A stretch of 64,000 nucleotides of DNA from an uncultured Gammaproteobacteria bacterium (GTDB taxonomy: Bacteria > Patescibacteriota > Patescibacteriia > Magasanikbacterales > UBA922): the NCBI GenBank assembly GCA_964597575.1, contig CAZQXB010000001.1, positions 466,111 to 530,110 of the forward strand, written 5' to 3'. The notes below the pieces were generated by a model that was not told the origin of the DNA, ran no database searches, and worked only from the letters and a program-made list of their open reading frames with translations. Made by a program: the position numbers and the translations under genes. Shown piece after piece: positions 1-64,000 of this stretch. Position 1 is the first letter of the stretch; the number at the start of each line of letters is the position of its first letter.

Positions 1-595
1 CTATGCTGTGCGTGAATTTGATTCAGCGAAAAAACTCTCGGAAGCTGACCTGAACATCCTTTTAGAGGCGGCTCGATTGGCCCCTTCTTCCTTTGGTCTT
101 CAGCCGTGGAAATTTGCGCTGGTCGAGAATAAAGAAAAACGCGAAGCCATTCAGGCTGCTGGTTGGAATCAGACACAAATTACAGGTGCCTCTCATCTTC
201 TCGTCGTTCTCGCAAAGGACGATATGGACACGGCATATATTGAAGCGTATGTGAAAGCAATTTCTGATACCCGTGGCGTTCCCGTCGAGATGCTCAAAGG
301 ATTCCAAGATATGATGGTGGGTTCGGTTGGTTCTCGGTCGGTAGAAGATAAAAAGAGCTGGATGGCTCGTCAGGCGTATATTCCGGTCGGTATGGTTCTC
401 GAAACTGCGGCCCTTCTTCATGTTGATGCGGTACCAATGGAAGGGTTTGATCAAGGTGTAGTAAAGCAGATTTTGAATATTGATGGGTTTACCCCCTATG
501 TTCTTATTTGCCTCGGATACCGGAGCGAAAACGATAAAGGTGCTGGATACAAAAAAGTTCGTATGAGTGCAGACGACGCTATTGTCCGCATGTAA
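1..595 (+). CDS. NAD(P)H nitroreductase (NfsB-like), 5'-partial at window edge
   Basis: Translation aligns with E. coli NfsB from about residue 14 (FDSAKKL..., [13 protein letters not shown]). The frame is open to position 2, so the N-terminus lies outside the window. Confidence 0.75.
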
Positions 596-606
596 TATTC
601 GTTCGT

Positions 607-1008
607 ATGAGTGCTCCTGTAGAGAAAACTGATGCTGAGTGGCAAAAAGAGCTAAGCCCTGAGGCGTATACCGTACTTCGGGAAAAGGGAACAGAGCGTC
701 CGTTTACGGGAAAGTATTGGAATACGAACGATCGGGGGATGTATACCTGTGCTGGATGCGGCAGTGAGTTATTTTCTTCAGATACCAAGTTTGATGCGGG
801 CTGCGGTTGGCCAAGTTTTTTCGCTCCCATTCATAATGAAAATGTAGAAACGCATACGGATACGACTCATGGTATGGTGCGCCAAGAAGTAGTCTGCCGC
901 CGTTGCGGCGGGCATTTAGGGCATGTTTTTCCCGATGGTCCAGAACCAACGGGAAGTCGTTTTTGCATCAATTCTGCGGCCCTCAATTTTCATAAGAAAG
1001 ATGTATAA
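607..1008 (+). CDS. msrB: peptide-methionine (R)-S-oxide reductase MsrB
   Basis: 133 aa with the SelR/MsrB motifs [15 protein letters not shown], [17 protein letters not shown]. Confidence 0.9.
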
Positions 1009-1011
1009 CCT

Positions 1012-1725
1012 ATGTCGCATACGATTCGACGAGCTCATGAACGTGGGTTAACGAAACTCGGATGGCTTGAAAGTCATCATTTGTTTAGTTTCGGTTCTTA
1101 CCGTGACGAAGAAAATGTGGGTTTTGGTGCGTTACGTGTCGTAAACGATGACACGGTAAAGGGCGGCATGGGGTTTGATAACCACACCCATGAAAACATG
1201 GAAATTATTTCTATCGTTTTATCGGGTGCGCTTGAGCATCGAGATAGCTTAGGTACGGCATCCGTGCTTCGTGCAGGAGATGTGCAGGTCATGACTGCTG
1301 GGGTTGGGGTAACTCATGCAGAACTCAACCATGATCATGATGAGTTAGTGCATTTTTTACAGATTTGGATTGAACCAAAAGAACAACAGCTTCCGTCAGC
1401 GTATGAAGAAAAACACTCTTCTTTTCTTGAAGAGCCAAACCGACTTCATATTCTAGCGTCTGGTTTTTCAGATGTTGGGGCCCTGCCAATTCAAAGCAAT
1501 GCTCGAGTTATGATGGCTTCGCTTGAGACAGGTGCGTCCGCCAGCTATACCGTGGATCACGATGGTAACGGGGTGATGGTCTATGTGGTAGAAGGAGAAG
1601 TAGAGGTTGCGGGCGAGGTTCTGAAACAAGGGGATAGTCTCCGTATTGCAGACCCTGCCGCGGTCGTAGCTGCGGCCACAACTGCCTCAAAGGTGCTTAT
1701 GATTGATGTGGCAATGGAACCCTAA
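1012..1725 (+). CDS. pirin family protein (cupin)
   Basis: Pirin N-terminal signature RGLTKLGWLESHHLFSFGSY...GFDNHTHENMEII; 237 aa. Confidence 0.8.
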   Translation: MSHTIRRAHERGLTKLGWLESHHLFSFGSYRDEENVGFGALRVVNDDTVKGGMGFDNHTHENMEIISIVLSGALEHRDSLGTASVLRAGDVQVMTAGVGVTHAELNHDHDELVHFLQIWIEPKEQQLPSAYEEKHSSFLEEPNRLHILASGFSDVGALPIQSNARVMMASLETGASASYTVDHDGNGVMVYVVEGEVEVAGEVLKQGDSLRIADPAAVVAAATTASKVLMIDVAMEP

Positions 1726-1734
1726 ATGTCGGAA

Positions 1735-2241
1735 TTAAATAGTCGTTGTTTGTGGGTTTGTGCCAGTGTGACTTATTTTTTCCTCGATTGTTTTTTGTAA
1801 ATACGAAAAAAATTCTGGTTCGGTCGAAAAGTGGGGGATATTAAATTTTTCGCATTCGATATCGATATTGCCTTTTCTCCAAAATCCTTCTGGGCAATGA
1901 ACAATCATTTTATGAGTTCGTGCAAAGAGGCCAAATTCCAAGAAAGAAATTGGCGATTTTGAGTCGCGGTCGAAATACATCACGATAACGTCTGCTACGC
2001 GAAGACCCTGAAGCTCCCACTCTACTTGGGCGCGAAATTCTTTATTTTCTGCCTGCTGGGGTGTCGTAAGATCCCAATCGTCACGACGCGGGTTTAAAAC
2101 GTTGATATCAAATTTCTTCAAGAACTCTACGACTTTGTCCTGCCATCGATTAGCGGTTCCCATATCAATACTGCCCGCTAAAAATACCGTTAATTTTTTT
2201 TCTGTATTTTCAAATGGGGTTGGAGGAAGAAAAACAGGCAT
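1735..2241 (-). CDS. nucleoside 2-deoxyribosyltransferase-like protein
   Basis: 168 aa with FLAGSI near the N-terminus and a C-terminal SPISFLEFGLFARTHKMIV that matches the NDT-family catalytic Glu pattern (SxGTxxExGxAxAxxK). Confidence 0.45.
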   Translation of the reverse strand: MPVFLPPTPFENTEKKLTVFLAGSIDMGTANRWQDKVVEFLKKFDINVLNPRRDDWDLTTPQQAENKEFRAQVEWELQGLRVADVIVMYFDRDSKSPISFLEFGLFARTHKMIVHCPEGFWRKGNIDIECEKFNIPHFSTEPEFFSYLQKTIEEKISHTGTNPQTTTI

Positions 2242-2293
2242 ACGATTTCATTCAAAAATCCTCCGATATGTGGTCGGAGGATTTTTGCTTTTG

Positions 2294-2794
2294 TTATTCA
2301 ACGGTCACTTCTACGTCATTGCTGTAGCTCGCACACTCTGCATCGCGGAGAATACACACGCGAATGTGATGCGTACCGCGTGGTACGTCGATCCACGTTC
2401 CTTCACGGCTTTTTTCATGTTGGCGCCACCAGTAGTTCTTGGTGTCATGAATTGGATTTGGTTTTTCTGAACGAACCAGCATAAACCCATCACTCACATC
2501 AGTGCCCTCTGCTACTTCCCAACGAAGTTTTGCCAAGCCTTTTCCGCCGCCTTCGGCTTCAAGAGTGATTGTTCCGTCTGCTACAGTGCTTCCGTCATCC
2601 ATCATAACATCATCCGATTCCGTATCTTCCATCATGGCACTGTCGTCCATCATAGAGCCGTCGTCAGCCGGTTTTGTCATGGCACTCCCAGGAGTTGGAT
2701 TCGGTGTGGAGTCGGTAGGGGTACAACCTGCTCCCACCAAAAGAATAGCTCCTAAAAGAATCGGCGTAAATCCAAGAGTCAAAATATTTTTCAT
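2294..2794 (-). CDS. hypothetical lipoprotein
   Basis: Signal peptide plus lipobox (LLVGAGC), followed by an acidic Met/Asp-rich linker and a C-terminal domain. Confidence 0.6.
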   Translation of the reverse strand: MKNILTLGFTPILLGAILLVGAGCTPTDSTPNPTPGSAMTKPADDGSMMDDSAMMEDTESDDVMMDDGSTVADGTITLEAEGGGKGLAKLRWEVAEGTDVSDGFMLVRSEKPNPIHDTKNYWWRQHEKSREGTWIDVPRGTHHIRVCILRDAECASYSNDVEVTVE

Positions 2795-2870
2795 AAAGTG
2801 GTACTCAAAATTAAAATACCGTATGAGTGCCTCCTATAGTAGCACAGTCAAAAAATCCTTGCCAAGCCAC

Positions 2871-4364
2871 TTATACACCCTCGCCTTCTTTGTGTTTTTT
2901 CAGTAATCGACCAAGATCAAGGGTTTCTGTAATTTTTATTCCTTTCATGAATTCCTCCATATGCGACACAATAATCATTGCGCCTTCGTAGTTATTGAGG
3001 GCTTCCGCGATAATAGGAAGGTGGCGGAAGTTAATGTGGTTTGATGGTTCATCCAAAATAAGGAGTGCTGGTTTTTGCAATACAAATCGTGCAAACGACA
3101 ACAGTCCTTTTTGCCCTTCAGAAAGCGAAGCCACCGTATTTTTCATGATGGAAGAATGAAGAAGGAATGAAGAGGCCGTCGCGTAAATTTCTTCTTTATC
3201 CGGAATGTCCATCATTTCAGCCAAAGCATCGTATGGAGTTTTATCCATATCAAGCCCAGAAAAATCCTGGCGATAATATCCTACACGAATACCAGGGAGG
3301 ATAGTGGCTCCAGGTTCTGTATTTTTAGCGAGGCGCTCAAGAAGGGTGGTTTTACCAATTCCGTTTGGTCCTTTAATGACGAGTCGGTGTCCGCGACGAA
3401 GGGCAATATCAACCGGGACATGAATGGGTTCGTGAGCATCGATAATCGTTACCGATTCTAAGCGAACCACCACATCGGTCGTATGCTCGTAGGGGATTGC
3501 AAAACCTTTAATTGGTTTGTCATCTTTCCGAACATCGACTTTATTTTCTTCTTGTTCTTCAAGTTCATCTTTTAACTTGGCCGCAAGTTTGCGCATCTTT
3601 CCTCCTTTGTGTGCAAAAAAGTTTACCTTTTCTTTTTTATCTAAGATTTCTTTTTCCAGCTGAGCATTTTTTCGCTCCTCTCGTTCAATCTGCGCTTTAA
3701 TCTGCTCAACCACATCCATGTAGTTACCCGCGTACTGCTCTAATTTTTTCTTACGAGCATCAAGGTAGAGGACGCTGTCGGTAAACGAGTTTAAAAATTC
3801 TGCATCATGGGAAATCACGATCACGGTTTTATCGTAGAGGATAAGAAACATCGTGAGGTGTTCAATTCCCGTTTGATCTAAATTATTTGTCGGCTCGTCG
3901 AGCAAAAGGACATCAGGTTTTTGGATGAGGGCATACGCCAGAAGAAGTCGTGCTTGTTGCCCGCCAGAAAGCGCTCGGATTTTTCGGTCGAGAGGGACAT
4001 CTAAATTAACGGTTTCGAAAACATCAGCAATGAGCTTGTCGAGGTTATACTTTTTTTCAGTGAAGGCGGTCGCAAAATATTCCTGAACGGTATGGTCAAG
4101 ATATTGTTTCGGTACGACTTGGGGTGCGATAGCAATGGTCGCGCCGTCACGAACGTGTACCTTGCCGCCGAGGGGTTTAATTTCCCCGGTCATGAGTTTA
4201 AACATGGTGGTTTTGCCAGCCCCGTTTTGCCCCATGATCGTGACTTTTGTGCCCTCGCGTACTGATCCATTGGCCTCTTCCAGTTGCAATTTTTCCTCAT
4301 CGTAGCCAAAAGAAGTGTTTTCAAACCGAACAATAACGTTATTAGAACTCATAAGAAGAAACAA
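2871..4364 (-). CDS. ABC-F family ATPase (two ABC cassettes, no transmembrane domain)
   Basis: Two Walker A motifs (GQNGAGKT, GPNGIGKT), two LSGGQ signatures and a charged linker; 497 aa. Confidence 0.85.
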   Translation of the reverse strand: MFLLMSSNNVIVRFENTSFGYDEEKLQLEEANGSVREGTKVTIMGQNGAGKTTMFKLMTGEIKPLGGKVHVRDGATIAIAPQVVPKQYLDHTVQEYFATAFTEKKYNLDKLIADVFETVNLDVPLDRKIRALSGGQQARLLLAYALIQKPDVLLLDEPTNNLDQTGIEHLTMFLILYDKTVIVISHDAEFLNSFTDSVLYLDARKKKLEQYAGNYMDVVEQIKAQIEREERKNAQLEKEILDKKEKVNFFAHKGGKMRKLAAKLKDELEEQEENKVDVRKDDKPIKGFAIPYEHTTDVVVRLESVTIIDAHEPIHVPVDIALRRGHRLVIKGPNGIGKTTLLERLAKNTEPGATILPGIRVGYYRQDFSGLDMDKTPYDALAEMMDIPDKEEIYATASSFLLHSSIMKNTVASLSEGQKGLLSFARFVLQKPALLILDEPSNHINFRHLPIIAEALNNYEGAMIIVSHMEEFMKGIKITETLDLGRLLKKHKEGEGV

Positions 4365-4373
4365 TTTTGCCTA

Positions 4374-4402
4374 AGTATAGCAGAGAAAATTTGGTGTGTC
4401 AA
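4374..4402 (-). promoter_or_regulatory. sigma70-type promoter TTGACA-N17-TATACT for the ABC-F gene
   Basis: Minus-strand TTGACAcaccaaattttctctgcTATACT, 10-30 nt upstream of the ATG at 4364. Confidence 0.55.
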
Positions 4403-4449
4403 TCTTGTGGCTCTATTCGATTGAGGTTTGTAATTTTTAGCCTAAAATG

Positions 4450-4594
4450 TGTAAGTTAAAGTGAAAAATAGCTACATTATTATAGAAAAAATGAAAGGTT
4501 GGATTACAAAAAATGGCTTAAATAAGCCATTTTTATGTTCAAATATTTTCATTTTCTCTTTATTTTTGTATACATTTTTTACTTTAACTTACAG
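4450..4594. mobile_element. 144-bp MITE-like palindromic element, copy 1 (orientation A)
   Basis: 13-bp TIR tgtaagttaaagt / actttaacttaca; internal hairpin aaaatggcttaaataagccatttt. Full reverse-complement copies at 5322-5466 and 7586-7730. Confidence 0.8.
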
Positions 4595-4715
4595 CATCGG
4601 ATGGACGGCAGATTCTTCAGATCGACATTGCTCTGCTCGACCCCCACATTGTTGTCTGAACTGAGACGCTGGACGCCAGTGAACGAATGCTGGCATCGCC
4701 AGCTGGAGTTAACAA

Positions 4716-4913
4716 CTAGAACTCGTAACTACATACAATCTCGTTGTCCGGGATCGAGCAATCACGCGTACTGCAACAATCCTCATATGACTCCTGTGGC
4801 GCATCAGACACTCTTGTCTTGGGGTTCGACACCACATGGATCGCCAACACAATCAAGCCAACGACAACAAATATACCGACGATAGCCGCCCTACGCGCAA
4901 TTTGCATACACAA
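4716..4913 (-). CDS. small hypothetical membrane protein (65 aa)
   Basis: N-terminal TM helix (AAIVGIFVVVGLIVLAIHVV) and a Cys-rich tail; sits in a GC-rich segment between MITE copies 1 and 2. Weak support. Confidence 0.25.
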   Translation of the reverse strand: MCMQIARRAAIVGIFVVVGLIVLAIHVVSNPKTRVSDAPQESYEDCCSTRDCSIPDNEIVCSYEF

Positions 4914-5321
4914 ACAATTTTGTGAGTATTATCAACAGTATATCACAAGTACAGCGAGGTGTATCTTGAGACCCTTTATGTCGATTATCAATGTTGCCCT
5001 TCTTGCGGGCCTCGCGTGCTCGGCACGCCATCCAGATCGCGAACACTCGGGACCTCATGCACGGAGCAGCGGCCGAGCGATAATCGCTGGCCTTCCTGCG
5101 CCGGATACGTTCGAGTCCGTCGCATATCTGCAGAGAATACCAACCACCGCCAACGGAGGCGAGTCAGGATCCTGCTCCGCTGTATTGATATCTCCCGACA
5201 CTCTACTAACATCTCGACACTGTGGTTGCACAAGAAGCACCACGGCAGCATCTCGTACTTGCGATTCCACTATCTGCACGCACTTCATGATTAACGGAGA
5301 ATTGCAGTCATGCAGAGTAGG

Positions 5322-5466
5322 TGTAAGTTAAAGTAAAAAATGTATACAAAAATAAAGAGAAAATGAAAATATTTGAACATAAAAATGGCTTATTTAAGCC
5401 ATTTTTTGTAATCTAACCTTTCATTTTTCCTATAATAATGTAGCTATTTTTCACTTTAACTTACAG
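5322..5466. mobile_element. 144-bp MITE-like element, copy 2 (orientation B, reverse complement of copy 1)
   Basis: Near-identical over its full length to the reverse complement of 4450-4594. Confidence 0.8.
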
Positions 5467-5553
5467 TATCCCCATCAGTTCGAGTGAGGACGACGTATCG
5501 AAATGTTTCCCGCTTGGAATCAAGAGGGAAGCCGAGGTCGACGTCAAGCGGCG

Positions 5554-5955
5554 TCATAGCTGTGGAGGCTGGTTTGGGAAAACTTCGACATCTACTATGT
5601 CTACGAAGCGAATGTTGGGAACGATGGAGGGATCTGATGAAACCTCTCTAAAGTCTGAATGAAGTGGGCCATCTTCTCCCCAAAAGCGGTACCAAGCCCG
5701 TGGAGCACCTGACACGGTGGCCATCCACTGGCCGTGTTCGCTGGTGAAGTGTAGTTTAGCTCCGGGGATGTGTACCAGGATGAGGTCCGGGGGAAGAGCG
5801 TCACCGTACGCTCCCATACCATCGGGTAGTTCCAGCGGCACAACGTGGGATACTTCGGGTACATTCTCCTCGTAACTCGATCGAACGAATCCAATGAGGC
5901 CCGACTGAGCACGGGTCCACGCGTCTTCGTCGTCCTTCGTCGTCCTTCGACTCAT
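5554..5955 (-). CDS. hypothetical protein (133 aa) translationally coupled to the upstream ORF
   Basis: ATG at 5955 overlaps the TGA stop of ORF 5952..6728 in an ATGA junction. N-terminus is encoded by the tandem repeat (cgaaggacga)x2 (RRTTKDDED). GC-rich. Confidence 0.4.
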   Translation of the reverse strand: MSRRTTKDDEDAWTRAQSGLIGFVRSSYEENVPEVSHVVPLELPDGMGAYGDALPPDLILVHIPGAKLHFTSEHGQWMATVSGAPRAWYRFWGEDGPLHSDFREVSSDPSIVPNIRFVDIVDVEVFPNQPPQL

Positions 5956-6728
5956 GGTCCTACCTCTGTCGGAATGGCTCCCAGCAAGTAGAATACAACC
6001 AGATCGGTCGAGTCTACGTTCAAGGAGGAGATGGAGGTCCACTGGACATACTTGGGCTCAATCGACGCCGCATGTGTATGAATTGCACGGTATCGCGCTT
6101 CTGTCGCGCCCTCAGACAGCGACACAGTTGCGAACGAATCAGTGTCGAAAGCGTCTGCATCAAGCCTCAGCATCGGGACAGTAAGAACGCTTGTGGACCT
6201 TGAGTTGACGGTGGTGTTCGAGACAACGACGCGAACGATGCCCGGGCCGTCAACGTCCAGCACAATAACGTCGCCGCGTGCGATGCCGTGATTGTTTGGA
6301 GGCAAGCGCCGAACGAGACTGTCCAGTCGAGAGGGTAGCTGCGCGGAAAGCAACGTTTGGCGACGACTAGTTAGTTCCCACCATAGTTCGTTGTTGGTGT
6401 GCGCGTATTCCTTGATATACTGACCTATCGACAATCTGTATATTCGCGCGCATTCGACAACCGCCGGTAGTTCCCCTGGCGAAGTCGGAGATGCATACAC
6501 GCAGAGTGGCCAAATTCGATCCACTATTCGGCGATCCATTGTTCCTATTCGACGCGTTTTCGTAGTACGCATGTTCGCTAGATTTGTTCGCGAGGCTGCG
6601 TCTGTCTCCGTAAGGGTAATGAATCGTTTGTAGTTGGAATGGTCGGGGGTGGAAGGAAATGTGACTGATGCGCCGTAGACGATGCCAGGTCTGATGTTCG
6701 TCATGTTCTTCCGGAAATAGAATACCAC
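5952..6728 (-). CDS. hypothetical protein (up to 258 aa)
   Basis: Long open frame in the GC-rich island with no recognisable family. Its stop overlaps the downstream start (ATGA). Confidence 0.4.
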   Translation of the reverse strand: MVFYFRKNMTNIRPGIVYGASVTFPSTPDHSNYKRFITLTETDAASRTNLANMRTTKTRRIGTMDRRIVDRIWPLCVYASPTSPGELPAVVECARIYRLSIGQYIKEYAHTNNELWWELTSRRQTLLSAQLPSRLDSLVRRLPPNNHGIARGDVIVLDVDGPGIVRVVVSNTTVNSRSTSVLTVPMLRLDADAFDTDSFATVSLSEGATEARYRAIHTHAASIEPKYVQWTSISSLNVDSTDLVVFYLLGAIPTEVGP

Positions 6729-6775
6729 CTCTCGTTCAGAAAGGTGGTGATGTTGCGGGGTTCGGGAAGTGTACT

Positions 6776-6958
6776 CTAGCCGTTCGGAGATTCTTCCTCC
6801 TCCAGTGCCTTGGCGAGTTCCTCCTCCGAGAGTTCAGGGATGCTCACGCCGCGTTGGAATGCCTCGACCAGAAGACGTCGAGCGCCCTTTGTCAGTCGTT
6901 CTTCCTGCGACTTCGTCAGGCCCGTCTTGGGATCGCGTTCTTCTTTGCCGTCGCTCAT
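6776..6958 (-). CDS. small acidic hypothetical protein (60 aa; MSDGKEERD...EEEESPNG)
   Basis: Internal Met of ORF 6776..7324. A consensus promoter TTGACA-N17-TATAGT lies on the minus strand at 7080-7108. The longer upstream extension is Arg/Pro-rich, typical of a spurious GC-rich frame. Confidence 0.35.
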   Translation of the reverse strand: MSDGKEERDPKTGLTKSQEERLTKGARRLLVEAFQRGVSIPELSEEELAKALEEEESPNG

Positions 6959-7079
6959 GAGTCCTCCAGGACCCAGGTCGCGCGACAACCTTGTGGAGTC
7001 CCGCAACCTGATTCGGTTGCGTAGGGCTCCAGTCTTCGTGCTGGACCGGTTGGCGGACCGAAGTCCGTTCCAACAGAAT

Positions 7080-7108
7080 ACTATACAATAGTTCAGTCCG
7101 GCTGTCAA
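7080..7108 (-). promoter_or_regulatory. sigma70-type promoter TTGACA-N17-TATAGT
   Basis: Minus-strand TTGACAgccggactgaactattgTATAGT, about 110 nt upstream of the small ORF at 6958. Confidence 0.4.
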
Positions 7109-7585
7109 CTCGGGGGTGTGGACAACTTTAACTGTTGACGAGCGGCCGGTGATGATCGATCCTGACCAACTGGCTTCAACTCCCTGCCGACGGCAGTGCG
7201 CTGGCCGGTGATGTCGTCGGTTCGACACGCCCGCAACTTCTTTCGCGCCCTTCGGCGGTTGTACTGTCGCGTCAAACGATGTGGCGGTCAATCGGCACTG
7301 ATAGGGATCGCCCTTCAGGGCCAAGGGTGCCCTACGGCGGCGGATCTTCGTCCCCGGTGGTCGTTATTTGTCGCTGTGCTCGACGCATCGGACGGGTCCA
7401 CCGTTGGCACCCGCCGCTGCGACGAACTGAAGCACCGGCTTGCGGGCGAGGTCGTTGAATCAGCAGGTGAGCTTCGCGTCGTTGCCCTTCGGACGGGTGG
7501 ACGCAACGGTTCGCCGGTCCTCCTCGCAGACTCGACGTTTCGAGCGACGCGAAGCGGGTTCGCTACTCACGGTGCGGTCGAGGCG

Positions 7586-7730
7586 TGTAAGTTAAAGTAA
7601 AAAATGTATACAAAAATAAAGAGAAAATGAAAATATTTGAACATAAAAATGGCTTATTTAAGCCATTTTTTGTAATCCAACCTTTCATTTTTTCTATAAT
7701 AATGTAGCTATTTTTCACTTTAACTTACAG
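7586..7730. mobile_element. 144-bp MITE-like element, copy 3 (orientation B)
   Basis: Identical in length and almost identical in sequence to copy 2. Confidence 0.8.
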
Positions 7731-8246
7731 TCATTTCCGGGTGGACGAGTTCCGTACGTACATGGCGATCTGAATCCACGTAACATCATGCTCACCCGTG
7801 AAAACGGCGTATGGGGCCCCGTCGTCATAGACTTTTGCCGCCTTACGCCTCGCGCAATCGTGTCAGCAGACTTTGCCCGACTTGAGGCCGGTATTGTTGT
7901 GAAGTGCCTTCGCGCATTCCTTGACACCGCGGGGCAGGACCCGCAACGTCATGAAGAATTCATGATGTTCGAGAACTTGCTAAATGGCGCCATGCCGATA
8001 CCGGCCGCGGTTGACAACATCTCCGTAAATCTACGAAAAATTGTAACCGTCGTTGGCGCTATTCGGCGTACGTTTCTTCGTATCGCTGGCCTGCCTCCGC
8101 AGGACGATAGTAGGTTTTACTTTGCCACGTTGATGCTCTCGTATCTCGGCTACTTGCGTCCACATCAGATAGCACGTTTCTCAGCCGCGCAACGAAATGC
8201 AGCTCTGTACTTGAGCGCCAACATCTGGAGAAAGCACCTAAAATAG
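7731..8246 (+). pseudogene. C-terminal fragment of a kinase-fold phosphotransferase (APH/CotS/Kdo-kinase-like), truncated at MITE copy 3
   Basis: Frame beginning exactly at the element boundary encodes SFPGGRVPYVHGDLNPRNIML...VVIDFCRL, i.e. a kinase catalytic loop and DFG-like motif. No N-lobe upstream, and an in-frame stop lies inside the MITE. Confidence 0.45.
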
Positions 8247-8323
8247 CTGCCGTCCCCTTGCCTTGACTTGCCTACCTGGACGATGGTACAGTGGTGCCAT
8301 TGGTGGGGTGACCAAGATTCTCT

Positions 8324-8989
8324 ATGCATTTCAATGAACGCTCATGGTCGCCTCGTGCGTCTCGTCGCACGATTGGTGCTTACAATCGTATCGCCCATCG
8401 TTACGCAAACTTGTGGTTTGACGATCCGATCATGGAGCCGTCTCTTTGTCAGTTCCTGGACAACATACATCAGGCAGGCCCTGTGTTGGATGTTGGATGC
8501 GGACCTGGTCGAGATGTCGGGTTTATGCAGTCCCGTGGTTACATCGCCGTCGGAATCGACGCATCCACGAAAATGGTGGCCGAAGCCAGGCGTCGCGTGA
8601 GTTCCGCTAGGTTTGAGCACATGGACATGCGCAAACTACGATTTCCAGATTCCACCTTCGCTGGAGTTTGGGCTTGTGCATCAATTCTGCACCTCGACAG
8701 CAATGATCTGAATATAGCCTTTAGCGAATTCTATCGAATACTGAAGCCTGATGGCGTAGTTTTTGTGGTAGTCAAACATGGCGTTGGCGCCATGGTCGAC
8801 GACAATGGACGGTATTTTCGACTATTCACTCCTCCGGAGATTGAGCTTCTTTTGGATGCTTCCGGTTTTAGTGTGCTTACTTGGAGCATTGAAAAAGGTC
8901 GGCCAAGACCTGGGATCGAGCAGACGTGGATTCATGCCATAGGCGTGAAAGGCTCGATCCAAAACTCATGTAGTCTTCTCTCAAGATGA
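8324..8989 (+). CDS. class I SAM-dependent methyltransferase
   Basis: Motif I VLDVGCGPGRD, a post-I acidic residue, and LKPDGVVFVVV; 221 aa. Confidence 0.8.
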   Translation: MHFNERSWSPRASRRTIGAYNRIAHRYANLWFDDPIMEPSLCQFLDNIHQAGPVLDVGCGPGRDVGFMQSRGYIAVGIDASTKMVAEARRRVSSARFEHMDMRKLRFPDSTFAGVWACASILHLDSNDLNIAFSEFYRILKPDGVVFVVVKHGVGAMVDDNGRYFRLFTPPEIELLLDASGFSVLTWSIEKGRPRPGIEQTWIHAIGVKGSIQNSCSLLSR

Positions 8990-9064
8990 ACAGAAGAGAG
9001 GCGCACGTCGTGCGCCTCATGATGGCAAAAATTCTTTGCGGCAAGTCTCACACAATACTCTGGT

Positions 9065-9112
9065 TGTAAGTTAAAGTGAAAAATAGCTACATTATTATAG
9101 GAAAAATGAAAG
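9065..9112. mobile_element. partial (about 48 bp) copy 4 of the MITE-like element, orientation A 5' end only
   Basis: tgtaagttaaagtgaaaaatagctacattattatagGaaaaatgaaag, then diverges. Confidence 0.65.
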
Positions 9113-9384
9113 TTTTTTCTTGCCAATTTATTTTTTTAATCTTTCCGGGTCCATTCCCTTGTAGCCTTCTACCAGAAAAATAGTTTATTAGGTGCATAAA
9201 TATTATTTTTTTGATCCAAGTTTTTTTTCCTTTTTTGAACCCGGTGTCCTTGTATATCTAGGGTATTTTTCTTGGATTCCTGTCAATAAAGCACTGTGTT
9301 GGCCAAGTAGATTTCGTCTTTGACTGAAGGTCTTTAGGGTGGTATAGTCATTTAGTACCCCTCATACGAGGGCGTTTTCCTGTT

Positions 9385-11994
9385 TTGCCTGTTTTTCTCT
9401 TTATGCAAGATAAAATTATTATTCGTGGTGCGCGTGAGCATAACCTCAAAAACATCTCACTTGAAATGCCGCGCAACAAGATGATTGTTTTTACGGGGCT
9501 TTCTGGTTCAGGAAAGTCGAGTTTAGCGTTCGATACTATTTTTGCCGAAGGCCAACGCCGCTACATTGAAAGTCTGTCTTCCTACGCTCGCCAATTTTTG
9601 GGTGGCATGCAAAAACCCGATGTTGATGAAATTGAAGGGTTGTCTCCGGCTATTTCGATTGATCAGAAGGCGCATAGTTCAAACCCACGTTCAACGGTTG
9701 CAACCATTACGGAAATTTACGATTATCTTCGTGTTCTTTTTGCCCGCGTCGGTCAGCCGTACTGCCCTATGTGTGGTACCAAAATTGAGCGCATGGCTAC
9801 CGATCAAATGGTAGAAAATACCATTCGGAATGCGAAAAAATATGTTGTTTCGAATAAAGCCGAAGAAATTATTCTTTTTTCTCCGGTCGTACGTGGTCGA
9901 AAAGGGGAGTATTATCAAATGCTCTACGACTTATATAATTCAGGGTTTTTAGAAGTGCGCGTGGACGGAAAAATAAAAAGTTTGCGGACGCGTATTGTGT
10001 TATCGAAAAATAATCAGCATACGATTGAAGTGGTTGTCGATAAGCTTCCGGCGACGATGTTTAAAGCGGAAACGCTTAGTGAGGCTGATCGTCAGCGCGT
10101 CGCTGAAGCGATTGAACGTGCGGTGGATTTGTCGAACGGACTTTGTACGGTGAGGTACGGAGAAGGAAATGAAGCAACGTATAGTACCGAGTATAGTTGC
10201 CCGAATGACGGTTTTAGTTTTCCAGAAATTGAACCCCGGTTATTTAGTTTCAATAGTCCATATGGGCAGTGCAGTCGCTGTACTGGTTTAGGTACGGCAG
10301 AATTATTCAGTGAAGAAGTGTGCCCGAAATGTTTAGGCAAGCGCCTCAATGATAACGCTCTCTCGGTTAAGATTTTAGAAAAAAATATCCATGAGGTTAC
10401 GACCATGGATATTGCCGCAGCGAGAGCGTTCATTGTGCTTCTTGAGCAAGAAATGAATGCGCAGGATTTGGAAATTTCAGGGGCGGTTTTTCGCGAAGTG
10501 ACGAGTCGTCTGCAATTCATGCTCGATGTGGGTCTCGATTATTTGAGTTTAGATCGAAAAGCCGGAACGCTCTCGGGTGGTGAAGCCCAGCGTATTCGTT
10601 TAGCATCACAAGTAGGTACCCGCCTAGTTGGGGCACTTTATGTACTCGATGAACCAACGATTGGGCTGCATCAGCGCGATAATGAGCAGCTTGTTACCAC
10701 CCTCCGTAATTTATGTGATGTTGGAAATACGATTATTGTGGTTGAGCATGATGAAGATACGATTCTAACCAGTGATTGGATCGTGGATATTGGTCCGGGT
10801 GCCGGGAAGCATGGGGGAGACGTAGTCTATTCAGGACCTATGAGTAAATTGCTTAGCCCTGGAACCAAAAAGATGGAAACATTTGGATGTGAAGTTATTG
10901 GTGATGAGAAGAAATCGTTGACCGGAAAATATTTACGCGGAGAAGTTGCGATTGAAGTACCAGAAAAGCGCCGAAAAGTAGATGAATCCACTCCGAAATT
11001 AAAAATCAAAGGTGCTCGAGCCCATAACCTCAAAAACATTTCAGTTGAAGTTCCACTTCGACGGTTTGTGTCGCTGACCGGTGTATCTGGTTCTGGAAAA
11101 TCAACGGTGATGCACGATATTATTTATCGGACCGTTGCGAATAAGTTGAATCACGTGAATAAGAAAACAGGGGAATACGATACCATGATCGGTACCGAAT
11201 ACATTGATAAGGTCATTGTTATTGATCAGTCCCCGATTGGCCGTACCCCGCGTTCAAACCCAGCGACGTACACCAAAGCGTATGATACTATTCGTGAAAT
11301 CTTTGCGCTTACGACCGAAGCCCGTGTACGTGGGTATAAACCCGGTCGATTTAGTTTTAATACGCCAGGAGGTCGTTGTGAACACTGTGAAGGTCGAGGG
11401 CTCCTTGAAATCGAGATGCACTTCTTGCCGAGTGTTCAAATTGTGTGCGATGTGTGTAAGGGGAAACGGTTTGATCAGGAAACATTGCAGGTTCACTATA
11501 ATGGAAAGAGCATCTTTGATGTGTTAAACATGACGATTGAAGATGGAAGTGAGTTTTTCGCAGACATTCCAGGTATTTCGGATAAGCTTAAAGTGTTAAA
11601 AGAAGTCGGTTTGGGGTACCTCACACTCGGGCAATCGGCCACTACCCTCTCAGGGGGTGAGGCGCAGCGTATTAAGCTCTCGCGTGAATTGGCGAAACGG
11701 AACACGACAAAAACATTGTATTTGCTCGATGAGCCAACCACGGGTTTGCATTATGATGATGTCAAAAAATTGATTGAGGTTCTCCAGAAACTCGTTTCAC
11801 AAGGAAATACTGTCATGGTGATTGAGCACAATCTCGACCTGATTAAATGTGTGGACTGGATTATTGATATGGGTCCAGAGGGTGGGTCAAAGGGTGGGGA
11901 AGTTGTAACGACCGGAACTCCAGAGCAGGTGTCAAAGACAGGAAAAAGCTCAACCGGGCAGTATTTGCGACGTATGTTGGCAGAGAAAAAGTAA
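9385..11994 (+). CDS. uvrA: excinuclease ABC subunit A
   Basis: 869 aa with two ABC ATPase modules ([18 protein letters not shown]), two LSGGE signatures and zinc-finger CxxC pairs. N-terminus [28 protein letters not shown]. Confidence 0.95.
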
Positions 11995-11995
11995 G

Positions 11996-13321
11996 ATGAG
12001 ATACATGATGACGAATGTTGAACAACGTCTGATCGAACTTCCGGATGTTCCAGGGATCTATTTGTTTTACTCAAAAGAGAAGGAGCTTATTTACGTTGGT
12101 AAAGCCACATCTCTTAAAAGCCGGGTGCGAAGTTATTGGGCAGGGAAGAGAACGAGTCGGCCGATTGAGCAGATGATGCATCAGGTGGAAAATGTGTCTT
12201 GGGTGGAAACAGATTCTGCACTCGAAGCCGCAATTTTAGAATCCGTTCACATCAAAAAGTTTCAGCCAAAATATAATGTTGATGGAAAAGATGATAAGAG
12301 CTGGAATTATGTTTTGATTACGAAGGATACCTATCCGCGCATTGTGACGATGCGAGAACACGAGATTATTCTTCTTCCGGAAAAAGCTCCGAAAACAGAA
12401 AAGAAGTTCCGACCTTCAAAAAAGGTGATCGTTCGCTCCCGTCAGGATATTGCCTATGAATTTGGCCCGTATCCAGGGCTAAATACCAAAGAAGCCTTAA
12501 AAATTTTGCGTCGGATCTTTCATTTCTCGAATTGTACTCCAGGCCAAGGGCGACCCTGCTTATATCGGCAAATGGATCAGTGCTTGGGAGTGTGTACTGG
12601 GGAAATTACAGCCCTTGAGTATCGCACCAAAGTTATTCGACCGCTGGTGATGTTTTTGCGTGGAGAAAAGAAACGCTTGGTCACAAATCTTGAAAAAGCC
12701 ATGACGGCCGCAGCGCGAGTTGAAGATTTCGAAGAAGCGGCCCGACTTCGCGAACAGCTGAAAGCGCTTTATAGAATCCACGATGTGGCTTTGCTTAATA
12801 AAAGTTTTGTATCGGACGATGCGGAACCAGCGCAAGGTGTTGAGCGTATTGAGGGGTATGATATTTCAAATTTGGGCTCAACCGGAATTGTAGGAAGTAT
12901 GGTCGTGTTTACGAATGGCGTACCAGATAAAAGTCAGTACCGGAAGTTTGCGATGCACTCTGTAACCGGGCAAAGCGATGTTGATTCGCTGGAAGAAATG
13001 CTTCGTCGACGATTTCGCCATCCAGAGTGGAAGTTTCCAAGTATTCTTCTTATTGATGGGGGGAGACCTCAGGTAAATAAAGTCGTAGAGGTGATGAAGG
13101 ATCTTGGAATATCAATTCCAATTGTGGGTATTGCTAAAGGGCCAGACCGAAAACGAAATGATTTTACCTTTCCGAACGATATTAGTGAGCCTGGGAACGA
13201 GCATTTGCGTGATTTCGTGCATTATGTGAACGAACATCAAGAGCTCCTCATTCGAGTGCGTGATGAAGCGCATCGGTTTGCGATTAGCTACCAGCGCGTG
13301 AAGCGGGGAATGAGGAAGTAA
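11996..13321 (+). CDS. uvrC: excinuclease ABC subunit C, short form (GIY-YIG, UVR and RNase-H-like domains; no C-terminal HhH)
   Basis: GIY-YIG (GIYLFYSKEKELIYVGKA), UVR motif (FEEAARLREQLKAL) and the endonuclease V-like region. Only 441 aa. Starts 1 nt after the uvrA stop. Confidence 0.85.
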   Translation: MRYMMTNVEQRLIELPDVPGIYLFYSKEKELIYVGKATSLKSRVRSYWAGKRTSRPIEQMMHQVENVSWVETDSALEAAILESVHIKKFQPKYNVDGKDDKSWNYVLITKDTYPRIVTMREHEIILLPEKAPKTEKKFRPSKKVIVRSRQDIAYEFGPYPGLNTKEALKILRRIFHFSNCTPGQGRPCLYRQMDQCLGVCTGEITALEYRTKVIRPLVMFLRGEKKRLVTNLEKAMTAAARVEDFEEAARLREQLKALYRIHDVALLNKSFVSDDAEPAQGVERIEGYDISNLGSTGIVGSMVVFTNGVPDKSQYRKFAMHSVTGQSDVDSLEEMLRRRFRHPEWKFPSILLIDGGRPQVNKVVEVMKDLGISIPIVGIAKGPDRKRNDFTFPNDISEPGNEHLRDFVHYVNEHQELLIRVRDEAHRFAISYQRVKRGMRK

Positions 13322-13335
13322 TTATTAAAATATTT

Positions 13336-13731
13336 ATGCTTGATTCTTCAGGGCTACCAACTGATAATTTATATAAATTTTTGGCTATTGCGGGACTTGT
13401 TATTGCACTTTTGCCGGCGATTTATATTGATAAGGAAAACGACAGGCTGTGGCAAGATACTTATTTAGTCCGTGAACAACAGATTGATTTAAAGTTTTTC
13501 GTAGATAATTCTGTTACAACATCAGCTCAAGTTGAACACGCAAGAATGCTTTTGGAGAAAATTAAACTTAAAAGTGAGTATTTGGGTAAAGAATCTGAAA
13601 GGCTAAAGCAACGTTTTTTTATTGGTGCAATTATTAGTATTGTTGGGGTAGTCATTTCTTCTTTAGGTTTTTGTTTGTGGTATGTTAAAACTCAATCAAT
13701 TCTGGATAGTATTCTAAAAAAGAAATGTTAG
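13336..13731 (+). CDS. hypothetical membrane protein (2 TM)
   Basis: Two hydrophobic helices with a coiled-coil-like middle; 131 aa. Confidence 0.5.
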   Translation: MLDSSGLPTDNLYKFLAIAGLVIALLPAIYIDKENDRLWQDTYLVREQQIDLKFFVDNSVTTSAQVEHARMLLEKIKLKSEYLGKESERLKQRFFIGAIISIVGVVISSLGFCLWYVKTQSILDSILKKKC

Positions 13732-13763
13732 GGATATAAGTAGAAATGATATTTCTTTCATCA

Positions 13764-13789
13764 AAGACGCTCCGTAGAGCGTCTTTTCT
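13764..13789 (+). terminator. rho-independent terminator
   Basis: Hairpin aagacgctc-cgta-gagcgtctt followed by a T-tract. Confidence 0.6.
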
Positions 13790-13908
13790 GTGGATAAACT
13801 CCCTAGAAAAGTCATAAAAACCCTTGCTAATGTATAAAAGTGGTATATAATGGGTATAGGTGGGAGAAAGTGGGAAAAATGCTTGTCTTCCTACAAACAC
13901 ACCTACCT

Positions 13909-14340
13909 ATGTTTATCGGCGAATACCTCCACAGTCTCGACGACAAAGGACGCCTCTCGGTTCCGAAGAAATTCCGGACCGATTTGGCTCTTGGTGCCGT
14001 CGTTACCCGAGGGCTTGATCACTGTCTTTTCCTCTACACAAAAGAGGAGTGGCAGAAGCTCGCCGAAAAGTTGGCGAATCTTCCGTTTGCCCAGGCAAAC
14101 ACGCGTGCGTTTGCGCGCTTGATGCTTGCTGGAGCCATGGATGTGGACGTCGACAAACAAGGGCGCGTCATGTTACCCGAGTATCTTCGATCATTTGCGG
14201 ATCTTTCCAAAAATGTCGTTGTGGCAGGTTTGTACAACCGCCTTGAGCTTTGGGATGAAGCGGCCTGGAATGCCTATAAGGCAAAAACAGAAAGTGAAAC
14301 CGAGGCTATCGCCGAAGAGATGGGTAAACTTGGAGTATAA
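13909..14340 (+). CDS. mraZ: transcriptional regulator MraZ
   Basis: MFIGEYLHSLDDKGRLSVPKKFR matches the MraZ N-terminus. The upstream in-frame extension to 13840 is unlikely. Confidence 0.85.
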   Translation: MFIGEYLHSLDDKGRLSVPKKFRTDLALGAVVTRGLDHCLFLYTKEEWQKLAEKLANLPFAQANTRAFARLMLAGAMDVDVDKQGRVMLPEYLRSFADLSKNVVVAGLYNRLELWDEAAWNAYKAKTESETEAIAEEMGKLGV

Positions 14341-14350
14341 ACGACTGTCT

Positions 14351-15271
14351 ATGCGCCATGTTCCTGTTCTTCTTCATGAGGTCATTGAGGTCCTTCGTCC
14401 AGCTCCTGGACAAACGTTCGTCGATGGCACATTAGGTGACGCTGGCCATGCTGAAGCGATTTTAGATGCAACGGGCCCAAACGGAAAATATATTGGGTTT
14501 GATGCTGATCCTGAAGCGATTTTGCGTGCCAAGCGGTTCTTGGAGCCATTCAAAGAGCGCGTTGTGTATGTACGGGAAAATTTTTCTCGTATGTCCGAGA
14601 TGCTTGCGGCTGAAGGTGTGCAAACGGTGAATGGTGTATTGATCGACCTTGGTTGGTCAACGCCACAGTTTGCAGAACGAGGTCGCGGTTTCAGCTTTTT
14701 GAAGCCCGAGGAACCGCTCGACATGCGGTATTCTGGTGAGGCAGAAAAACAAAAGACATCGGCGAAAGATATGGTGAACTCCTTATCTGAGGAAGATCTC
14801 ATGAATATCTTTCGAGATTATGGCGATGAATCGCTCGCCCGCGAAATTGCTGCGGCGATTGTAGCAAAACGCGCCGAGAAGCCAATAGAAACAGTTGGAG
14901 ATTTGACCGAAGTCATTCTGCAGACGTACAGAAAAAAATTAAAAACAGACAAAGAAATCCCTTGGGTTGGAGGAATGCATCCGGCCACAAAAGTGTTTCA
15001 GGCGCTTCGGATCGCAGTAAATAATGAGTTTGGTGTTATAAAGCAGGTGTTGCCGCAGGCACTGAATGCCTTGGCTCCTGGCGGAAGGTTAGCTGTGATC
15101 ACGTTTCATTCGGGAGAAGACAGAATTGTGAAACATGAGTTCAAACGAGCCGAACAAAACGGGTTTACGCTTATCACCAAAAAACCGATTGTATGCAGTG
15201 AGGAAGAGGGGGAGGCAAATCCACCATCTCGCTCAGCAAAACTTCGGGTTATTGAAAAAACACTGGTATGA
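14351..15271 (+). CDS. rsmH: 16S rRNA (cytosine1402-N4)-methyltransferase RsmH
   Basis: MRHVPVLLHEVIEVL...DGTLGDAGHAEAIL. The long upstream extension (14126) overlaps mraZ and is rejected. Confidence 0.9.
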   Translation: MRHVPVLLHEVIEVLRPAPGQTFVDGTLGDAGHAEAILDATGPNGKYIGFDADPEAILRAKRFLEPFKERVVYVRENFSRMSEMLAAEGVQTVNGVLIDLGWSTPQFAERGRGFSFLKPEEPLDMRYSGEAEKQKTSAKDMVNSLSEEDLMNIFRDYGDESLAREIAAAIVAKRAEKPIETVGDLTEVILQTYRKKLKTDKEIPWVGGMHPATKVFQALRIAVNNEFGVIKQVLPQALNALAPGGRLAVITFHSGEDRIVKHEFKRAEQNGFTLITKKPIVCSEEEGEANPPSRSAKLRVIEKTLV

Positions 15272-15597
15272 ACGTAGGAAAAATCCGCGAACAAAAACAA
15301 CGTATGCGACAGTGGGTCCTTGGTACCTCCTGCCGAGTTATTTTGTTTATTGGGGTCGTTGGTTTAGGTGTTCTCTACGTGGTTCAAACGAGTGTTGTTT
15401 CAACAAAAGGATACGATATTGATAGTCTTCGTCGGGAAGTAACGCAACTCGAAAAAGAAGATCGGCGTATGCAGATTTCTATTGCCGAGTACCGTTCTAT
15501 TCAGCGAGTGGTGGAGCGAGTTGAAGGCCTTGGTATGGTGCCAGCGACTGATGTTGCATATGTGACGCCGACGAATAATACGGTTGCGAAAAGATAG
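15268..15597 (+). CDS. ftsL: FtsL-like cell-division protein (single TM plus coiled coil)
   Basis: Position immediately after rsmH with an ATGA overlap; 109 aa with one TM and a leucine-zipper-like region. Confidence 0.6.
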   Translation: MNVGKIREQKQRMRQWVLGTSCRVILFIGVVGLGVLYVVQTSVVSTKGYDIDSLRREVTQLEKEDRRMQISIAEYRSIQRVVERVEGLGMVPATDVAYVTPTNNTVAKR

Positions 15598-15612
15598 TAT
15601 TCTTTTTATAAA

Positions 15613-15640
15613 AAGACCGGCCTATGGCCGGTTTTGTTTT
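15613..15640 (+). terminator. rho-independent terminator
   Basis: gaccggcc-tat-ggccggt followed by ttttgtttt. Confidence 0.6.
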
Positions 15641-15709
15641 GCAGAGATTTTTTCTTCGTAAAGACTGAAGACAGTATTTATGCTATAGTATACATACTGT
15701 ATTACTAGC

Positions 15710-16069
15710 ATGATCCTCGTTCTCCAACGTATTTTGCTCGAAGCACTTCTTCACGTGCTCATCTTTCCATTTTGGTGGTATACCAAAGGAATGCTATTTG
15801 CGGCGAAGCGATGTTTTGAGATTTTCCGTTACGGAAATGAATTTTTAGTTCCTGCTCTGTGGTGGCGAAATATTTTCGTGCCCATGTTTGGTCAAGTTGA
15901 TTGGCAAGGGCGGCTGGTGAGCTTTGGTATTCGACTTGCGAATGGGGTGGCGAGAACACTCGCACTTTTGGTGTGGCTCTTTTTTGCAACACTTCTTTTT
16001 GTGATCTGGCTCGCGCTTCCACTTGGTGTGGTGGTTCTTTTCGGGCTTACTTTATTTCCGTCCCCGTAA
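15710..16069 (+). CDS. hypothetical membrane protein
   Basis: 119 aa with 3-4 TM helices. Confidence 0.5.
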   Translation: MILVLQRILLEALLHVLIFPFWWYTKGMLFAAKRCFEIFRYGNEFLVPALWWRNIFVPMFGQVDWQGRLVSFGIRLANGVARTLALLVWLFFATLLFVIWLALPLGVVVLFGLTLFPSP

Positions 16070-16072
16070 TGT

Positions 16073-18802
16073 ATGAAATACGCCTCACTCCCAAGTGTTT
16101 CTGTGTTCTCCTGTTCGACCTGCCGAGGGAAAGGCGTTATTGGAGTTCGTACCTGTGGCACATGTCGGGGTATGGCGCGCGGAGTAGCTTTTGGTGATTC
16201 TTGGCTTTATCTCAGAACCGCGCTCACTTCTTACGATATCTTACTTAAACGTGCTCGCTCCACCCTCGACCATGGTGAGGCACTTTTTGCAACACTTCTG
16301 TCGCTCGTGGGAGCTTTTGGCACTATTTATTTTCTCTCTCAAGGTGAGTTGTTTCTAAAAGCGTTGACCATTGATTTTTGGCTTACCGGCTCACCAGCAG
16401 TACGGTTTAGTTTTGGAGTAACCCTACTCGGTTTTATGTACCTCGTGTATGTGCATACGCGAGAAAAAAAACGCACCGTGCCGCCACAGGCGCTTCCTTC
16501 AGAGACGCATCAGGTATCTGACTGGCATGAAATTCATCGCATGCCGCGAAAAAAGAAGATCTCCGTTATTGCTTCTTGCCAAGATGAAACGATCCGAGTC
16601 CTTGAACATGCGTTTGATGTTGCGTATACCCTCCGTTCATCTTCAATTTTGCCTGAGCATCTTTTTTTAGCACTCCTTAAAAGTGCCGATATTCAAAATG
16701 TTTTTTTGCGTCTGGCACTTCCACCGGGTTTGCTTGAAGCTGCGGTAAAGAAAAATATTATAAAAACCGCTCCGCAAAAAGAGGAGCCGACCCTTTCCCC
16801 TGAAGCAGAAAGTATTTTATTCCACGCCTATCACGAAGCAGCCAATTCACATGCTCAAACCGTTCGCCCTACACATGTGCTCCTTACCACTATTCGCATG
16901 TCAGCACATGTACAAGAAGCACTTTATGACGTGGGAATCGATGCTGAAACCGTGGAGCATGTCGTTGCCTGGGTGAAGCTTCGGGAAAATTTACGTGAAG
17001 CCTATGTCACAAGCCGACACGCGGCGATGCATGTGAGTAAGCACGGGCTTGATCGGGCAATGACGGCCGTAGCCACTCCGTACCTCGCGAGTGTGAGTAC
17101 TGACATTACCCTTCTTGCAAAATATGGTCGTCTGCACCCGACCGTTCAACGCGATCGAGAAATTGCTGAAGTATTTCGCTTACTTGAAAGCGGTAAGGGC
17201 GGTGTTGTGCTGGTAGGAGATCACGGGACCGGCAAAATGAGTATTATCCATGGGTTGGCCGAGCGTATTATGACGGATGATTGCCCCAAAGAGCTGAAAG
17301 AAAAACGATTGCTTCTTCTGTCAACAACAGCCCTGCTTTCTGGGGCCACGCTCCCAGAAGCTGAGGCACGGCTAGCGCGTGTCGCTCGCGAAGCAAGTCG
17401 CGCAAAAAATGTTGTGCTTTGTATTAATAATATCCATGATCTCTCTGCTCCGTCTGGAGATGGGGAGGGGCTCGATATTTCTGAGGCTATCAGTGAATGG
17501 GTGAGTAACGGTGCTCTTCGGGTTGTTGCGACGGCAACACCAGACGGGTTCAATCGGCATCTTGTGCGCACCCGCATAGGGTCAGCTATGGGTGTGGTTC
17601 ACATAAAAGAACCTGAACCCCTTCAAGCTATTGAAATGCTTGAGGCTCATGTGGGTTCCATTGAATATCGCACAAAAACATTTATTTCGTATAGCGCGGT
17701 AAAGGCCGCGGTGAGTTCAGCGATAAAATTTCTTCATGATGAACCGTTGCCGCTTTCTGCCCTCACGATTTTAGAAGAAGCCGCAACGCTTGCGAAACAT
17801 ACCCGTGGTGAGCATGTGTTTGTGAGTGGAGAAGATGTCGCATCTGTAGTTGCTGAAAAAACAGGTGTACCTGCAGCTACCGTTTCTTCCCATGAGGCCG
17901 AGCTGCTTCTTCATCTTGAGGAAGAGTTGCACCAAACTGTTATTGGGCAGGAAGAGGCAGTAACGGCCATTTCTGAAGCACTGAGACGGGCTCGAACAGC
18001 CTTAACCAGTGGGAAGCGCCCACTTGCTACGTTTTTATTTCTTGGGCCAACCGGGGTCGGAAAAACCGAACTCGTAAAAACAATTGCCCGGGTGTATTTT
18101 GGCGGGGAAGAACGGATGATCCGGCTTGATATGAGTGAGTTTCAAGATACGAGTGCGGTGTACCGCCTTATTGGAGAACCCGGAAAACCTGGAACTGGAC
18201 TTTTAACGGAAGCCGTGCGGCAACACCCATTTAGTTTAGTTCTTCTTGATGAGTTAGAAAAAGCCGATAAGGGGGTAATGAATTTATTTTTGCAGGTATT
18301 TGATGATGGGCGCTTAACCGATAGTGTGGGGCGGGTGATTGATTTCCGAAATACCATGATCGTGGCAACTTCAAATGCGGGAACAGCATTTGCCCAGGCA
18401 GGTTTTGCAAAAGGGGACACAGCGAGTGTGATTCGCACTGCTTTGGTGCATGGAGAATTAGCTACGGTGTATCGACCCGAGTTTTTAAATCGATTTGATG
18501 GTATTATTTTGTTTCGACCCCTCACTAAAGATGACGTGAGAAGAATTGCCAAACTGATGCTTCGAGATGTAGAGGCATCACTTGATGAGCGAGGGGTAAC
18601 GCTTAAAATTGAAGATGCGGCACTCGACACCTTGGCTGCGCTTGGGTATGATCCGGAATTTGGCGCCCGGCCTATGAGACGGGCAATTCAAGATACGATT
18701 GAAAATGCGATTGCAGAAAAAGTGTTGAAAAATGAGCTTTCTCGACGAGATACCTTAGTGGTCGGAGAAAACCTGCACGTTCAAATAGAAAAAGCCCTAT
18801 AA
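16073..18802 (+). CDS. membrane-anchored ClpA/ClpB-family AAA+ protein with an N-terminal DnaJ-type zinc-finger pair and a degenerate first ATPase domain
   Basis: N-terminus CSTCRGKG...CGTCRGMA (CxxCxGxG twice), then two TM helices and Clp_N repeats. D1 has a degenerate Walker A (GDHGTGKMS) and no DE in the Walker B position. D2 has intact GPTGVGKTE / LLDELEKA and a sensor region. Confidence 0.75.
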   Translation: MKYASLPSVSVFSCSTCRGKGVIGVRTCGTCRGMARGVAFGDSWLYLRTALTSYDILLKRARSTLDHGEALFATLLSLVGAFGTIYFLSQGELFLKALTIDFWLTGSPAVRFSFGVTLLGFMYLVYVHTREKKRTVPPQALPSETHQVSDWHEIHRMPRKKKISVIASCQDETIRVLEHAFDVAYTLRSSSILPEHLFLALLKSADIQNVFLRLALPPGLLEAAVKKNIIKTAPQKEEPTLSPEAESILFHAYHEAANSHAQTVRPTHVLLTTIRMSAHVQEALYDVGIDAETVEHVVAWVKLRENLREAYVTSRHAAMHVSKHGLDRAMTAVATPYLASVSTDITLLAKYGRLHPTVQRDREIAEVFRLLESGKGGVVLVGDHGTGKMSIIHGLAERIMTDDCPKELKEKRLLLLSTTALLSGATLPEAEARLARVAREASRAKNVVLCINNIHDLSAPSGDGEGLDISEAISEWVSNGALRVVATATPDGFNRHLVRTRIGSAMGVVHIKEPEPLQAIEMLEAHVGSIEYRTKTFISYSAVKAAVSSAIKFLHDEPLPLSALTILEEAATLAKHTRGEHVFVSGEDVASVVAEKTGVPAATVSSHEAELLLHLEEELHQTVIGQEEAVTAISEALRRARTALTSGKRPLATFLFLGPTGVGKTELVKTIARVYFGGEERMIRLDMSEFQDTSAVYRLIGEPGKPGTGLLTEAVRQHPFSLVLLDELEKADKGVMNLFLQVFDDGRLTDSVGRVIDFRNTMIVATSNAGTAFAQAGFAKGDTASVIRTALVHGELATVYRPEFLNRFDGIILFRPLTKDDVRRIAKLMLRDVEASLDERGVTLKIEDAALDTLAALGYDPEFGARPMRRAIQDTIENAIAEKVLKNELSRRDTLVVGENLHVQIEKAL

Positions 18803-18924
18803 AACAAAACCATCCGCTTCTCCCACTTTTATACCCATGACCTTTATGGATGTAAAAGTGGTGTGCGGATGGACTTTGTTGTAGTGCCAAACGAACACCT
18901 CTACGGCTCAAGTGCATCGTGTTG

Positions 18925-19098
18925 TTACATGTGCACGAGCAGCGTTCGAACTGCTACGATCACGATGCTGATCGTTGCGAATACGATCGCGGGACCCAGG
19001 ATTCCGGGTCGAGTGTTGTTCCTGTACTCGAACGTCTCGAGTTCGTAGTCCGTGGTGGGTTTGGGTTGGGAGTTGTGGTGTTTGTTTTCACCTGCCAT
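18925..19098 (-). CDS. small GC-rich membrane protein (57 aa from the second ATG), probably leaderless
   Basis: C-terminal TM helix (ILGPAIVFATISIVIVAV). A consensus promoter at 19107-19135 places the transcription start at about the ATG at 19098. The track's ATG at 19116 lies inside the promoter spacer. Confidence 0.45.
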   Translation of the reverse strand: MAGENKHHNSQPKPTTDYELETFEYRNNTRPGILGPAIVFATISIVIVAVRTLLVHM

Positions 19099-19106
19099 TG
19101 TGAAAA

Positions 19107-19135
19107 AAGATATCATAAAAAACCGTTTTTGTCAA
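19107..19135 (-). promoter_or_regulatory. sigma70-type promoter TTGACA-N17-TATCTT
   Basis: Minus-strand cTTGACAAAAacggttttttatgaTATCTT; resembles the promoters at 40899, 48412 and 50629. Confidence 0.5.
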
Positions 19136-19186
19136 GAGCTTACACATATAATTTGTCTAAAATAAGGTAAAAAGTAAACATTTTCT

Positions 19187-19657
19187 ATGGCTACAAAATT
19201 AAAGTTTTCTCCCTTTCAAATTGCTGTCCTGCTTGTGTTTCTGGCAGCACTCGCCGTGCTTAAGATTCTTGAATTTCACTTCCCAAAAGCCATTATTGAG
19301 GTAGATGGTCAGCGTTTGGAGGTACTTGTGGCTAAAACCCAAAAACATGCTTTTCGGGGTTTGGGGCGTCGGGATTCCTTGGAACCATACGACGGTATGC
19401 TTTTCGTCTTTCCAGAGCTCCGCCGTCCAGGTATAGTGATGCGAGATATGCGTTTCCCTATTGACATAATTTGGCTAAAGAATGGGGTTATTGTGGATAT
19501 TGCCCCGAATGTCCCGCTTGAGCCAGGAGTAAAAGAAGAGGATTTACGGGTCTATTTCCCTCGAGATACAGCCAATGCCGTACTTGAGATGCCGGCGGGC
19601 GAAGCTATGAAGCGGGGCTTTGCTATAGGAGACACCCTCCAACTTGTAGATAACTAG
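19187..19657 (+). CDS. DUF192 domain protein
   Basis: DGMLFVFP...MRDMRFPIDIIWL pattern typical of DUF192/COG1430; N-terminal TM. Confidence 0.7.
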   Translation: MATKLKFSPFQIAVLLVFLAALAVLKILEFHFPKAIIEVDGQRLEVLVAKTQKHAFRGLGRRDSLEPYDGMLFVFPELRRPGIVMRDMRFPIDIIWLKNGVIVDIAPNVPLEPGVKEEDLRVYFPRDTANAVLEMPAGEAMKRGFAIGDTLQLVDN

Positions 19658-19726
19658 GAGGAATACCCCTTGACGAAGAGGGGAATTACGAGTATACTCT
19701 CCCTACCAGTGTAAAAATCTTCTTTT

Positions 19727-20038
19727 ATGATTGCAGTTATTGAAACAGGCGGCAAACAATATGTTGTTCAAGCCGGCCAAACGATTACGGTTGAGCGTTT
19801 AGACAAAAACGTCGGTGATGTTGTGAGCTTTAAAGTGCTCCTGATTGGAAATGAGGATGGTACTGGCGTAAAAGTCGGTGCTCCTGAGGTGAGTGGTGCT
19901 ATGGTTGCTGGTGAAGTTATCGCCCAGACTCGTGCTCCAAAAATTGACGTGGTGAAATATAAACGCAAAGTTCGCTACACAAAAGTACATGGACATCGCC
20001 AACATCAGAGCCGTGTCAAAATCACTTCCATCAAATAA
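19727..20038 (+). CDS. rplU: 50S ribosomal protein L21
   Basis: MIAVIETGGKQY...KYKRKVRYTKVHGHRQ; 103 aa. Confidence 0.95.
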   Translation: MIAVIETGGKQYVVQAGQTITVERLDKNVGDVVSFKVLLIGNEDGTGVKVGAPEVSGAMVAGEVIAQTRAPKIDVVKYKRKVRYTKVHGHRQHQSRVKITSIK

Positions 20039-20045
20039 GCAGTAT

Positions 20046-20076
20046 AAAAAATTCCCCGTCATGGGGAATTTTTTAT
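20046..20076. terminator. bidirectional rho-independent terminator between rplU and recR
   Basis: aattcccc-gtcat-ggggaatt flanked by A- and T-tracts. Confidence 0.7.
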
Positions 20077-20092
20077 TGGAGAAGTTTTCTCG

Positions 20093-20686
20093 TTAAATTC
20101 TGTGCTTCATGGCACTCGTTAAGGTCATGTCGTCGGCATACTGCAAGTCACTTCCGGTAGGCAAGCCTTTGGCGAGCCGTGACACTTTCACGGGAAGCTT
20201 GGCTGCCTTTATTTTACCTTCAACAAACATCATTGTTGTTTCTCCGGGCAAATTCGGGGAGAGGGCTAAAATAATTTCTGTGGTTTTTTCTTTTTCAATA
20301 CGAGTAAGGAGGGTGTTTATTTCAAGCGCATAGATATGCTCGGGTTCGTCACTCCGAACTGTGCCTCGAAGCACGTGGTATAGCCCTCGGTAGGCGCCGG
20401 TTTTATCGATCGCTTCCATATCCTGAGGCTCCGCAACGACACAAATGGTCGTCGCATCTCGTTTCGTGTCGCGACATCGCTCACAGGGCGATTGGTCAGA
20501 AAAAGTTCGACATCGTTCACAGCTTTTGGCTGTTTCCATGAGGGTTTTGAGTGCCTGCACCAATTCGGCTACATCTTTTTTTCCCGATTTCAACAGATGA
20601 AATACAAAGCGTTCAGCTGTGCGTTTGCCAACTGATGGGAGATGAGAAAATTGCTCGATAAGTTCTTGAATGGGTCGAGAATACAC
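20093..20686 (-). CDS. recR: recombination protein RecR
   Basis: HhH N-terminus, C4 zinc finger (CERCRTFSDQSPCERC) and Toprim domain; 197 aa. Confidence 0.95.
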   Translation of the reverse strand: MYSRPIQELIEQFSHLPSVGKRTAERFVFHLLKSGKKDVAELVQALKTLMETAKSCERCRTFSDQSPCERCRDTKRDATTICVVAEPQDMEAIDKTGAYRGLYHVLRGTVRSDEPEHIYALEINTLLTRIEKEKTTEIILALSPNLPGETTMMFVEGKIKAAKLPVKVSRLAKGLPTGSDLQYADDMTLTSAMKHRI

Positions 20687-20716
20687 AAAACAACAATTCT
20701 CTTTGATTTGAAGTTT

Positions 20717-21016
20717 TTATGAGGTAAGTCCAGGAATGTTTGGCATGCCGCCCATATCTTTCATTTTGGCAGCCATAATGCGCTGTACCTTTTTCAAGGC
20801 TTCAGTATGTGCTTCTTGGATTGATTTTTGAAGTTTTTCTTTTTTGGATACATCTAAAAGGTCAGCGGGGATATCAATACCAGTCATTTCGAGGTTACCA
20901 TTCATGGTCAACTTCACGCCGTTACTTACGGCATCAACGGATTCTGACCCAAGCATATCCTGAATTTTTTTTGCTTGGTCGCGAAGATCTTTGAACTGTT
21001 TGAGCTTTTCGAACAT
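20717..21016 (-). CDS. ybaB: nucleoid-associated protein YbaB/EbfC
   Basis: 99 aa; MFEKLKQFKDLRDQAKKIQDMLG... is the family's typical N-terminus. Confidence 0.9.
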   Translation of the reverse strand: MFEKLKQFKDLRDQAKKIQDMLGSESVDAVSNGVKLTMNGNLEMTGIDIPADLLDVSKKEKLQKSIQEAHTEALKKVQRIMAAKMKDMGGMPNIPGLTS

Positions 21017-21038
21017 AGGAAAAGATTAAGAATTTCTA

Positions 21039-22487
21039 TTAAAATTTTGGCATTGCGGGTGGAGCCGATTTCGCCATAGGCGGTGGTGCCGCAGCAACCC
21101 CGGTATTATAGCGTGAATCGAGGTTCATGTAACTTGCCCGCGCCTCATCGAAGAAGAGTTTTACGACCCCGGTTGGACCATTACGGTGTTTGGCAATATG
21201 AATTTCCCCAATATGCCGCTCATCCGGAGGAATTTCTTCTGGGCGGTAGTTACGGTCGGCTGACTTGCGGTAAATGAACATAACCACGTCAGCATCCTGC
21301 TCGATACTACCAGATTCACGCAAATGTGACAACTTCGGAATAGCGGGTTTGCTTTGCTCAACGGCACGAGCAAGCTGAGAAAGGGCAATCACAGGAATAT
21401 TGAGTTCGCGGGCAATCCCTTTTAAATTACGGCTCATTTCGGCTACTTCCTGTACACGGTTATCGCCTTTACTCGGGCGGTGAGACTCCATGAGCTGCAA
21501 ATAATCAATCACCATAAGTCCAAGCCCGTGTTCGGCTTGAAGACGCCTTGCTTTGGTTCGAATTTGCATGACGTTATTTCCTGGGGTGTCGTCGATAAAA
21601 ATAGGGGCATCGGAGAGGACACCCATGGCTCGGCCAATACGGGGAAAATCATCACTGTTTGGACTGTCCGATAAATTTCCGGTGCGCATTTTCCACAAAT
21701 CGACCCCTGCCTCAGCACAAAGCATACGGTCAACCAGCTGTTCTTTACTCATTTCAAGGGAGAAGATGCCAACCGGCACACGCGCTTTTACTGCTGCATA
21801 TCGTGCGATATCAAGAGCAAAGGATGTTTTTCCAACCGCCGGACGGGCAGCCAAGATGATTAAGTCTGATTTTTGAAATCCCGCTAAGAGTGCGTCCAAA
21901 TCGCGGTAGCCGCTTGGAGTTCCTCGAAGTTTGCCTTTTTCGCGATGAAGTTCGTCGATGCGATCAAAGGCTTCGTGAAGGACGGTTTTAATACCGGTGA
22001 ATGTTTGTTTAAGATGTTTTTGGCTAACGCTATAAATGTGTTGCTGAGCCGTATCGAGAAGTCCAGAAAGATCCTCAGCTTCTTCAAAAGAAAGCTTGGT
22101 AATTTCGTGCGCTGCGGTTTGGAGTTTGCGGAGCGTGGCCTTGTGGCGAATAATTGCCGCATACTGTTTAATATGTGATGCTGTTGGTACGCTATTTGAA
22201 ATCGCGACAAGGTAGGGGCGGCCACCAATAAGGTCAAGCTGTTTTCGTTCATCAAGTCGGCTCGAGACTGTTAAAAGGTCGATGGGTTCATTCTTGCTAT
22301 AGAGCTCTAAAATAATTTGATAAATGAGCCCGTGAGCATTTTTATAGAAATCGCCCTCATCAATTTCGTCAGCCACTTTGAGCATGGCGTCTTTATCAAT
22401 CAAAAGGGAGCCGAGAAGAGACATCTCAGCTTCTAAATTTTGAGGAGGAACGCGCTCGACTTGGCCTAAAGGCATCGACATAAGCAC
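21039..22487 (-). CDS. dnaB: replicative DNA helicase DnaB
   Basis: N-terminal domain (PQNLEAEMSLLGSLL), Walker A GARPAVGKTSFAL, H2-H4 motifs; 482 aa with no intein. Confidence 0.95.
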   Translation of the reverse strand: MLMSMPLGQVERVPPQNLEAEMSLLGSLLIDKDAMLKVADEIDEGDFYKNAHGLIYQIILELYSKNEPIDLLTVSSRLDERKQLDLIGGRPYLVAISNSVPTASHIKQYAAIIRHKATLRKLQTAAHEITKLSFEEAEDLSGLLDTAQQHIYSVSQKHLKQTFTGIKTVLHEAFDRIDELHREKGKLRGTPSGYRDLDALLAGFQKSDLIILAARPAVGKTSFALDIARYAAVKARVPVGIFSLEMSKEQLVDRMLCAEAGVDLWKMRTGNLSDSPNSDDFPRIGRAMGVLSDAPIFIDDTPGNNVMQIRTKARRLQAEHGLGLMVIDYLQLMESHRPSKGDNRVQEVAEMSRNLKGIARELNIPVIALSQLARAVEQSKPAIPKLSHLRESGSIEQDADVVMFIYRKSADRNYRPEEIPPDERHIGEIHIAKHRNGPTGVVKLFFDEARASYMNLDSRYNTGVAAAPPPMAKSAPPAMPKF

Positions 22488-22595
22488 TCATTGATGTGGG
22501 AGTATAATATCCCAGTGCACCATCTCTGACAACCGTAAAAAGGGTACAACATGTGGACGGGGTGGGGATGAGGTTGTATGATATCTCTACACCCT

Positions 22596-23672
22596 ATGAA
22601 TGTCTGTATTATCAACCATCTATTTCCTCCGTATCAAGGCGGCGGCGCTGAAACCGTAGCCCGAGGAGAGGCAATCGCGCGCGAAGAAAAAGGCGACCGT
22701 GTGGTTGTGATTACCATGAAAGCCTTCGGAGATAGTTCGGCCAAAGGAAAAGAGATTATCGGTAATATGACGATTTATCGACTTTCCTCCTTCCCAGGTC
22801 TTTTTTACGGACATCTTGGAAAGTATCAATATTTTCACCGCCGGATTTTTTTTCTTACACGTTTTTTTCCCCTGATTACGCTAGGAAAAGTGTGGATTAT
22901 TTTACGAAAAGAAAAGATAGAAGAGGTGCGTACTCATAATGTAGTTGGAATTTCTTTTACTTTAGGCCGACTACTTACCTGGCTTCACATTCCTTTTATT
23001 CATCGGCTCCATGATATTCAGTTAGTAACCCCAAGTGGCGTTCGAGAAGTTGCACGTACGAAGGATACGCCATTTGAACGGGTATATAGTGCTCTTATGC
23101 GGTGGTGCTATGGGAACCCGAAAGAGGTTGTTTCTCCGTCACGATTTTTACGAGAGTGGTACCGTGAACGAGGATTTTTCAAACAAAGTAGTTTTATTAC
23201 GGAAGAAAATCCACCTATTGTAGTGGTACCTCACGGCGGAAAACGAGTGCGTGGGCGGGTTCTTTTTGTGGGGTCTCTTGAGACACACAAGGGAGTCGAT
23301 GTCCTTATGCGGGCTTGGAATACGTTGCCGAGTGGATGCGGATTTACTCTTCATATTGCGGGCCGTGGAGCGCGTCAAGAAAGTTTGTGTGAATGGGCAA
23401 GTTCAAAACGGAACGTGAGTTTGCTCGGATATCTTTCTGGTGCAGCCCTTCAAAAAGAGTTTGAGGAAGCCTCTGTATTTGTCTTTCCTTCTCTTTGTAT
23501 TGAAAATAGCCCTACTGCTATTCGCGAGGCGCTTGCTTATGGTTTACCGGTCGTTGCGGTAGATACTGGAGGGGTTCGAGAGCTTTTGCATATTGGTTCT
23601 GGGTCACTGTTAGTACCACCTAATGATGCCCATGCTATTGGCCGCTCACTTGTTCAGATTCTTCGGGCGTAG
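22596..23672 (+). CDS. glycosyltransferase family 4 (GT-B)
   Basis: MNVCIINHLFPPYQGGGAE N-terminus; C-terminal LFVGSLETHKGVD...E(x7)E motif region. Confidence 0.8.
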   Translation: MNVCIINHLFPPYQGGGAETVARGEAIAREEKGDRVVVITMKAFGDSSAKGKEIIGNMTIYRLSSFPGLFYGHLGKYQYFHRRIFFLTRFFPLITLGKVWIILRKEKIEEVRTHNVVGISFTLGRLLTWLHIPFIHRLHDIQLVTPSGVREVARTKDTPFERVYSALMRWCYGNPKEVVSPSRFLREWYRERGFFKQSSFITEENPPIVVVPHGGKRVRGRVLFVGSLETHKGVDVLMRAWNTLPSGCGFTLHIAGRGARQESLCEWASSKRNVSLLGYLSGAALQKEFEEASVFVFPSLCIENSPTAIREALAYGLPVVAVDTGGVRELLHIGSGSLLVPPNDAHAIGRSLVQILRA

Positions 23673-25710
23673 AGGGGAGCGTGTATTCGTATATCCACGC
23701 TCGGCCAGGTCCAATATCAAAGAAGTGTTCTGCTTCTTTTTTTGCTGCATCTCGAAGTTCTGCTGCGGGGTACCAATAATTCGTATGGATAAGATATGCT
23801 TTTTTTACTCCAGCAAAACGCATCGCTTCTTCCATCCACTGTCGTTTTGGCTCCTCGTACACCATTTTTCGAAACCACTGATAGAGAGGGCCGCCTGTTG
23901 GAATCGAATAGATGTAGTGTTCGCCTCCGTCAGCTCCCTGGTGGTAGGTCTTGAAAGAGAATTCTCGAAGAGCTGCTGATGCAACGGTTTGGTTTGTAAG
24001 TACAATGTAGTCAGTTGAAGTACCGTTTCTTTGCTGAATAAAATGAACCGCCTCAATATCTGCTTTGCGAACAGCATACCCAGTGTGTTTTGAAATCTGA
24101 TCGCGAGTAGGGTAGGTAAAATACCAAGAGATCATGAGGAGGAACGCGCTGGCTACAGACCAAACGATCTGCCATGTTCGGTTTTGAAGTCTCGGTAAGG
24201 CTTGTTTTTCGAGTATGTCGAGAAAAAATGGGAAAAAAAGCACAAGGGCAACCGCGAGGAGTCGGGAGGCGTAGGCCCCGCGTTCGTAGTTAATGACTCC
24301 TGGAATCGAGAAAGAGGTGAGGATAATGGCAGACAAACAAATATGTGCCCCAATCAGAAAGAGTACCCACATGTTTTTTTGTTTGCGAGAGAAAAAAAAC
24401 GTAATGACGATAATGATATAGGGGAGAAGAAAACGGTAGGCGTAAAGAATTTGCCATACGAGTGGTTTGCCTTCGTACAGCCACCAGTAGGGTGGAGCAA
24501 GAAGAAGGTTAATAAAATCAGGATGCTGAATAATAGAGGTGAATGTTGGCGAAGCGCCGCCAAGGTATCCGTATGCAATGAGAAGCATCGGTGTAACAAG
24601 AAGGAGAGCGAAAGAGGTGCCGAGCGCTAAGATTCTTTTTTGTTTTTCAAAAAGAATATATGTGCTGAATGCAAAAAACCCTGGGATACCGATAAAGGGG
24701 TGGATACTTGTGGCAGCAATAAGTAGTAAAGCGAGAGGAATGTAGGGCTTTTTCTCATTTTGACTCAAGAATAAAAGAAGGCTTGCAAAGAAAACGAAAC
24801 AGAGCGCAAGATTGTTCGGTGTGGTTTGGATAAAGAAACTGAGTGGCCAGAGAGCAAGAAGGGGAAGAAGGGCAGGGGATTTCTTTTGCAGAAGATAAAG
24901 TGTTGGAAGAAAAACAGCAACGATGAGGGGGAGAAATATCTGATGAATGAGAGAGAGGGGGAGGTGCGTAAATAGGTGAATCGGCACAATAAGCATGTAT
25001 TCCCCAATATAGTAAGGCGTCTTTGGAAAGAGTTCGCCAAATTCAAGAATCCACTTCATGGCTGCTTCGTGAACAAAGGGGTCAAAACCAAATCCATAGG
25101 CAAAAATAAGAGCAGCAACGGAAAGTATTCTTGCGAAGAAAACAGAAAGCAGAATCCCTGCATATTTTCTGTGTGCTCGGAACAAAGTGAAAAGAGTGGT
25201 GAGCGTGACCACGAATGCGACAATAAAAAAACGAGGACCAAAGAGCGTCCACGGGGAAATAAGGGTGTCATCAAATCGGCGGGAAAAAATGATTGCCAGA
25301 AGCGCTCCTTCCCCCGCAAGTGCCGGAAGAAGTGGCCAGAGGTTACTCCATGTTGTTTCGTCCCAAAATTTTAGACCACTTTTTTTCTTTGCTGGGATAC
25401 ACAGGGTAAGGAAGGCGGTGATGACAACTGTCGTGGTCAGGGTTATTTTTGAAAAGCCGTTCGCGTAATAGAGAAGGGTCAGAATACTTGAGACCGCCAG
25501 AAGATAAAAACCGCTTCCCAGAAGCATTTGGGAAAATCGAGGGGCTTCTTTAAAAAGCCACTGCCCTACCCGGCCCCCAACAAGAGCGAAAAAGCCAATC
25601 GTAAGAGGAAGTGCTACAACAACCGGGGTCGGATAAAAAAGATTTACGAGAAGTCCGATTGTCGCAAGAGAGAGGAGGATGGTATACTTGTAGAAGTTTG
25701 TCATAGACAT
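23635..25710 (-). CDS. large polytopic membrane protein (about 690 aa, at least 14 TM plus a C-terminal soluble domain); putative GT-C-type glycosyltransferase or polymerase
   Basis: Extreme hydrophobicity and a conserved DPFVHEAAMKW loop motif; start taken at MSMTNFY (25710). No specific family recognised. Confidence 0.5.
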   Translation of the reverse strand: MSMTNFYKYTILLSLATIGLLVNLFYPTPVVVALPLTIGFFALVGGRVGQWLFKEAPRFSQMLLGSGFYLLAVSSILTLLYYANGFSKITLTTTVVITAFLTLCIPAKKKSGLKFWDETTWSNLWPLLPALAGEGALLAIIFSRRFDDTLISPWTLFGPRFFIVAFVVTLTTLFTLFRAHRKYAGILLSVFFARILSVAALIFAYGFGFDPFVHEAAMKWILEFGELFPKTPYYIGEYMLIVPIHLFTHLPLSLIHQIFLPLIVAVFLPTLYLLQKKSPALLPLLALWPLSFFIQTTPNNLALCFVFFASLLLFLSQNEKKPYIPLALLLIAATSIHPFIGIPGFFAFSTYILFEKQKRILALGTSFALLLVTPMLLIAYGYLGGASPTFTSIIQHPDFINLLLAPPYWWLYEGKPLVWQILYAYRFLLPYIIIVITFFFSRKQKNMWVLFLIGAHICLSAIILTSFSIPGVINYERGAYASRLLAVALVLFFPFFLDILEKQALPRLQNRTWQIVWSVASAFLLMISWYFTYPTRDQISKHTGYAVRKADIEAVHFIQQRNGTSTDYIVLTNQTVASAALREFSFKTYHQGADGGEHYIYSIPTGGPLYQWFRKMVYEEPKRQWMEEAMRFAGVKKAYLIHTNYWYPAAELRDAAKKEAEHFFDIGPGRAWIYEYTLPSTPEESEQVSGQ

Positions 25711-25728
25711 CCCTATTCTAACAGACCT

Positions 25729-27960
25729 ATGCGGTGGCAGACAATCCGCACCTTGCTGTACGTTCTTCCTTTCCTTTCCATCGTCGGTTTTTTCTGGCGT
25801 GATTTGGGTCAAGCACCGGCCGTGGTAAGTATCATTTCTTTCATTCTTTTTGTTGGGGTTGTTGGTCGACAGTGGGAACATATTTTTGAGCGAGTCTACG
25901 GACTCCGAGAACGGGACATGTTTCGGAGTATTTTGGCTTGGGGATTTGTAGTTCTCATGCTCGGGTTTGGTGTGGGCGCAGCTGTTATTTTTGGCTCTCT
26001 CAAGCCCGGAATCATGCCCTCCATTGCCCTTAGTATTGCAGTGCTTAGTACTGTGGTGTACACCCTCACAACTCGTACTCTTTCGTCAGTGTCACCACCA
26101 GTATCCATTCGACCCGGAAGTGAGCTTTCTGTCTATCGCGTTCCAAAAATCTGGCTTCTCGTGAGTATTGTCCTCGGTTTGGCTATAGTATGGTTTATGG
26201 TTGACGGGAGGAGTGAAGCGTCTTTTTCCACTCCTTGGCAGATACTCCATTCATACATACCGATTTTGGGTTTTCTTCTCTTTGTTGTTCTTGGTGCCCT
26301 CGTCACCTCAAAAACAAAAATTAGCCGGGTGCTTTTTGGAATTGTTTTCGCCTCGTTTGTACTTCATGCATACGTACCGCTCTCTCATGTGCTGCCTTGG
26401 GGTGGGGATATTTGGCGGCATATGGCGACCGAATCAATTCTCATTGAGGAGAATTCGTATGGGCCAGTTCTTTTTGGTGCTGAAGTTACGTTTAAAGAAG
26501 TGCGTGGAATACTTGTGCCTGAAGTTTTTTTTGCTACTCACAAATTTACCTACGGGCAGTTTTGGGGTCTTTCCGTTTTTCTTCATCGTTTCTTAGGTCT
26601 TGATCTTATTTCCCTCGGCATCTGGCTTGGTCCGCTTCTTTGGAGCTTGCTTGTGCCTTTGCTTTTGTTTCGTATCGGGGCAGTTCTTTTTGGATCTTGG
26701 CGACACGCGCTTCTCCTTGCTGCACTTTCTCTCCTTCCGTTTTCTCTGCAGGCGGTGGGCGGGTTTACGCTTCCGATAACACTCGGATACATTTCATTTT
26801 TGTACGGCCTTCTTTTCTGGGTTACGCGCCAGCGGGACAAGTATACTCCACAAACGGTACTCGCAATCTGTTGGGGTGTGCTTATGACGTGCGGATATGT
26901 TGTTCCAGTCATCTTATGGTGGACCATGGTTTTTGGAACGCTCCTTGTTTCTTTTCTGTTTGCGCCGACAAAATATATTCTCAGTAAAATAGGAAAAGGT
27001 TTCCTTCTTGGTCTTGGGGTTGCGTTTTCTTTGTGTCTTTTTCCACTCCTCGAAATTGTTTTAGGTTTATCCGCATTTCCTACGCAGGTTGCCTGGCGCG
27101 ATCTTATATTCCGAATCGTGGGGGAGTGGAGTGGATTCTACTATGCTGATCTTATTCGTCCTCACGACATCCTTTCTGGAAATGTGTTATTTAATCATAC
27201 ACCTCTCGAAGCCTTTGTAGATTCACCTTTTACTCGAGTGCGATGGCATGTTGTTTTTCTTTCCTTAGGGTTTCTTCTTCTTTCGCTCATTGGTTTTTGG
27301 CGAGCGACGGCTCTTCGTGTTAAGCAATGGATACCACTTTTGGTTCTGGGGCTGACCATGGTTGGAGGGTATACGATCAGCTGGTATGGTCTTTTGGGTG
27401 AGCATAGTTTTGTTCGTCGATTTGACCCGATGCTTGCCATACTTCTCCTTTGTTTTGCCATTGCCGGAGGCATAGTTGTTTTTCGAAATATGAATCCGTC
27501 TTTAAAAACTCTGCTTATTCCCATGAGCATTTTGTTTTTGGCTTTTTCGACCGTTACTATTTGGATGAGTGGCCCAGATACCCGTGTTCTCAGTGTTTCC
27601 GCAGTCGAGGCTGCTTTTGAAGTAGCGGAAACAAACCCTTCGTGTGTGCTGTCCGACACATGGGAGCTCTTACCACTTGAGTATGCGCTTCAAGGGAGTT
27701 TGATTGGGGGAGGGTTTCCGATTACGCACTTATTTGGGCAGTCAGAACGCACCGAGCTTTATGCGGAATTCGTAAGTACAAGTACACCGAGCATGGTCTA
27801 CGAAAAAGTGAGGCAGGTGTTACAGCAAGAGCACTGCGCAATTTTTGTGCCAAAAGAAAAAATGCGACCTGAGGCCATTGCTGATGTGGCGAGAAATTTG
27901 GGTCAGCCACAAGAAGTGGGGTCGTATTTACTGTGGCTTGCGCCACCGAGGCAGCTGTAG
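25729..27960 (+). CDS. large polytopic membrane protein (about 744 aa); paralog-like partner of the divergent upstream gene
   Basis: Start MRWQTIRTLLYVLPFL at 25729; many TM helices; GDIWRHMATE loop motif analogous to the neighbouring gene's. Confidence 0.5.
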   Translation: MRWQTIRTLLYVLPFLSIVGFFWRDLGQAPAVVSIISFILFVGVVGRQWEHIFERVYGLRERDMFRSILAWGFVVLMLGFGVGAAVIFGSLKPGIMPSIALSIAVLSTVVYTLTTRTLSSVSPPVSIRPGSELSVYRVPKIWLLVSIVLGLAIVWFMVDGRSEASFSTPWQILHSYIPILGFLLFVVLGALVTSKTKISRVLFGIVFASFVLHAYVPLSHVLPWGGDIWRHMATESILIEENSYGPVLFGAEVTFKEVRGILVPEVFFATHKFTYGQFWGLSVFLHRFLGLDLISLGIWLGPLLWSLLVPLLLFRIGAVLFGSWRHALLLAALSLLPFSLQAVGGFTLPITLGYISFLYGLLFWVTRQRDKYTPQTVLAICWGVLMTCGYVVPVILWWTMVFGTLLVSFLFAPTKYILSKIGKGFLLGLGVAFSLCLFPLLEIVLGLSAFPTQVAWRDLIFRIVGEWSGFYYADLIRPHDILSGNVLFNHTPLEAFVDSPFTRVRWHVVFLSLGFLLLSLIGFWRATALRVKQWIPLLVLGLTMVGGYTISWYGLLGEHSFVRRFDPMLAILLLCFAIAGGIVVFRNMNPSLKTLLIPMSILFLAFSTVTIWMSGPDTRVLSVSAVEAAFEVAETNPSCVLSDTWELLPLEYALQGSLIGGGFPITHLFGQSERTELYAEFVSTSTPSMVYEKVRQVLQQEHCAIFVPKEKMRPEAIADVARNLGQPQEVGSYLLWLAPPRQL

Positions 27961-27980
27961 TATGCTTCTCGTATTACCGT

Positions 27981-28385
27981 ATGTCTGAGACTCTTTTCTC
28001 CAAAATTATTCGCCGTGAAATTCCTGCTCATGTAGTTTACGAGGACGCGGCGGCCATAGCATTTCTTGATATTCACCCCATTGCCAAAGGGCATACTCTT
28101 GTCGTTCCAAAAGAACCTGCGGCCACCATTTTTGACTTAAGTGGAGAGGCATTTCTCGGGCTTATGAAGGCGGTAAGAGCGACTACTGAGCGTCTTCAGA
28201 CGGTTCTTACGCCTGATGGTTTTACGATTGGGTGGAATCATGGTGAGGCTGGTGGCCAGGCCATTCCTCATGTGCATGTTCATATTTTGCCGCGGTGGCA
28301 TGGGGACGGAGGAAAAAGTATGCATGCGGTGGTTGATGCCCCCGGTGAAGAACCGCCCGAGGAACTTATTAAACGTTTTGCCTAA
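27981..28385 (+). CDS. HIT family protein (histidine triad hydrolase)
   Basis: IIRREIPAHVVYEDAAAIAFLDIHPIAKGHTLVVPK...HVHVHILPR. Confidence 0.85.
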   Translation: MSETLFSKIIRREIPAHVVYEDAAAIAFLDIHPIAKGHTLVVPKEPAATIFDLSGEAFLGLMKAVRATTERLQTVLTPDGFTIGWNHGEAGGQAIPHVHVHILPRWHGDGGKSMHAVVDAPGEEPPEELIKRFA

Positions 28386-28395
28386 AAAATTTGCT

Positions 28396-28800
28396 ATGGC
28401 CCCGCGAGATTTCATTGAACGTTTTGTCCTTCTCAAAGATTCTTCTCGCCCTGGCCGTATTCTTGAAACTGCTAAAGTAGGGGATGTGTATGTAACCCGT
28501 GTCACTATTCGTCCAGGCCGGGTGACCGGAAATATTTTTCATAAAAAAACCAGTTTTATTCAATTTGTGACATCTGGAAAAGTTGAGTTTACGGTAAAGC
28601 AAATGAAAACGGGCGAAGAGTCGACGATTAGTATGACCCCGGAGAGCGGTATCGTGCATGTTCCGCCGAACGTGGCGGTAGCCACCAAGAATGTTTCAAA
28701 AAAATCAGCAGTGGTTGTGTATTTTTCAAATCGACAGTTTCGCTCCGGAGACGATTACCCTCATGTTCTTGTTGAGAAAGCTCATAAAGATAAAGAGTAA
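28396..28800 (+). CDS. cupin-domain protein, WxcM/FdtA-like sugar-nucleotide isomerase candidate
   Basis: 134-aa single-cupin barrel placed between the HIT and rfbB genes; motif match is weak. Confidence 0.4.
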   Translation: MAPRDFIERFVLLKDSSRPGRILETAKVGDVYVTRVTIRPGRVTGNIFHKKTSFIQFVTSGKVEFTVKQMKTGEESTISMTPESGIVHVPPNVAVATKNVSKKSAVVVYFSNRQFRSGDDYPHVLVEKAHKDKE

Positions 28801-28801
28801 T

Positions 28802-29770
28802 ATGAATATCGTTGTGACCGGAGGGGCTGGTTTTATTGGCTCTCATTTCATTCGCTACACCCTTGAAAAGTATCCAGAAGATCGGGTCGTGAATGTGGAT
28901 GCTTTAACCTACGCCGGGAATCCTGAAAATGTGGGCGAATGGGAGCGAAATTCAAGATACGCTTTTGTTCACGGTGATATTACGGATGAAGTATTGATAG
29001 ACCGTGTGTTCGCTGAAGCCGACGCTGTGGTTCATTTTGCAGCCGAGAGCCATGTGGATCGTTCTATTGCAGACCCGACTGCGTTTCTTAAAACAAATAT
29101 CCTTGGAACCGAAGTGCTCCTTCGTGCGGCAAAAAAGCGCGGACTTCGTTTTCATCATGTGTCGACCGATGAAGTGTTTGGGGCGCTTGGTCCAAAAGAT
29201 CCGCCCTTTACTGAAAAAACGCCGTACGACCCGCGCAGTCCGTACTCTGCTTCGAAAGCATCTTCTGATCATTTGGTGCGTGCTTATTTTCATACCTATC
29301 ATCTTCCGGTTACTATTTCGAATTGTTCGAATAATTACGGTCCAAACATGTACCCGGAAAAAATTATTCCGCTGTTTATCTCCCGTTTGCTTGATGGGAA
29401 AAAAGTACCAGTGTATGGTGACGGGCAACAAGTGCGTGATTGGATTTATGTGGAGGATCATGTGCGAGGGGTCGATATGGCCTTGCGTCATGGAAAACTT
29501 GGCGAGACATATTGTTTTGGTGGCGGAAATGAATGGGCAAATATTGATTTGACCAAAAAATTATTAGAACTTTTAGGAAAAGATGAATCGTCGATTGAGT
29601 ATGTGACAGATCGGCCTGGGCACGATCGACGCTATGCCATTGATTTTTCGAAGGCGACAGCTGAACTCGGCTGGAAACCCGAAGTTTCGTTTGAAGAAGG
29701 GCTTAAAAAGACCGTTGATTGGTATGTTCATAATCCGGGGTTTTTGGCTCGCGCCCATACCCAGAAGTAA
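28802..29770 (+). CDS. rfbB: dTDP-glucose 4,6-dehydratase
   Basis: MNIVVTGGAGFIGSHF N-terminus, YSASKASSDHLVRAY catalytic YxxxK; 322 aa. Confidence 0.9.
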   Translation: MNIVVTGGAGFIGSHFIRYTLEKYPEDRVVNVDALTYAGNPENVGEWERNSRYAFVHGDITDEVLIDRVFAEADAVVHFAAESHVDRSIADPTAFLKTNILGTEVLLRAAKKRGLRFHHVSTDEVFGALGPKDPPFTEKTPYDPRSPYSASKASSDHLVRAYFHTYHLPVTISNCSNNYGPNMYPEKIIPLFISRLLDGKKVPVYGDGQQVRDWIYVEDHVRGVDMALRHGKLGETYCFGGGNEWANIDLTKKLLELLGKDESSIEYVTDRPGHDRRYAIDFSKATAELGWKPEVSFEEGLKKTVDWYVHNPGFLARAHTQK

Positions 29771-29833
29771 GGAAAAGAGGAAATTTTACGATTTTAGTTA
29801 AAAAATAGGCTTTCTTTAGCCGAAAATGAGAGG

Positions 29834-29862
29834 TTGACAATCTCTTGTTTTTGTGCTATAGT
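29834..29862 (+). promoter_or_regulatory. sigma70-type promoter TTGACA-N17-TATAGT for the FGE-like gene
   Basis: TTGACAatctcttgtttttgtgcTATAGT about 85 nt upstream of 29946. Confidence 0.5.
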
Positions 29863-29945
29863 TAATTGTTTCCCGGACCAACGTGTGGGTCCAGGAATCC
29901 TCCGTTTTGGAGTAAAAAAATCACACACATTGAGGAGAGGGACTC

Positions 29946-30992
29946 ATGTTTTCTAAGTTGTTCGTTGCTCTTTTTACGATTCTCCTTGTTTCGCTGTCGG
30001 CTTGCGCGTTTCGACCAGATTCGCTCATAGCCGAGGAGCCGACGTTGGTCGATGCACAGATCGGTCTCGACACCATCACTGTCGACGGCAACTCGGAAGA
30101 CGCTCAGTCATTCGAAGACGCCGCGGCGCTCGATGGAGGTGCTCACCCTGATACCGGGGGTGGCGATGTCGGCTTTTCAGATGCACAACCGCGTGATGCG
30201 GTAGTGCCTGACGCGAATGCCCCGGACGCAACCGTCCCAACCGACCCGAGTTTCGGGTACGAACGGGTGGTGGCGGGTACGGCGATGCTCGCGAACCCGC
30301 GTCGCTCGGTGACTTTCACCCGTGATCTGTGGGTCAAGCGCACCGAGGTCACTCGGTACGAATGGTGCGTCATCATGGGTCCCGAGGCACCAGATGACTG
30401 CCCCGCAGACGATCGTCCGATCGCAGACGTTCCTCTCGCGCAGATGCTTCTGTATCTCGACCGTCTTTCCGATCGGTTCGGACTCCCGCGATGCTACAAC
30501 GGGTTTTTGAATTATAACCCCACGTGCACCGGGTTCCGACTCCCGTCGGAGCTCGAGTGGGAGTTTGCCGCTCGCGGAACTGAGCAAGACGAGTTCGCAG
30601 GGGCAGTCTGCCAACCAAGCATGAACAACCTGAACCAGTGTGTTCAGGACGTCTGCCTCGAGCCGGTGGCATGGTACTGCCCGAATCGTGTAGCAGGTCC
30701 GCAACCCGTATCCCAGGGACCGACCGCTTCTGGGCCAGTAGCCAACTCAAACGGCCTCGTTCACGTTCATGGAAACGTGTACGAGACGACGCAGGGCTGC
30801 GACGGGCCGCTTGCCACGGGTCCGGTCACTGACCCGCTACCTCCATCATGGCCGTGTGTAGGCAACCGAGTACTTCGTGGCGGTAGCTACGAGGCAATCG
30901 GTAACGAACTCGGGCTTTCGGTCCGGTTCAATGTCTCATTCGGTCACCAGTCATTGTCCGCTGGCTTCCGCCCGGTGCGAAGCGCCAGCTAA
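29946..30992 (+). CDS. FGE-sulfatase (SUMF1) domain lipoprotein
   Basis: Lipobox LSAC; RLPSELEWEFAARG and LRGGSYEA motifs of the formylglycine-generating-enzyme family. About 60% GC against the roughly 45% backbone. Confidence 0.7.
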   Translation: MFSKLFVALFTILLVSLSACAFRPDSLIAEEPTLVDAQIGLDTITVDGNSEDAQSFEDAAALDGGAHPDTGGGDVGFSDAQPRDAVVPDANAPDATVPTDPSFGYERVVAGTAMLANPRRSVTFTRDLWVKRTEVTRYEWCVIMGPEAPDDCPADDRPIADVPLAQMLLYLDRLSDRFGLPRCYNGFLNYNPTCTGFRLPSELEWEFAARGTEQDEFAGAVCQPSMNNLNQCVQDVCLEPVAWYCPNRVAGPQPVSQGPTASGPVANSNGLVHVHGNVYETTQGCDGPLATGPVTDPLPPSWPCVGNRVLRGGSYEAIGNELGLSVRFNVSFGHQSLSAGFRPVRSAS

Positions 30993-31103
30993 TCCCGGCC
31001 AGTCCTGGCCAACCGCCCACGTCATTCGATGTGGGCTTTTCATTAATGTAAATGATCGAAAATAGTTGATAATACGCGAAGAAATCGTTACTATAGAGCG
31101 TAT

Positions 31104-31976
31104 ATGGATGTAAGCGTTATCACCGTCACCTGGAATTCAGCGGATATGATTGAAGCTCAACTTCAGTCTGTTCGAAATGCAGCTGAGGGTGTTTCTTTTG
31201 AACATATTGTCGTTGATAATGCTTCAACCGATGCCACGGTTGAAAAAATTGAACAAAGTGGATTCCCGATTCAACTCTATACACAAACAAAGAATCTTGG
31301 TTTTGCCGGTGGTAATAATATTGGATTTTCCCATGCCACGGGTCGATATATCTTTTTTTTGAATCCTGACATGGCACTTTTGCCTGGAACACTTCAAAAG
31401 GCCGTTCAATTTATGGATGCCCACCCAAATGCGGCTATCAGTTCTGGAGTTTTGAAAGACAAAGACGGTCACTCTTCCTTACTTCTTCGTCCGCGTCTTT
31501 TTCCTCGCCGCCGTGACCAAGTAATGATTTTTTTTAAGCTTCATCGATTGTTTCCAAAAGCAATGAAAATGTATACCGGCGAAACTCTTGATCTGACACA
31601 CGAGCAAAAAGTGGATTCAGTTCGAGGGTCGTGCATGATTGTTCGTCGATCGTTTCTCGATACGCTTGGGTTTGCTTTTGATCCCCGTTATTTTATTTGG
31701 TATGAAGATGTTGATCTGTGTCGCGAAGCGTATGCGCGTGGATACGAGGTGTGGCTCACATCAGCCTTTTCAGCCAGCGATTTTGCCGGAAGAAGTTTTG
31801 CGAAACGTCGTCTGTACTGGAAACAAAAACAATTTACGAAAAGCATGGTTGGGTACGAGAAAAAATGGGGGCATCCTTTTTTTGCGCTCTTTCTTTCTGT
31901 TTGTCGAATTCCACTTTTGGTACTCGCGTGGCTTCACGACGTTTTAGGATTTCGCTCACGTCCTTCACAAATATGA
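31104..31976 (+). CDS. glycosyltransferase family 2
   Basis: VSVITVTWNS...VVDNASTD, DxD-type region; 290 aa. Confidence 0.8.
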   Translation: MDVSVITVTWNSADMIEAQLQSVRNAAEGVSFEHIVVDNASTDATVEKIEQSGFPIQLYTQTKNLGFAGGNNIGFSHATGRYIFFLNPDMALLPGTLQKAVQFMDAHPNAAISSGVLKDKDGHSSLLLRPRLFPRRRDQVMIFFKLHRLFPKAMKMYTGETLDLTHEQKVDSVRGSCMIVRRSFLDTLGFAFDPRYFIWYEDVDLCREAYARGYEVWLTSAFSASDFAGRSFAKRRLYWKQKQFTKSMVGYEKKWGHPFFALFLSVCRIPLLVLAWLHDVLGFRSRPSQI

Positions 31977-33016
31977 AACTTGCTTTTCAGTTGGTCACCT
32001 GGAATAGCGCGGCGTGGCTCCCGTATCTTTTTGCATCGCTCAAAGATCAAACCCTGCTAACAACACTTCCAAAAACAGCATGGAAGTTGTTTGTATTCGA
32101 TAATGGTTCAACTGACAAAAGTGTTGAATATGTCGAAACATTTTCTCAGGAATTTTCTCTTGAACTCATTCAGCATAAAGAAAATATTGGTTTTGCTGCT
32201 GGGCACAATGCTTTATTTCAAAAACATGACGCCGAGTATGTGGTTCTTTTGAATCCTGACATTGTACTCTTGCCTAAAACTCTAGAAAGAATGGTTCAGG
32301 CATTTTCCACCTTACCCAAAGAAACCGCAGCCATTACGCCACGACTCATGCGTGCTCACCCAGCCAATGATGTGGCCTTTCGATCGGTTGATACGGTTGA
32401 TTCTCTTGGGTTACGTGTGCATCGATCAAGGCGCGTTACTGAAATTGGTGGAGGAGAATCGTGGAAAGGACTTGAGGGTTCGTTTGCAAAAGAGGCCGTG
32501 CCTGTGTTCGGGGTGTCAGGTGCGCTTCCGATGTATCGACGAAGTGCGCTTCAGGACGTAGCGTTTTCTTCCGGTGATATTTTTGATCCACTGCATGGTT
32601 CTTATAAAGAAGATGTTGATTTGGCTTTTCGTTTGGTTTCTCGAGGGTATGAAGCGTGTGCGATTCCAAGCATTGTTGCGTATCATGGTCGAGGTATTGC
32701 AGGCGGTCGGGGATACGGTGCTTCTCTTGCACTATCCAAGGGAAAAGAATCATCATTTGCTCGGCTTCTCAGTTATCGCAACCACTGGTACACCATTTTA
32801 AAAAATGAATATACCGAGAATCTCCGCCTTGATTTTTTCGCTCTATTGTGGTATGAACTTACCAAGTTTGGTTGGCATCTCCTGTTTGCTCCGAGAGTGC
32901 TTGCTCAGACGGTTCACGATCTTTGGTTGAACTGGGCGAAACTCATGAAAAATCGTGCGGAAATACAAGAAAAACGCCGTTTATCTGCCTCAGAAGTTCG
33001 TTCGTGGTGGAAGTAG
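31973..33016 (+). CDS. glycosyltransferase family 2
   Basis: Start MKLAFQLVTWNS at 31973 (ATGA overlap with the previous stop). The longer track ORF (31718) overlaps the upstream gene. Confidence 0.75.
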   Translation: MKLAFQLVTWNSAAWLPYLFASLKDQTLLTTLPKTAWKLFVFDNGSTDKSVEYVETFSQEFSLELIQHKENIGFAAGHNALFQKHDAEYVVLLNPDIVLLPKTLERMVQAFSTLPKETAAITPRLMRAHPANDVAFRSVDTVDSLGLRVHRSRRVTEIGGGESWKGLEGSFAKEAVPVFGVSGALPMYRRSALQDVAFSSGDIFDPLHGSYKEDVDLAFRLVSRGYEACAIPSIVAYHGRGIAGGRGYGASLALSKGKESSFARLLSYRNHWYTILKNEYTENLRLDFFALLWYELTKFGWHLLFAPRVLAQTVHDLWLNWAKLMKNRAEIQEKRRLSASEVRSWWK

Positions 33017-33044
33017 TCAGAGAGAAATTTTCCACAAGATACCT

Positions 33045-33890
33045 ATGCTTGATCTCCATATTGTTACCGTCAACTACAAAACAAAAGAAGTTCTGGTAGC
33101 AATGCTTGAGAGCTTGTTTCTTGACCTTAAAAGTTGTTCGTATGCAGTTGCTGTAACCGTCGTTGATAATTCACAAAATTCTGATGGAATTAAAGAAGCG
33201 CTCGCTCAAACTTTTCCTAAAGTGGTGTATAAAGATGCTGGAAATAACCTCGGTTTTGGTCGAGCAAATAACGTGGGGTTTCGTGAACGAGAGGCGCGGT
33301 ATTATTTAGCGCTGAACCCCGATACGCTTCTTCAAGAAGGGGCGAACACCATTACACGGATGATTCAGTTTTTAGATGCGCATCCGAAAATTGGAGCAAT
33401 TGGACCAAAGCTCGTGAATGTCGATGGAACATTGCAGTATGCCTGCTATCGTTTTGACCTTCCTTCCATTTGTGTGAAGCCTCTTAAGTATGTTCCACAG
33501 GGTCATCGGATTGGGCGAATTCGCACCCTCATTGACCGGCTTCACATGGCCGATTTTGATCATAATTCAACTCGGCCAGTTGACTGGGTACTCGGAGCGG
33601 CTCTTATGGTTCGCCGTGAAGTGGTGGAAGAGGTCGGCTTTTTCGACGAGCGCTATTTTATGTATATGGAAGATGCGGACTGGTGCCGTGCCATGTGGGA
33701 AAAAGGGTGGCCGGTCTACTATGTTCATGATATTATCATGACACACCGCTACGCACGTGACTCAGCCAGAATTGCCGGACCCGTCGCCTCGATGCTTAAA
33801 AATAAGCTCGCCCGGATTCATGTGATGAGTTGGCTCAGGTTTTTGTGGAAGTGGCGACGTGCGCATCGTTTTTATGGACACCGTTCCTAA
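33045..33890 (+). CDS. glycosyltransferase family 2
   Basis: MLDLHIVTVNYKTKE N-terminus; 281 aa. Confidence 0.75.
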   Translation: MLDLHIVTVNYKTKEVLVAMLESLFLDLKSCSYAVAVTVVDNSQNSDGIKEALAQTFPKVVYKDAGNNLGFGRANNVGFREREARYYLALNPDTLLQEGANTITRMIQFLDAHPKIGAIGPKLVNVDGTLQYACYRFDLPSICVKPLKYVPQGHRIGRIRTLIDRLHMADFDHNSTRPVDWVLGAALMVRREVVEEVGFFDERYFMYMEDADWCRAMWEKGWPVYYVHDIIMTHRYARDSARIAGPVASMLKNKLARIHVMSWLRFLWKWRRAHRFYGHRS

Positions 33891-34971
33891 GGTTGGACTT
33901 ATTTATTTGTCATATCATAGCGAGCCGCACCTCGACGATTTTTTGGCTTCTCTTAAAACAATGGATTATCCAAAAGAAGCGGTAGAGGTTATTATCGTTG
34001 ATAACCCTCATCCAGAATATGGTTTATCGGTTCGTGCTATTTCTGAAAAGTTCCTTCCTCTTTCAGGGAAAGAAATTCCCCGAGTCACACTTCTTCCTCA
34101 AGAAACAAACGAAGGTTTTGCCACGGGCAATAATGCTGGGGTGGTGCGCGCACTTGAGCTCGGGTGTGAGTATCTTATCTTTCATAATGATGACGGCTTT
34201 TTTGCACCATCTGGAGTTTCGAAGCTCGTTCAGGCCATGCAAAAAAACCCAGATATTGGTATGGCCCAGGCTCTTATTCTTCTCTATCCTGATACCGAGT
34301 TTGTAAATAGTCGTGGAAATTCTTTTCATTACCTTGGGTTTGGGTTTTGTGACGGGTATCGGGAGAAGTATGCCGACCTTACGCTTCCCGAGATCAGTGA
34401 TATTTCGTATGCAAGTGGTGCGGCCTGTATTGTTTCGTCAAAAGTCATACAGGCTGGCGGGGGATGGGATCCAGATTATTTCATGTATCACGAAGATCTC
34501 GATTGGTCGCTCCGTCTTCGTTTGCTTGGATTTCGTGTTGCGCTCATTCGCGATGCTGTGTTTTACCATAAATACCAATTTAGTCGGAGCATCACGAAGT
34601 TTTTTTATCAGCAAAGAAATCGCTACGCGGTTCTTTTGCTTTTTTATAAAATTCCTACGCTCATTCTCCTTTTGCCGATGCTTCTTTTTATCGAGCTTGG
34701 TCTTTGGGTATTTGCTTTTAAGAATCACTGGGTTCAAAAGCAAAAACAAGTGTATACGTATTGGGCAAAAAAAGCATCGTGGCATCTGTGGCTCAAAAAG
34801 CGAAAGCATATTCAGTCTGCGCGAGTTGTTTCCGACCGTACATTGCTTCGTTTTTCTGTCCCCGTTATCCTTTTTCAGGAGGCCATGATGAAAAACGCTC
34901 TGCTCCTTTATGTGGGAAATCCGCTTATGCGGATCTATTACCACTTGATTCGTTTCATCGTTTGGTGGTAA
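33859..34971 (+). CDS. glycosyltransferase family 2 with C-terminal TM segments
   Basis: LIYLSYHS...VIIVDN..., FHNDDGF (DxD) and a hydrophobic C-terminus; overlaps the upstream gene by about 30 nt. Confidence 0.7.
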   Translation: MRIVFMDTVPKVGLIYLSYHSEPHLDDFLASLKTMDYPKEAVEVIIVDNPHPEYGLSVRAISEKFLPLSGKEIPRVTLLPQETNEGFATGNNAGVVRALELGCEYLIFHNDDGFFAPSGVSKLVQAMQKNPDIGMAQALILLYPDTEFVNSRGNSFHYLGFGFCDGYREKYADLTLPEISDISYASGAACIVSSKVIQAGGGWDPDYFMYHEDLDWSLRLRLLGFRVALIRDAVFYHKYQFSRSITKFFYQQRNRYAVLLLFYKIPTLILLLPMLLFIELGLWVFAFKNHWVQKQKQVYTYWAKKASWHLWLKKRKHIQSARVVSDRTLLRFSVPVILFQEAMMKNALLLYVGNPLMRIYYHLIRFIVWW

Positions 34972-34975
34972 AAGA

Positions 34976-36085
34976 ATGAATATGAAGATTACGAAAGCCA
35001 TTCTCACAGGAGGGGGTCGGGCCACACGCCTGCAGCCAATTACCTCTACCATTAATAAACATCTCCTCCCACTCGCAAATAAGCCGATGATTTTTCATGC
35101 CATAGAAAAAGTAGTGGATGCGGGCATTACGGATATTTTTATTAATGTAAATCCCGGGGACACGGAATTTGCAAAGCAAGTTGGGGATGGCGGACATTGG
35201 GGAATCCGGATTACCTATTTTGAACAAACTGGTGGGCCACAGGGGATTGCGCATGTGGTAAACGAAGCCAAAAAGTTTATTGGCGATGATCCATTTGTGT
35301 TTTACCTTTCGGATAATATTTTGCTTGGATCGGTGAAAGACATGATTCGTGAGTTCGAGAACGGCAAATACGATTGTATGCTGGCCCTTTCACAGGTTCC
35401 AGACCCTGAGCGTTTTGGAGTACCGATTTTTTCTCCGGAGGGAACATTGGTTGATGTGGTTGAGAAGCCAGCTAAGGCACCAAATCATTTTGCGGTGACT
35501 GGAATTTATGTTTACGGACCAAAAATATTTTACGAGGCGTTTCAGCATATTAAGAAAAGCACTCGCGGGGAATATGAGATTTCTGATATCCATTCGTATT
35601 TTTTGAAAAATGGAAAAAAGGTGGGATATAAAGAAATTACCGGTTGGTGGAAAGACACCGGGAAACCGGAGGACCTCTTGCTTGCAAACCAACTTCTTCT
35701 TGATATGCAACCAGAACAGGCTTGGTCGCGTATGGGAAACATTGATTCGAGTGCCCACATTGAGGGGAAAGTAATGATTGGCCAGGGAACAGTGATTGGT
35801 CCGAACAGCACGATTCGCGGGCCTGTGGTTATTGGGGAACACGCTGAAATAAAAAATGCGAATATTGGTCCCTATGTTACGCTTGGTCGCAGCACCAAAG
35901 TGGATGGGGTCACGATTGCCAATACTATGGTATTTGATCAAGCCGTCATAACTGGCGGAGCATCTATTGCTGATAGTTTAATTGGAAAAGCCGCGAATCT
36001 TCATTTGCCAAAAGAAAGTGGCATCACCAAAAAATTGATTGTAGGGGATAAGACCGTGATCCAAGATATTTCTTCACATACATAG
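34976..36085 (+). CDS. rfbA: glucose-1-phosphate thymidylyltransferase-like sugar nucleotidyltransferase with a C-terminal left-handed beta-helix
   Basis: AILTGGGRATRLQPITSTINKHLLPLANKPMIF N-terminus plus hexapeptide repeats at the C-terminus; 369 aa. Confidence 0.8.
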   Translation: MNMKITKAILTGGGRATRLQPITSTINKHLLPLANKPMIFHAIEKVVDAGITDIFINVNPGDTEFAKQVGDGGHWGIRITYFEQTGGPQGIAHVVNEAKKFIGDDPFVFYLSDNILLGSVKDMIREFENGKYDCMLALSQVPDPERFGVPIFSPEGTLVDVVEKPAKAPNHFAVTGIYVYGPKIFYEAFQHIKKSTRGEYEISDIHSYFLKNGKKVGYKEITGWWKDTGKPEDLLLANQLLLDMQPEQAWSRMGNIDSSAHIEGKVMIGQGTVIGPNSTIRGPVVIGEHAEIKNANIGPYVTLGRSTKVDGVTIANTMVFDQAVITGGASIADSLIGKAANLHLPKESGITKKLIVGDKTVIQDISSHT

Positions 36086-36131
36086 CGTGTATCCGGTCGG
36101 TCGCAAAAGCCCCTGTGCCTTTTTTGCGAAA

Positions 36132-37508
36132 CTATTTTACAAGCGGCAAGGAGTAAAGCTGAACCCCTTCTGCGTTTGGAGAAAAAAGAAATGTGAGATG
36201 GTTGCCACGGTGGGTGGTCATAAGTTCGGTGATGGTTGATCCGCTAAATAATTCTGTGGTTACCAGATCATCTTCGCGGATAAGAAGAATTTTTTTGTCA
36301 CTGAATAAGGCGACGCTCGAAAAACGAGGCAACGGCGTTATGCTCTGAATGGCGCTTCCTAAACGGTTAAGGAGCATCGTCTCTCCGGTTGGGCTGATGG
36401 CCCACAGCTCACTTCCGCTTGCAATATACGCCTTCGATGTTTCGCTGTTTATGCGGCTGTCAGCCACGTCGCGGAAAAGTTTTGTTTCTTTATTCTGCCG
36501 AGAGATAAGTTGGATTTGAGCACCACTTTCGACGAGAAGGTGGCTATCGGTGATAAGAAGAAAACGAGTAATAATTAACCCAGGGGTGTTATATCGTTCA
36601 GTGACTCTGCCATTCACGATTTGCTCAACACCTCCTTCGTGCTCCCTCCACAAAAATCCTTGACCATCGTATGCCCAGGTATTTGTTGGTGCTTCGGCAA
36701 CCGCAGTTTTTACATTATTCTCGACGCTAAAAATCGTTGAGCTGCTCGACACAAAAAATTTTGCTCTTTCTCGGGTTTTTGGATCCGGCCAGACGATTCT
36801 CTCTAGACGAACGGGTTCTTCAAAAGGAAAAACAACGGGCGCAAATTCTTGTTCTGCTGAAAAAAATAACGCGTGATCGCTTGAGGTTGTGGAAAGTACC
36901 AGAATAAACTCTTCTGTCCGTGGAGACCAAGATTCTACTGAGATGGCGGCCTGATCGCGAACTAAGGATTCCAGAGTTTCTCGTTCCGTGTCGTAGAGAT
37001 AGGCCACAGAAAGTCCTTCGTCGTGGCCAGTGAGAAGTACATATCGGCCCGACGGCGAAACACTGCTTTTTTCGATACGAAACTCGAGATCACTTAGTTT
37101 AATAGGGAGTGTTTTCGGCAGTAACCGTACATCTCGAACGTAGGTTGTTTGGTTGCTTTGAATGGAGATATCTTTTACAAACGTGTGGTAGCCGGGGTTT
37201 GTGAGCGTGAGTTTATAGGTACCCGGAGCGCGGTTTTTTAATTCGTATGAAGCCATGTCTCGGGAGAGAAGGGGAATGTTTGCTTGGCTCTCTCCGATAG
37301 GTGTTTCGCCAAGAAGGACATGAGTATCTCTCGGTGAAACATCGATACTGAGCACTCCCGTCGCTTGAATTCTTTTTGTGGTCCAGTCATAACGATACCC
37401 AGCGGTATACATGATGACAAGCGGGGAAATGATAAAAAAAAGACCGACAAGAAAGTAGAAAATGCCGCGTCGCCATGGGCGAGTCAAGAAGATTTTAGGG
37501 TAACTCAT
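36132..37508 (-). CDS. PEGA domain membrane protein with a C-terminal beta-propeller-like region
   Basis: N-terminal TM, two PEGA-like segments (VLSIDVSPRDTHVLLGETPIG; YKLTLTNPGYHTF), and a long beta-rich C-terminus. Confidence 0.6.
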   Translation of the reverse strand: MSYPKIFLTRPWRRGIFYFLVGLFFIISPLVIMYTAGYRYDWTTKRIQATGVLSIDVSPRDTHVLLGETPIGESQANIPLLSRDMASYELKNRAPGTYKLTLTNPGYHTFVKDISIQSNQTTYVRDVRLLPKTLPIKLSDLEFRIEKSSVSPSGRYVLLTGHDEGLSVAYLYDTERETLESLVRDQAAISVESWSPRTEEFILVLSTTSSDHALFFSAEQEFAPVVFPFEEPVRLERIVWPDPKTRERAKFFVSSSSTIFSVENNVKTAVAEAPTNTWAYDGQGFLWREHEGGVEQIVNGRVTERYNTPGLIITRFLLITDSHLLVESGAQIQLISRQNKETKLFRDVADSRINSETSKAYIASGSELWAISPTGETMLLNRLGSAIQSITPLPRFSSVALFSDKKILLIREDDLVTTELFSGSTITELMTTHRGNHLTFLFSPNAEGVQLYSLPLVK

Positions 37509-37524
37509 AGAACCCGGAAAGTTT

Positions 37525-37553
37525 TTGCCTTTTTTTTCTGCTCCTTGTATACT
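37525..37553 (+). promoter_or_regulatory. sigma70-type promoter TTGCCT-N17-TATACT
   Basis: Lies 44 nt upstream of the ctpA-like start. Confidence 0.45.
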
Positions 37554-37596
37554 GACACCATATCAAAATTTTCTTCTTTCGTGAAGGCCTATACGT

Positions 37597-38850
37597 ATGT
37601 CGATTGAACAACCGCGTAACCATGGAGTTCGCCGAGCGCTTCTTATTCTTATTATTTTTGGTATAGGGGTGGTGTTCGGTCGCATGTGGGAAATAAGAAG
37701 CTTGCGCAATCGTGAAGTTGCGTCTATTACTCAAGTTCTTAATTTGTACGGAAAAACCCGCTCGTCGAGTGTTGATTTTGAGCAGTTTTGGGATATTTGG
37801 AAAGTGGTGAAAGAGGCGTATGTTGACCAGCCGGTTGATGACGTAACATTATTTTACGGAGCTCTCGAGGGAATGGTTCATGCCCTTGGCGACCCGTATT
37901 CCATGTACTTACCTCCAACAGAAGCTCAGGAATTTGCTTCCAGTTTAGCCGGGGAATTCGATGGTATTGGGGCAGAAATTGGTTTTGAAGGGGAGGAGAT
38001 GGTTATTATTACTCCACTTCCTGATAGTCCGGCAGAGCGTGCTGGGCTTCGTGCCGGGGACCGTATTCTCAAAATTAATGCTGAAGAAACCTTCCGCATG
38101 TCGCTCGGTGACGCAGTTACCAAGATTCGTGGTAAGGGCGGTACAACTGTATCACTCACCGTTCTTCGTCCTGGGGAAAAGGAATTGCGCGAGGTCAGTA
38201 TTGTGCGAGCTACAATTACCGTACCGTCGGTTGAGTATAGCCTCAAGAAGAATGGTTCGGTGGCGTATATTCGTTTGAATCAGTTTAATGATGACACCTG
38301 GCCTGAGTTTGATAAGGCCGTAAAAGACCTTTTGAAGAAAGGTGTTACGGGTGTCGTACTTGATTTACGAGGCAACCCAGGAGGATATTTGGAAACCGCA
38401 ATTCAAGTGGCCAGTGAATGGGTAAAAACCGGTACCATTGTGCGTGAACGAAATGGAAAGGGCGAAGAGGTACTCCATGAAACAGTCGGGGCACATCGAT
38501 TGGTTGGTATGCCAACGGTGGTTCTTGTTGATAACGGCTCGGCATCGGGCTCAGAAATTGTGGCCGGTGCGCTTAAAGATTATGCGGTCGCAAAGATTAT
38601 GGGAGAGAAAACATTTGGAAAAGGATCCGTTCAAGATTTTGGCCCACTTCCCGATAGTTCTGCTTTAAAAATTACTATTGCACGTTGGTTTACCCCACTC
38701 AATAATGGTATTGATAAAACAGGAATCGAACCGGACCAGGTGATTGTGGACATGTACACCGACCCTGCGTACCCCACATCAACTGCCCGGTATGGAGAGG
38801 AAAAGAAAGACAAAGGGCTAGATGTCGCTCTCAGTTCACTCGCGGAATAA
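37597..38850 (+). CDS. S41 family C-terminal processing peptidase
   Basis: PDZ (GAEIGFEGEEMVIITPLPDSPAERAGLRAGDRIL) and the S41 catalytic region (VLDLRGNPGGYL; Ser/Lys dyad region); N-terminal TM. Confidence 0.85.
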   Translation: MSIEQPRNHGVRRALLILIIFGIGVVFGRMWEIRSLRNREVASITQVLNLYGKTRSSSVDFEQFWDIWKVVKEAYVDQPVDDVTLFYGALEGMVHALGDPYSMYLPPTEAQEFASSLAGEFDGIGAEIGFEGEEMVIITPLPDSPAERAGLRAGDRILKINAEETFRMSLGDAVTKIRGKGGTTVSLTVLRPGEKELREVSIVRATITVPSVEYSLKKNGSVAYIRLNQFNDDTWPEFDKAVKDLLKKGVTGVVLDLRGNPGGYLETAIQVASEWVKTGTIVRERNGKGEEVLHETVGAHRLVGMPTVVLVDNGSASGSEIVAGALKDYAVAKIMGEKTFGKGSVQDFGPLPDSSALKITIARWFTPLNNGIDKTGIEPDQVIVDMYTDPAYPTSTARYGEEKKDKGLDVALSSLAE

Positions 38851-38873
38851 AAAGAAGTCTTCTTTTCACTTGT

Positions 38874-39293
38874 ATGATGAAAACACCAGAGCATAATGGA
38901 GTTCATGGGAGCGAGCCTTTGGTTCACCCGCTTTCAGATCATCAGAGTTTAACGTATTCACAAAGAGCTGCCGACTGGGTTACCCAAAATCTTGGGAGTT
39001 GGCGTTTTATCTTAGGTTTTTTGGTGTATCTGGTTCTTTGGATTGTGCTTAATGTTCTCGCCTGGTTTGAGGGTTGGGATCCGTATCCATTTATTCTTCT
39101 TAATCTGACGCTGTCATGCATCGCTGCCCTTCAGGCCCCGATTATCCTTATGAGCCAAAATCGGCAGGCAGAGCGCGATCGGTTAACCGCAAAATACGAT
39201 TACGCCGTCGACCGTAAAGCAGAGCGAGAGATCCGTATCCTGGTTGAGGAAGTGCGCGAACTTCGACGTCTTCTCGAAAAAAAGGAAAAGTAG
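38874..39293 (+). CDS. DUF1003 domain membrane protein
   Basis: FGSWRFILGF...DPYPFILLNLTLSCIAALQAPIILMSQNRQ matches the DUF1003 consensus. Confidence 0.7.
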   Translation: MMKTPEHNGVHGSEPLVHPLSDHQSLTYSQRAADWVTQNLGSWRFILGFLVYLVLWIVLNVLAWFEGWDPYPFILLNLTLSCIAALQAPIILMSQNRQAERDRLTAKYDYAVDRKAEREIRILVEEVRELRRLLEKKEK

Positions 39294-39385
39294 TACTCTT
39301 GCTAGGTACCCCTACCACTTTCACAAAATAGCTTTTTGTGAAATACAAGGACTCTCAATTAGAGGGATTTTGATTATTCATTTTT

Positions 39386-40108
39386 ATGCAGGCACTGAAG
39401 ATTGATCATCTAGTAAAAAAATACGGCCAAAAAACAGCCGTGAACGATATTTCTTTTTCCGTGAACGAAGGAGAATTTTTTGGATTCCTTGGTCCGAATG
39501 GTGCAGGGAAGACCACGACGATTCATATGACCACGGGGGTGGCGAAGATTACGAGTGGGACGATTGAGGTCTTCGGACACGATGTAGAAAAAGAGTATCG
39601 TGAAGCAAGAAAACTTATTGGACTGTCGCCGCAGGATTTTAATGTAGATATTTTTGCTCCGGTAGAAAAGATTCTATGGTTTGTTGGTGGGTACTATGGC
39701 ATGACGAGAGGTGAGCGACAAAAACGCATTCCCGAACTTTTGAAACGGTTTGATCTTTTTGAACACAAAGATAAGCCATTTATGGCGCTTTCTGGTGGGC
39801 AAAAACGTCGTGTGGTTTTGGCCCGTGCCATGATTCATGATCCAAAACTGCTGATTCTTGATGAGCCAACCGCTGGGATTGATGTGGAGCTTCGTCATGA
39901 TTTGTGGAAATATCTTCGAGAAATTAACGAACAGGGGAAAACTATTATTTTGACCTCTCACTATTTAGAAGAAGTGGAACTTTTGTGTAACCGTATTGCG
40001 ATTGTGGCAAATGGTGGAATTGTGGCAATCGGGGATAAGAAAGATTTTACTGAGGGTGGAAAAAAACTTGAAGAAACGTATCTTTCACTCACCAAAAAAA
40101 CTGTCTAA
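39386..40108 (+). CDS. ABC transporter ATP-binding protein
   Basis: GPNGAGKTT Walker A, LSGGQKRR signature, LILDEPTAGID Walker B. Confidence 0.9.
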   Translation: MQALKIDHLVKKYGQKTAVNDISFSVNEGEFFGFLGPNGAGKTTTIHMTTGVAKITSGTIEVFGHDVEKEYREARKLIGLSPQDFNVDIFAPVEKILWFVGGYYGMTRGERQKRIPELLKRFDLFEHKDKPFMALSGGQKRRVVLARAMIHDPKLLILDEPTAGIDVELRHDLWKYLREINEQGKTIILTSHYLEEVELLCNRIAIVANGGIVAIGDKKDFTEGGKKLEETYLSLTKKTV

Positions 40109-40109
40109 T

Positions 40110-40871
40110 ATGAATGCTATCGGCTTATACACGTTCATTGCCCGTGAGACCCAGCGGTTATCACGTATCTATATCCAAACACTCGTGGCGCCACTCATCA
40201 ATGCCGTCCTCTACATTGTGATTTTCGGGTATGTGGTCGGATCACGCATTGGTTCGTTTGGCGAGGTGCGTTACATTGAGTTTGTCTTACCAGGCGTGCT
40301 CATGCTCAACCTGATCGGGTCATCATTTGCACACTCTTCAACATCGCTCTATATGGGGCGGTGGGCCAAGGCAATTGAGGAGGTTCTTGTTGCACCCTTA
40401 TCGTATCTTGAAATGATTATTGGTTTTGTTGTGGGTGGGCTTATCCGTGGAATTATTGTGGCTGGAAGTATTTATCTCGTAGCCATTCTTTTTGGTGCAG
40501 CAACCATGGCTCATATTGGATGGTTTTTGTTCTACACGGTTGCTGTTGCTATTATTTTTTCTCTTCTCGGTCTCCTTGTCGGTCTTTGGGCAAATAACTT
40601 CGAGCAGTTGTCGGTGTTGAATACCTTCTTTATTACGCCGCTGACATTTCTCGGGGGAGTGTTCAATTCGATTACGATGATGCCAGAAAAAGTGCAGTGG
40701 TTGGTTCGTTTAAATCCGTTTTTCTACTTTGTGGATGGCCTGAGGTATTCCATGATTGGAATTAGCGAGGCGAATATGACCGTTGGCTTACTCATAATTT
40801 TTGGGCTTATTTTAGCGCTCGGAGGCCTGGTGTGGAAGCTCTTTGCGATAGGCTGGAGAATTCGGGTGTAG
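40110..40871 (+). CDS. ABC-2 type transporter permease
   Basis: Six TM helices; start MNAIGLYTF 2 nt after the ATPase gene stop. The longer track ORF (39996) overlaps the ATPase gene. Confidence 0.8.
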   Translation: MNAIGLYTFIARETQRLSRIYIQTLVAPLINAVLYIVIFGYVVGSRIGSFGEVRYIEFVLPGVLMLNLIGSSFAHSSTSLYMGRWAKAIEEVLVAPLSYLEMIIGFVVGGLIRGIIVAGSIYLVAILFGAATMAHIGWFLFYTVAVAIIFSLLGLLVGLWANNFEQLSVLNTFFITPLTFLGGVFNSITMMPEKVQWLVRLNPFFYFVDGLRYSMIGISEANMTVGLLIIFGLILALGGLVWKLFAIGWRIRV

Positions 40872-40898
40872 GAAGAAAATGGGTGTATAAAGGGCACC

Positions 40899-40927
40899 TT
40901 GACAAAAGGTGCTTTTTGTGGTATACT
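40899..40927 (+). promoter_or_regulatory. consensus promoter TTGACA-N17-TATACT with a palindrome (gcaccTTGACAAaaggtgc) through the -35 (module P1)
   Basis: Shares the ACCTTGACAAA(A)GGTG core with 48412-48440 and 50629-50657. Confidence 0.6.
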
Positions 40928-41014
40928 GCTTTGTCATAGAATTCCTATTTTGCTATGCTAAATAGGCTGTGATCAAGTCCGAAAATTCACCCCCAACCAG
41001 AAGGAGACAGCACC

Positions 41015-41311
41015 ATGAGTGAGTCAAGAGAAGCCCGCATCGCCTACTTCCGCGCCCAGTTCGACGGCTTCCGTGAGGATGCCGCCCAGGGAACCGTAAC
41101 CAAGGGGCGGCAGGAGCAGTTCCACCAGCTCGTGATCTTCCTCTCCGAGGAGTGCATCCCGGATGAGATGTACTCCTCCGGGGATGACGGTGTCATCATC
41201 CGCGCTCTGACCAAGGACTTCGGTCGGGGTTTCTGCGCCGACCTGCTCAAGTGGAGCGTGTACTACGGGATACCGGCCAGGACCAAGGCGAAGATCGAGG
41301 TCGCGGCCTAG
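41015..41311 (+). CDS. GC-rich hypothetical protein (98 aa)
   Basis: Good RBS (aaggagac) and about 62% GC; no recognisable family. Confidence 0.45.
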   Translation: MSESREARIAYFRAQFDGFREDAAQGTVTKGRQEQFHQLVIFLSEECIPDEMYSSGDDGVIIRALTKDFGRGFCADLLKWSVYYGIPARTKAKIEVAA

Positions 41312-41494
41312 AACCACCCATCCACGCCAAAAAAGCTCCCACATTCGTGGTCGAGCACCCCGGAGACGCCTACCCCTATGTACGCGTCTCCCACATTCAA
41401 AAGGTCATCTCATTCGAGGTGATTTTTTGTTTTTCTTTTGGCAAGAAAAGAAAAGGGGAGTACAGTACATATATCTGCTTTAAGCTGTATTTCT

Positions 41495-42886
41495 ATGAAT
41501 AAAGTGCTTCTTTCTCTTAGTATTATCGCCGGAGTAATGCTTATAGGTGTAGCCATTTTTATTATTCCCCGGTATGCGGGTATAAAACCAGTGATTAGCG
41601 ATCCGCCAGAGTCGATCATTGAACTTATTGAGAAATATAATGAAAATAATCCGCCCGCTTCAACAACAACGCCCACCCCTTTGCCCCCCAGTGTCTCTGG
41701 AATTCCACCCACGAACACCATCTCAGCCCCGGTAAAAAATACCACGGGTTTTCCACTCGTTTTACCCGAGGGATTCTCTATTGAAGTGTTTGCTAAAAAC
41801 GCCCCAGGTGCCCGGGTGATGGCTTTTGATAGTAAGGGTGATTTGTGGGTGTCACGCATGTCAAAAGGAATTGTTACCATGTATGATGTTGAGAATGGAA
41901 AAGTTGTGGGGCAAAAAGATGTTTTCAAGAATTTAAAAAATCCGCACGGGTTAGCCTTTCGACATGACGACAATGGGGACGCGGATATTTTATATATCGC
42001 TGAAGAAGATAAGATTTCGACCGCTATTGTGCGAAGAAACGATATTAGTGCAGTTCAGGGTACCAATGTGGCTAAAATGACTGACATTGAAAAAGTTGAT
42101 CTTTCGCTCGCGGTTTCTTCTCTCATTCAGCCAAATAAAATAAAGGATCTTACTCCAAGTAACACGGCGGCACGCCATAAATCACGCACCATCAGTTTTG
42201 GTCCTGACGGCCGTTTGTATGTTTCGATTGGTTCTTCTTGTGATGTGTGTACCGAAAGCACCGACCTTCCAGCCAAAATATTTTCCATGAAATTTGACGG
42301 AAGCGATTGGCGGGAAGAAGCGAGAGGGCTCCGAAATTCCGTTTTCTTTACCTGGAGTTTTGTTGATGGCCGCATGTGGGCCACTGACATGGGTCGTGAT
42401 CGGTTAGGTGATAATCTGCCTCCAGACGAAATTAATATTATTGAAAGAGGGAAAAATTACGGTTGGCCCATTTGTTACGGGAAGAATGTTCACGATACGT
42501 CGTTTGATAAAAACACCTACATTCGAAATCCGTGCATGGAACCATTTGAAACGGAAAGTCATGTGGATCTGCCGGCTCATGTGGCGCCTCTTGGGCTCAC
42601 CTTTATTCCCGAAGAAGGTTGGCCAAAAAAATATTGGTATAATCTTCTTGTCTCATACCATGGTTCATGGAACAGTACGAAACCCGTAGGGTACAAAGTG
42701 GCGCGTATCATTCTTGATGCGAAGGGTAATGTGAAGGGTACGGAAGATTTCTTAACTGGATTTTTAACGAAAGACAATAAAGCCTTAGGTCGGCCGGTCG
42801 ATATCATGGCACAACCGGGTGGGGTAGTGTACATTTCCGATGATCATGCCGGGGTCATTTACCGAGTTTGGTACAATGGGAAGTAG
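41495..42886 (+). CDS. PQQ-dependent sugar dehydrogenase-like (sorbosone/glucose dehydrogenase family) beta-propeller protein with N-terminal TM
   Basis: C-terminal GRPVDIMAQPGGVVYISDDHAGVIYRV and YHGSWN motifs typical of the GSDH/SGL propeller family; start MNKVLLSL at 41495. Confidence 0.6.
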   Translation: MNKVLLSLSIIAGVMLIGVAIFIIPRYAGIKPVISDPPESIIELIEKYNENNPPASTTTPTPLPPSVSGIPPTNTISAPVKNTTGFPLVLPEGFSIEVFAKNAPGARVMAFDSKGDLWVSRMSKGIVTMYDVENGKVVGQKDVFKNLKNPHGLAFRHDDNGDADILYIAEEDKISTAIVRRNDISAVQGTNVAKMTDIEKVDLSLAVSSLIQPNKIKDLTPSNTAARHKSRTISFGPDGRLYVSIGSSCDVCTESTDLPAKIFSMKFDGSDWREEARGLRNSVFFTWSFVDGRMWATDMGRDRLGDNLPPDEINIIERGKNYGWPICYGKNVHDTSFDKNTYIRNPCMEPFETESHVDLPAHVAPLGLTFIPEEGWPKKYWYNLLVSYHGSWNSTKPVGYKVARIILDAKGNVKGTEDFLTGFLTKDNKALGRPVDIMAQPGGVVYISDDHAGVIYRVWYNGK

Positions 42887-42937
42887 GTTGAGTTTTTCTC
42901 GGCGAAACGGTAGAGTGGCAGGGGAGGGAGATTCGTT

Positions 42938-44746
42938 ATGTCAGATACCCAACTCATCAAAGATAAAATTGACGTGGTGAGCCTGGTTGGCGAGTATGTG
43001 CAACTGAAGCCAGCTGGGATAAACCACAAGGGGCTTTGTCCGTTCCATCGGGAAAAGTCTCCTTCGTTTATGGTGAATCGCGAGCGTCAAAGCTGGCATT
43101 GTTTTGGTTGCGCCAAAGGTGGAGATATCTTCTCTTTTATTGAAGAAATTGAGGGCATGGATTTTGTCGAGGCTCTCAAATTTTTGGCAGGAAAGGCCGG
43201 GGTTGAACTGACCGATCGACGCGGATCGTCTTCGAAAGAAACTGGGCAAAAACAACGATTAAAAGAAATCGTGGCAGAAGCGGCTCGCTTTTATCACAAA
43301 GTACTTCTTGAACTTCCGCAGGCCGAACTTGCTCGAGAATATCTACAGAAACGGGGATTAACGAATGAAACGATTGAAGCATGGCAGATTGGTTTTATTC
43401 CAGATCAGTGGGATTTGCTCACAAAATATTTACTGAAAAAAGGACATGGGGTGGATGACCTTATCGCGGCTGGTGTTACGATTCAGCGGGAAGGTTCAGA
43501 CATGGTAAGCGGCCGAGGGTTTTATGACCGGTTTCGAGGGCGGATTATGTTTCCGCTTTCGGATATTCACGGGGCAGTGGTCGGGTTTACCGGGCGCGTT
43601 CTTGTTGAAACAGAACACTCTGGTGGAAAATATGTGAACACTCCTCAAACACCGCTCTACGATAAATCGCGTGTGGTTTTTGGGTTGCATAAAGCAAAGC
43701 AGGTCATGCGGGAAGAAAATTTAGCCGTGCTCGTGGAGGGGCAGATGGATGTGATTGCGTGTCACCAAGCCGGTATGGCGAATGTGGTTGCTACAAGTGG
43801 GACGGCGATGACCGAACACCAGGTATCGCTTTTGGCTCGCTACACCAAAAATTTAGCGCTAGCATTTGATGCCGATAAAGCGGGGCAAGCTGCAGCTGAT
43901 CGCGGAATTGATGTCGCTCTGAAACAAGAGATGAATATTCGCATGATTCGGATTCCAGAGGGTGCGGGGAAAGACCCGGATGAATGTGTGAAGAAAAATA
44001 AAGAGGTATGGTTTCAGGCGGTGAAAGATGCTGAAGATGTTATGCGTTGGTATATGCGCCAAGCGCTCGTTGATAAAAATGTTGCCCAACCAAAAGACAA
44101 ACAGGCGGCGGCCACCTTCATGCTTTTGAAAATTGATTTACTGCAGTCGGCCGTGGAGCGCGATCACTGGTTTCGTGAGCTTTCTTTGGCAGTCGGAGTA
44201 GAGGTTGATGTCTTAAAAGAAGAATTAAAACGCCTTAAAAATGCCAAAAAAGATCCTCCGAAAGCGCTCGTTTTGTCCAAAGATGTGAAAGAGGTGGATC
44301 GAGTGGTCACAGGGCTTCCGCCCACCCGTTTGGAGCGGCAGTTTGAGCAGTTTTTTGAACTCCTGCTCCGGTTTCCGAGTTTGGCTCCCGGGGCGATTAC
44401 TGCGGCGCCGGAAGCAGGGTTGTCCACATCGGCCTACGGCCCCCTTTACGAATGGCTGAAAAGCGTCTATACTACGCCTGACTTTACACCCGGGAGACCC
44501 CTTCCGGTTCCTTCAGACGAGAACCTCTCGTCACATATTGCTCGCCTGGTCATGAAAAGCGAGCTCGACTTTGGAGAAATGACCCTTGCTGACGCAGGGC
44601 TTACGCTCAAAAGTTTGACCGAATATATTACGGCGGAAATTCGCAAAGAACGCCGGCACGAGCTCCTTTTGGCAATTCAAGAGGCAAACAAACGCGGAGA
44701 TGCAGCTGCCGAAATGGCGCTCCTTCAGACGTTTCAGAGCCTCTAA
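42938..44746 (+). CDS. dnaG: DNA primase
   Basis: CHC2 zinc finger (CPFHREKSPSF...HCFGC), Toprim (EGQMDV, DAD) and a C-terminal helper domain; 602 aa. Confidence 0.95.
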   Translation: MSDTQLIKDKIDVVSLVGEYVQLKPAGINHKGLCPFHREKSPSFMVNRERQSWHCFGCAKGGDIFSFIEEIEGMDFVEALKFLAGKAGVELTDRRGSSSKETGQKQRLKEIVAEAARFYHKVLLELPQAELAREYLQKRGLTNETIEAWQIGFIPDQWDLLTKYLLKKGHGVDDLIAAGVTIQREGSDMVSGRGFYDRFRGRIMFPLSDIHGAVVGFTGRVLVETEHSGGKYVNTPQTPLYDKSRVVFGLHKAKQVMREENLAVLVEGQMDVIACHQAGMANVVATSGTAMTEHQVSLLARYTKNLALAFDADKAGQAAADRGIDVALKQEMNIRMIRIPEGAGKDPDECVKKNKEVWFQAVKDAEDVMRWYMRQALVDKNVAQPKDKQAAATFMLLKIDLLQSAVERDHWFRELSLAVGVEVDVLKEELKRLKNAKKDPPKALVLSKDVKEVDRVVTGLPPTRLERQFEQFFELLLRFPSLAPGAITAAPEAGLSTSAYGPLYEWLKSVYTTPDFTPGRPLPVPSDENLSSHIARLVMKSELDFGEMTLADAGLTLKSLTEYITAEIRKERRHELLLAIQEANKRGDAAAEMALLQTFQSL

Positions 44747-44796
44747 TATTTCGAAAAGCAGATGGTCATTTGTTTCGTTTTTTTTAATATCGTCGC

Positions 44797-46092
44797 ATGC
44801 CTAAGAAAAAAAAGAGCGCCCAGGGTTTCGCGGCCCGGGTGAAGCGAGCAGTAAAGAAAATTGGAGCCGTAAAAAAAGTCGTAGCGAAACCTCAGAAAAA
44901 AGTGTTGCCGAAACCTCGGCCAGCACAGAAGCAAAAGTTTTCTAAAAAACCATTTGTTAAAGGGCCTCCAGCTCCTCCAGAGCCTGAGCCAGATTTTACC
45001 TCTCCGACCGACGATAACTTACTTAAGCTCGTTGATAAGGGGAGAGGCCGTGGATTTATTACCGAAACAGAAGTGGTTCGTGTATTTCCGTATTTAGAAC
45101 GATACCTTCCGCTGTACGAAGTCTTTTTGGATGCACTCGAAAAAAACGGTGTTTCTGTTGTAGAAACTGGGGGAGGACTTTTAGGAAACACGGTTCAGAA
45201 AAAAGAAATGCTTTCGAGTTTGCGCGGGAAACAGCCGGATGTGGAAGGTGAGTTTGATTTGGGAAGTATTTCTCAAGATTCTATTCAGATGTATCTGCGC
45301 GAAATTGGGAAGATTCCGCTTCTGAATGCTGAAGAAGAAGTGTCGCTCGCGAAACGTAAAGAACGAGGGGATCGTGAGGCTGAACGAAAAATGATTGAAG
45401 CCAACTTGCGACTGGTCGTTTCGATTGCGAAAAAGTTTGTCGGAAAACAGCTTTCTCTTTTGGATTTAATCCAAGAAGGAAATATTGGCTTGTTCCGTGC
45501 CGTGAAGAAGTTCGACTATCGCAAAGGGTACAAGTTTTCAACGTACGCTACGTGGTGGATTCGCCAAGCCATTACGCGTGCTTTGGCCGACCAGTCCCGT
45601 ACTATTCGTATTCCGGTTCACATGGTCGAAACCATCAACCGTTTTCAACAAGTACAGCGTCGTTTGCTCCAAGATTTAGGTCGTGATCCAACCCCTGAAG
45701 AGTTGGCTGCCGAAATGGGTGAGGAAATCGAAAAGATTAATCACATCATTAAAATTTCTCAAGAAACCATTTCTCTTGAAACAAGTGTGGGGGATGACGA
45801 TGATGATACGCAGTTGGCCGACTTTATCGAAGACGTGAAAAATGTGAGCCCGGCACAAGTGGCCGGAGTGCAGTTGCTCCGTGAATACATTCATGAAGCA
45901 ATTAAAGATCTGTCTCCGCGTGAACAAAAAATTCTTGAAATGCGTTTTGGTCTCTCAGACGGTGTCACGCACACGCTTGAAGAAGTAGGAAAAGAATTTG
46001 ATGTAACCCGTGAACGTATTCGCCAAATTGAAGCGAAGGCGCTCGAAAAGATTCAGAACATGGGAATTATTGATAAGTTGCGAGACTACTAA
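44797..46092 (+). CDS. rpoD: RNA polymerase sigma factor RpoD (sigma70, Lys-rich N-terminus)
   Basis: Regions 1.2-4 present: [44 protein letters not shown]. Confidence 0.9.
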
Positions 46093-46096
46093 AAAT

Positions 46097-46130
46097 AAAA
46101 ACACCGACGCTTGAAACGTCGGTGTTTTTA
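46097..46130 (+). terminator. rho-independent terminator after rpoD
   Basis: aaacaccgacg-cttgaaa-cgtcggtgttt followed by tttat. Confidence 0.7.
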
Positions 46131-46243
46131 TCTTCCCAAGACATTGTCCAAGTGTTGAACAAGATAATAGGGAAGGGAAGTGGTGGCTAGTACAGTCGAA
46201 TCTCTCCGCTTCCCATTTTGCCGAGAGCCTCCAGGTCTCGGGC

Positions 46244-46729
46244 TTACCGTTTGATCTTCGCCTTGAAGGCGAGGCCGATGTCCATGCAGCTGTGTCCGTG
46301 CAGAACGATCGGGTTCTTGTCCATCCTGCTCATGAGGAGCTGCACCGGCATCCGCTCGCTGTAGAGCTCGCCCTCCTCGTCGAGGAGGAACAGCGTGATC
46401 AGAGCCGCCGGATCGGCTGCGATGAGGACCCAGCGGTTGGTGGGCGTGACGTCGGTCATGAGGAAGTCCGCACCTCCTTCCAGCTGGAAGAAGAAGCACC
46501 CTTCCCCCTTTTCGATCCTGACCTGCGGGACTGCCGCGTCCCCGGGGATGGGAGAAGCCTGTGCTTCGAGGTAGAAGCAGTTCGGACACCCAGTCTTCTC
46601 CTTGAACTCCCGGTGCCAGCGGTTGGTGGCCTCGAGGTTGTCCGGCTCCGGCGGACGCGCCGGGAACGAGGAACACCCGACGATCATGATGGTGATGAGC
46701 AGCGAAAGGGCAGTCTTGGTAATGTTCAC
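46244..46729 (-). CDS. GC-rich lipoprotein (LP1), paralog of 47632..48114
   Basis: Lipobox IVGC; shares GEGC and GH[ST]C motifs with LP2. Probable GTG start. Minus-strand promoter TTGACA-N17-TATACT at 46830-46858. Confidence 0.6.
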   Translation of the reverse strand: MNITKTALSLLITIMIVGCSSFPARPPEPDNLEATNRWHREFKEKTGCPNCFYLEAQASPIPGDAAVPQVRIEKGEGCFFFQLEGGADFLMTDVTPTNRWVLIAADPAALITLFLLDEEGELYSERMPVQLLMSRMDKNPIVLHGHSCMDIGLAFKAKIKR

Positions 46730-46829
46730 GTTCGTATCCTTTTCCGGATAAATCCGGGATTTTTTGGTGATCGACTACAAAGTAGTCGAGTTCCTTTGTA
46801 GGAAGCCTGGTTTAGCTTCGGAACCACAC

Positions 46830-46858
46830 AGTATAGCATAAAACAGGCATTTTGTCAA
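46830..46858 (-). promoter_or_regulatory. sigma70-type promoter TTGACA-N17-TATACT for LP1
   Basis: Minus-strand gTTGACAAAAtgcctgttttatgcTATACT; two palindromes (ccggataaatccgg; tcgactacaaagtagtcga) lie in the 5' UTR at 46756-46790. Confidence 0.5.
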
Positions 46859-46975
46859 CCTGTAAAATGTATCCCTCTTCTTGACCAATTACGGTTTTTC
46901 CCGTATATCTTCCTATGACCGTTTGCACCTAGAAATGGCAGAGAGGCCTGTTCAGCACAGGAGAAGGGGGAGGGA

Positions 46976-47443
46976 ATGTCAGAAAAACGATGGTATCGAA
47001 ACGCTCGGTTGTCGAAAGAAAAGAAGGCGGCTTTGAAGGAGAAAATGACGACTGGCGAAATCATCGGGAAGCTCAAGGCAATGCATTTCTTCGGCGATAT
47101 CTGTATAGCCGAGGAAACCATTCTCGATACGATGGCAGTGTGCATCACGGATGACACCATAGAAAACCGCCCTCGTATTCGCCAGATCGTGTTCATCGAC
47201 ATGGATTACTTCCTCGTATTCCTTGCTCTCGATGCTGTCACGGCCGAGAGCATTCGCGAAGCGACCTTCGATCCTGAAGGGGGAACGCTGACCTTTCGCA
47301 ATTTCATGTTCCTGTTCCCGGGAGAAATTGAGAAAAGGCCAGTTGATGTGGTGTTTCGAAGCACCGATGGGCCGGAGCTCGACCACTACGCGTTCTACAC
47401 TGCCGACGAACACGGCCAACCACTCGGGGATCCTCCCTCGTGA
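46976..47443 (+). CDS. hypothetical protein (155 aa)
   Basis: RBS-like ggaggg 8 nt upstream; no recognisable family. Confidence 0.45.
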   Translation: MSEKRWYRNARLSKEKKAALKEKMTTGEIIGKLKAMHFFGDICIAEETILDTMAVCITDDTIENRPRIRQIVFIDMDYFLVFLALDAVTAESIREATFDPEGGTLTFRNFMFLFPGEIEKRPVDVVFRSTDGPELDHYAFYTADEHGQPLGDPPS

Positions 47444-47486
47444 TACTGCTGCTCGCGGCCCTCACCAGAACCCCACTGTTCTGGTC

Positions 47487-47526
47487 CAATCAAAAAATCA
47501 CCAGCGAATGGTGATTTTTTGTATGC
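47487..47526. repeat. about 40-bp repeat containing the perfect palindrome aaaaaatcacca-gcgaa-tggtgatttttt, copy a
   Basis: Identical 39-mer ccaatcaaaaaatcaccagcgaatggtgattttttgtat recurs at 48350-48390. Confidence 0.7.
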
Positions 47527-47631
47527 TATTCCTGGGAACAAGGTCTACAGAAGTAAACCGTGTAGTTAGGAAGGGAAGGAGGAAACGCTCGGTGCGGTTC
47601 GCTCAGCTTCCCGATGATGGGACTCTGTGGA

Positions 47632-48114
47632 TCAATCCTTGAAGAACTTTTGATAGATGGCTTCGTCGATTTGGTCACAGGTGTGGCCGTTGACGGAGAG
47701 CCTGTCATCGGTCTTCAGGATACTCTCCCAGAGGTATCTCTGGCCCGTGGTGGTCGGATTCCCGAAGTCATCGACTCCGATGATAACGGTGCCGAAGTCA
47801 CTCTCCGGCACCGGAAGGGAAACCCACGGTTTCTCCTCCGTGATCTCGACGACGTAGGTCGGGCTGGGGCCTGGGTTCTTGTGCGCGTTCTCGGGCGTCC
47901 TCCAAATCCAGAGGAACGCGCACCCCTCGCCCTCAAACTTGACACTGTTTCCGTGCGCGGGCTTCTCGGCGAACGTTTCGAGCTTCGTGTACCGGTGGTA
48001 CTCCCTGTCCTTTGCCGTCATGAACCCCCAGTCTTTGGTGAGTGGCGCCGTGGCACACCCGGTGCTGACGAGCAGGAGAACGATCAGGGTGGTGAGAATT
48101 CGTCCGTTGTTCAT
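47632..48114 (-). CDS. GC-rich lipoprotein (LP2), paralog of LP1
   Basis: Start MNNGRILTTLIVLLLVSTGC at 48114; FEGEGCAF and GHTCDQI motifs shared with LP1. Confidence 0.6.
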   Translation of the reverse strand: MNNGRILTTLIVLLLVSTGCATAPLTKDWGFMTAKDREYHRYTKLETFAEKPAHGNSVKFEGEGCAFLWIWRTPENAHKNPGPSPTYVVEITEEKPWVSLPVPESDFGTVIIGVDDFGNPTTTGQRYLWESILKTDDRLSVNGHTCDQIDEAIYQKFFKD

Positions 48115-48349
48115 GTTGACTCCGATCTTTTGGTTGTGTTGTTTCTGGTTGAGATTGAGATTTTTTCTGCTCCCGGTGTTACCCGTACTTCCGAGTACGG
48201 GGAACAGTTGGGGCAAGGAAAGAATCTTCAAAAGAGAGTCAATTTTGAACAACATAGTATAACACAAAAAAGCCCCTCTGTCAAGAGGTGTCTACAAGTA
48301 AATTAAGGCTTTATTTGCTATAAAAATCACTATTTTTTACTCGTATTTC

Positions 48350-48390
48350 CCAATCAAAAAATCACCAGCGAATGGTGATTTTTTGTATTC
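48350..48390. repeat. copy b of the 40-bp palindrome-containing repeat
   Basis: Lies immediately upstream of promoter module P2, between the divergent LP2 and helicase genes. Confidence 0.7.
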
Positions 48391-48411
48391 TATTTCCTCA
48401 ATTATTCTACC

Positions 48412-48440
48412 TTGACAAAAAGGTGAAATTATGGTATACT
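48412..48440 (+). promoter_or_regulatory. consensus promoter TTGACA-N17-TATACT (module P2), followed by the palindrome ctcgaatttttcgaaattcgag at 48445-48466
   Basis: accTTGACAAAAAggtg...tggTATACT; roughly 175-nt leader before the helicase ATG. Confidence 0.6.
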
Positions 48441-48617
48441 CACTCACTCGAATTTTTCGAAATTCGAGGAGAAAATGCGAAGGCAGCTACGCCTTATGAG
48501 TCTACCCTTCCAACCTTGTAAAAAAGGTATGGCGGTTAGAAAGTCGGTTCAACCGGCGCAAGCGAAAGAGCTGTTGCGCAAGCAATACACCTTACAGGTT
48601 TCGCTTGGGAGAAAAAA

Positions 48618-50471
48618 ATGACTGAGACAAAGGATGTCTTACCGGTACAAGAATATCGGGACGAAGTTCTGACGTCTGTTCAGAACAATGCGATTACCTT
48701 GATCATTGCCGAAACTGGGGCAGGAAAAAGCACGCAAGTGCCAAAATTCCTCCTTGAAGCTGGCTACAGGGTGGTCGTGACGCAACCCAGACGTTTGGCT
48801 GCGATAAGCTTGGCCACTCGTGTGGCTGAGGAACTAGGGTGCGAAATCGGCACTACTGTAGGCTACCGAACGGGGCATGAGCGCGCATCCTCAAAGGACA
48901 CGCGGTTACTGTTCTGTACGGACGGGCTGCAGTTGGTCCGGGAGCTTACGGGTAACGGTATTGGCGACGACGCAGAAACGGTTCTCGTGCTCGACGAAGT
49001 TCACGAGTGGAATCTCAATCTGGAAATTCTTCTCGGCTTCGTGAAGAAGCAGCAAGAAGAAGGCCAGAACTGCAAGGTTCTGCTCATGTCAGCCACTGTG
49101 GATGTGGAAAAACTGAACGCGTACTTCGGTAGCGTACAGGTTATCCGTATTCCCGGTCGGTTGTATCCGGTGACGTGGGCTTACCGCAGTGCGCGCTCCT
49201 TGTTCACCGAGGTGAGCAGGTTTGCTCGTGGGGGGAAGAATGTGTTGGTTTTTCAGCCGGGGATCAAGGAGGTGAACGACCTCCTGCGTTCGCTCGATGG
49301 ACTCGACGCAGAACTTCTCCCGCTTCATGGAAATCTTGAAGCGAGCGAGCAGACACGGTGCTTCGATCAGTACACCCGACCAAAGGTGATCGTTGCTACG
49401 AACGTCGCGCAGACGTCCGTGACGATTCCCGGGATCGACGCAGTCATAGATTGCGGTCTCGAGAAAAAGCCGCACGTGGTTAATGGTGTCGAAGGGTTGT
49501 ACCCTCGTCCGATTAGCCAAGCCGACTGCCAGCAACGAGCAGGTCGTGCGGGACGCTGTGGTCCGGGAGAGTATGTTCTCTGCGCCGACACTCCCTTCAA
49601 GGATAGAGAGGTATTTCCTTTGCCGGAAATCGCGTATCTCCAACTTGATCAGGTGGTGCTTCGGCTCGCAGCGTTCGGACTCGACGCCTGCTCCTTTCCT
49701 TTCTTCCACGAACCGAATCAGGAGAACCTGGCGCGGTCGAAGGAATGTTTGGAAGGTATGGGCGCCCTAACCGAGGCAGGTGTTGTGACAGAGGTTGGAA
49801 AGCTTATGGCCAAACTTCCTCTCACTGCACGGTACGCACGGATGGTCGTGGAAGCCATGAAACGTAGAGTCGTGGCAGACGTGGTGAAGGTGGTTGCCAT
49901 TCTCGAAGCCGGCGGTCTCCGAGACAAGAATCGAGAGTGGCAGTACTACACGCGTGAAGAGGGAAGTGATCTTCTGGCGGATCTTGAACTGTATGAAGCA
50001 GTCCGAGGGTTGCGCCCGAAAGACATGGAAAAGAGAGGTATCAGTCCCGGAAGATATTACGAGGCCAAGAAGATTGTGGGGGACATTATGCAAGTCCTTC
50101 GCTCTCATCGAGTCTTCGGAGTTTCTCCGGGTTCTCGTCGCGATATCCTCCTTGCCTGTGCTGCCGGTATGGCGGATCAGGTCCATCGACACGTGGGTGG
50201 TGGTTGGTACGAAAACAAGAAAGGAGAGAAAAGAAAAAAGTCGTCACAAAGTGCGGTTACTGGTGAGCCCGAACATGTTGTGGGTTTGCCTCGAGATCTG
50301 CTTCTTGGACAACACGTGAAGCACGTGCTTGAGTACGTTTCCGCCCTGAACGCTGAGCAGATTGCCGAGGTGATGTCGGTAACCCCTCAGCAGACATACT
50401 CCCGGCACGCAGAGCTCGAAGTTGTCCGAGTGCAGCGTGCGGTGGTATCAAAGGAGGCAAAAAAACACTGA
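48618..50471 (+). CDS. DEAH-box (HrpA/HrpB-like) ATP-dependent helicase
   Basis: GAGKST Walker A, DEVHE box, TQPRR, SAT, QRAGRAGR motifs and a helicase-associated C-terminus; 617 aa at about 55% GC. Confidence 0.85.
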   Translation: MTETKDVLPVQEYRDEVLTSVQNNAITLIIAETGAGKSTQVPKFLLEAGYRVVVTQPRRLAAISLATRVAEELGCEIGTTVGYRTGHERASSKDTRLLFCTDGLQLVRELTGNGIGDDAETVLVLDEVHEWNLNLEILLGFVKKQQEEGQNCKVLLMSATVDVEKLNAYFGSVQVIRIPGRLYPVTWAYRSARSLFTEVSRFARGGKNVLVFQPGIKEVNDLLRSLDGLDAELLPLHGNLEASEQTRCFDQYTRPKVIVATNVAQTSVTIPGIDAVIDCGLEKKPHVVNGVEGLYPRPISQADCQQRAGRAGRCGPGEYVLCADTPFKDREVFPLPEIAYLQLDQVVLRLAAFGLDACSFPFFHEPNQENLARSKECLEGMGALTEAGVVTEVGKLMAKLPLTARYARMVVEAMKRRVVADVVKVVAILEAGGLRDKNREWQYYTREEGSDLLADLELYEAVRGLRPKDMEKRGISPGRYYEAKKIVGDIMQVLRSHRVFGVSPGSRRDILLACAAGMADQVHRHVGGGWYENKKGEKRKKSSQSAVTGEPEHVVGLPRDLLLGQHVKHVLEYVSALNAEQIAEVMSVTPQQTYSRHAELEVVRVQRAVVSKEAKKH

Positions 50472-50628
50472 TAAAAGGAGGGGCTTGGGATGAGGCTGGA
50501 ACACGAATTGTCCACCTTATCCCTCCTCAATAATATCACTCTTTAAAAAAGAGTATTATTTAGAGGGTAGGATAAAAGATATACACACATAAAGTTGCTT
50601 AATTTAGCATAAAAAATAGAGTACCACC

Positions 50629-50657
50629 TTGACAAAGTGGTGTTTTTATGCTATACT
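50629..50657 (+). promoter_or_regulatory. consensus promoter TTGACA-N17-TATACT (module P3) for the second sigma factor
   Basis: caccTTGACAAAgtggtgtttttatgcTATACT; about 135-nt leader. Confidence 0.6.
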
Positions 50658-50792
50658 TTATCGTTAATTTGAGTGCTTTATTCTGCTTGTTTGAATGCCC
50701 TCAAAGCGAACACAGCAGATCAAGTACTCAAAAGGTTCTTGACAACTGAAACAAATTAACTGAATGCAAAATTCAGGTAGACCCTTTATTGG

Positions 50793-52064
50793 GTGAGAAA
50801 GAAGGAAATGCGAAAAGACAAAACAGTCATGCAGGTGACCGCGGCGAATAATCTTCCACGGGTTCCTAACAATGAACCGGGGAAGAAGCGTGGTCGGCCC
50901 AAGAAAACTGTGATTGCAGAGGGGGTAGAAAGCACTCTTCCGACCCCGGAAGATTTCGAGGCAGAAGAAGAAAAACTTACTGCTGAAGAATCTGCCCGAA
51001 TCAAGCGCCAGGGGTTCATCTTCACGGATGAGCTTTTACGCGCCTCTACGCCTACGAAGGAACAGTCCACGAAAGCCCGAGAGTATCTTGGGGAAGAGGA
51101 CTTTGAACTTTTTTGGGCGATACGTTTCGGTACGCCGAAAGAAAGGATCGAGGCGCGGCGTGATTTGGTAGTAAGGCACACAGCCTTAGTGTGGTGGCTC
51201 ATTCTGAGAGAGCCCTTCTACGGTATTATTTCGAACAGGAAGTGGGATTGCGCGCTTGATTTCGAGGATCTGGCTCAAGAGGCCATATCATTCGGGCTCA
51301 CGAAGGCAATCGAAAAGTTCGACTACACACGAGAAGGTAAGTTCTCCACCTACGCCTACTACTGGATATACCAGGCTGCCCATCGGTGTATCGACAATGC
51401 GGGCGTTATCCGTGTGCCGGTTCACATGATTGAGAAGTACCGGAAGTATCAGGAGGTGCGTACTCAGATTGCCTGGCTGCAATCTGGGGAATGGGCAAGC
51501 CCATCACAACTTCAGACAGCTCTCGAGATGTCTGAGGAAGAGTTTGTGCAACTGCAGCATGCGGCAACGATCATCGATGGTCGAGGCTTGTCGTGGCTGT
51601 TTAAAGGAATGAACTGGAGGGTGAATCATAAAAATAGCCGCTCTCGGGCTGATACGTATCAGACGATGCTTGAAATCGCATTGGATGGTGCCGAAGAGTC
51701 AGAGAAAAACACGGCTGAGCAAGTGAGTGATGCCATTGACTTCCGTCAGCTTCAAGTGAAGTTGTCGGAGTTTCTTAGGGAGACTGACGTGCTCGTGGAA
51801 GCGGAGCGATTCGTTCTCACGTGGCGCTTTGGTCTGAATGGCGAAGCATCAGAAACTCTCGAGCAGGTTGGAGAAAGGATAGGGCTCACGCGCGAGCGTA
51901 TTCGACAGATTGAGGCTAAGGCTGTCGAGAAGTTGCGGAATTCGAAACTCTGGGAAAATGTGGCCCTGCCGTATTGGTCCGAAGTTACGGGGATCGCACA
52001 CGAAACCTCCATGGTCGAGTCGGCGTCTCTCCTCTTTTTAGCAAAAGTTAGGGGTGCGACGTGA
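50793..52064 (+). CDS. sigma-70 family RNA polymerase sigma factor (second copy) with an N-terminal AT-hook (KRGRPKK)
   Basis: Region 2 (FSTYAYYWIYQAAHRCI...VIRVPVHM) and region 4 ([17 protein letters not shown]); divergent from rpoD at 44797. GC-rich. Confidence 0.8.
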   Translation: MRKKEMRKDKTVMQVTAANNLPRVPNNEPGKKRGRPKKTVIAEGVESTLPTPEDFEAEEEKLTAEESARIKRQGFIFTDELLRASTPTKEQSTKAREYLGEEDFELFWAIRFGTPKERIEARRDLVVRHTALVWWLILREPFYGIISNRKWDCALDFEDLAQEAISFGLTKAIEKFDYTREGKFSTYAYYWIYQAAHRCIDNAGVIRVPVHMIEKYRKYQEVRTQIAWLQSGEWASPSQLQTALEMSEEEFVQLQHAATIIDGRGLSWLFKGMNWRVNHKNSRSRADTYQTMLEIALDGAEESEKNTAEQVSDAIDFRQLQVKLSEFLRETDVLVEAERFVLTWRFGLNGEASETLEQVGERIGLTRERIRQIEAKAVEKLRNSKLWENVALPYWSEVTGIAHETSMVESASLLFLAKVRGAT

Positions 52065-52765
52065 TGATGAGCCGTGAGGACATCGAAGCTGCCGAAGCGT
52101 TGCTTGGGGTAACCTTTCGCAAGAAAGAACTTCTTGAGCAAGCGCTAACCCACCGTTCATTGCAGAACGAGAGTAGAGGTGAGAAGAAAAAACACAACGA
52201 ACGATTGGAGCTCCTCGGTGACTCGATTATTGAAATCGTGGTTACCGAGTATCTCTTTCGGAATTACCCCGAAGCTGAAGCGGGTCAGCTTGCGAAAATT
52301 CGTTCAGCTCTTGTGAGTACTGCTAGCCTGAAGAAGGTGGCGGTAAAGCTCGGCTTTATGAAGTTTTGGCAGGCTTCGTCTGGTGAGAAGAAGGATTTGC
52401 TTAGTGCTCGCGGTCACAAACTGAAGCATGAAGCGGACACCTACGAGGCGATCGTGGCAGCCATTCATCTTGACAGAGGAATGATCTCGGCAGAAGCATT
52501 CGTGCTTGATACCTTGATTCAGTCCGATGTCGAGGGGGTGGATCTGCAGGATCCAAAAACACTGCTTCAGCAAGCAGTTCAAGCTCAGAGGAAGATGACG
52601 CCAATGTATCGTTTGGTGCGAGAGTGGGGTTCAGACCACGATCGTACCTACGAAGTAGCGGTGTTCATTGGAAAGGACATGGTGGCTAAGGCTGAGGGAA
52701 AAAGCCAAAAGGAAGCGAGTGTGGCTGCTGCCCAAAAGGCACTTCAAGATCTGCAGCAAGATTAG
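52061..52765 (+). CDS. rnc: ribonuclease III
   Basis: ERLELLGDSIIE signature, catalytic acidic residues and a C-terminal dsRBD; overlaps the sigma-factor gene stop (GTGATGATGA). Confidence 0.9.
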   Translation: MMMSREDIEAAEALLGVTFRKKELLEQALTHRSLQNESRGEKKKHNERLELLGDSIIEIVVTEYLFRNYPEAEAGQLAKIRSALVSTASLKKVAVKLGFMKFWQASSGEKKDLLSARGHKLKHEADTYEAIVAAIHLDRGMISAEAFVLDTLIQSDVEGVDLQDPKTLLQQAVQAQRKMTPMYRLVREWGSDHDRTYEVAVFIGKDMVAKAEGKSQKEASVAAAQKALQDLQQD

Positions 52766-52793
52766 CGAGAGCTGATCGGTTGCGATAACCGAC

Positions 52794-52828
52794 CCGGCAT
52801 TGTCTGAACACAATGACCGGGTTTTTTA
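52794..52828 (+). terminator. rho-independent terminator after rnc
   Basis: cccggcattgt-ctgaac-acaatgaccggg followed by tttttt. Confidence 0.65.
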
Positions 52829-53050
52829 ATTCTAAATAAAAAGTTGAGGAAGATCGGGGAGTGTGATAGGCTTTTAGGGAAGGTGGTGAGTGTAATTTTT
52901 TTGTGTATGCCCTTCGGTGAAGGTTTCAAATTCAATTTTTTTAAACGAAAAGACGAAGGGGAATTACGAGCCCAGGTCGAATCAGCCGAGGAACGTTTAG
53001 ATGTTTCGCCGAAAGAAAAGATTGTACCCCCTAAGCATCAGGAGGATTTA

Positions 53051-56000
53051 ATGAATCTACCTTTTAATGATCTGAAGGAACGTTTTGGGGCTCGGTACGA
53101 TATGTACCTCCGTCTTTTGCGTGAGCAAAAACAAATGGAAAGAGTGGGGAATGAAAATGGTATGCAAATAAATAATGATGAGATATTGGAAATGAAAAAG
53201 TGGCTGTCTGCTCTGAACTCATTAGACGAGTATATTGCTAAATATGCAGAGGGTGAAGAAGACACGCTCTATGAAGAACAGCTAACCGTTTTTGAAGATT
53301 TGCGTAAATTTCTCGAGACAGGGAAAAAAGATGGGTACATAAAGCTCCCAACAGGAACCGGAAAGACAGTGCTCTTTTCTGAATTCGTCGAAGCTTTAGG
53401 GTTAAAGACCCTCATAGTTACGCCGAAAAAATTGCTGGTCAGACAAACCGAAAAAGCATTCCACGAATTTGCTGAAGATATTGATGTTGGAAAAATTTAC
53501 TCAAATGCAAAACAATACGGGAGGGCGGTTACTATTACCACCTACGATTCCCTAGTAGCTGGGTTACGAAATGGAACTATCCATGCTGAGGATTACGAAT
53601 GTCTTATTTTGGACGAAGTACACGAATCATTAAGCGATGCTCGTGCGAATGCTGTTGATCAGTTTAAGGGGAAGGTGAGAATTGGTTTTACCGCTACCCC
53701 AGAATTTTCCGATAAGAAAAAAGTAAGTCAACTGTTGGAGCATGAAATTCATCGCATGGAAATTCGTGAAGCGGTTAAAGATGGGCTTCTTTCTCCCGTC
53801 ACTTGTATTGTTGCTCGCACTGAGGTTGATCTAGATTCTGTTCCTCTTACAGCTTCTGGTGAGTATAGTGAGGAAGAGTTGAAACTGGCTGTAAATATTG
53901 CTGGGCGCAATCAGGTCGCTATTGAATTTTACCTCAAAAATACCCCTAATGAATTAGCTGTAGTATATTGCGTTGGGGTTGAGCATGCAAAACTCATGGC
54001 AGACAAATTTTATGAAGCAGGAGTGCCTGCTACCTACATTAGTGGCGCCATGGATGATGAAAAACAACAACAAATTTTAGACGGTTATGCGAGTGGTAAA
54101 TACAAGGTTCTCTGTAATGCTGATATTCTTGTTGCTGGGTTTAACGAACCAAAAGCCAGTGTGTGTTTGAACCTCAGACCAACCCGATCTCGCGTGGTTG
54201 CCGAGCAGCGAGCCGGGCGTGTTCTTCGGGTTGATAAAAATAATTCAGATAAGCACGCACTTGTTGTTGATTTTCTCGATAAATCAGGTGAGCTCCCGGT
54301 TATTTTTCCTCAGATCATTGATACCAATCAAATTGTTCCAAAGAAGAAAAGAAGGGAGGGTGAAGAAGGTGATGATAGGGAGGTAGTAGATTATATACCA
54401 ATGCGCCCACCAATTATCGATGTGGAAGGTCTGGATATGGTTACGGATTACGAGGAGGTGTTAAAGATTGTGCGGGAACGGGAAAGGGTTGATAAAAAAG
54501 ATAATTTTCTTAGTTTAGAAGAACTAAAGACACAGGTTCTAAGTGAGGGCATTGTAGACGGAAAGCAGTACGTAAAGGTGTATAAAGAGCACCCGGGTTG
54601 GCCATCCACTCCGGCATATACCTATGGCGAAAAATGGCCGGGATGGAAAATATTTTTGAATAAAGAAGCCGTAGAATTTTTGTCTCTTGATGAATTGCAA
54701 AAGCAGGTTTTGGCGGCTGATGTTCAAGACGAAGTGGATTATAAAAAAATAAAGAAAGATCATAAAGATTGGCCATATGACCCCGCTTATTTTTATAAAG
54801 GCGAATGGCAAAATTGGAGAGAATTTTTAAAGAAAAATAATAGATTCTTGTCTTATGATGCAATGCGTCTGCAGGTAAAAGAAAAAGGCGTTTCTGATTG
54901 GGGGCAGTATCAAAAAGTGTATAAAAATCACCCTGGCTGGCCATCGAATCCGTATGCAACATATAGAGATGAGTGGAATGGTTATCCAGAATTTTTTGGT
55001 AAAGAAGTAGTCGAGTTTTTTTTATTTGAGAAAGCAAGAGAAGTCGTGCGTTCAGCAAAGATAAAAAACAATAAGGAATATAAAAAAGAATATAAAAAAT
55101 ACCCAGGTCTGCCGGCTGTTCCCAGTGAAATTTATAAAGATCAATGGATAAGCTGGCCTGAATTTTTAGGTACCGAAGTGGCTGATCTTTCCTATACAGA
55201 CTTGCGTGAGCAGGTTCGTTCGGCGGGAATTAAAACAGGGGCTGATTATGTGGCAGTATACAAAAATCACCCTGGCTGGCCATCCACACCTGCTTCTACC
55301 TACGGTGAACAATGGCCAGGTTGGATCGAGTTTTTAGGAAAGGAGAGCGTTTCACTTCTTCCTATGGAAGAAGTGAAACTTGCTGTTCGAAGTTTGTTGG
55401 TGGATACGAAAGAAAAATATACTGCCGTCTATAAGAATCATAAGGGCTGGCCATCGAATCCTAGTTCATGCTATAAAGATCAATGGATAAGCTGGCCTGA
55501 ATTTTTAGGTACAGAAGATAGATTTCTATCTTATGAAGAACTACAAGCTCAAGTAAAAGAGAGGGGGGTAAAATCAAGTCCGCAATATAAAAAGGAATCT
55601 AAGAGGCAAAAAAATTGGCCTTCCGACCCGCAAAGTTTTTATGATGAAAGATGGATGGGTTGGGATTCTTTCTTTGAAAGAAGTGATCGATTCCTTTCAT
55701 ATGTTGACTTGCAGGCTCAAGTAAAAGCCGCGGGTATTACAGATAATAAAGGCTATAGTGCAGTATATAAAAATCACCCAGGCTGGCCATCGAATCCTAA
55801 CCATATTTACAAAAATCAATGGAAGGGTTGGTCAGAATTTTTTGGTAAAGAAGTGGCTGAATTTCTTACTCTTAGTAAGCTTCAGGATGAGGTTCGGGCC
55901 GCGGGTATTACAGATAATAAAGGCTATAGTGCAGTATACAAAAATCACCCTGGCTGGCCATCGAATCCCCCAGTCTTGTACGAGGATGTGTGGCAGGGAT

Positions 56001-56434
56001 GGAAAGAATTTTTCGGCACTAAAATTGAATTTCTTAAATTTGATGCTTTTAAAAAGCAGGTTCGGGAAGCAAAAATTACTACCCCAATGCACTATATAGA
56101 GGTATATAAAAATCATCCCGGTTGGCCGTCAACGCCAAAAAGGACATATGGCGATAGTTGGCCAGGTTGGGCTGCACTTTTAGGGGAATTCACCCCCAGC
56201 ACGGCTGTCTCAACTATAGAAACCTCAGTTGAAAGTAAAAATGCTACACATGAGCGTCCTGCATCATTTAAAGAGTTTCGCAGGCAGTTACGCGAAGCAA
56301 AAATTAGAAGTATTTCGCAATACGAAGAAGTATACCGAGATCATCCTGGCTGGCCAGCCAGTCCGCACATAGAATACGGTGAACAGTGGCCTGGATGGAA
56401 AGAGTTTTTTAAGAAAAAAAAGAAGAAAAAGTAA
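53051..56434 (+). CDS. SF2 (ResIII/DEAD-like) helicase fused to 11 tandem 57-aa Trp-rich repeats, ending in a poly-Lys tail
   Basis: Motif I LPTGTGKT, II LDEVHE, III FTATP, VI QRAGRVLR. ATG at 53051 has an AGGAGG RBS, whereas the track ORF starts at TTG 52844. Repeats run about 54507-56403 with core YxxVYKNHPGWPSNPxxxYxxxWxGWxEFLG. Confidence 0.8.
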   Translation: MNLPFNDLKERFGARYDMYLRLLREQKQMERVGNENGMQINNDEILEMKKWLSALNSLDEYIAKYAEGEEDTLYEEQLTVFEDLRKFLETGKKDGYIKLPTGTGKTVLFSEFVEALGLKTLIVTPKKLLVRQTEKAFHEFAEDIDVGKIYSNAKQYGRAVTITTYDSLVAGLRNGTIHAEDYECLILDEVHESLSDARANAVDQFKGKVRIGFTATPEFSDKKKVSQLLEHEIHRMEIREAVKDGLLSPVTCIVARTEVDLDSVPLTASGEYSEEELKLAVNIAGRNQVAIEFYLKNTPNELAVVYCVGVEHAKLMADKFYEAGVPATYISGAMDDEKQQQILDGYASGKYKVLCNADILVAGFNEPKASVCLNLRPTRSRVVAEQRAGRVLRVDKNNSDKHALVVDFLDKSGELPVIFPQIIDTNQIVPKKKRREGEEGDDREVVDYIPMRPPIIDVEGLDMVTDYEEVLKIVRERERVDKKDNFLSLEELKTQVLSEGIVDGKQYVKVYKEHPGWPSTPAYTYGEKWPGWKIFLNKEAVEFLSLDELQKQVLAADVQDEVDYKKIKKDHKDWPYDPAYFYKGEWQNWREFLKKNNRFLSYDAMRLQVKEKGVSDWGQYQKVYKNHPGWPSNPYATYRDEWNGYPEFFGKEVVEFFLFEKAREVVRSAKIKNNKEYKKEYKKYPGLPAVPSEIYKDQWISWPEFLGTEVADLSYTDLREQVRSAGIKTGADYVAVYKNHPGWPSTPASTYGEQWPGWIEFLGKESVSLLPMEEVKLAVRSLLVDTKEKYTAVYKNHKGWPSNPSSCYKDQWISWPEFLGTEDRFLSYEELQAQVKERGVKSSPQYKKESKRQKNWPSDPQSFYDERWMGWDSFFERSDRFLSYVDLQAQVKAAGITDNKGYSAVYKNHPGWPSNPNHIYKNQWKGWSEFFGKEVAEFLTLSKLQDEVRAAGITDNKGYSAVYKNHPGWPSNPPVLYEDVWQGWKEFFGTKIEFLKFDAFKKQVREAKITTPMHYIEVYKNHPGWPSTPKRTYGDSWPGWAALLGEFTPSTAVSTIETSVESKNATHERPASFKEFRRQLREAKIRSISQYEEVYRDHPGWPASPHIEYGEQWPGWKEFFKKKKKKK
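54507..56403 (+). repeat. coding tandem repeat array (11 x about 171 bp) inside the helicase gene
   Basis: Period of about 171 nt; units 8 and 9 share a near-identical 68-bp stretch (55726-55793 vs 55894-55961). Confidence 0.8.
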
Positions 56435-56448
56435 GTAGAAAATTTTAA

Positions 56449-56485
56449 TCGTAAAAGGACCCCATGGGGTCCTTTTACGTCTCTC
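56449..56485. terminator. bidirectional rho-independent terminator (helicase gene / sod)
   Basis: Perfect palindrome aaaaggacccca|tggggtcctttt with flanking T/A tracts. Confidence 0.7.
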
Positions 56486-56498
56486 TTTTTGTATATTT

Positions 56499-57098
56499 TT
56501 ACACCGCGCAATCACTTACCTTCACTAACCGTTCATTCACCACGCTCCAATCCACCGCTTTCATAAACGCCTCAATATAATCGGCGCGTTTTATGCCGTA
56601 GTCAAGCATAAACGCGTGTTCAAATACATCCATAATAAGAAGTGGAGTGGTTCCGGCAAGATGACCCACGTCGTGTTCGTTCACCCACACGTTCATGAGT
56701 TTATCAGCCACATGGTCATAGGTAAGTATTGCCCAGCCAATACCGCGCATGGCACCGGTTGCTCGGAATTCTTTTTCCCAAGCCGCCATAGAACCAAACG
56801 AGGCAATAATTTTTTGCTCAATCATCTCACCTTTCCCAAGTTCAATACCACCATTCTCCATGTTCCCAAAATACAATTCATGAAGGCGCATGCCGTTCCA
56901 TTCCCAACCCAACCGACGTTTCAGTTCTGCGTATTCACCAGGTGTAGCTTTATCTTCTTTTGCCAAAGCCTCGAGTCGTTCAAGAAACGTGTTCGTATTT
57001 TTCACATACCCTTCGTAAAGGGTGAAGTGGTTTTTTAATAAGGCATCAGAGAAGCCTTCGGTTCCAAGCAAATGCTCGAAGTTTTGTGCGGTATACAT
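56499..57098 (-). CDS. sod: Fe/Mn superoxide dismutase
   Basis: 199 aa; His/Asp metal ligands in conserved context (DVFEHAFMLDYG, WVNEHDVGH). Confidence 0.9.
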   Translation of the reverse strand: MYTAQNFEHLLGTEGFSDALLKNHFTLYEGYVKNTNTFLERLEALAKEDKATPGEYAELKRRLGWEWNGMRLHELYFGNMENGGIELGKGEMIEQKIIASFGSMAAWEKEFRATGAMRGIGWAILTYDHVADKLMNVWVNEHDVGHLAGTTPLLIMDVFEHAFMLDYGIKRADYIEAFMKAVDWSVVNERLVKVSDCAV

Positions 57099-57125
57099 AG
57101 AACCTTAGTCAAAGATGAAGAAATT

Positions 57126-57704
57126 TTAAATTTTTCCGACTAAATCCATACCCGGTTTCAAGGTCTTTGATCCCGGTTTCCATTTTGCAGGGCAAACTTC
57201 GCCACCATTGTCGCGTACATAAATCGCGGCCTGCACCTTGCGTAAAAGCTCATCAGCACTGCGGCCAATGCTGTTGTCGTGGATTTCAAACGCTTTAATG
57301 ACACCCTCTGGGTCAATAATAAAGCTGGCGCGGTACGATAATCCTTCTTCTGGAATGTATGTCCCAAGCGCACGGCACAAGTTACCGGTTGGGTCGGCTG
57401 CCATTGGGTAGGTAATATCTTTAATTGTTGGAGAGTTGTCGTGCCATGCTTTGTGTACAAACACGGTATCAGTCGAAACACTCACAATTTCGGCGTTCAA
57501 CTTTTTTAATTCTTCGTATTTTTCAGCAATATCTGTTAATTCCGTTGGGCACACAAACGTAAAGTCAGCTGGGTAGAAAAACAAAATGAGCCACTTGCCA
57601 GCAAAGTCGGTTCGAAGGTTCATTTTCTTTGTTTTGTTACTCTGGAAAACGTCGAGTGTCATGTCTGGAACCATCTGTCCAATGAGGGGTTTTGTCATGT
57701 CCAT
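57126..57704 (-). CDS. 2-Cys peroxiredoxin (AhpC/Prx1 family)
   Basis: FTFVCPTEL peroxidatic Cys motif and a C-terminal resolving Cys (EVCPAKW). Confidence 0.9.
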   Translation of the reverse strand: MDMTKPLIGQMVPDMTLDVFQSNKTKKMNLRTDFAGKWLILFFYPADFTFVCPTELTDIAEKYEELKKLNAEIVSVSTDTVFVHKAWHDNSPTIKDITYPMAADPTGNLCRALGTYIPEEGLSYRASFIIDPEGVIKAFEIHDNSIGRSADELLRKVQAAIYVRDNGGEVCPAKWKPGSKTLKPGMDLVGKI

Positions 57705-57754
57705 AGGAAATATATTATTATGAGTACCTTCTATGGTATAATGCCTCCATTACA

Positions 57755-58744
57755 GTGTCAACACACCACGAATGTATGCTCGACCTCTTGGCTATCGGTG
57801 ATATTTCTGAAGATACGTTTTTAGAATTACACGAGGGAACGGTGCAGTGCGATGTGAACCGCGAGCATTGCCAAATGCTTCTTCCCTATGGCAGTAAAAT
57901 CCCAGTGACTGGGGTGACTAAGGTGCTGGCTTCTGGTAACGCTGCGAACCATGCGGTCGCGGCAGCTCATTTGGGTTTGAAGGTGGCGATGGTGAGTACC
58001 GTTGGCGATGATAGTGTTGGAAAAAATACCATTCAGGCGCTCAAACAATACGGCGTAAAAACAAACGATGTTCGGGTTGAGCCGGGTACGATGACCAATG
58101 TTTCTACCATTATTCATTTTCAAGGGGAGCGAACTATTCTCGTGTATCATGCCCCCCGCTCCTACCGGTTTCCTCGTGCTCCGAAAGCCAAGTATGTCTT
58201 TTTTTCCTCGGTCGGGGGAAATCATGAGGCGTACACACAATCTCTTTTAGAATATATTGAAGAAAGTAGTGCGAAGCTTGTATTTAGCCCAGGCACGCAC
58301 CAGCTCCGGCTCGGGCTTCCTGCACTTACCCCGCTATTCAAAGTGGCGGCAATGAGTTTCATGAATAAAGAAGAAGCGGAAACATTAGTGGGAGAAAAAA
58401 AGGATATGAAAAGTCTTCTTCAGGCGCTCGTGAAATATTGCGGGGGAGTGCTTTGTATTACGGATGGCGAAAAGGGGTCGTACGCCGTTTTACAAAATGA
58501 CTATTGGTTTTGCCCGGTCTTTCCGGCCACGGCGCTTGAGCGTACTGGGTCTGGAGATGCCTTTGCTGCTGGGTTTGTGGCAGCAGTGTATTATGGGCGC
58601 GAGGTAAAAGAGGCCTTGCAGTGGGGAAGTGTTAACGCAGCTGGGGTGATTCGACATGTGGGTTCCCACGAAGGGCTCCTTACCAAAAAAGAAATTGAGA
58701 CGGTCTTAAAGAAGTATCCGGAATACAGCCCTCGGGTGCTGTAG
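57755..58744 (+). CDS. PfkB-family carbohydrate/ribokinase-like kinase
   Basis: GGNAANHAVAAAHLG and the TGSGDAFAAGF anion-hole motif. Alternative ATG start at 57776 (MLDLLAIGD); an extended -10 TGgTATAAT lies at 57734-57742. Confidence 0.8.
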   Translation: MSTHHECMLDLLAIGDISEDTFLELHEGTVQCDVNREHCQMLLPYGSKIPVTGVTKVLASGNAANHAVAAAHLGLKVAMVSTVGDDSVGKNTIQALKQYGVKTNDVRVEPGTMTNVSTIIHFQGERTILVYHAPRSYRFPRAPKAKYVFFSSVGGNHEAYTQSLLEYIEESSAKLVFSPGTHQLRLGLPALTPLFKVAAMSFMNKEEAETLVGEKKDMKSLLQALVKYCGGVLCITDGEKGSYAVLQNDYWFCPVFPATALERTGSGDAFAAGFVAAVYYGREVKEALQWGSVNAAGVIRHVGSHEGLLTKKEIETVLKKYPEYSPRVL

Positions 58745-58829
58745 GCCGAATAAATCGAAAAGCGGGGTTGCCTCAAAGAAAAGTCCCTGCTATACTCTTT
58801 TTACAAATTCACTATTTTATAACTGTTCT

Positions 58830-59597
58830 ATGAATGGACCAATGGATCAGGGAAAACAGGGTGCGGTTACTATTTCCCTCTCACCGTTTCAGGTGTTTGG
58901 CGGAGGTTTACTTGCTGGTCTTCTTGTACTTTGTACACTTGGTTTTTTTGTTACGCTTCCCATGGTTTTGAAAGGCGCTTCATTTGGTGGTAGCCCATCA
59001 GCCTACGTTCCAGGCCCTACCCCAAGTCCTTCATATGCGCCAGAAGCGGGTGCCCCTGCGGTTCTTGCGCCGGTTGACGAAAAAACAGATCATATTGTTG
59101 GCAACAAAAATGCGAAAGTAACGATTGTGGAATATTCAGATTTTGAATGTCCATTCTGTGGACGCTTCCACCCAACCATTAAGGAAGCTCTTGCGAAATA
59201 CGGCAAAGATATTCGCGTCGTCTATCGCCACTTTCCTTTGACCTCAATTCACCCTCAGGCACAACCTGCAGCTGAAGCATCAGAATGTGCAGCTGAACAA
59301 GGGAAGTTCTGGGAATTTGCAGATAAATTGTTTGCGAACCAGGGAGCTTTGAACGATGCATACTATAAATCAGCCGCTCGTGAACTTGGCTTGAACGGCA
59401 GCAAGTTCGACAGCTGTGTGTCTTCTCGGAAATACCAGGCTAAGGTAGAGGCTGATATTGCTTCAGGCAATGCCGCTGGTGTTCAGGGAACGCCACACTC
59501 CATTATTATCGGTGCAAATGGTCAGCAGTATCCAATTTCAGGAGCCCTTCCATTCGCGTCAGTTGAAGCAACGATTCAGCAAGCGTTGAACTCGTAA
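58830..59597 (+). CDS. DsbA-like thioredoxin-fold oxidoreductase with N-terminal TM
   Basis: CPFC active site and the VEYSDFECPFCGRFHP context; 255 aa. Confidence 0.85.
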   Translation: MNGPMDQGKQGAVTISLSPFQVFGGGLLAGLLVLCTLGFFVTLPMVLKGASFGGSPSAYVPGPTPSPSYAPEAGAPAVLAPVDEKTDHIVGNKNAKVTIVEYSDFECPFCGRFHPTIKEALAKYGKDIRVVYRHFPLTSIHPQAQPAAEASECAAEQGKFWEFADKLFANQGALNDAYYKSAARELGLNGSKFDSCVSSRKYQAKVEADIASGNAAGVQGTPHSIIIGANGQQYPISGALPFASVEATIQQALNS

Positions 59598-59617
59598 AAG
59601 AAAAGAGCCCGTTTTTC

Positions 59618-59650
59618 CGAAAAACCCCCTTCAGTGGGGGTTTTTCTTTT
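59618..59650 (+). terminator. rho-independent terminator
   Basis: aaaaccccc-ttcagt-gggggttttt. Confidence 0.65.
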
Positions 59651-59671
59651 CCAGAATCCCATGGTATACTT

Positions 59672-61786
59672 TTGTCTGTAGAAACCGTATCCTGTATGCC
59701 AGTTCCACAACTTCAAGCGAAAGGAGCCGAAATAAAACCACCGCCAGATATTTGTTTATTTGCTCAAACCGAATTTCGTAGTCAAATTCGGCGTTTTGGT
59801 ATTAAAACAGACGACCGCCGCCGCCACATGTACGTGATCGGAAAAACTGGTATGGGCAAGACCACCATCATGGAAAACATGGTGTTAAATGATATTTATG
59901 CGGGCCACGGGCTCGGGTTGGTTGATCCGCACGGGGATTTTGCAGAAAAAATTATCAACTTTGTACCAGCGAATCGTATTAACGATGTCGTGTATATTAA
60001 TCCGTCAGATACGGAATTTCCGATCGGCTTTAACATTTTGGAAGTAAAAAATGAAGAACAGAAGCACTTGATCTCGGCCGGTCTCATGGGAATTTTCAAA
60101 AAGATCTGGCCTGATGTGTGGAGTTCACGCATGGAGTATATTTTAAATAACACTCTTTTGGCGCTGCTCGATACGCCAGGAACAACGCTTCTTGGTATTA
60201 ATCGTATGCTTTCTGATAAAGCATACCGCCGTAAAATTGTTCGCCAAATTACTGATCCCGTGGTGAAGGCGTTTTGGGAAATTGAATTTGCAAACTACGA
60301 AGATCGGTATGCGAAAGAAGCCGTTGCCCCAATTCAAAATAAAATTGGTCAGTTTTTGTCGGCCTCAGTCATCCGAAACATGGTGGCTCAGGTCAAATCA
60401 ACCATTAATATTCGGGAGCTCATGGACACACAAAAAATTGTGATCATGAACTTGTCGAAGGGGCGTATCGGGGAAGACAACAGCCGTTTGCTTGGGGCCA
60501 TGCTTATTACCAAAATTCAACTGGCGGCCATGGAGCGCGTAGACACGCCAGAAGCCGAACGTAAAGACTTCTTTTTATTTGTTGACGAGTTTCAAAACTT
60601 TGCGACACCGAGTTTTGCGAACATTTTATCTGAAGCGCGTAAGTATCGTTTAAGTTTGATCATGGCGCACCAATATGTGATGCAGCTTGATGAGGTGGTG
60701 GCCGATGCCGTCTTCGGAAACGTAGGCACGATCGTTACCTTCCGTGTGGGGGGTTCTGATGCCGAGGTGTTAGTAAAAGAATTCACACCTACGTTTACCG
60801 AGGAAGATATTGTGAACTTACCGAAGTTTCATGTGCTCATGAAACTCATGATCGATGGGGTGGCCTCGCATCCGTTTAGTGCAGCCACACTTGGACCGTT
60901 GGCGGCTGCTACCGGAAGTGCAGAAAAAGTGATCCGTGTTTCTCGTGAACGGTATGGTCGGCTGAAAGCCGAAATTGAAGAAAAAATTGCGCGTTGGAGC
61001 GGTATGGAGCCATCGGATAGTGAAGATGGCGAAGATATGGAAGATGGGCCCGCACCAAGAAAATCGTTGTATGGGAAGCAAATGGCTCGGCCAGGTGCCT
61101 CCCAGGGCGGTGGTGGGGGAGAACGCAGAGGTAGTCCGCCGTCACGAGGTGGTTCTTCGCCACAACGAAGTGGTGGTCAACAAAGTAATGGTGATCGTCC
61201 GCCAAGAACAGCTTCTCTGTCTGCACTTCCGCCACGCCCTGAAAGAACCGATCGGCCAGCGGCTCCAATGCCACCAAAACCTATGGCTTCTGCTCTTCCG
61301 ACCCCTATGCCTGCGGCGGCACCTGCGCCTGTAGGCGGAGCTACACCAAGTGCATCAACAGGAAGCCCGGTAGCCCCAGCACCTGCATTTACGTCAACGT
61401 ACCAACCTTCTACCGCCTCACCATCTGTTCCACAATCTTTACCACCAAGAGGCAACGGCGCTCCTTCAGCTTCGTTTAATACTGTCGGTCCTGACGGAGA
61501 AATAATGACGAAGAGTAAGAAAAAAAGAAACCGTCGTCGACGGAGCCAGGAAAATAGAGAACTAAGGGGTGGGGGAGATGCACCAGCGCGAACTCCGACC
61601 ATGCGCCCGGTTATTGTGGCCCCAGAACCCGGTGATATGCCAGTATTGCCCCCAGCTACGCCAGTCACACCCATGCCTCCGGCCGCACCAAAACCTGCAG
61701 TACCTACTCCGCCTCCAGTAGAGCATATACCGACCCCTCCACCGGTCGTAATTGCCCCTAATGAGGTGATCCGGTTCGACCCATAA
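59672..61786 (+). CDS. TraG/VirD4/TraD-family (type IV coupling protein-like) P-loop ATPase with a roughly 300-aa Pro/Ala/Gly-rich disordered C-terminal tail
   Basis: Walker A GKTGMGKTT, Walker B FLFVDEFQNF, IMAHQ motif; low-complexity tail from about residue 400. Confidence 0.6.
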   Translation: MSVETVSCMPVPQLQAKGAEIKPPPDICLFAQTEFRSQIRRFGIKTDDRRRHMYVIGKTGMGKTTIMENMVLNDIYAGHGLGLVDPHGDFAEKIINFVPANRINDVVYINPSDTEFPIGFNILEVKNEEQKHLISAGLMGIFKKIWPDVWSSRMEYILNNTLLALLDTPGTTLLGINRMLSDKAYRRKIVRQITDPVVKAFWEIEFANYEDRYAKEAVAPIQNKIGQFLSASVIRNMVAQVKSTINIRELMDTQKIVIMNLSKGRIGEDNSRLLGAMLITKIQLAAMERVDTPEAERKDFFLFVDEFQNFATPSFANILSEARKYRLSLIMAHQYVMQLDEVVADAVFGNVGTIVTFRVGGSDAEVLVKEFTPTFTEEDIVNLPKFHVLMKLMIDGVASHPFSAATLGPLAAATGSAEKVIRVSRERYGRLKAEIEEKIARWSGMEPSDSEDGEDMEDGPAPRKSLYGKQMARPGASQGGGGGERRGSPPSRGGSSPQRSGGQQSNGDRPPRTASLSALPPRPERTDRPAAPMPPKPMASALPTPMPAAAPAPVGGATPSASTGSPVAPAPAFTSTYQPSTASPSVPQSLPPRGNGAPSASFNTVGPDGEIMTKSKKKRNRRRRSQENRELRGGGDAPARTPTMRPVIVAPEPGDMPVLPPATPVTPMPPAAPKPAVPTPPPVEHIPTPPPVVIAPNEVIRFDP

Positions 61787-61808
61787 CAGTTGTGCACACT
61801 TCTTCGCG

Positions 61809-61836
61809 TTGCCTTTTTCCTGCGGTCTGCTATACT
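61809..61836 (+). promoter_or_regulatory. sigma70-type promoter TTGCCT-N16-TATACT for the lipase gene
   Basis: Followed by RBS aaggagggg and the ATG at 61867. Confidence 0.45.
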
Positions 61837-61866
61837 AAATTTGGCATGTGAATTGAAGGAGGGGTT

Positions 61867-64000
61867 ATGTTCCAGTGCAAGCAAAACTACGCAAAAAGCA
61901 TCCAATTTGGGATGCTTTTTGTTGTTTTGTTTTTATTTGGGCTCTTCCTTTTTCCAAAAATTGCTTTTGCATCAACTTCCATTCTTACACCTTTTGTTAT
62001 TGATCAGCCTACCAACTGGACTGCTGCCGAAAGCCCGTATATTGTTTCAGGTTCTGGATTTGTCGACGTTCAATCTGATTTTGTTATCGAACCTGGGACC
62101 GTTGTTTCCTTTGAGGAGAGCCAAGGTGTGTATGTGGGAGGAGGGTCTCTTACCGCTATCGGCACTCCAGAGCTTCCGATTATTTTTACCTCTGTAGATG
62201 ACACATCTCCCGTTACAAGTGCGGCTGCTTGTAATGCTGGGGCGTGGGGTGGTTTCTTGTTTTCACCCAGTGCCGGAACTTCAATCATAAGCCATGCTGA
62301 ATTTCGTTGTGGCGGTACTTTTACGTTGGATCTTGGTCATTATGAGATTGATCCTAATCCGATTGATTTCGAAACGTTTTCTGTTATTTGGGTTCCCGAA
62401 CTTGTTACTGCCGAAGCTTTTATTGATGTTCAAGGTGGTGAACTAACTGTTGACCATAGTGTTTTTTCTCAAGTGGATTCCATGGCTGTACATGCTGGAT
62501 TGGGTATTACGACTGATGCTCGACATAATTGGTGGGGAAGTAACACTGGGCCAACCACTGTATCGAATCCCGGCGGTACCGGTGCATCTGTCTCTGGGAG
62601 TGTTCTGTATGATCCGTGGATCGGTCAGTCGGATGTCGTTACTTCGACCCCTACGACTTCTGAAAGAAATCCGGTTATCTTCGTTCCTGGGATTATGGGG
62701 ACTGAGTTTGTGCGACGAGAGGTGAATGGAGATGAGGAGGTGGTATGGCTCAACTTGGGAGAACTTGTACGTAGTCGAAATGATGACGTTATGGATTATT
62801 TAGGTTTGGATGAGTTCGGTGTGCCGCTTTTTTCAAATGTTTTTATTAGCGGAGTTTTGAGGAGGAGGGACCTGCTGGGTATCCCAGGTATTAATTATAC
62901 TGCGGATTTTATCGCATCTCTACAGGAAGAAAATTACAGCTTGGATCATGATTTATTTCTTTTTGCTTATGACTGGAGGCAAGATATTTCTTCGAGTAGT
63001 ATCCAGTTGTCTGATTACATTCAGCTAATTCGTCAAAGAACAGGGTCTGGGGGTGTGAATATTGTGGCTCATAGCATGGGCGGTCTTGTGGTCAAAGAAT
63101 ACATTCGTAATCATGAGGCTAATCATGGGATAGATAAACTCATCTTCCTTGGTACTCCCCATCTAGGTTCGGTCAATGCCATAAAAACTTTAATTTTTGG
63201 AGACGATTTAGGTGTGAGGGTGGATAAGCAGGTTGGCATCGGACCATTTACAAAAATTGTATCTGCCTCTTTTCTTAATGTACAAAAAATTAAACAATTA
63301 GCCACTAACATGCCTTCTCTTTACCATTTACTCCCAAGCAGAGACTATTTTCAAAGATTTGGTGAGGTGCTTTATGATTTTTCCAAAAGAAAATTACTCT
63401 CTTTTAATGAAACTATAGACTTTTTCCAAACTCAATTTCTTAACGAAGAAATGGTGGAGAAGGCCGATCAATTTCATTTGAATATCGACAACCTGCTCAT
63501 TCCTTCAGATATTTCTGTATACAACATTAACGGGTGCGGTCTCCCTACCGTTACGGGAATTGGCCTTCTCTCTAAAAAATTTAACGAAGATGAGTTTACC
63601 GTAAAAATTGGTAATGGAGACGGTACCGTCCCTCTGAATAGCTCTCGTGCAGTTTCCTCCAATGGTGTGGTTCAGGTTAACATTCCAGGTTTAGTTCACG
63701 GAACCATGCCGAGTAACTCAAAAGTCATTCATTTTGTTACTACCACTTTCGCTGACGTATCTGTTCCTCAACAGCCGCCAATTGCGAATCTGGTCGCATG
63801 TGGTATCAATGGCAAACTCCTCTCCGTCCACAGCCCCGTCACCATCAATGTCACCGACTCTCTTGGTCAACACGTAGGAGTTGATCTTAACGGAGATATA
63901 GAACTCGGTATTCCAGGTTCACTCTACGAAGAATTAGGGGAAAACAAGTTTATCTTTATCCCAGAGCCAGAAGAGCCAACCTCTACTACGTATACTCTCA
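61867..64000 (+). CDS. secreted alpha/beta-hydrolase lipase (LCAT/PGAP1-like; GxSxG = AHSMGG) with an N-terminal beta-rich domain; 3'-partial (runs off the window)
   Basis: Hand translation of frame 1 from the ATG at 61867 shows no stop to position 64000 (more than 710 aa). Signal peptide MLFVVLFLFGLFLFPKIAFA; NPVIFVPGIMGTEF...NIVAHSMGGLVVKEYI. Not in the supplied ORF track because it lacks a stop in the window. Confidence 0.7.
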   Translation, partial: MFQCKQNYAKSIQFGMLFVVLFLFGLFLFPKIAFASTSILTPFVIDQPTNWTAAESPYIVSGSGFVDVQSDFVIEPGTVVSFEESQGVYVGGGSLTAIGTPELPIIFTSVDDTSPVTSAAACNAGAWGGFLFSPSAGTSIISHAEFRCGGTFTLDLGHYEIDPNPIDFETFSVIWVPELVTAEAFIDVQGGELTVDHSVFSQVDSMAVHAGLGITTDARHNWWGSNTGPTTVSNPGGTGASVSGSVLYDPWIGQSDVVTSTPTTSERNPVIFVPGIMGTEFVRREVNGDEEVVWLNLGELVRSRNDDVMDYLGLDEFGVPLFSNVFISGVLRRRDLLGIPGINYTADFIASLQEENYSLDHDLFLFAYDWRQDISSSSIQLSDYIQLIRQRTGSGGVNIVAHSMGGLVVKEYIRNHEANHGIDKLIFLGTPHLGSVNAIKTLIFGDDLGVRVDKQVGIGPFTKIVSASFLNVQKIKQLATNMPSLYHLLPSRDYFQRFGEVLYDFSKRKLLSFNETIDFFQTQFLNEEMVEKADQFHLNIDNLLIPSDISVYNINGCGLPTVTGIGLLSKKFNEDEFTVKIGNGDGTVPLNSSRAVSSNGVVQVNIPGLVHGTMPSNSKVIHFVTTTFADVSVPQQPPIANLVACGINGKLLSVHSPVTINVTDSLGQHVGVDLNGDIELGIPGSLYEELGENKFIFIPEPEEPTSTTYTL

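Follow-up and report, generated by a model that had tools for sequence, protein, structure and literature searches.

Within a window of 64 kb (the whole stretch of DNA analysed), taken from a single 913,817-bp contig of a Patescibacteria genome of ~45% GC, a 144-bp palindromic repeat occurs three times in full and once in part, and it is through its copies that three GC-rich segments of foreign DNA are joined in a hypervariable intergenic hotspot. The sequence-only reading that described the repeat missed this arrangement and took the copies for MITE-like elements; that they form a palindromic, non-coding family with terminal inverted repeats (TIRs) is correct, but no full copy acts as a simple MITE insertion. 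The arrangement suggests a mosaic, transposon-like island of gene acquisition with the repeat at its joints, more than it does a MITE that simply jumps.

The full copies, each 144 bp long, are E1 (4450-4593, minus strand), E2 (5322-5465, plus strand) and E3 (7586-7729, plus strand), located where the earlier reading had put them except that its ends ran one base too far. Read on the plus strand, E1 runs A arm, hairpin, B arm, and E2 has the order B arm, hairpin, A arm; the inverse orientation reported for the second and third copies is borne out, the reverse complement of E1 matching E3 at 144/144 positions and E2 at 99%. The partial copy, E4, does begin at 9065 but covers 51 nt (9065-9115, minus strand) rather than 48; it consists of a tip and about 48-51 nt, A arm only, at 96-98% identity. 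There is no further copy within the 64-kb window, and by a rough estimate of our own, four copies in 4.7 kb of 64 kb would arise by chance with a probability of about 4 × (4.7/64)^3 = 0.002.

Each element is built of two similar but distinct arms of ~57 nt (A and B, about 80% alike) around a central hairpin. The 13-bp TIR TGTAAGTTAAAGT is perfect, as had been claimed, and occurs seven times, at both ends of the three full copies and in the partial one, against 0.05 expected from shuffles; the central hairpin AAAATGGCTTAAATAAGCCATTTT, likewise as described, is confined to the three full copies (4510-4533 in E1, with the same motif at 5382-5405 in E2 and 7646-7669 in E3), where the chance expectation is 0. 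In E1 its 11-bp stem is bordered by an A-tract on one side and a T-tract on the other, a layout like that of bidirectional terminators in the host (cf. the hairpin at 47491-47521 in host DNA), and between lineages the motif shows one compensatory G-C to A-T change, which is not significant. The whole 144-bp unit folds into one long hairpin as DNA (-31.7 kcal/mol, z = -8.0) and, in the folding check that had been proposed, as RNA (-41.5 and -47.3 kcal/mol, z = -8.8 and -9.5). It is also non-coding, as had been thought: one frame is open throughout and gives 46 codons, for which a word-based search found no protein with shared words among 5.8 billion predicted proteins. Its GC content is 21% (20.8% in E1), versus 52-57% in the segments and ~45% in the host genome. 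Around the copies there is no target-site duplication (TSD) of at least 2 bp, in agreement with the earlier description; when all pairings of the seven flanks were compared, no match reached 3 nt, and the only complementary 2-nt pairs (flanks d and g, f and g) are at chance level. The single base bordering each full copy is the same on both sides in 4/4 cases (G..G three times, C..C once).

Segment A (4594-5321; 728 bp, 51.8% GC) lies between E1, whose left tip adjoins host DNA and whose right tip adjoins the segment, and E2. It carries a small membrane-protein ORF (4716-4913, minus strand) and, at 4978-5321 on the plus strand, the start of a putative trypsin-like protease gene, 114 codons that comprise a signal peptide and a His-box region and end at the left tip of E2 (5321); this 5′ fragment matches Pfam Trypsin weakly, over profile positions 24-49 of 220 with an E of 0.005, and falls below the cut-off. 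Segment B (5466-7585; 2120 bp, 56.9% GC) contains three minus-strand ORFs with no family match (6776-6958, 60 aa; 5952-6728, 258 aa; 5554-5958, 134 aa), upstream of which lies a promoter-like site on the same strand (7080-7108; TTGACA-17-TATAGT, 11/12). Segment C (7730-9064; 1335 bp, 51.9% GC), which falls within an exact match of Logan contig L001 to window positions 7702-9094, opens with the 3′ fragment of a TCAD9/APH-type kinase gene (7731-8246, plus strand), whose 171 codons start exactly at the right tip of E3, and continues with a complete class-I SAM methyltransferase gene (8324-8989, plus strand) that has its own promoter-like site (8263-8292). The tip of E4 faces segment C, and its inner end is fused to AT-rich host intergenic DNA.

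Of the kinase, a protein of ~770 aa when whole, the fragment covers positions 299-423 of the 429 in the Pfam TCAD9 profile and aligns only to residues ~590-765 of homologues that are about 740-777 aa long; tblastn with five full-length homologues found no trace of residues 1-589 in the 64-kb window. With E2 removed in silico, the protease-like frame meets a stop after 7 codons, and deletion of E2 or E3 restored no reading frame, also when frames were followed by hand. Since the 5′ part of the kinase is absent from the 64 kb and genes stop at the tips, the copies are not simple insertions into contiguous DNA; with the missing gene halves not found, deletion and recombination with distant copies would look the same.

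The array occupies a hypervariable interval (4404-9335) between the divergent promoters of ABC-F (4374-4402, minus strand) and uvrA (9320-9348, plus strand). In the sister genome L037, which is syntenic on both sides of the interval at 77-79% nucleotide identity, homology ends at 4403 and returns at 9336; the orthologous site lacks the element and holds three other genes, one with 58-60% GC, and L039/L040 have yet another small gene upstream of ABC-F. The search for copies elsewhere that had been suggested took the form of scans with exact patterns, over 185,579 species-representative genomes and JGI metagenomes, and matched the element only in contigs with flanks of ~43-45% GC. Related copies, at 88-93% identity, were found in three contigs only (L002, L019 and L022), all at non-orthologous sites; L022 is from the same clade as the host, so the set includes at least one contig from that clade. 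Being absent from the sister site and present at non-orthologous sites, the element has moved or been moved. No autonomous partner with the element's TIRs was present in any sequence scan made, and no pair of empty and filled sites differing by the element alone was found.

In L022 the element family flanks a 549-nt segment (55% GC), and in L002 and L019 a 1104-nt segment (55% GC) beside tRNA-Val, with a secreted-protein ORF cut at the element tip; the cargos at the three loci share the element family and no common sequence. Of 12 scored tips, 10 adjoin DNA of 52-57% GC that is unrelated to the 45% GC host, and the other two (left tip of E1, right copy of L002) lie exactly at host DNA. The L002 and L019 segments are identical at 1104/1104 positions, and their right-hand copies still agree over the first ~36 nt; past that point the inner arm, the hairpin and everything beyond differ. 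Between lineages the tips and the asymmetry of the A and B arms are conserved and the inner B arm is variable. Partial forms recur with similar internal ends: E4 and L022 have an A arm of ~50 nt, L019 and L022 a B arm with hairpin and T-run.

The explanation that we prefer, with a confidence that falls just short of even, is that of a lineage-specific, non-autonomous TIR element: the 144-bp unit would form the repeated boundary of translocatable units of foreign DNA, as in IS26 arrays and MITE-bounded composites. On our best reading it is native to this Patescibacteria clade, and in its 21% GC and its A-tract/stem/T-tract hairpin it resembles host intergenic DNA and terminators, not the cargo. 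The lack of TSDs, the presence of both orientations and the 99-100% identity within 4.7 kb are together the pattern of replicative or intramolecular transposition and of recombination between copies. The invariant 13-bp tips would be the sites of DNA breakage and joining, and the agent may be a transposase that acts in trans from another part of the genome or has since been lost; a search for a cognate transposase had been recommended, and the 64-kb window contains no transposase or recombinase, which counts against this explanation. Local multiplication of the element could come from replicative or intramolecular events at its tips, in the form of adjacent deletions and inversion-duplications, and from homologous recombination of one copy with another; these processes could also erase target duplications and leave truncated genes at the tips. 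Circles of one element and one segment would loop out and re-insert at a resident copy or at AT-rich microhomology, giving an element-segment-element array in a permissive intergenic hotspot, and the central hairpin would probably end transcription from both directions and so insulate the neighbours. The recurrent internal ends of the partial copies are not predicted by tip-directed transposition alone, and point to a second, internal joining site.

Such internal ends are what would be expected if the 144-bp unit were the recombination site of an attC- or dif-like cassette system, in which circles of one palindrome and one segment are inserted by a site-specific recombinase with a crossover near the hairpin and T-run, a "full element" being the rebuilt junction of neighbouring cassettes and half-sites being left at the ends of the array. 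The L022 segment has T-run, A arm and tip on its left and tip, B arm, hairpin and T-run on its right, with TATTTTTTA on both sides, such that its two flanks sum to one circularly permuted element; L019 likewise ends past the hairpin T-run, the right end of the array in the window (E4) is an A-arm-only half, every full copy preserves the linker from hairpin to A arm, and the tip heptamers GTTAAAG and CTTTAAC are each one position off the integron core heptamers GTTRRRY and RYYYAAC. However, the left end of the array is a full copy (E1) with its tip against host DNA, and segment A lies between two B arms and segment C between two A arms, where the cassette model predicts A/B. The heptamer order is also opposite to that of attC (GTTAAAG 5′, CTTTAAC 3′), the DNA beyond the tips has no conserved second half-site, the cargo is made up of gene fragments that have promoters of their own instead of whole promoterless ORFs, and no integrase or recombinase is encoded in the 64 kb. 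We regard a cassette system as unlikely.

A passive origin, with the element arriving from one or more GC-rich donors as pieces of MITE-peppered DNA integrated by illegitimate recombination, would account for the GC-rich DNA at 10 of 12 tips and for the internal breakpoints of the partial copies, which join host DNA as if fragment ends had fallen within AT-rich elements. It is harder to reconcile with an element of 21% GC in cargo of 52-57%, with one element family accompanying three unrelated cargos at three loci, with the two tips that join host DNA exactly, with a hairpin that follows the host terminator style, and with scan matches that all have ~43-45% GC flanks, and we give it little credence.

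Even less probable, in our judgement, is an assembly artefact, in which GC-rich inter-repeat contigs, or a 4.6-kb circle, were misthreaded into the chromosome via the shared repeat and only a lone A-arm remnant separates ABC-F from uvrA in the true chromosome. E1 and E4 do have 36 identical nt in common in direct orientation, so that a solo A arm plus a circle would give almost the same k-mers; Logan k=31 contigs break 30 nt into the element on each side, and independent confirmation of the junctions is confined to that between host and E1 tip (contig L043 of SRR13355620, an independent k-mer assembly), the uvrA side having none. Yet a read is much longer than the shared stretch, one long contig supplies the whole window, and the same architecture is seen in three other contigs of other assemblies, with half-elements of about 57 and 87 nt in L022 that have unique DNA on both sides; L002 and L019, for their part, both tie the identical segment to one and the same tRNA-Val region. 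Elsewhere in the host genome and in L037, moreover, GC-rich genes commonly occur with no element. Three independent cut-and-paste MITE insertions into a pre-existing contiguous foreign island, a reading with which the size, perfect TIRs, hairpin, lack of coding capacity and both orientations agree, are largely refuted here and highly improbable, given the lack of TSDs, flanks that are not contiguous across E2 or E3, 590 kinase codons missing upstream of E3, and island borders that coincide with element copies.

Among known repeats, the element is like Correia, RUP, ERIC, BOX, Rickettsia RPE (a palindromic repeat family of small genomes) and REP/BIME sequences in being about 100-150 bp, palindromic and non-coding, with possible terminator or promoter effects; the likeness to Correia, ERIC and RUP that had been proposed is one of form only, and we know of no sequence similarity to the Correia, RUP, ERIC, BOX, RPE or REP families. 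Those families have tens to hundreds of dispersed copies, most of them inserted simply, between genes or in frame, and many flanked by a TA-like TSD, whereas this element is clustered, TSD-less and confined to foreign-DNA joints. The pdif modules of Acinetobacter plasmids are bounded by XerC/D sites of 28 bp, in which a 6-bp spacer parts two Xer-binding arms; these too are short palindromic sites of alternating orientation that bracket discrete exchangeable gene modules, but the tip here is only loosely like a XerD arm and has no second arm beyond it. Integron attC sites are imperfect palindromes of 57-141 bp that are near-identical within one chromosome and fold into hairpins, and in attC/CALIN arrays, as here, palindromes part cassettes of foreign composition and the integrase may be absent nearby. 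Unlike in attC arrays, the heptamers of the element are reversed, the orientation is mixed, the cassettes hold gene fragments that come with promoters, IntI is not seen, and conservation extends 5 nt past the point where a crossover would fall.

Composites bounded by MITEs in direct or inverted orientation have been documented, and some composite-forming MITEs carry an internal recombination (res) site (PMC13367494; PMC10969869 for the latter also). In TIME-COMPs and MITE-flanked integrons, two non-autonomous miniature TIR copies bracket and mobilise genes, as we propose here, with a TSD around the whole unit and Tn3 as the parent family (PMC13367494; PMC10969869). The present array, in contrast, has no TSD, no parent, three stacked units and a truncated copy at one outer end.

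The differences from IS26 are equally plain: IS26 is an IS of ~820 bp with a DDE transposase and this element is a 144-bp non-coding palindrome, and the IS6-family TIR GGCACTGTTGCAAA is unrelated to that of the element. No transposase was found here, the replicon is a Patescibacteria chromosome, the cargo is not resistance genes, and the permuted half-elements of L022 are no feature of IS26. In IS26 arrays, replicative or intramolecular transposition, which results in deletion or inversion, and inter-copy recombination give both orientations, often without TSDs, and circles of one IS26/IS6-family element with adjacent DNA re-insert beside a resident copy (PMC7986276). The array described here is similarly made up of short-TIR copies, direct and inverted, that bound segments of different origin with genes truncated at their ends.

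The 144-bp palindromic element is present in three full copies, E1 (4450-4593), E2 (5322-5465) and E3 (7586-7729), and in one partial copy, E4 (9065-9115), all within 4.7 kb of the 64-kb window (of a 914-kb genome), and the window has no further copy. E1 and E3 are exact reverse complements over 144 of 144 positions, and E1 and E2 are 99% complementary; the sequence-only reading, which had described three full copies in both orientations, was right in this, with ends that were off by one base, and its partial copy does exist at 9065, although at 51 nt it is slightly longer than the 48 nt first given. The element is bounded by a TIR pair, TGTAAGTTAAAGT...ACTTTAACTTACA, which is perfect over 13 bp, and inverted similarity extends to 47 nt at 79-81%; two similar but distinct arms (the A arm and the B arm) surround a central hairpin. 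The TGTAAGTTAAAGT 13-mer, the invariant end or tip, occurs seven times in the window, each time at an element end (0.05 occurrences expected), and the central hairpin motif is confined to the three full copies, so that both features stand as originally described. The folding check that had been suggested turns the whole unit into one long hairpin, with z of -8 to -9.5 as DNA or RNA. The GC content of the element is 20.8%, and its single open frame of 46 codons shares words with none of 5.8 billion predicted proteins in a word-based search, in agreement with the earlier view that it has no coding capacity; as bait for additional copies, the encoded peptide gave no candidate. No tRNA or Rfam family overlaps the copies, Rfam gave no significant or credible match at gathering or permissive thresholds, and the family is without a match in the Rfam, plasmid or phage collections, as is the whole 4.7 kb when compared by BLAST with plasmids and phages. 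Literature searches found no description of such elements in Patescibacteria.

Between the copies lie three GC-rich segments, A (4594-5321; 51.8% GC), B (5466-7585; 56.9%) and C (7730-9064; 51.9%), in a flanking genome of 45-46% GC. Segment C opens at 7731, at the E3 tip, with the catalytic-loop region (HGDLNPRN) of a TCAD9/APH-type kinase; this fragment covers positions 299-423 of the 429 in the Pfam profile, its homologues of 740-777 aa match only via their last ~175 residues in an exhaustive HMMER search, and tblastn with five homologues found nothing of kinase residues 1-589 anywhere in the 64-kb window. Segment A ends at the E2 tip within the 5′ part (signal peptide and His-box) of a putative trypsin-like protease with a weak Pfam match. 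Removing E2 or E3 in silico restores no ORF, the E2 deletion running into a stop after 7 codons. Because genes are cut at the tips, the E2 deletion gives a stop and the 5′ part of the kinase is absent, the segments are separate fragments, each bounded by element tips. Segment C also encodes a complete SAM methyltransferase, and promoter-like sites are found in segment B (7080-7108, minus strand) and segment C (8263-8292, plus strand). The ORFs of segment B belong to no family in Pfam, PDB or PADLOC, and the 258-aa ORF among them had no tblastn match in plasmids. Undoing an E1-E3 inversion to rejoin the kinase was also tried and rejected, as the minus strand offers no open frame leading into 4594.

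The array lies between the gene for an ABC-F ATPase (2871-4364, minus strand; promoter 4374-4402) and uvrA-uvrC (from 9385; promoter 9320-9348), whose consensus promoters each face outward from the interval. The nearest named relatives of the ABC-F protein are Patescibacteria (Magasanikbacteria, Uhrbacteria), and NCBI places two proteins of the island on one contig of 913,817 bp; the host is therefore a small-genome CPR bacterium. A sister genome, L037, with an ABC-F that is 89% identical, aligns up to 4403 and again from 9336; its gap contains three quite different genes, one at 58-60% GC, and the whole interval differs, with no trace of the element. These genes (L037 6961-9950) are of the 3-dmu-9_3-mt family, guanylate-kinase-like and, at 58-60% GC, ADP-ribosylglycohydrolase. 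Two further relatives (L039 and L040) have yet another small gene upstream of ABC-F, and two more distant ABC-F relatives (L041 and L042) showed neither synteny nor the element. Since the sister genome and two further relatives hold other genes there, 4404-9335 is a hypervariable acquisition hotspot between two divergent promoters.

Other parts of the window deserve mention in their own right. GC-rich islands (55-61%) without the 144-bp element lie at 29946-30992, 46128-47450 and 48618-50471 in this 45% GC genome, and encode an FGE-sulfatase-domain secreted protein, small lipoprotein-like ORFs and a DEAH-helicase-like gene. A near-identical promoter family, TTGACAAAAGGTG...TGGTATACT, recurs upstream of several genes (9316, 29830, 40895, 48408 and 50625). 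A helicase-like protein of 1196 aa (52844-56434) carries in its C-terminal half at least nine tandem repeats of ~57 aa (171-nt period) with the motif YKNHPGWPS...W.GW.EFF, and a TraD/VirD4-like ATPase (704 aa, 59672-61786) has a long Pro/Ala/Gly-rich, GC-rich low-complexity tail at 61000-61786.

The copies do not behave as simple insertions. As the sequence-only reading had noted, no target-site duplication (TSD) is visible: there is no direct repeat of at least 2 bp around E1, E2, E3 or the copy in L002, one of the contigs with related copies. With pairings that covered normal insertion, replicative inversion and cointegrates of circular segments, the seven window flanks gave no match of at least 3 nt, direct or inverted, in any combination; flanks d-g and f-g have 2-nt complementary starts, which is the chance level. 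The segment ends show no circular contiguity. A single identical base does stand on both sides of all four full copies (E1, E2, E3 and that of L002). The 30 nt directly after E4 (9109-9138) are 70% similar to the B arm and could be the decayed rest of a once complete copy or an AT-rich chance similarity. Two other readings of the copies were rejected: a spliceosomal intron or "introner" (GTAAGT...CAG on the plus strand of all three window copies), as the DNA is bacterial, no frame is restored on splicing and the L002 and L019 copies have C or T next; and an outward promoter in the A arm, where a perfect TATAAT has no usable -35 and is absent from the promoter scan.

Copies at other loci, which had been proposed as a check, do exist. 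Exact-pattern scans of 185,579 species-representative genomes, JGI metagenomes and IMG/VR returned real copies in three contigs only (L002, L019 and L022), everything else being chance 20-mers, which also made up most of the matches to a single-tip pattern; the two-TIR gapped pattern had no match in the viral and metagenome collections. L022, which belongs to the same clade as L037 because the two are 77.6% identical in nucleotides over NUDIX-DUF218, carries in order a T-run, A arm and tip, a 549-nt segment of 55% GC, and a tip, B arm, hairpin and T-run, so that a single element, circularly permuted, encloses a foreign piece. L002, from a MAG labelled Gammaproteobacteria by its submitters, and L019 share an identical 1104-nt segment of 55% GC beside tRNA-Val, at the end of which an ORF is cut at the tip. 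Their right-hand copies have the first ~36 nt in common, after which the inner arm, the hairpin and all beyond differ, which places the start of the flank difference inside the element; in L002 a 58-nt A arm abuts the tRNA flank, and in L019 there follow 415 nt, 210 of them at 55% GC. The inner B arm varies between lineages; conservation covers the outer B arm, the A arm and the tips, and the two arms stay asymmetric. Two stretches directly beside partial elements (L019 1241-1450 and L022 7556-8015) are non-coding, at 50-55% GC; they look structured without matching Rfam, and may be additional foreign fragments or unrecognised RNAs. L022 has several other repeat features (1-847, 6798-9607 and 10394-10584). 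A cytidine-deaminase gene lies between 127-nt direct repeats (99%) that contain a hairpin, and two different small ORFs have around them duplicate copies of a 42-nt promoter and of a 38-nt motif. Part of uvrB, ~190 nt, is present a second time at a distance of 5.6 kb, and UvrB itself, at 1232 aa, apparently contains an intein.

The central hairpin has an 11-bp stem with three G-C pairs, preceded by an A5 tract and followed by a T5-6 tract, with energies of -13.1 and -12.9 kcal/mol on the two strands, and may act as a two-way terminator; a consensus scan did not list it. One compensated change (G-C to A-T) separates the lineages, which is not significant and too little for statistics. This hairpin design and the AT content of the element mirror the intergenic and terminator style of the host itself. 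A 45-nt terminator-like hairpin of the same layout (A-tract, stem, T-tract) occurs at 47486-47530 and 48350-48394 as direct copies that are 98% identical, bracketing a GC-rich lipoprotein-like gene (47632-48111, minus strand) with its own promoter (TTGACA-N17-TATACT), which makes 47486-48394 a second locus where hairpins of host style, in direct repeat, enclose a foreign gene.

A cognate transposase, for which a search had been suggested, was not found: the window contains none, and the scans of the genome, metagenome and viral collections, which used exact patterns blind to diverged inner ends, gave copies of the element or chance 20-mers and no autonomous IS whose TIRs match. Among the ORFs of at least 70 aa in the 64 kb, some of which were scanned against Pfam, none was recognised as integrase-like, and no IS200/RAYT-like ORF was seen in the window.

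We tentatively favour the possibility that the element is a native, non-autonomous TIR element that forms the repeated boundary of translocatable foreign-DNA units. This reading builds on the anatomy, the tip-exact truncations, the lack of a TSD, the hotspot, the copies at other loci and the flank differences within the element; from these we infer an enzyme and circles. Looping out between direct copies would release circles of one element and one segment. Arrays would grow as such circles re-inserted, either next to a copy already in place or where there is AT-rich microhomology, and the permuted form seen in L022 could arise in this way; E1 and E4 together could excise the entire 4.6-kb block.

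A site-specific cassette system with its crossover near the hairpin would account for the recurrent half-forms, but is a doubtful alternative. In attC sites R″ (RYYYAAC) is 5′ and R′ (GTTRRRY) is 3′, all sites having one orientation, and arrays without IntI (CALINs) exist; integron cassettes are mostly single, complete, promoterless ORFs. Reading the tips as attC fails, since GTTAAAG is 5′ and CTTTAAC 3′ on either strand, which is the reverse order, and the copies are of mixed orientation; a dif reading fails as there is no second arm beyond the tip. Also against a cassette system, the array has a full copy at its left end, no recombinase is among the ORFs recognised in the window, and the cargo is fragmentary: unlike cassettes, the element-bounded segments carry gene fragments and promoter-like sites of their own. 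It seems unlikely, too, that the element is the repeat of an undescribed DNA-capture array of Patescibacteria, in which circular or linear foreign pieces, possibly from the bacterial host, would be joined to the invariant palindrome tips and stacked at a permissive intergenic site by an unrecognised enzyme or by host repair acting on a cruciform. That the element was brought in by GC-rich donors is quite improbable given its composition, the tip-exact host junctions and the same element accompanying unrelated cargos.

An artefact of the assembly path is very unlikely. In a k=31 assembly of SRR13355620, one contig (L001) spans segment C and runs 29-30 nt into the element on either side, and a 34-kb contig (L043) ends with the junction of host and E1 tip; towards uvrA, the contig obtained begins within that gene. 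The identity between E1 and E4 covers no more than 36 nt, much less than a read. The same architecture is seen in other assemblies, where unique DNA flanks half-elements of 57-87 nt, and because of this recurrence and these flanks a chimera is unlikely. A plain MITE inserted three times is barely credible, as it is largely refuted by the missing kinase residues 1-589.

The genomes of Patescibacteria/CPR bacteria are generally regarded as streamlined, with little mobile DNA. Yet they plainly acquire foreign genes, since the window alone has several islands of 52-61% GC in a 45% GC genome, and here a small native palindrome marks every joint of a three-piece foreign mosaic and encloses further foreign pieces elsewhere. 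Should the element mediate the joints, gene flow into ultra-small symbionts could be approached through it in a concrete way, and IS26-like array building would be possible by a 144-bp non-coding module. If the cassette or the capture reading were true, this would be a new kind of gene-acquisition platform; a capture array would give ultra-small episymbionts a dedicated route to sample and store foreign genes, paralleling integrons in function with a different site logic and no IntI.

Among known systems, MITEs are non-coding elements of 50-500 bp with TIRs, a TSD, dispersed copies and an autonomous IS partner. The MITE-like label of the sequence-only reading holds for the 144-bp size, the lack of coding and the perfect TIRs, but not for the flanks, which show no TSD and are not contiguous on removal of a copy. 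The Correia, ERIC and RUP families each have a consensus and a characteristic TSD (TA for Correia), and no TA duplication flanks our copies. REP/BIME systems combine short GTAG-headed palindromes with a RAYT (Y1 HUH) gene; here the tip reads TGTAAG, and no RAYT-like ORF was seen in the window. At IS26 ends, genes are truncated. The copies here lie in both orientations, are 99-100% identical, cluster locally and lack TSDs, four features that are described for IS26 arrays, whose copies bound segments of different origin; there, intramolecular replicative transposition produces adjacent deletions and inversion-duplications while recombination between copies reshuffles the flanks (PMC7986276). Our copies likewise bound segments of different origin and truncated genes with no TSDs; they differ from IS6/IS26 in that the window contains no transposase ORF. 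Compared by eye, the TIR appears unrelated to the 14-bp TIR of the IS6 family. Composites bounded by direct or inverted MITE copies are also documented (PMC13367494; PMC10969869). The near-exclusive association with GC-rich DNA, the permuted half-forms and the same base on both sides of all four full copies are left unexplained. Overall, the architecture is a variant of IS26-like and MITE-composite arrays in an unexpected host.

Follow-up and report, generated by a model that had tools for sequence, protein, structure and literature searches.

Results and Discussion

The gap between the genes of an ABC-F ATPase and uvrA contains about 4.2 kb of DNA that is compositionally foreign to the surrounding backbone and mostly orphan, and it is split into three segments by a repeat that is built like a MITE and is also present, in other surroundings, in further genomes. 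This interval is an ordinary variable genome islet, and we regard it as somewhat probable that it represents a variable slot in which acquired DNA is decaying and has been both invaded and rearranged by the MITE. The window, that is the whole 64-kb stretch of DNA analysed, is organised around the interval as follows:

2871–4364, minus strand: ABC-F ATPase, left backbone border (Pfam ABC_tran twice, E = 7.9e-44)
4402–4374, minus strand: promoter-like TTGACA-17-TATACT of the ABC-F gene (promoter scan)
4404–4449: AT-rich spacer, 46 nt, 35% GC, where homology to the relative L036 is already over
4450–4593, plus strand: MITE copy 1 (arm A, central hairpin, arm B'; repeat search and pattern search)
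4594–5321: segment A, 728 bp, with a Cys-rich ORF and a possible S1-protease fragment
5322–5465, minus strand: MITE copy 2, opposite in orientation to copy 1 and 99% identical (2 differences)
5466–7585: segment B, 2120 bp, the most deviant composition of the 64 kb
7586–7729, minus strand: MITE copy 3, 100% identical to copy 1, inverted to it and in direct orientation to copy 2
7730–9064: segment C, with a kinase fragment and a methyltransferase
9065–9115, plus strand: solo A-type arm, 51 nt, shortened at the inner end and matching the other A arms at 96–98% identity
9116–9335: AT-rich spacer, 220 nt, 34% GC, not common to L036
9385–11994, plus strand: uvrA, right backbone border, followed by uvrC (11996–13321)

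Composition of the interval

The GC content at 4594–9064 is 52–57% with peaks of 61–65%, compared to 46% in the remaining 64 kb. The window has a mean of 46.6% (sd 3.8% across 1-kb windows), and 5501–8000 exceeds this mean by more than 2 sd. The original prediction of about 55–60% GC holds for segment B (56.9%) but is too high for segments A (51.8%) and C (51.9%); still, no more than 8.6% of the backbone's 700-bp windows have a GC content of at least 51.8%. Measured by tetranucleotide and dinucleotide signature, no stretch of the 64 kb deviates more than this interval. By tetranucleotide deviation 5501–7500 is the top-ranking 2-kb window of the 64 kb (z = 4.9 against the rest, and 4.1 after normalisation for base composition). 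The dinucleotide signature distances of segments A, B and C to the backbone are 212, 155 and 117, with 86±27, 50±16 and 61±19 for backbone chunks of the same lengths, giving z values of about 3–7. Among each other the segments show a delta* of 112–178, and thus they differ from one another as much as from the backbone. In GC, tetranucleotide and dinucleotide usage the interval is an outlier, its signatures lying far beyond the window-wide variance, and as had been proposed its DNA is foreign to the backbone.

Relatives differ in the same slot

In the closest relative found (L036, ABC-F protein 89% identical) the sequence is colinear with 1–4403 and 9336–13321, and uvrA and uvrC show 74–77% nucleotide identity. 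The homologues of the left border protein are named ABC-F and come from Magasanikbacteria, Uhrbacteria and Patescibacteria. Homology to L036 restarts at 9336, near the promoter-like site of uvrA (9320–9348), and in two further relatives, L038 and L039, a third sequence takes over at the point where L036 also departs (blastn breakpoints 4388 for these two and 4403 for L036). The slot in L036 carries an ADP-ribosylglycohydrolase gene (57% GC), gmk and a gene with a 3-dmu-9_3-mt domain, none of which is present anywhere in the 64-kb window. The suggested comparison of gene order therefore revealed colinear flanks with different slot content.

Hotspots of horizontal transfer, or genomic islets, between conserved core genes are a general concept, and the locus resembles them in its colinear core flanks, its content varying between relatives, its atypical composition and its orphans and gene fragments. 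Unlike such hotspots it has no integrase, tRNA or direct-repeat att sites, measures 4.7 kb and is fragmented by MITEs instead of being bounded by recombination sites. That the interval is native DNA, ancestral to the lineage and odd in composition for instance owing to its gene content, deserves hardly any credence: GC-rich genes do occur elsewhere in the 64 kb and the available relatives are only 75–79% identical in DNA, but three related genomes differ in slot content between colinear flanks, the deviation persists in the GC-normalised tetranucleotide and the dinucleotide statistics, and the proteins of the interval have no relatives among other Patescibacteria.

Gene content of the three segments

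The open reading frames and associated signals of the segments are listed below.

4716–4913, minus strand: 65-aa Cys-rich single-helix membrane ORF (ORF list)
4978–5321, plus strand: possible S1-protease N-terminal fragment, with a signal-like MSIINVALLAGLACSA and then IIAG...CSAVLISPDTLLTSRHC, entering MITE copy 2
5554–5955, minus strand: 133-aa orphan ORF, operon gene 3, also among the gene calls of the Logan contig
5952–6704, minus strand: 250-aa orphan ORF (258 aa if started at GTG 6728)
6748–6724, minus strand: hairpin after the 60-aa ORF
6776–6958, minus strand: 60-aa acidic ORF, operon gene 1, with a GGAGG ribosome-binding site
7108–7080, minus strand: promoter-like TTGACA-17-TATAGT upstream of the 60-aa ORF (11/12 consensus)
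6960–7585: unassigned stretch with no family match, 62–65% GC
7731–8246, plus strand: C-terminal ~170 aa of a TCAD9-type protein-kinase-like protein (YVHGDLNPRNIM...IDF; Pfam TCAD9)
8263–8292, plus strand: promoter-like site ahead of the methyltransferase
8324–8989, plus strand: class I SAM-dependent methyltransferase of the small-molecule type, 221 aa, intact
8998–9018, plus strand: hairpin past the methyltransferase stop

These contents agree with the original prediction, which had named the Cys-rich membrane ORF, the gene pair joined by an ATGA overlap, the 60-aa acidic ORF with its promoter-like site, a kinase-fold fragment and an intact SAM-methyltransferase. Segment B carries an orphan minus-strand operon of three genes encoding 60, 250 and 133 aa in that order, with the start of the 133-aa ORF lying over the stop of the 250-aa gene (5952–5955, minus strand). 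The promoter-like site of the operon is a consensus match only, as 7 such sites were found in the region versus 4.9 expected. For the 133-aa ORF there was no match in Pfam, NCBIfam, PHROG, PADLOC or PDB and no viral relative. HMMER, run over all 1.84 billion representatives, gave the 250-aa protein one marginal non-self match, a 63-aa stretch 43% identical to an Ig-like unit that is repeated in an adhesin of 2291 aa, and its AlphaFold single-sequence model was unusable (pLDDT 31). The stretch at 6960–7585 has no Pfam match in ten stop-to-stop frames and no Rfam match. Its top coding candidate by phase GC is 7196–7585 (plus strand), where the ORF 7196–7600 enters MITE copy 3, and its predicted RNA fold beats shuffled sequences (z = -4.05 for the plus and -2.96 for the minus strand, 20 shuffles).

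TCAD9 is a protein-kinase-like domain of NTP-dependent ternary conflict systems. The fragment in segment C aligns with the last ~110 profile positions (316–423 of 429, E = 1.7e-6; 27.9 bits, below the 40-bit cut-off) and retains both the HGDLxxxN catalytic loop and the xDF motif that follows it, but unlike in TCAD9 systems only this C-terminal part is found and no partner genes are nearby. The family (Pfam PF19974) has been listed among protein-kinase-like families (bioRxiv 10.64898/2026.09.18.752743). Against PDB the fragment gave a Bud32 catalytic-loop match (E = 0.04). It comprises the C-terminal third of the kinase and matches the C-terminal quarter of the profile, starting 8 residues ahead of the catalytic loop at 7731, one base past the end of MITE copy 3, and is thus cut exactly at the terminus; the N-terminal half with the N-lobe is absent from every frame of the interval. 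In segment A the assignment to S1 proteases is tentative, since Pfam Trypsin scores 16–17 bits with a cut-off of 20.6 and covers profile positions 24–49 only; the ORF 4744–5331 runs into MITE copy 2. Of the proposal that foreign DNA was captured at, or disrupted by, the repeats, disruption is supported because the kinase ends exactly at a terminus without its N-terminal half and a second ORF enters the repeat, while an active role in capture was not demonstrated. Both the kinase piece and the possible protease piece are presumably non-functional remnants.

The methyltransferase covers the Methyltransf_25 profile fully (1–97 of 97, E = 1.8e-21), its NCBIfam matches all fall under their own cut-offs, and a PADLOC mad2 match (1e-18) is confined to the methyltransferase domain. 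Expression may persist for the methyltransferase and for the intact operon of segment B. A host-like or actinobacterial donor, which the original prediction had considered, was not found: against 5.8 billion clustered proteins the 250-aa protein matched only itself, and the best non-self homologue of the methyltransferase is 50% identical (plasmid matches ≤35%). Searches for plasmid DNA matching the interval and for plasmid matches of the kinase fragment were negative, viral-contig relatives were not found, and the sole match to phage DNA (27 nt) is due to chance. As no donor was identified, the term acquired rests on composition and on absence from the 75–79% identical relatives.

The repeat has MITE anatomy

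The element is 144 bp long with 21% GC, contains no ORF and has 47-nt terminal inverted repeats beginning with TGTAAGTTAAAGT. Copy 1 folds into a single long hairpin (dG -49.6 kcal/mol, z = -9.5) and the central hairpin shows a compensatory G-C to A-T change. Copies 1 and 3 have a derived base in common. Arm matches in the 64 kb number 7 versus 0.04 expected, and a pattern search revealed no further copies in the window, so that 3.5 copies lie within 4.7 kb while the remaining 59 kb is free of them. Other GC-rich patches of the window, at 30–31 kb (61%) and 46–50.5 kb (53–55%), are without MITE, and no copy adjoins the GC-rich FGE-sulfatase gene and helicase block.

Known bacterial MITEs include the Correia elements of Neisseria, ERIC/IRU of enterobacteria, RUP of Streptococcus and Nezha of cyanobacteria. 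Like these the repeat falls within ~100–150 bp, is AT-rich and non-coding, has long terminal inverted repeats and a hairpin fold with a terminator-like internal hairpin, and occurs in several near-identical copies in intergenic as well as gene-interrupting positions. It differs from them in the crowding of its copies into a single islet instead of along the window, in the high frequency of solo arms and half-elements and in its host, a member of the Patescibacteria; unlike Correia elements, which duplicate the target TA, it has no target-site duplication. No such duplication was found at any copy or around MITE-segment-MITE units, so transposition is unproven. Furthermore, the larger ORFs scanned in the 64 kb yielded neither a transposase nor an integrase, and no autonomous element sharing these ends was found; mobility is therefore deduced solely from anatomy and distribution. 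Plasmid and phage collections contained no sequence similar to the MITE. A full-text literature search returned no paper on MITEs in Patescibacteria, and the family and its habit of sitting in foreign DNA appear to be undescribed.

Independent support for individual junctions comes from Logan assemblies (SRR13355620): the joint of the backbone with MITE copy 1 and the two ends of each of segments B and C are all reproduced there without a mismatch. One contig equals 1–4479 (0 mismatches; the junction with copy 1 is in L043), L035 equals 5438–7614 (0 mismatches) and L001 equals 7702–9094; as L035 spans them, the junctions of segment B with both MITE ends are present in an independent assembly. 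An assembly artefact would mean that real repeats led to segments being threaded into the gap in the wrong order or place, with the segments belonging elsewhere in the genome or on another repeat-bearing replicon. We find this quite improbable. The de Bruijn contigs do break in every MITE copy, 28–30 nt into the arms, and since the A arm of copy 2 is identical to the solo arm over more than 31 nt, k-mers alone would allow two pairings. The order and orientation of the three segments are taken from the source assembly. However, the source record is a single contig of 913,817 bp, the backbone contig truly ends in a MITE arm (4450–4479), backbone and interval contigs co-occur in the same three samples, and read pairs easily bridge a 144-bp repeat. 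The arms are moreover 99–100% identical here versus 88% between species, and MITE-bounded GC-rich segments would stay in the genome even if their order were wrong.

The MITE family at other loci

Further copies, 88–93% identical and with different flanks, are present in another assembly (L002), and partial copies in L014 and L017 (45–93-nt arm or hairpin matches, 76–98% identity, again with different flanks). The MITE-bounded segments have 55.1% GC versus 44% in the backbone for L002/L014 and 54.9% versus 43% for L017, and in L002 a secreted-protein ORF is cut at the MITE, as is the kinase here. As the family is rare in public data (species representatives totalling 596 Gb gave 1 contig, JGI metagenomes 2), the association of MITE and GC-rich DNA rests on three loci.

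Integron mobilisation units and the MITE-bracketed resistance genes of Acinetobacter and Enterobacter are examples of composite units flanked by MITEs; they transport complete, functional genes, target duplications lie outside the MITE pair, and the units occur at several sites. The foreign segments between two copies of one MITE are similar, but here the cargo consists partly of gene fragments and neither a duplication nor a second site was found. Import of MITE-cargo-MITE units, mobilised in trans from a GC-richer genome with the same MITE, would explain why outward termini bound every segment, why segment signatures differ (as expected for separate imports) and why the L002/L014 and L017 loci show the same pattern; the gene fragments ending exactly at MITE termini would then reflect MITE positions in the donor. 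We nevertheless judge it unlikely, as target duplications around the units are absent, an element of 21% GC is unlikely to be native to donors of 55% GC and no segment was found at any second site. Just one segment was seen a second time, with 99% identity between L002 and L014; in both it occupies the same tRNA-Val locus in an identical backbone, and these two contigs therefore represent the same species and not a transposed copy.

Sedentary chromosomal integron arrays, as in Vibrio cholerae, contain repeats (attC) that are imperfect palindromes of ~120 bp. Imperfect palindromes of similar length between short orphan-gene blocks of foreign composition are also seen here, but there is no IntI, the repeat ends have no RYYYAAC/GTTRRRY cores, the orientations are mixed and the blocks hold truncated genes and minus-strand operons. 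A dedicated capture platform, where the repeat acts as a recombination site (integron attC, pdif or abutted IS ends that attack circular DNA on entry) and the foreign DNA is placed between repeat ends as cassettes, would agree with the clustering of the copies, with TGTAAG termini bounding the segments in every case, with the half-elements in L014 and L017 breaking at the same inner position and with the L017 segment starting with GCGTGCC and ending with GCGTGAC, a 6/7 direct repeat expected if abutted ends opened a circular target. We consider it very improbable, since the larger ORFs of the 64 kb scanned include no integrase or recombinase, R''/R' core sites and a dif-like ATAA-N6-TTAT core are absent from the ends, repeat orientations are mixed, the cassettes would be gene fragments and not whole ORFs, and a terminal direct repeat is present in only one of five MITE-bounded segments. 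A circular permutation of segment A, with the DIALL-containing start added to the end, did not raise the Trypsin score either (16.9 versus 17.1 bits; control 16.6).

For the preferred explanation, a colonised slot with decaying acquired DNA, we propose that the site between the divergent ABC-F and uvrA promoters would be permissive and variable in a Patescibacteria chromosome of ~0.9 Mb and would hold remnants of horizontally acquired DNA whose unsampled sources, two or more, differed in composition. The MITE might have been moved in trans by a transposase with its gene elsewhere in the genome, and the copies may have multiplied locally. Missing gene halves would have been removed and pieces shuffled by transposase-mediated adjacent deletions or inversions or by homologous recombination between copies that are nearly identical. 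In such a gene-dense genome presumably only MITE insertions in dispensable DNA survive, which could be the reason why the family brackets GC-rich segments at three independent loci. At the tRNA-Val locus one of the two contigs L002 and L014 has a full MITE and the other a half MITE plus 415 bp, a difference that looks like an adjacent deletion.

Composition and coding content of the island

Genomes of Patescibacteria (CPR) are tiny and gene-dense, and the common view is that they contain little mobile DNA. The sequence studied here is a CPR/Patescibacteria chromosome; homologues of its ABC-F protein at 61–66% identity bear the names of Magasanikbacteria, Uhrbacteria and the 'Patescibacteria group', and the island proteins are encoded on a 913,817-bp NCBI contig. 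Between the ABC-F gene (2871–4364, minus strand) and uvrA (9385–11994, plus strand) the GC content goes up to 50–61%, with 46.6% for the whole window and a standard deviation of 3.8% among its 1-kb windows. The rise is discontinuous and is interrupted by 144-bp repeats, which separate the GC-rich segments A, B and C.

Repeats and GC-rich segments between the ABC-F gene and uvrA
4450–4593: copy 1 of the repeat, 144 bp, 21% GC
4594–5321: segment A, 728 bp, 51.8% GC
5322–5465: copy 2, 144 bp
5466–7585: segment B, 2120 bp, 56.9% GC
7586–7729: copy 3, 144 bp
7730–9064: segment C, 1335 bp, 51.9% GC
9065–9115: solo arm of the repeat, 51 nt, closing the GC-rich interval

In tetranucleotide usage positions 5501–7500 deviate more than any other 2-kb stretch of the 64 kb (z = 4.9, and 4.1 once base composition was normalised). 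The dinucleotide distances (×1000) of A, B and C to the backbone are 212, 155 and 117, compared with 86 ± 27, 50 ± 16 and 61 ± 19 for backbone chunks of the same lengths, and only 8.6% of the 700-bp backbone windows reach 51.8% GC. As in a genomic islet, the composition lies outside the variance of its surroundings, judged on the scale of the 64-kb window. These GC, tetranucleotide and dinucleotide outliers bear out the foreign DNA suggested in the original prediction, and all the ORFs listed there are present in the island. Its description as a mosaic also fits, as the mutual distances of the segments (112–178) are as large as those to the backbone. The island shows no similarity to the rest of the window and an origin as a copy of other window DNA was therefore rejected. 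The dinucleotide signature of segment B is almost identical (distance 39) to that of an FGE-sulfatase-domain gene (29946–30992, plus strand; 60% GC, GC3 64%, backbone 45%) which has no adjoining repeat, and this hints at a similar type of source for both.

Segment B contains an operon of three genes on the minus strand, followed in the window by a stretch of higher GC content:

7108–7080, minus strand: promoter-like TTGACA-17-TATAGT upstream of the 60-aa ORF
6958–6776, minus strand: 60-aa acidic ORF with a GGAGG ribosome-binding site
6704–5952, minus strand: 250-aa ORF, middle gene of the operon
5955–5554, minus strand: 133-aa ORF with an ATGA overlap to the 250-aa ORF
6960–7585: remaining 626 nt of segment B, 62–65% GC

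The same three genes were called independently on a Logan contig. As a run of 258 sense codons has by our estimate a chance expectation of only about 0.01 per segment at this GC content, the operon genes are real or recently real, even though they are orphans. None of the three proteins matched Pfam, NCBIfam, PHROG, PADLOC or PDB entries. For the 250-aa protein a search among 5.8 billion clustered proteins returned only the protein itself, and the sole other match in an exhaustive HMMER scan over 1.84 billion representatives comprises 63 residues with 43% identity to a repeated Ig-like unit in a 2291-aa adhesin, at best a hint at a beta-sandwich subdomain. Its single-sequence AlphaFold model (pLDDT 31) was unusable. 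The remaining 626 nt gave neither a protein-family match in any frame nor an Rfam match, the Rfam scan of the island as a whole being empty, and their predicted fold on the plus strand lies well below that of 20 shuffles (z = −4.05). This stretch may represent either the remains of a gene or an RNA with structure.

Segment C begins one base past the repeat with SFPGGRVPYVHGDLNPRNIMLTRENGVWGPVVIDF, which reads as a kinase-like catalytic loop and is followed by an xDF motif. This fragment aligns only with positions 316–423 of the 429 positions of the TCAD9 profile and scores 27.9 bits, below the 40-bit Pfam cut-off and far from a whole-domain match. We regard it as a truncated remnant of a putative TCAD9-type kinase. 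The N-terminal two thirds are absent from the island in every frame examined, and the idea that the missing half lies elsewhere in the island was rejected. Downstream of it an intact class I SAM methyltransferase of 221 aa is encoded, showing the complete Rossmann-type SAM-binding domain of this class above cut-off (Methyltransf_25: 77.1 bits, cut-off 27, positions 1–97 of 97, E = 1.8e-21; Methyltransf_11: 71.7 bits). It received no equivalog-level NCBIfam assignment and shares at most 50% identity with any homologue found. A role as a defence gene, proposed by the PADLOC profile mad2, was not accepted, as the match covers the generic methyltransferase domain only.

In segment A there is a Cys-rich 65-aa ORF with one helix, and on the opposite strand a signal-peptide-like start is followed by IIAG...CSAVLISPDTLLTSRHC and runs straight into copy 2. 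The latter frame resembles the N-terminal ~115 residues of an S1 protease, which we treat as a lead only: the Trypsin profile scored 16–17 bits against a cut-off of 20.6 bits, only the His57 region (TSRHC) is covered, and GDSGG is absent from all six frames, leaving the His-Asp-Ser triad incomplete. A peptide 'DIALL' just after copy 1 has the Asp102 spacing for a protease fragment ending at copy 2; it is one base out of frame, and chance alone would give about 0.6 motifs of this kind. As its addition also did not raise the Trypsin score, a circular permutation of segment A was rejected.

The 144-bp repeat family

Seven matches to the repeat arm were found in the window, with 0.04 expected, and the 64 kb contain no further copy. 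Each copy possesses 47-nt terminal inverted repeats, which are 79–81% complementary and both begin with TGTAAGTTAAAGT, around a central hairpin AAAAATGGCTTAAATAAGCCATTTTT resembling a bidirectional terminator. The entire element folds as a single long hairpin (dG −49.6 kcal/mol, z = −9.5) and has no coding capacity of its own, the ORFs through it being read-throughs from the flanks. Copies 1 and 3 match at 100% and are mutually inverted; copy 2 differs from them at two positions and has the orientation of copy 3. One position has a G in copy 2, in the solo arm and in the copies of other genomes but an A in copies 1 and 3, which are therefore the youngest pair. Between lineages a G-C pair of the central hairpin is replaced by A-T, a compensatory change.

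Exact-pattern scans of 596 Gb of species-representative genomes, of JGI metagenomes and of IMG/VR revealed true relatives of the element on three contigs only (L002, L014 and L017), while the matches in L003–L013, L015–L016 and L018–L034 were chance 20-mers without the remainder of the element. The copies in L002 are 88–93% identical to those of the window, those in L014 and L017 are partial, and the flanks are unrelated. On the 2.3-kb contig L002, whose bin label 'Gammaproteobacteria' is probably due to mis-binning, two copies enclose a segment of 1104 bp with 55.1% GC in a backbone of 44% GC, and an ORF for a secreted protein is cut at the repeat. L014 is the same locus from a different metagenome (99% identical) and has half an element plus 415 bp in place of the full copy of L002 (regions compared: L014 1239–1653 and L002 1297–1355); the 415-bp insert contains GC-rich hairpins and gave no Rfam match. 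Both contigs end at the same backbone base, 27 nt from tRNA-Val(TAC), and in one assembly the full repeat abuts the backbone base CCTTCCTTCT. In L017 two half elements enclose 550 bp of 54.9% GC (8072–8621; backbone 43%) within a gene-poor stretch of 48–49% GC (6.8–11.2 kb) adjoining a UvrB gene. This segment starts with GCGTGCC and ends with GCGTGAC, a 6/7 direct repeat that is absent from the other four repeat-bounded segments. The UvrB gene (3026–6724, minus strand) encodes 1232 aa, about 550 aa more than usual, and shows an intein-sized insertion after Walker A. A tblastx similarity between the flanks of segment A and the L002 segment was discarded as an extension of the repeat match. At three independent loci the family brackets DNA about 10 GC points above its host, and this pairing of a 21% GC repeat with 52–57% GC DNA is a small testable regularity. 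Either selection could be behind it, with insertions tolerated in junk DNA only, or a mechanism by which the repeat aids import.

With MITEs the element shares the inverted repeats, the small non-coding size and the occurrence of several copies in differing contexts within and between genomes, but not the target-site duplication, as none of the full copies of the window and of L002 has a direct repeat beside it. Such duplications could have been erased by later rearrangement, so that their absence lowers the case for a MITE without excluding it. No transposase or autonomous partner was detected among the Pfam-scanned larger ORFs of the window, and none was evident in L002, L014 and L017. The TG...CA / GTAAG termini may hint at ends of the IS3, Tn7 or IS66 type. 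We conclude that the locus is a genomic islet together with a bacterial MITE family. Such elements are little documented in this phylum; our literature search returned no paper on MITEs in Patescibacteria and none citing the run SRR13355620.

An integron cassette array was rejected, since neither an IntI integrase nor a tyrosine recombinase was found among the scanned ORFs of the window and the cargo is fragmentary. Unlike attC sites the repeat has no RYYYAAC...GTTRRRY end cores, the sole core-like match being one internal GTTGGAT, and whereas attC sites are uniformly oriented, copy 1 points the opposite way to copies 2 and 3. A dif/pdif-like site within the repeat was rejected as well, as the ATAA-N6-TTAT core is absent.

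The slot in related genomes and the reality of the junctions

The closest relative found, L036 (ABC-F 89% identical at the amino acid and 79% at the nucleotide level), is colinear with window positions 1–4403 and 9336–13321, but its slot comprises 3.0 kb instead of 4.9 kb and contains genes for an ADP-ribosylglycohydrolase (57% GC), a guanylate kinase (48%) and a 3-dmu-9_3-mt-domain protein (42%), none of which occurs elsewhere in the 64-kb window. According to the 57% GC gene the slot of L036 also holds GC-rich, probably acquired DNA; this gene (8871–9809 in locus coordinates) lies beside gmk and has no repeat. In L038 and L039 (ABC-F 90% identical at the amino acid level) the similarity to both the window and L036 breaks off at one and the same point, some 25 nt upstream of the start of ABC-F, and a third, unrelated sequence follows, and in relatives at 69% identity uvrA is no longer nearby. 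The relatives compared are 75–79% identical at the DNA level, the closest that were found. As the contents differ between L036 and the other two, the slot between the divergent promoters is variable among related species, and as typical for an islet the island is absent from relatives with colinear flanks. A conserved gene order of matching composition had been named as evidence against foreign DNA; L036, L038 and L039 carry other DNA in the slot.

Large protein searches, the exhaustive HMMER scan, BLAST against plasmids and phages and viral scans returned no close relative that could point to a donor. Plasmid and phage DNA gave only one chance phage match of 27 nt, plasmid matches of the methyltransferase domain reach at most 35% identity, and no relatives were found on viral contigs. 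Thus neither a donor lineage nor close homologues, as expected for an islet, were identified, and the predicted host-like or actinobacterial affinity did not appear. Integration machinery was also not found, as the window contains no tRNA gene and its Pfam-scanned larger ORFs no integrase. Direct-repeat att sites are likewise absent from this locus. The MITE cluster of L002/L014, in contrast, lies next to tRNA-Val.

Three Logan contigs of SRR13355620, recorded in the same three samples, match the window:

1–4479: L043, 0 mismatches, stops 30 nt inside copy 1
5438–7614: L035, 0 mismatches, 28–29 nt of repeat on either side of segment B
7702–9094: L001, 0 mismatches, 28–30 nt of repeat on either side of segment C

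As these contigs are free of mismatches, the places where repeat ends join GC-rich DNA are real and reproducible. This support covers the ABC-F side with copy 1 and segments B and C, and the order of the pieces is that of one assembly. The repeat is a likely source of contig breaks and possibly of mis-ordering in assemblies of this lineage; mis-ordering of the pieces is an unlikely account of the present locus, and the phenomenon would persist regardless.

Origin of the array

On balance we lean towards the reading that the locus is a permissive variable slot holding horizontally acquired remnants from unsampled sources, which was colonised by the MITE. Copies would have been mobilised in trans and multiplied locally in the slot, and adjacent deletions or inversions caused by the transposase, or recombination between the 99–100% identical copies, would then have removed gene halves and left the solo arm. 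Such rearrangement would explain why genes are cut exactly at the repeat termini and target duplications are absent, as well as the mixed orientations and the polymorphism of full and half elements between L002 and L014. Selection offers the simplest explanation for the link between the repeat and DNA of high GC content, as a gene-dense genome of 0.9 Mb would tolerate insertions only in dispensable DNA.

The bracketing of the segments would also match an import of each piece as a MITE-cargo-MITE unit. We consider this unlikely, since a composite transposon requires a target duplication flanking the unit and more than one site, whereas no duplication and no second site for any segment was found, and an element of 21% GC would be an odd inhabitant of donors with 55% GC.

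From the original prediction that foreign DNA was captured at, or disrupted by, the repeats, the foreign nature and the disruption stand, whereas capture is unproven. That the 144-bp element is a working part of foreign-DNA capture in the ultra-small genomes of Patescibacteria appears very improbable to us. In such a platform, which would be a MITE-based functional analogue of an integron or of pdif modules, incoming DNA would be spliced in at abutted or paired element ends by a transposase or recombinase acting in trans. Arrays of repeat-bounded foreign fragments would result, from DNA that was perhaps acquired via natural competence. The clustering of the copies, the shared inner boundary of the half elements and the 6/7 direct repeat at the ends of the L017 segment are in line with it, but no recombinase was found among the scanned ORFs of the window and no core sites in the repeat, orientation is mixed, the cargo is fragmentary, and every test for membership in such a system, including that for circular permutation, was negative.

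With the preferred reading of a colonised permissive slot, the locus is a clear and well-delimited variable slot in which acquired orphan genes occur together with a MITE family that looks active. It suggests a way for such genomes to turn over accessory DNA, in which the repeats disrupt genes, leave solo arms behind and prepare the ground for inversions.

Other features of the window

A block of 53–55% GC at 46000–50500 with orphan ORFs and a DEAD/HA2 helicase (48618–50471) has a tetranucleotide z of about 3 and may be another acquired region. In it a 45-nt terminator-like hairpin AAAAAATCACCAGCGAATGGTGATTTTTT occurs at 47486–47530 and 48350–48394 (98% identical), each time after one of two consecutive ORFs of 52–53% GC, which have no family match and are mutually unrelated. 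With this hairpin the window has a second small repeat that accompanies GC-rich orphan genes. Two sigma-70 family genes are found within 6 kb (44797–46092 and 50793–52064); the second has no region 3 and flanks the block. The gene at 59672–61786 (plus strand), in a patch of 52% GC, encodes a TrwB/TraG-like type IV coupling protein (E = 2.5e-13), which may belong to a machinery for conjugation or DNA uptake. Besides the island, the window has one other strong tetranucleotide outlier, the gene of a 1196-aa ResIII/SNF2-type helicase (52844–56434, plus strand). The C-terminal half of this protein is made up of at least nine tandem 'integrase repeat' units (PF14882, E = 5.5e-32), which recur in the DNA every 168–171 nt.

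Follow-up and report, generated by a model that had tools for sequence, protein, structure and literature searches.

The stretch of DNA analysed here (the window; 64,000 nucleotides of contig CAZQXB010000001.1) carries an intact open reading frame (ORF) for a Clp/Hsp100-like protein of 909 residues. In this protein, zinc knuckles of the CxxCxGxG/CxxCxG type are followed by two transmembrane (TM) helices, a Clp_N-type N-domain and two AAA+ modules, D1 and D2. The features that matter for the analysis are the following.

13840..15597, + strand: mraZ, rsmH and ftsL, assigned by Pfam and NCBIfam matches
15710..16069, + strand: gene for a small protein with two TM helices, 119 aa, adjoining the Clp-like ORF on its upstream side
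16073..18802, + strand: Clp/Hsp100-like ORF, 909 aa, ATG start, stop codon included, intact
16112..16171, + strand: zinc-knuckle pair, residues 14-33 (CSTCRGKG ... CGTCRG), from a cysteine census, Pfam and AlphaFold2 (AF2)
16280..16336, + strand: TM helix 1, residues 70-88, hydropathy peak KD 1.96, AF2 helix 53-90
16397..16453, + strand: TM helix 2, residues 109-127, hydropathy peak KD 1.63, AF2 helix 108-131
16586..17032, + strand: Clp_N-type N-domain, residues ~172-320, from ClpC alignment, Pfam matches in relatives and AF2
17045..17086, + strand: linker motif GLDRAMTAVATPYL (residues 325-338) between N-domain and D1, near-invariant and family-specific
17108..17872, + strand: D1 AAA+ module, residues ~346-600, catalytically degenerate by motif census and ClpC alignment
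17873..18799, + strand: D2 AAA+ module with D2-small, residues 601-909, from motif census and AAA_2 and ClpB_D2-small matches
19187..19657, + strand: DUF192 gene, downstream of the Clp-like ORF

Membrane anchor, zinc module and N-domain

An earlier note on this DNA had proposed the same succession of zinc motifs, two TM helices, Clp_N, D1 and D2, and all of these elements were recovered in the ORF and are conserved family-wide. The two TM helices were found by hydropathy as well as by AlphaFold2, which models this region with a pLDDT of ~87-92. In 80 of the 82 full-length family members the TM1 region has a KD value of at least 1.6, and Trp103, in the short outer loop between the helices, is invariant. 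Lys and Arg residues are counted ten times before TM1, once in the loop and ten times after TM2, and these charge counts fit a predicted N-in/C-in topology.

The N-terminal cysteine motifs read C14STCRGKG21 and C28GTCRG33. All four cysteines are present in 76/82 full-length relatives and G21 in 75/82, a conservation that is not due to chance. One Cys4 zinc site is predicted from these motifs; it would lie in a small domain rich in beta structure (residues ~12-47), for which AlphaFold2 gives beta hairpins (pLDDT ~89). There is weak support for the DnaJ-type zinc-finger pair that had been suggested. At the N-terminus no Pfam model matches better than DnaJ_CXXCXGXG, but it reaches 13.7-19.5 bits against a gathering cut-off of 32.7; among 13 relatives this model matched eight and Anti-TRAP six, all below threshold. 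The CxxCxGxG motif is common to the DnaJ zinc finger (PF00684) and the Clp-like protein. However, the former has four motifs and two zinc centres, whereas the latter has two motifs and one predicted site. The UvrA protein encoded in the same window scores higher on DnaJ_CXXCXGXG (20.6 bits) than the zinc module.

Pfam annotation of the 909-residue protein, as the note had recommended, gave matches for AAA_2 and ClpB_D2-small; Clp_N, like DnaJ_CXXCXGXG, remained below threshold (16.2 bits; cut-off 20.7). Residues 172-300 are nevertheless alignable to the ClpC N-domain (ClpC residues 9-140), Clp_N was matched in 6/13 relatives with E-values down to 8e-8, and the AF2 model of the domain consists of eight helices. 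The linker motif is, together with D2, the most conserved segment of the protein (mean conservation 0.83; 14 of 25 columns at 90% or more); part of it is modelled at low AF2 confidence (residues 323-332).

The two ATPase rings and their pore loops

Motifs were counted in an alignment of the 82 full-length members. Regular-expression searches for GYVG and hhhhDE also picked up spurious sites in a D1 helix and the TM region, and the alignment counts were used in their place. In D1, Walker A reads G382DHGTGKM389, Walker B reads VLCINN (448-453) with INN replacing DE, and the Arg-finger site reads SNGAL (478-482). Across the family, the Walker A Lys is followed by Met in 52 members, Lys in 8, Arg in 7 and Val in 5, and the Walker B acidic positions are occupied by Asn (34), Lys (18), His (12) or Asp (9) and then by Asn (76/82). 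With no Walker B acidic pair, no Arg finger and, in most members, no Walker A Thr, D1 would be unable to hydrolyse ATP. By its motifs, it is a pseudo-ATPase, and the inactive D1 that the note had predicted from its Walker A and the missing Walker B DE was confirmed after alignment, with the degeneracy extending over the family.

D2 contains GPTGVGKT (658-665), LVLLDE (722-727), the sensor-1 residue N768, the Arg finger R807 and GAR (864-866). Its Pfam matches are AAA_2 (4e-45), ClpB_D2-small (4e-25) and also AAA_lid_9. Walker A, Walker B, sensor-1, the Arg finger (RPEFLNRFD) and sensor-2 are each found in 82/82 members, and the mean conservation of the D2 large domain is 0.82. The description of D2 as intact was thus correct, and D2 appears to be the only motor of the protein. 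A pseudo-ATPase regulator, proposed as one possible function, agrees with the predicted state of D1 but not with the whole protein, since the catalytic motifs of D2 are kept throughout.

At the position of the Clp motif KYRGEFE, the D1 loop reads AGTTVSGAQERL. The D1 pore loop, LLSGATLPEAEA (421-432), lacks the Tyr, and the loop is aromatic in 0/82 members. The Tyr position is taken by Val, Ile or Leu, aliphatic residues that may provide some substrate grip. The D2 pore loop, IGEPGKPGTGLLT (700-712), is likewise devoid of aromatic residues, which occur there in 2/82 members; with its Gln/Gly/Pro-rich IGQPGQQGTG, it is four residues shorter than GYVG loops and that of ClpC. Control Clp proteins carried KYRGE in 31/42 and GYVG in 40/42 cases. 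The loss of the aromatic pore-loop residue from both rings argues against a classical threading disaggregase. According to a review of Torsins, aromatic pore loops are conserved in Clp/HSP100 proteins and critical for processive unfolding (PMC5425593).

An M-domain, which in ClpB is a long coiled coil inserted into the D1 small domain and in ClpC is short and bears a UVR motif, was not found: the D1 and D2 alignments abut, a stretch of ~60 ClpC residues (about 405-464) finds no equivalent in the Clp-like protein, and the AF2 model shows no long coiled coil in residues 516-620. A UVR motif was absent in the Pfam scan. The M-domain serves the coupling to DnaK or MecA. With the pore tyrosines gone from both rings and the M-domain absent, the disaggregase/unfoldase of the earlier note is not supported in the form given. 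Its remark that no ClpP-docking loop is evident needs a qualification. Family-wide there is no conserved ClpP tripeptide, the position reading [AQEK]-G-[VTIA], as against the [LIV]-G-[FL] typical of ClpC, in a loop shorter than in ClpC. However, A776-G-F778 of the 909-residue protein aligns to the AGF of Staphylococcus aureus ClpC, a tripeptide that was seen in this protein only and is absent even from relatives of 57-58% identity.

Family, small membrane partner and gene neighbourhood

A search for the same fusion, as suggested earlier, retrieved at least 193 clusters at 50% identity (E<=1e-30) with this N-terminal architecture. With the linker motif GLDRAMTAVATPYL as search pattern, 231 species genomes were found to carry the family, mostly Magasanikbacteria and other Patescibacteria; records with a lineage label belong almost only to Patescibacteria (candidate phyla radiation, CPR). 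The unusual traits of the protein are family traits of a gene under selection, and a decaying pseudogene was rejected on the ground of family-wide conservation.

The layout is that of class-1 Clp/Hsp100 proteins, with N-domain, two AAA+ modules and D2-small and a full-length alignment to ClpC. The best matches were S. aureus ClpC (407 bits; top PDB sequence) and Thermus thermophilus ClpB (397 bits). Foldseek also placed ClpC and ClpB on top (E 1e-56 to 1e-43), and D2 is ~42-48% identical to ClpC/ClpB. The NCBIfam scores were 498 bits for ClpB (TIGR03346; cut-off 1232), 432 for ClpA (TIGR02639; cut-off 993; a conserved IGL loop is lacking), 398 for ClpV (TssH; cut-off 885), 393 for ClpG and 374 for ClpK (cut-off 1900 each). 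The impression that this is not a described Clp family was borne out, as the protein falls below every ClpA/B/C/V/G cut-off. In the literature on Clp, Hsp100 and division-cluster genes of Patescibacteria/CPR and on AAA proteins of Magasanikbacteria, no description of the family was found. As judged from these comparisons, we regard it as an undescribed class-1 Clp/Hsp100 subfamily. The public labels ClpC or ClpA for the protein are misleading, and public gene calls cut off the zinc finger at least in the genome of CAZQXB010000001.1.

The small protein encoded upstream has homologues of 117-127 aa with two TM helices. In the 119-residue protein these lie at ~1-22 and 83-115 by hydropathy, and charge counts were taken as well. 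Between them lies a conserved basic segment (FPxWWY ... NIFVPMFGQxDWQGRLVSF) that is predicted to be cytoplasmic. The AF2 model is all-helical (pLDDT 91). The protein has no match in Pfam, NCBIfam or PADLOC, and its family comprises at least 1881 clusters, every one named 'hypothetical'. A Foldseek search of the model against the PDB gave nothing significant; helical hairpins of the ESCRT-III/PspA type came out best (E=2), a score that does not indicate a relationship. A homologue lies directly upstream of the Clp-like gene on the same strand in 86/87 loci, the exception being at a contig edge, and its stop codon precedes the Clp-like start by a median of 7 nt. Reciprocally, the Clp-like gene was downstream in 3/3 homologues of the small protein. 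The pair constitutes a two-gene module.

The usual gene order around the pair is mraZ-rsmH-ftsL-[pair]-WecA/MraY-like GT4-DUF192, which is a division/envelope context. The earlier note had mentioned neither the partner gene nor this neighbourhood, nor the missing pore-loop aromatics. Upstream, rsmH was present in 74/87 loci, mraZ in 71/87 and an ftsL-like gene in 76/87; downstream, the GT4 gene was present in 70/87 and DUF192 in 69/87. The GT4 gene is missing from the window, and no remnant of it was found there. In relatives, an assignment of this gene as MraY was rejected since the WecA model gave 104 bits and the MraY model 60, neither reaching its cut-off; hence we call it WecA/MraY-like only. 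A glycan-synthesis cluster follows downstream in the window, and in one related locus (L089) an FtsW/RodA gene lies two genes downstream. Housekeeping neighbours over the 87 loci are mraZ, rsmH, ftsL, rplU, recR and dnaB. The dcw/envelope synteny is strongest in one clade (Magasanikbacteria) and is lost in locus L004, and it could reflect inheritance rather than function. No RNA was detected in the window by Rfam (at gathering thresholds) or ARAGORN.

Possible mechanism and relation to other AAA+ systems

Hsp100/Clp proteins are textbook threading motors. The protein described here probably does not work as a conventional unfolding machine. We see about even chances that it is a ClpP-independent, D2-driven, membrane-tethered remodeller that acts with its small partner on clients of the envelope or division machinery. 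The protein would form a hexamer under the membrane, held by 12 TM helices, with the zinc domain and the N-domain facing the cytoplasmic membrane surface. D1 would serve as a non-catalytic assembly ring, like NSF-D2 or p97-D1. Powered by ATP turnover in D2, the protein would remodel the conformation of a membrane-associated client, in the sense of assembly, disassembly or release, and would not thread it processively. The conserved cytoplasmic segment of the small partner might act as adaptor, anchor or client, and the client would be part of the cell-envelope or division machinery. By analogy with Vps4/ESCRT-III and Torsin/LAP1, it is tempting to speculate further that the pair is a Patescibacteria-specific membrane machine, whose single active ring assembles or recycles a membrane-bound assembly without threading, possibly one built from the small partner. 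This more specific version, which we consider doubtful, would make the protein the first Hsp100 derivative in bacteria to remodel membranes without threading.

A threading machine with unconventional pore loops, i.e., an extractase of membrane proteins or a membrane-proximal disaggregase of the FtsH/Msp1 kind lacking a protease, which would pull its clients into the ring, is rather unlikely. As in FtsH, the two-TM anchor would turn the N-domain/D1 face towards the membrane, the D2 motor is fully competent by its motifs, the Hsp100 double-ring fold is kept, and the D1 Tyr position is aliphatic. These points are opposed by the near-complete lack of aromatic residues in both loops, which are considered critical (PMC5425593), by the shortened D2 loop and by the predicted inability of D1 to hydrolyse ATP. 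We think it very improbable that the protein is a divergent ClpC/ClpA orthologue of reduced genomes that feeds ClpP. The database labels, the S. aureus ClpC as top PDB match and the aligned AGF (776-778) would speak for it, but the tripeptide is not conserved, its loop is shorter, the scores stay below the ClpA and ClpB cut-offs, UVR motif and M-domain are missing and both rings have lost the pore Tyr.

The degenerate D1 and the loss of both pore loops would also agree with a full pseudoenzyme, which would be a scaffold without catalytic relevance, or with a decaying gene. However, D2 retains all its motifs and is the most conserved part, and hundreds of genomes carry an uninterrupted ORF, which makes this explanation equally remote. 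Least credible of all is an anti-phage defence or mobile-element system: PADLOC did match DolB and PDC-M37B over the D2 core, but these are matches to the generic AAA core only (residues 604-770), and we dismiss a defence role on that ground. PADLOC did not match the small partner, and the neighbourhood over the 87 loci is stable and of housekeeping type.

If the D2-driven, membrane-tethered remodeller is correct, the Hsp100 scaffold would have been repurposed in bacteria for a membrane-proximal task without threading. To our knowledge, the eukaryotic Torsins are the only comparable case of such repurposing. The family retains the double-ring scaffold and one fully competent ring. Its pore tyrosines, M-domain, ClpP docking and second catalytic site have been lost, and it has acquired a zinc module, an anchor in the membrane and an obligate small membrane partner. 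It represents a conserved, wholly uncharacterised two-gene module in a division/envelope cluster of bacteria that are uncultivated, ultra-small and little understood in their cell biology.

With ClpC and ClpB the family shares Clp_N, two AAA+ modules and D2-small. It differs from them in lacking M-domain/UVR, a conserved ClpP loop, D1 Walker B and Arg finger and the pore Tyr, and in possessing an N-terminal zinc domain and two TM helices. ClpE and ClpX begin with a Cys4 zinc module, as does the Clp-like protein; ClpX uses it to bind adaptors and substrates. Both are soluble, dock to ClpP and keep the pore-loop Tyr, and ClpE has no Clp_N. A ClpX-type zinc-finger model was not found among the best 25 of 30 Pfam matches (E<=1) or with the N-terminus alone (E<=10); unlike the ClpX type, the motif here is a DnaJ-like CxxCxGxG. 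FtsH is a hexameric AAA+ ring under the membrane with two N-terminal TM helices and HflK/C as small membrane partners. The Clp-like protein, in contrast, has an Hsp100 double ring, exposes only ~18 residues beyond the membrane and lacks aromatic pore loops, and Peptidase_M41 (FtsH) was absent in the Pfam scan. In NSF-D2, p97/Cdc48-D1 and the plant Hsp100-like pseudo-unfoldases SMAX1/D53 (SMAX1 being a weak D2 match, E 3e-12), one ring keeps its fold without catalysis, similar to the predicted state of D1. The family described here differs in that degeneration has struck D1 on an Hsp100 scaffold, in that the active ring is likewise without pore aromatics, and in its membrane anchor. Torsins are related to Clp/Hsp100 proteins, associate with the membrane via an N-terminal hydrophobic segment and have no aromatic pore loops; they need membrane-bound partners and are thought not to thread their substrates (PMC5425593). 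The membrane tether, the lack of pore aromatics and the partner gene resemble this system, which we take as a functional analogy, with no specific homology claimed. Torsins form a single ring and receive the Arg finger from a cofactor, whereas the Clp-like family has its own Arg finger in D2 (R807; 82/82) next to a D1 that is apparently dead.

Domain organisation of the Clp-like protein

The Clp-like protein is encoded directly downstream of a small two-TM membrane protein, the small partner. The features discussed are as follows.

15710..16069, + strand: small partner ORF, 119 aa, ending 3 nt before the Clp-like start codon
16073..18802, + strand: Clp-like ORF, 909 aa, ATG start, single long ORF
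C14STCRGKG and C28GTCRG: zinc-knuckle motifs of the Clp-like protein
Residues 70-88: hydrophobic segment 1 (predicted TM1), KD 1.96
Residues 109-127: hydrophobic segment 2 (predicted TM2), KD 1.63
G382DHGTGKM: Walker A of the first AAA+ module (D1)
VLCINN453: D1 Walker B
Residues 658-665, GPTGVGKT: Walker A of the second AAA+ module (D2)
Residues 722-727, LVLLDE: D2 Walker B
Residues 864-866, GAR: D2 sensor-2

The motifs and hydrophobic segments quoted in the earlier note were all recovered in place in this ORF. Pfam detected AAA_2 (residues 649-809, E 4e-45), ClpB_D2-small (817-896, E 4e-25) and, weakly, AAA_lid_9 (518-578), with sub-threshold matches to the Clp_N repeat (180-227) and DnaJ_CXXCXGXG (13-33). 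Against solved structures, residues 172-598 and 568-887 align to S. aureus ClpC, with ClpB nearly as good. An AlphaFold2 model built with 33 relatives (mean pLDDT 85, pTM 0.71) had ClpC and ClpB as its top Foldseek matches. The architecture proposed earlier is confirmed and is repeated in relatives; by fold and domain order, the protein is a class-1 Clp/Hsp100.

The protein also has a pair of predicted TM helices and a Cys4 module that is conserved in the family. Ten K/R residues precede TM1, one lies in the 20-residue loop and ten follow TM2, a distribution that fits a topology with zinc module and ATPase body both cytoplasmic. The public call of the identical protein (P0001, 876 aa) starts at Met34 and omits the whole zinc-knuckle pair (window 16073-16171). 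The start at 16073 is genuine, since residues 1-33 are conserved in relatives and the junction with the upstream gene is 3 nt.

For the motif census, 82 full-length members were extracted from fetched loci and aligned to the family HMM. The four Cys are complete in 76/82, absent altogether in five and partial in one; the knuckle Gly residues are retained in 75/82 and 67/82. The module bears a DnaJ-type CxxCxGxG signature, but one zinc site is predicted here and DnaJ has two. Its Pfam resemblances were only DnaJ_CXXCXGXG, Anti-TRAP and BSD2_CRD, all below threshold. UvrA (window 9385-11994) reached 20.6 bits on the DnaJ_CXXCXGXG model, also sub-threshold and above the Clp-like module, so the match reflects a generic zinc knuckle and such weak matches are non-specific. 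Of the DnaJ-type zinc-finger pair claimed earlier, the conserved Cys motifs stand, but as a generic knuckle with a single predicted site.

Conservation of D1, D2 and the linker

The earlier proposal of a dead D1 beside an intact D2 holds across the family. In D1, the G-x-x-G-x-G-K backbone is retained, with K in 78/82 members; the next position, usually Thr/Ser, holds M (52), K (8), R (7) or V (5), and GK[TS] survives in a few distant members. The Walker B acidic pair is replaced by N (34), K (18), H (12) or D (9) and then by N (76/82). The Arg-finger site (ARGEL in ClpC) reads [S/P/G]-G-[R/K/N/Q]-F in the family and SNGAL in the window protein. D1 is therefore predicted to be unable to hydrolyse ATP. 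D2 possesses the full motif set needed for hydrolysis, all 82 members having Walker A, Walker B DE, sensor-1 Asn, the Arg finger (RPEFLNRFD) and the GAR of sensor-2.

The elements by which other Hsp100 proteins couple to substrates and partners (pore tyrosines, M-domain and ClpP loop) are absent from the family. The D1 pore loop is AG-T-T-[V/I/P]-S-G-A-Q-E-R-L instead of AGxKYRGEFEERL, with aromatics in 0/82. In D2 it is I-G-Q-P-G-Q-Q-G-T-G-I-L-T-E, four residues shorter than GAPPGYVGxxxGGxLTE, without the Ar-Phi pair and with an aromatic of any kind in 2/82. As a control, of 42 Clp proteins outside the family that the same search returned, 31 have the KYRGE-type D1 loop and 40 the GYVG-type D2 loop. 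Regex matches to GYVG or a second DE inside the family were located in the zinc/TM region or a D1 helix and were discarded. An M-domain was not found, as about 60 ClpC residues (405-464) are unmatched in the alignment and the model contains no coiled coil.

The best-conserved regions are the large domain of D2 (0.82) and a 25-residue stretch of the N-to-D1 linker (0.83); AF2 confidence is low over part of the latter. The linker motif GLDRAMTAVATPYL (residues 325-338, window 17045-17086) matches the D2 catalytic core in conservation, and we know of no Clp function that explains it.

Family extent and gene neighbourhood

The protein is a family member by sequence and no one-off accident. A full-length search returned about 41 proteins (870-927 aa, 37-62% identity), whose named members nearly all bear the label Patescibacteria, Magasanikbacteria or Parcubacteria. 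The fusion, which the earlier note had suggested seeking in other genomes, was recovered with an N-terminal profile (345 residues) against 1.84 billion cluster representatives: 193 proteins matched at E<=1e-30, most of them about 900 aa long with a match that begins at profile position 1-12. The family-specific peptide AMTA[VI]ATPxL, scanned against one genome per GTDB species, was present in 231 genomes, the best 80 of which were mostly Magasanikbacteria or 'Patescibacteria group'. Many peptide-positive genomes, including L009, L017, L027 and about 30 further loci, are titled 'uncultured Gammaproteobacteria bacterium' with identical gene order; on this Patescibacteria-type cluster, the title is probably a default or mistaken label.

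The earlier note missed the partner gene and the gene context. The Clp-like gene is genetically locked to the small partner, a homolog of which lies immediately 5' on the same strand in 86/87 loci; the exception begins 37 nt from a contig end. The junction has a median of 7 nt (<=30 nt in 66/81), and reciprocally 3/3 small-partner homologs have a Clp-like gene directly downstream. The partner persists in L004-L006, relatives' loci where the zinc finger is lost. It is strongly hydrophobic at residues 1-22 and 83-115, and the basic segment between (8 K/R) holds the invariant residues. Its model is all-helical (pLDDT 91), and Foldseek returned nothing significant with it. No match was found in Pfam, NCBIfam or PADLOC; the partner family comprises at least 1881 clusters, all named members being 'hypothetical'.

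Further out, the genes run (uvrC)-mraZ-rsmH-ftsL-[small]-[Clp-like]-GT4-DUF192-rplU, and recR-ybaB-dnaB occupy the opposite strand. Among the 87 loci, rsmH occurs in 74, mraZ in 71, ftsL-like in 76, DUF192 in 69 and GT4, a WecA/MraY-like gene, in 70; the GT4 protein scores higher for WecA than MraY, both below cut-off. The mraZ block is non-adjacent in the distant members L002-L004. In one relative, L089 (7148-8366), a 117-aa gene and then an FtsW/RodA/SpoVE-family gene take the place of GT4-DUF192 behind the Clp-like gene, which is a further link to septal/envelope synthesis. Neither GT4 nor a remnant of it is present in the window, where a gap of about 385 nt (18803-19186) separates the Clp-like gene from DUF192. 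The gap holds a 63-aa ORF with a hydrophobic tail (18925..19116, - strand); L002 and L003 have a small minus-strand gene at the same spot.

The window runs on into glycosyltransferase and sugar-nucleotide genes. UvrC (11996-13321) is only 441 aa, against 506 aa for the relative in L005. It has GIY-YIG, UVR and RNase H-like domains; a C-terminal helix-hairpin-helix region was not among the Pfam matches listed. The 748-aa ORF at 23635-25881 (-) and the 810-aa ORF at 25528-27960 (+) both lack a Pfam match. Since they run antiparallel over about 350 nt, one of them may be spurious, at least where they overlap; the relative L001 has a gene of about 700 aa without Pfam match at the corresponding place. 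A possible mobile or conjugative element region lies at 52844-61786, where a helicase (1196 aa, with an INT_rpt integrase-repeat unit) is encoded near a TrwB/TraG/VirD4-like coupling protein (704 aa). Scans of the whole window (1-64000) gave no tRNA gene and no Rfam match at gathering score.

Possible mechanism and relation to known systems

The function of the Clp-like protein can only be inferred. In the favoured reading, a hexamer would be tethered beneath the membrane by 12 helices, with D1 as a structural ring, and ATP turnover in D2 would drive conformational remodelling of a membrane-associated client rather than processive threading. Surfaces for recognition and coupling might lie on the zinc domain, N-domain and invariant linker motif and on the partner's cytoplasmic segment, and the client would probably belong to the envelope or division machinery. 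We give this membrane-tethered, D2-driven non-threading remodeller an even chance of being correct.

An intact D2 would also suit a rival reading in which unconventional loops allow genuine extractase or disaggregase activity. However, the unfoldase/disaggregase function suggested earlier is unlikely because pore tyrosines and M-domain are absent, and we consider such an enzyme rather improbable. A ClpP-coupled ClpC orthologue would agree with the structural alignment and with A776-G-F778 of the window protein, which aligns with AGF of S. aureus ClpC. Yet no ClpP tripeptide is conserved in the family: the position reads [AQEK]-G-[VTIA], and QKGE and EKGE in 57-58% identical relatives, making orthology very improbable. 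Scaffold-only, decay and defence readings carry less weight, the first two in view of the D2 motifs and the conservation of the family.

Identity with ClpB, ClpC, ClpA, ClpV, ClpG or ClpK was rejected on model scores and motif tests, and no description of the family was found in the papers searched, in line with the earlier view that it is not a described Clp family. It is not FtsH, as it has no protease domain. For the non-threading remodeller, the nearest mechanistic precedent appears, by analogy, to be the Torsins, which are Clp-related, membrane-associated and without aromatic pore loops, rely on membrane cofactors and are thought to be non-threading (PMC5425593). The parallel is incomplete because D2 of the Clp-like family has its own Arg finger. 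The family represents a large, conserved, unannotated Hsp100 offshoot in which losses and gains are unusually combined.
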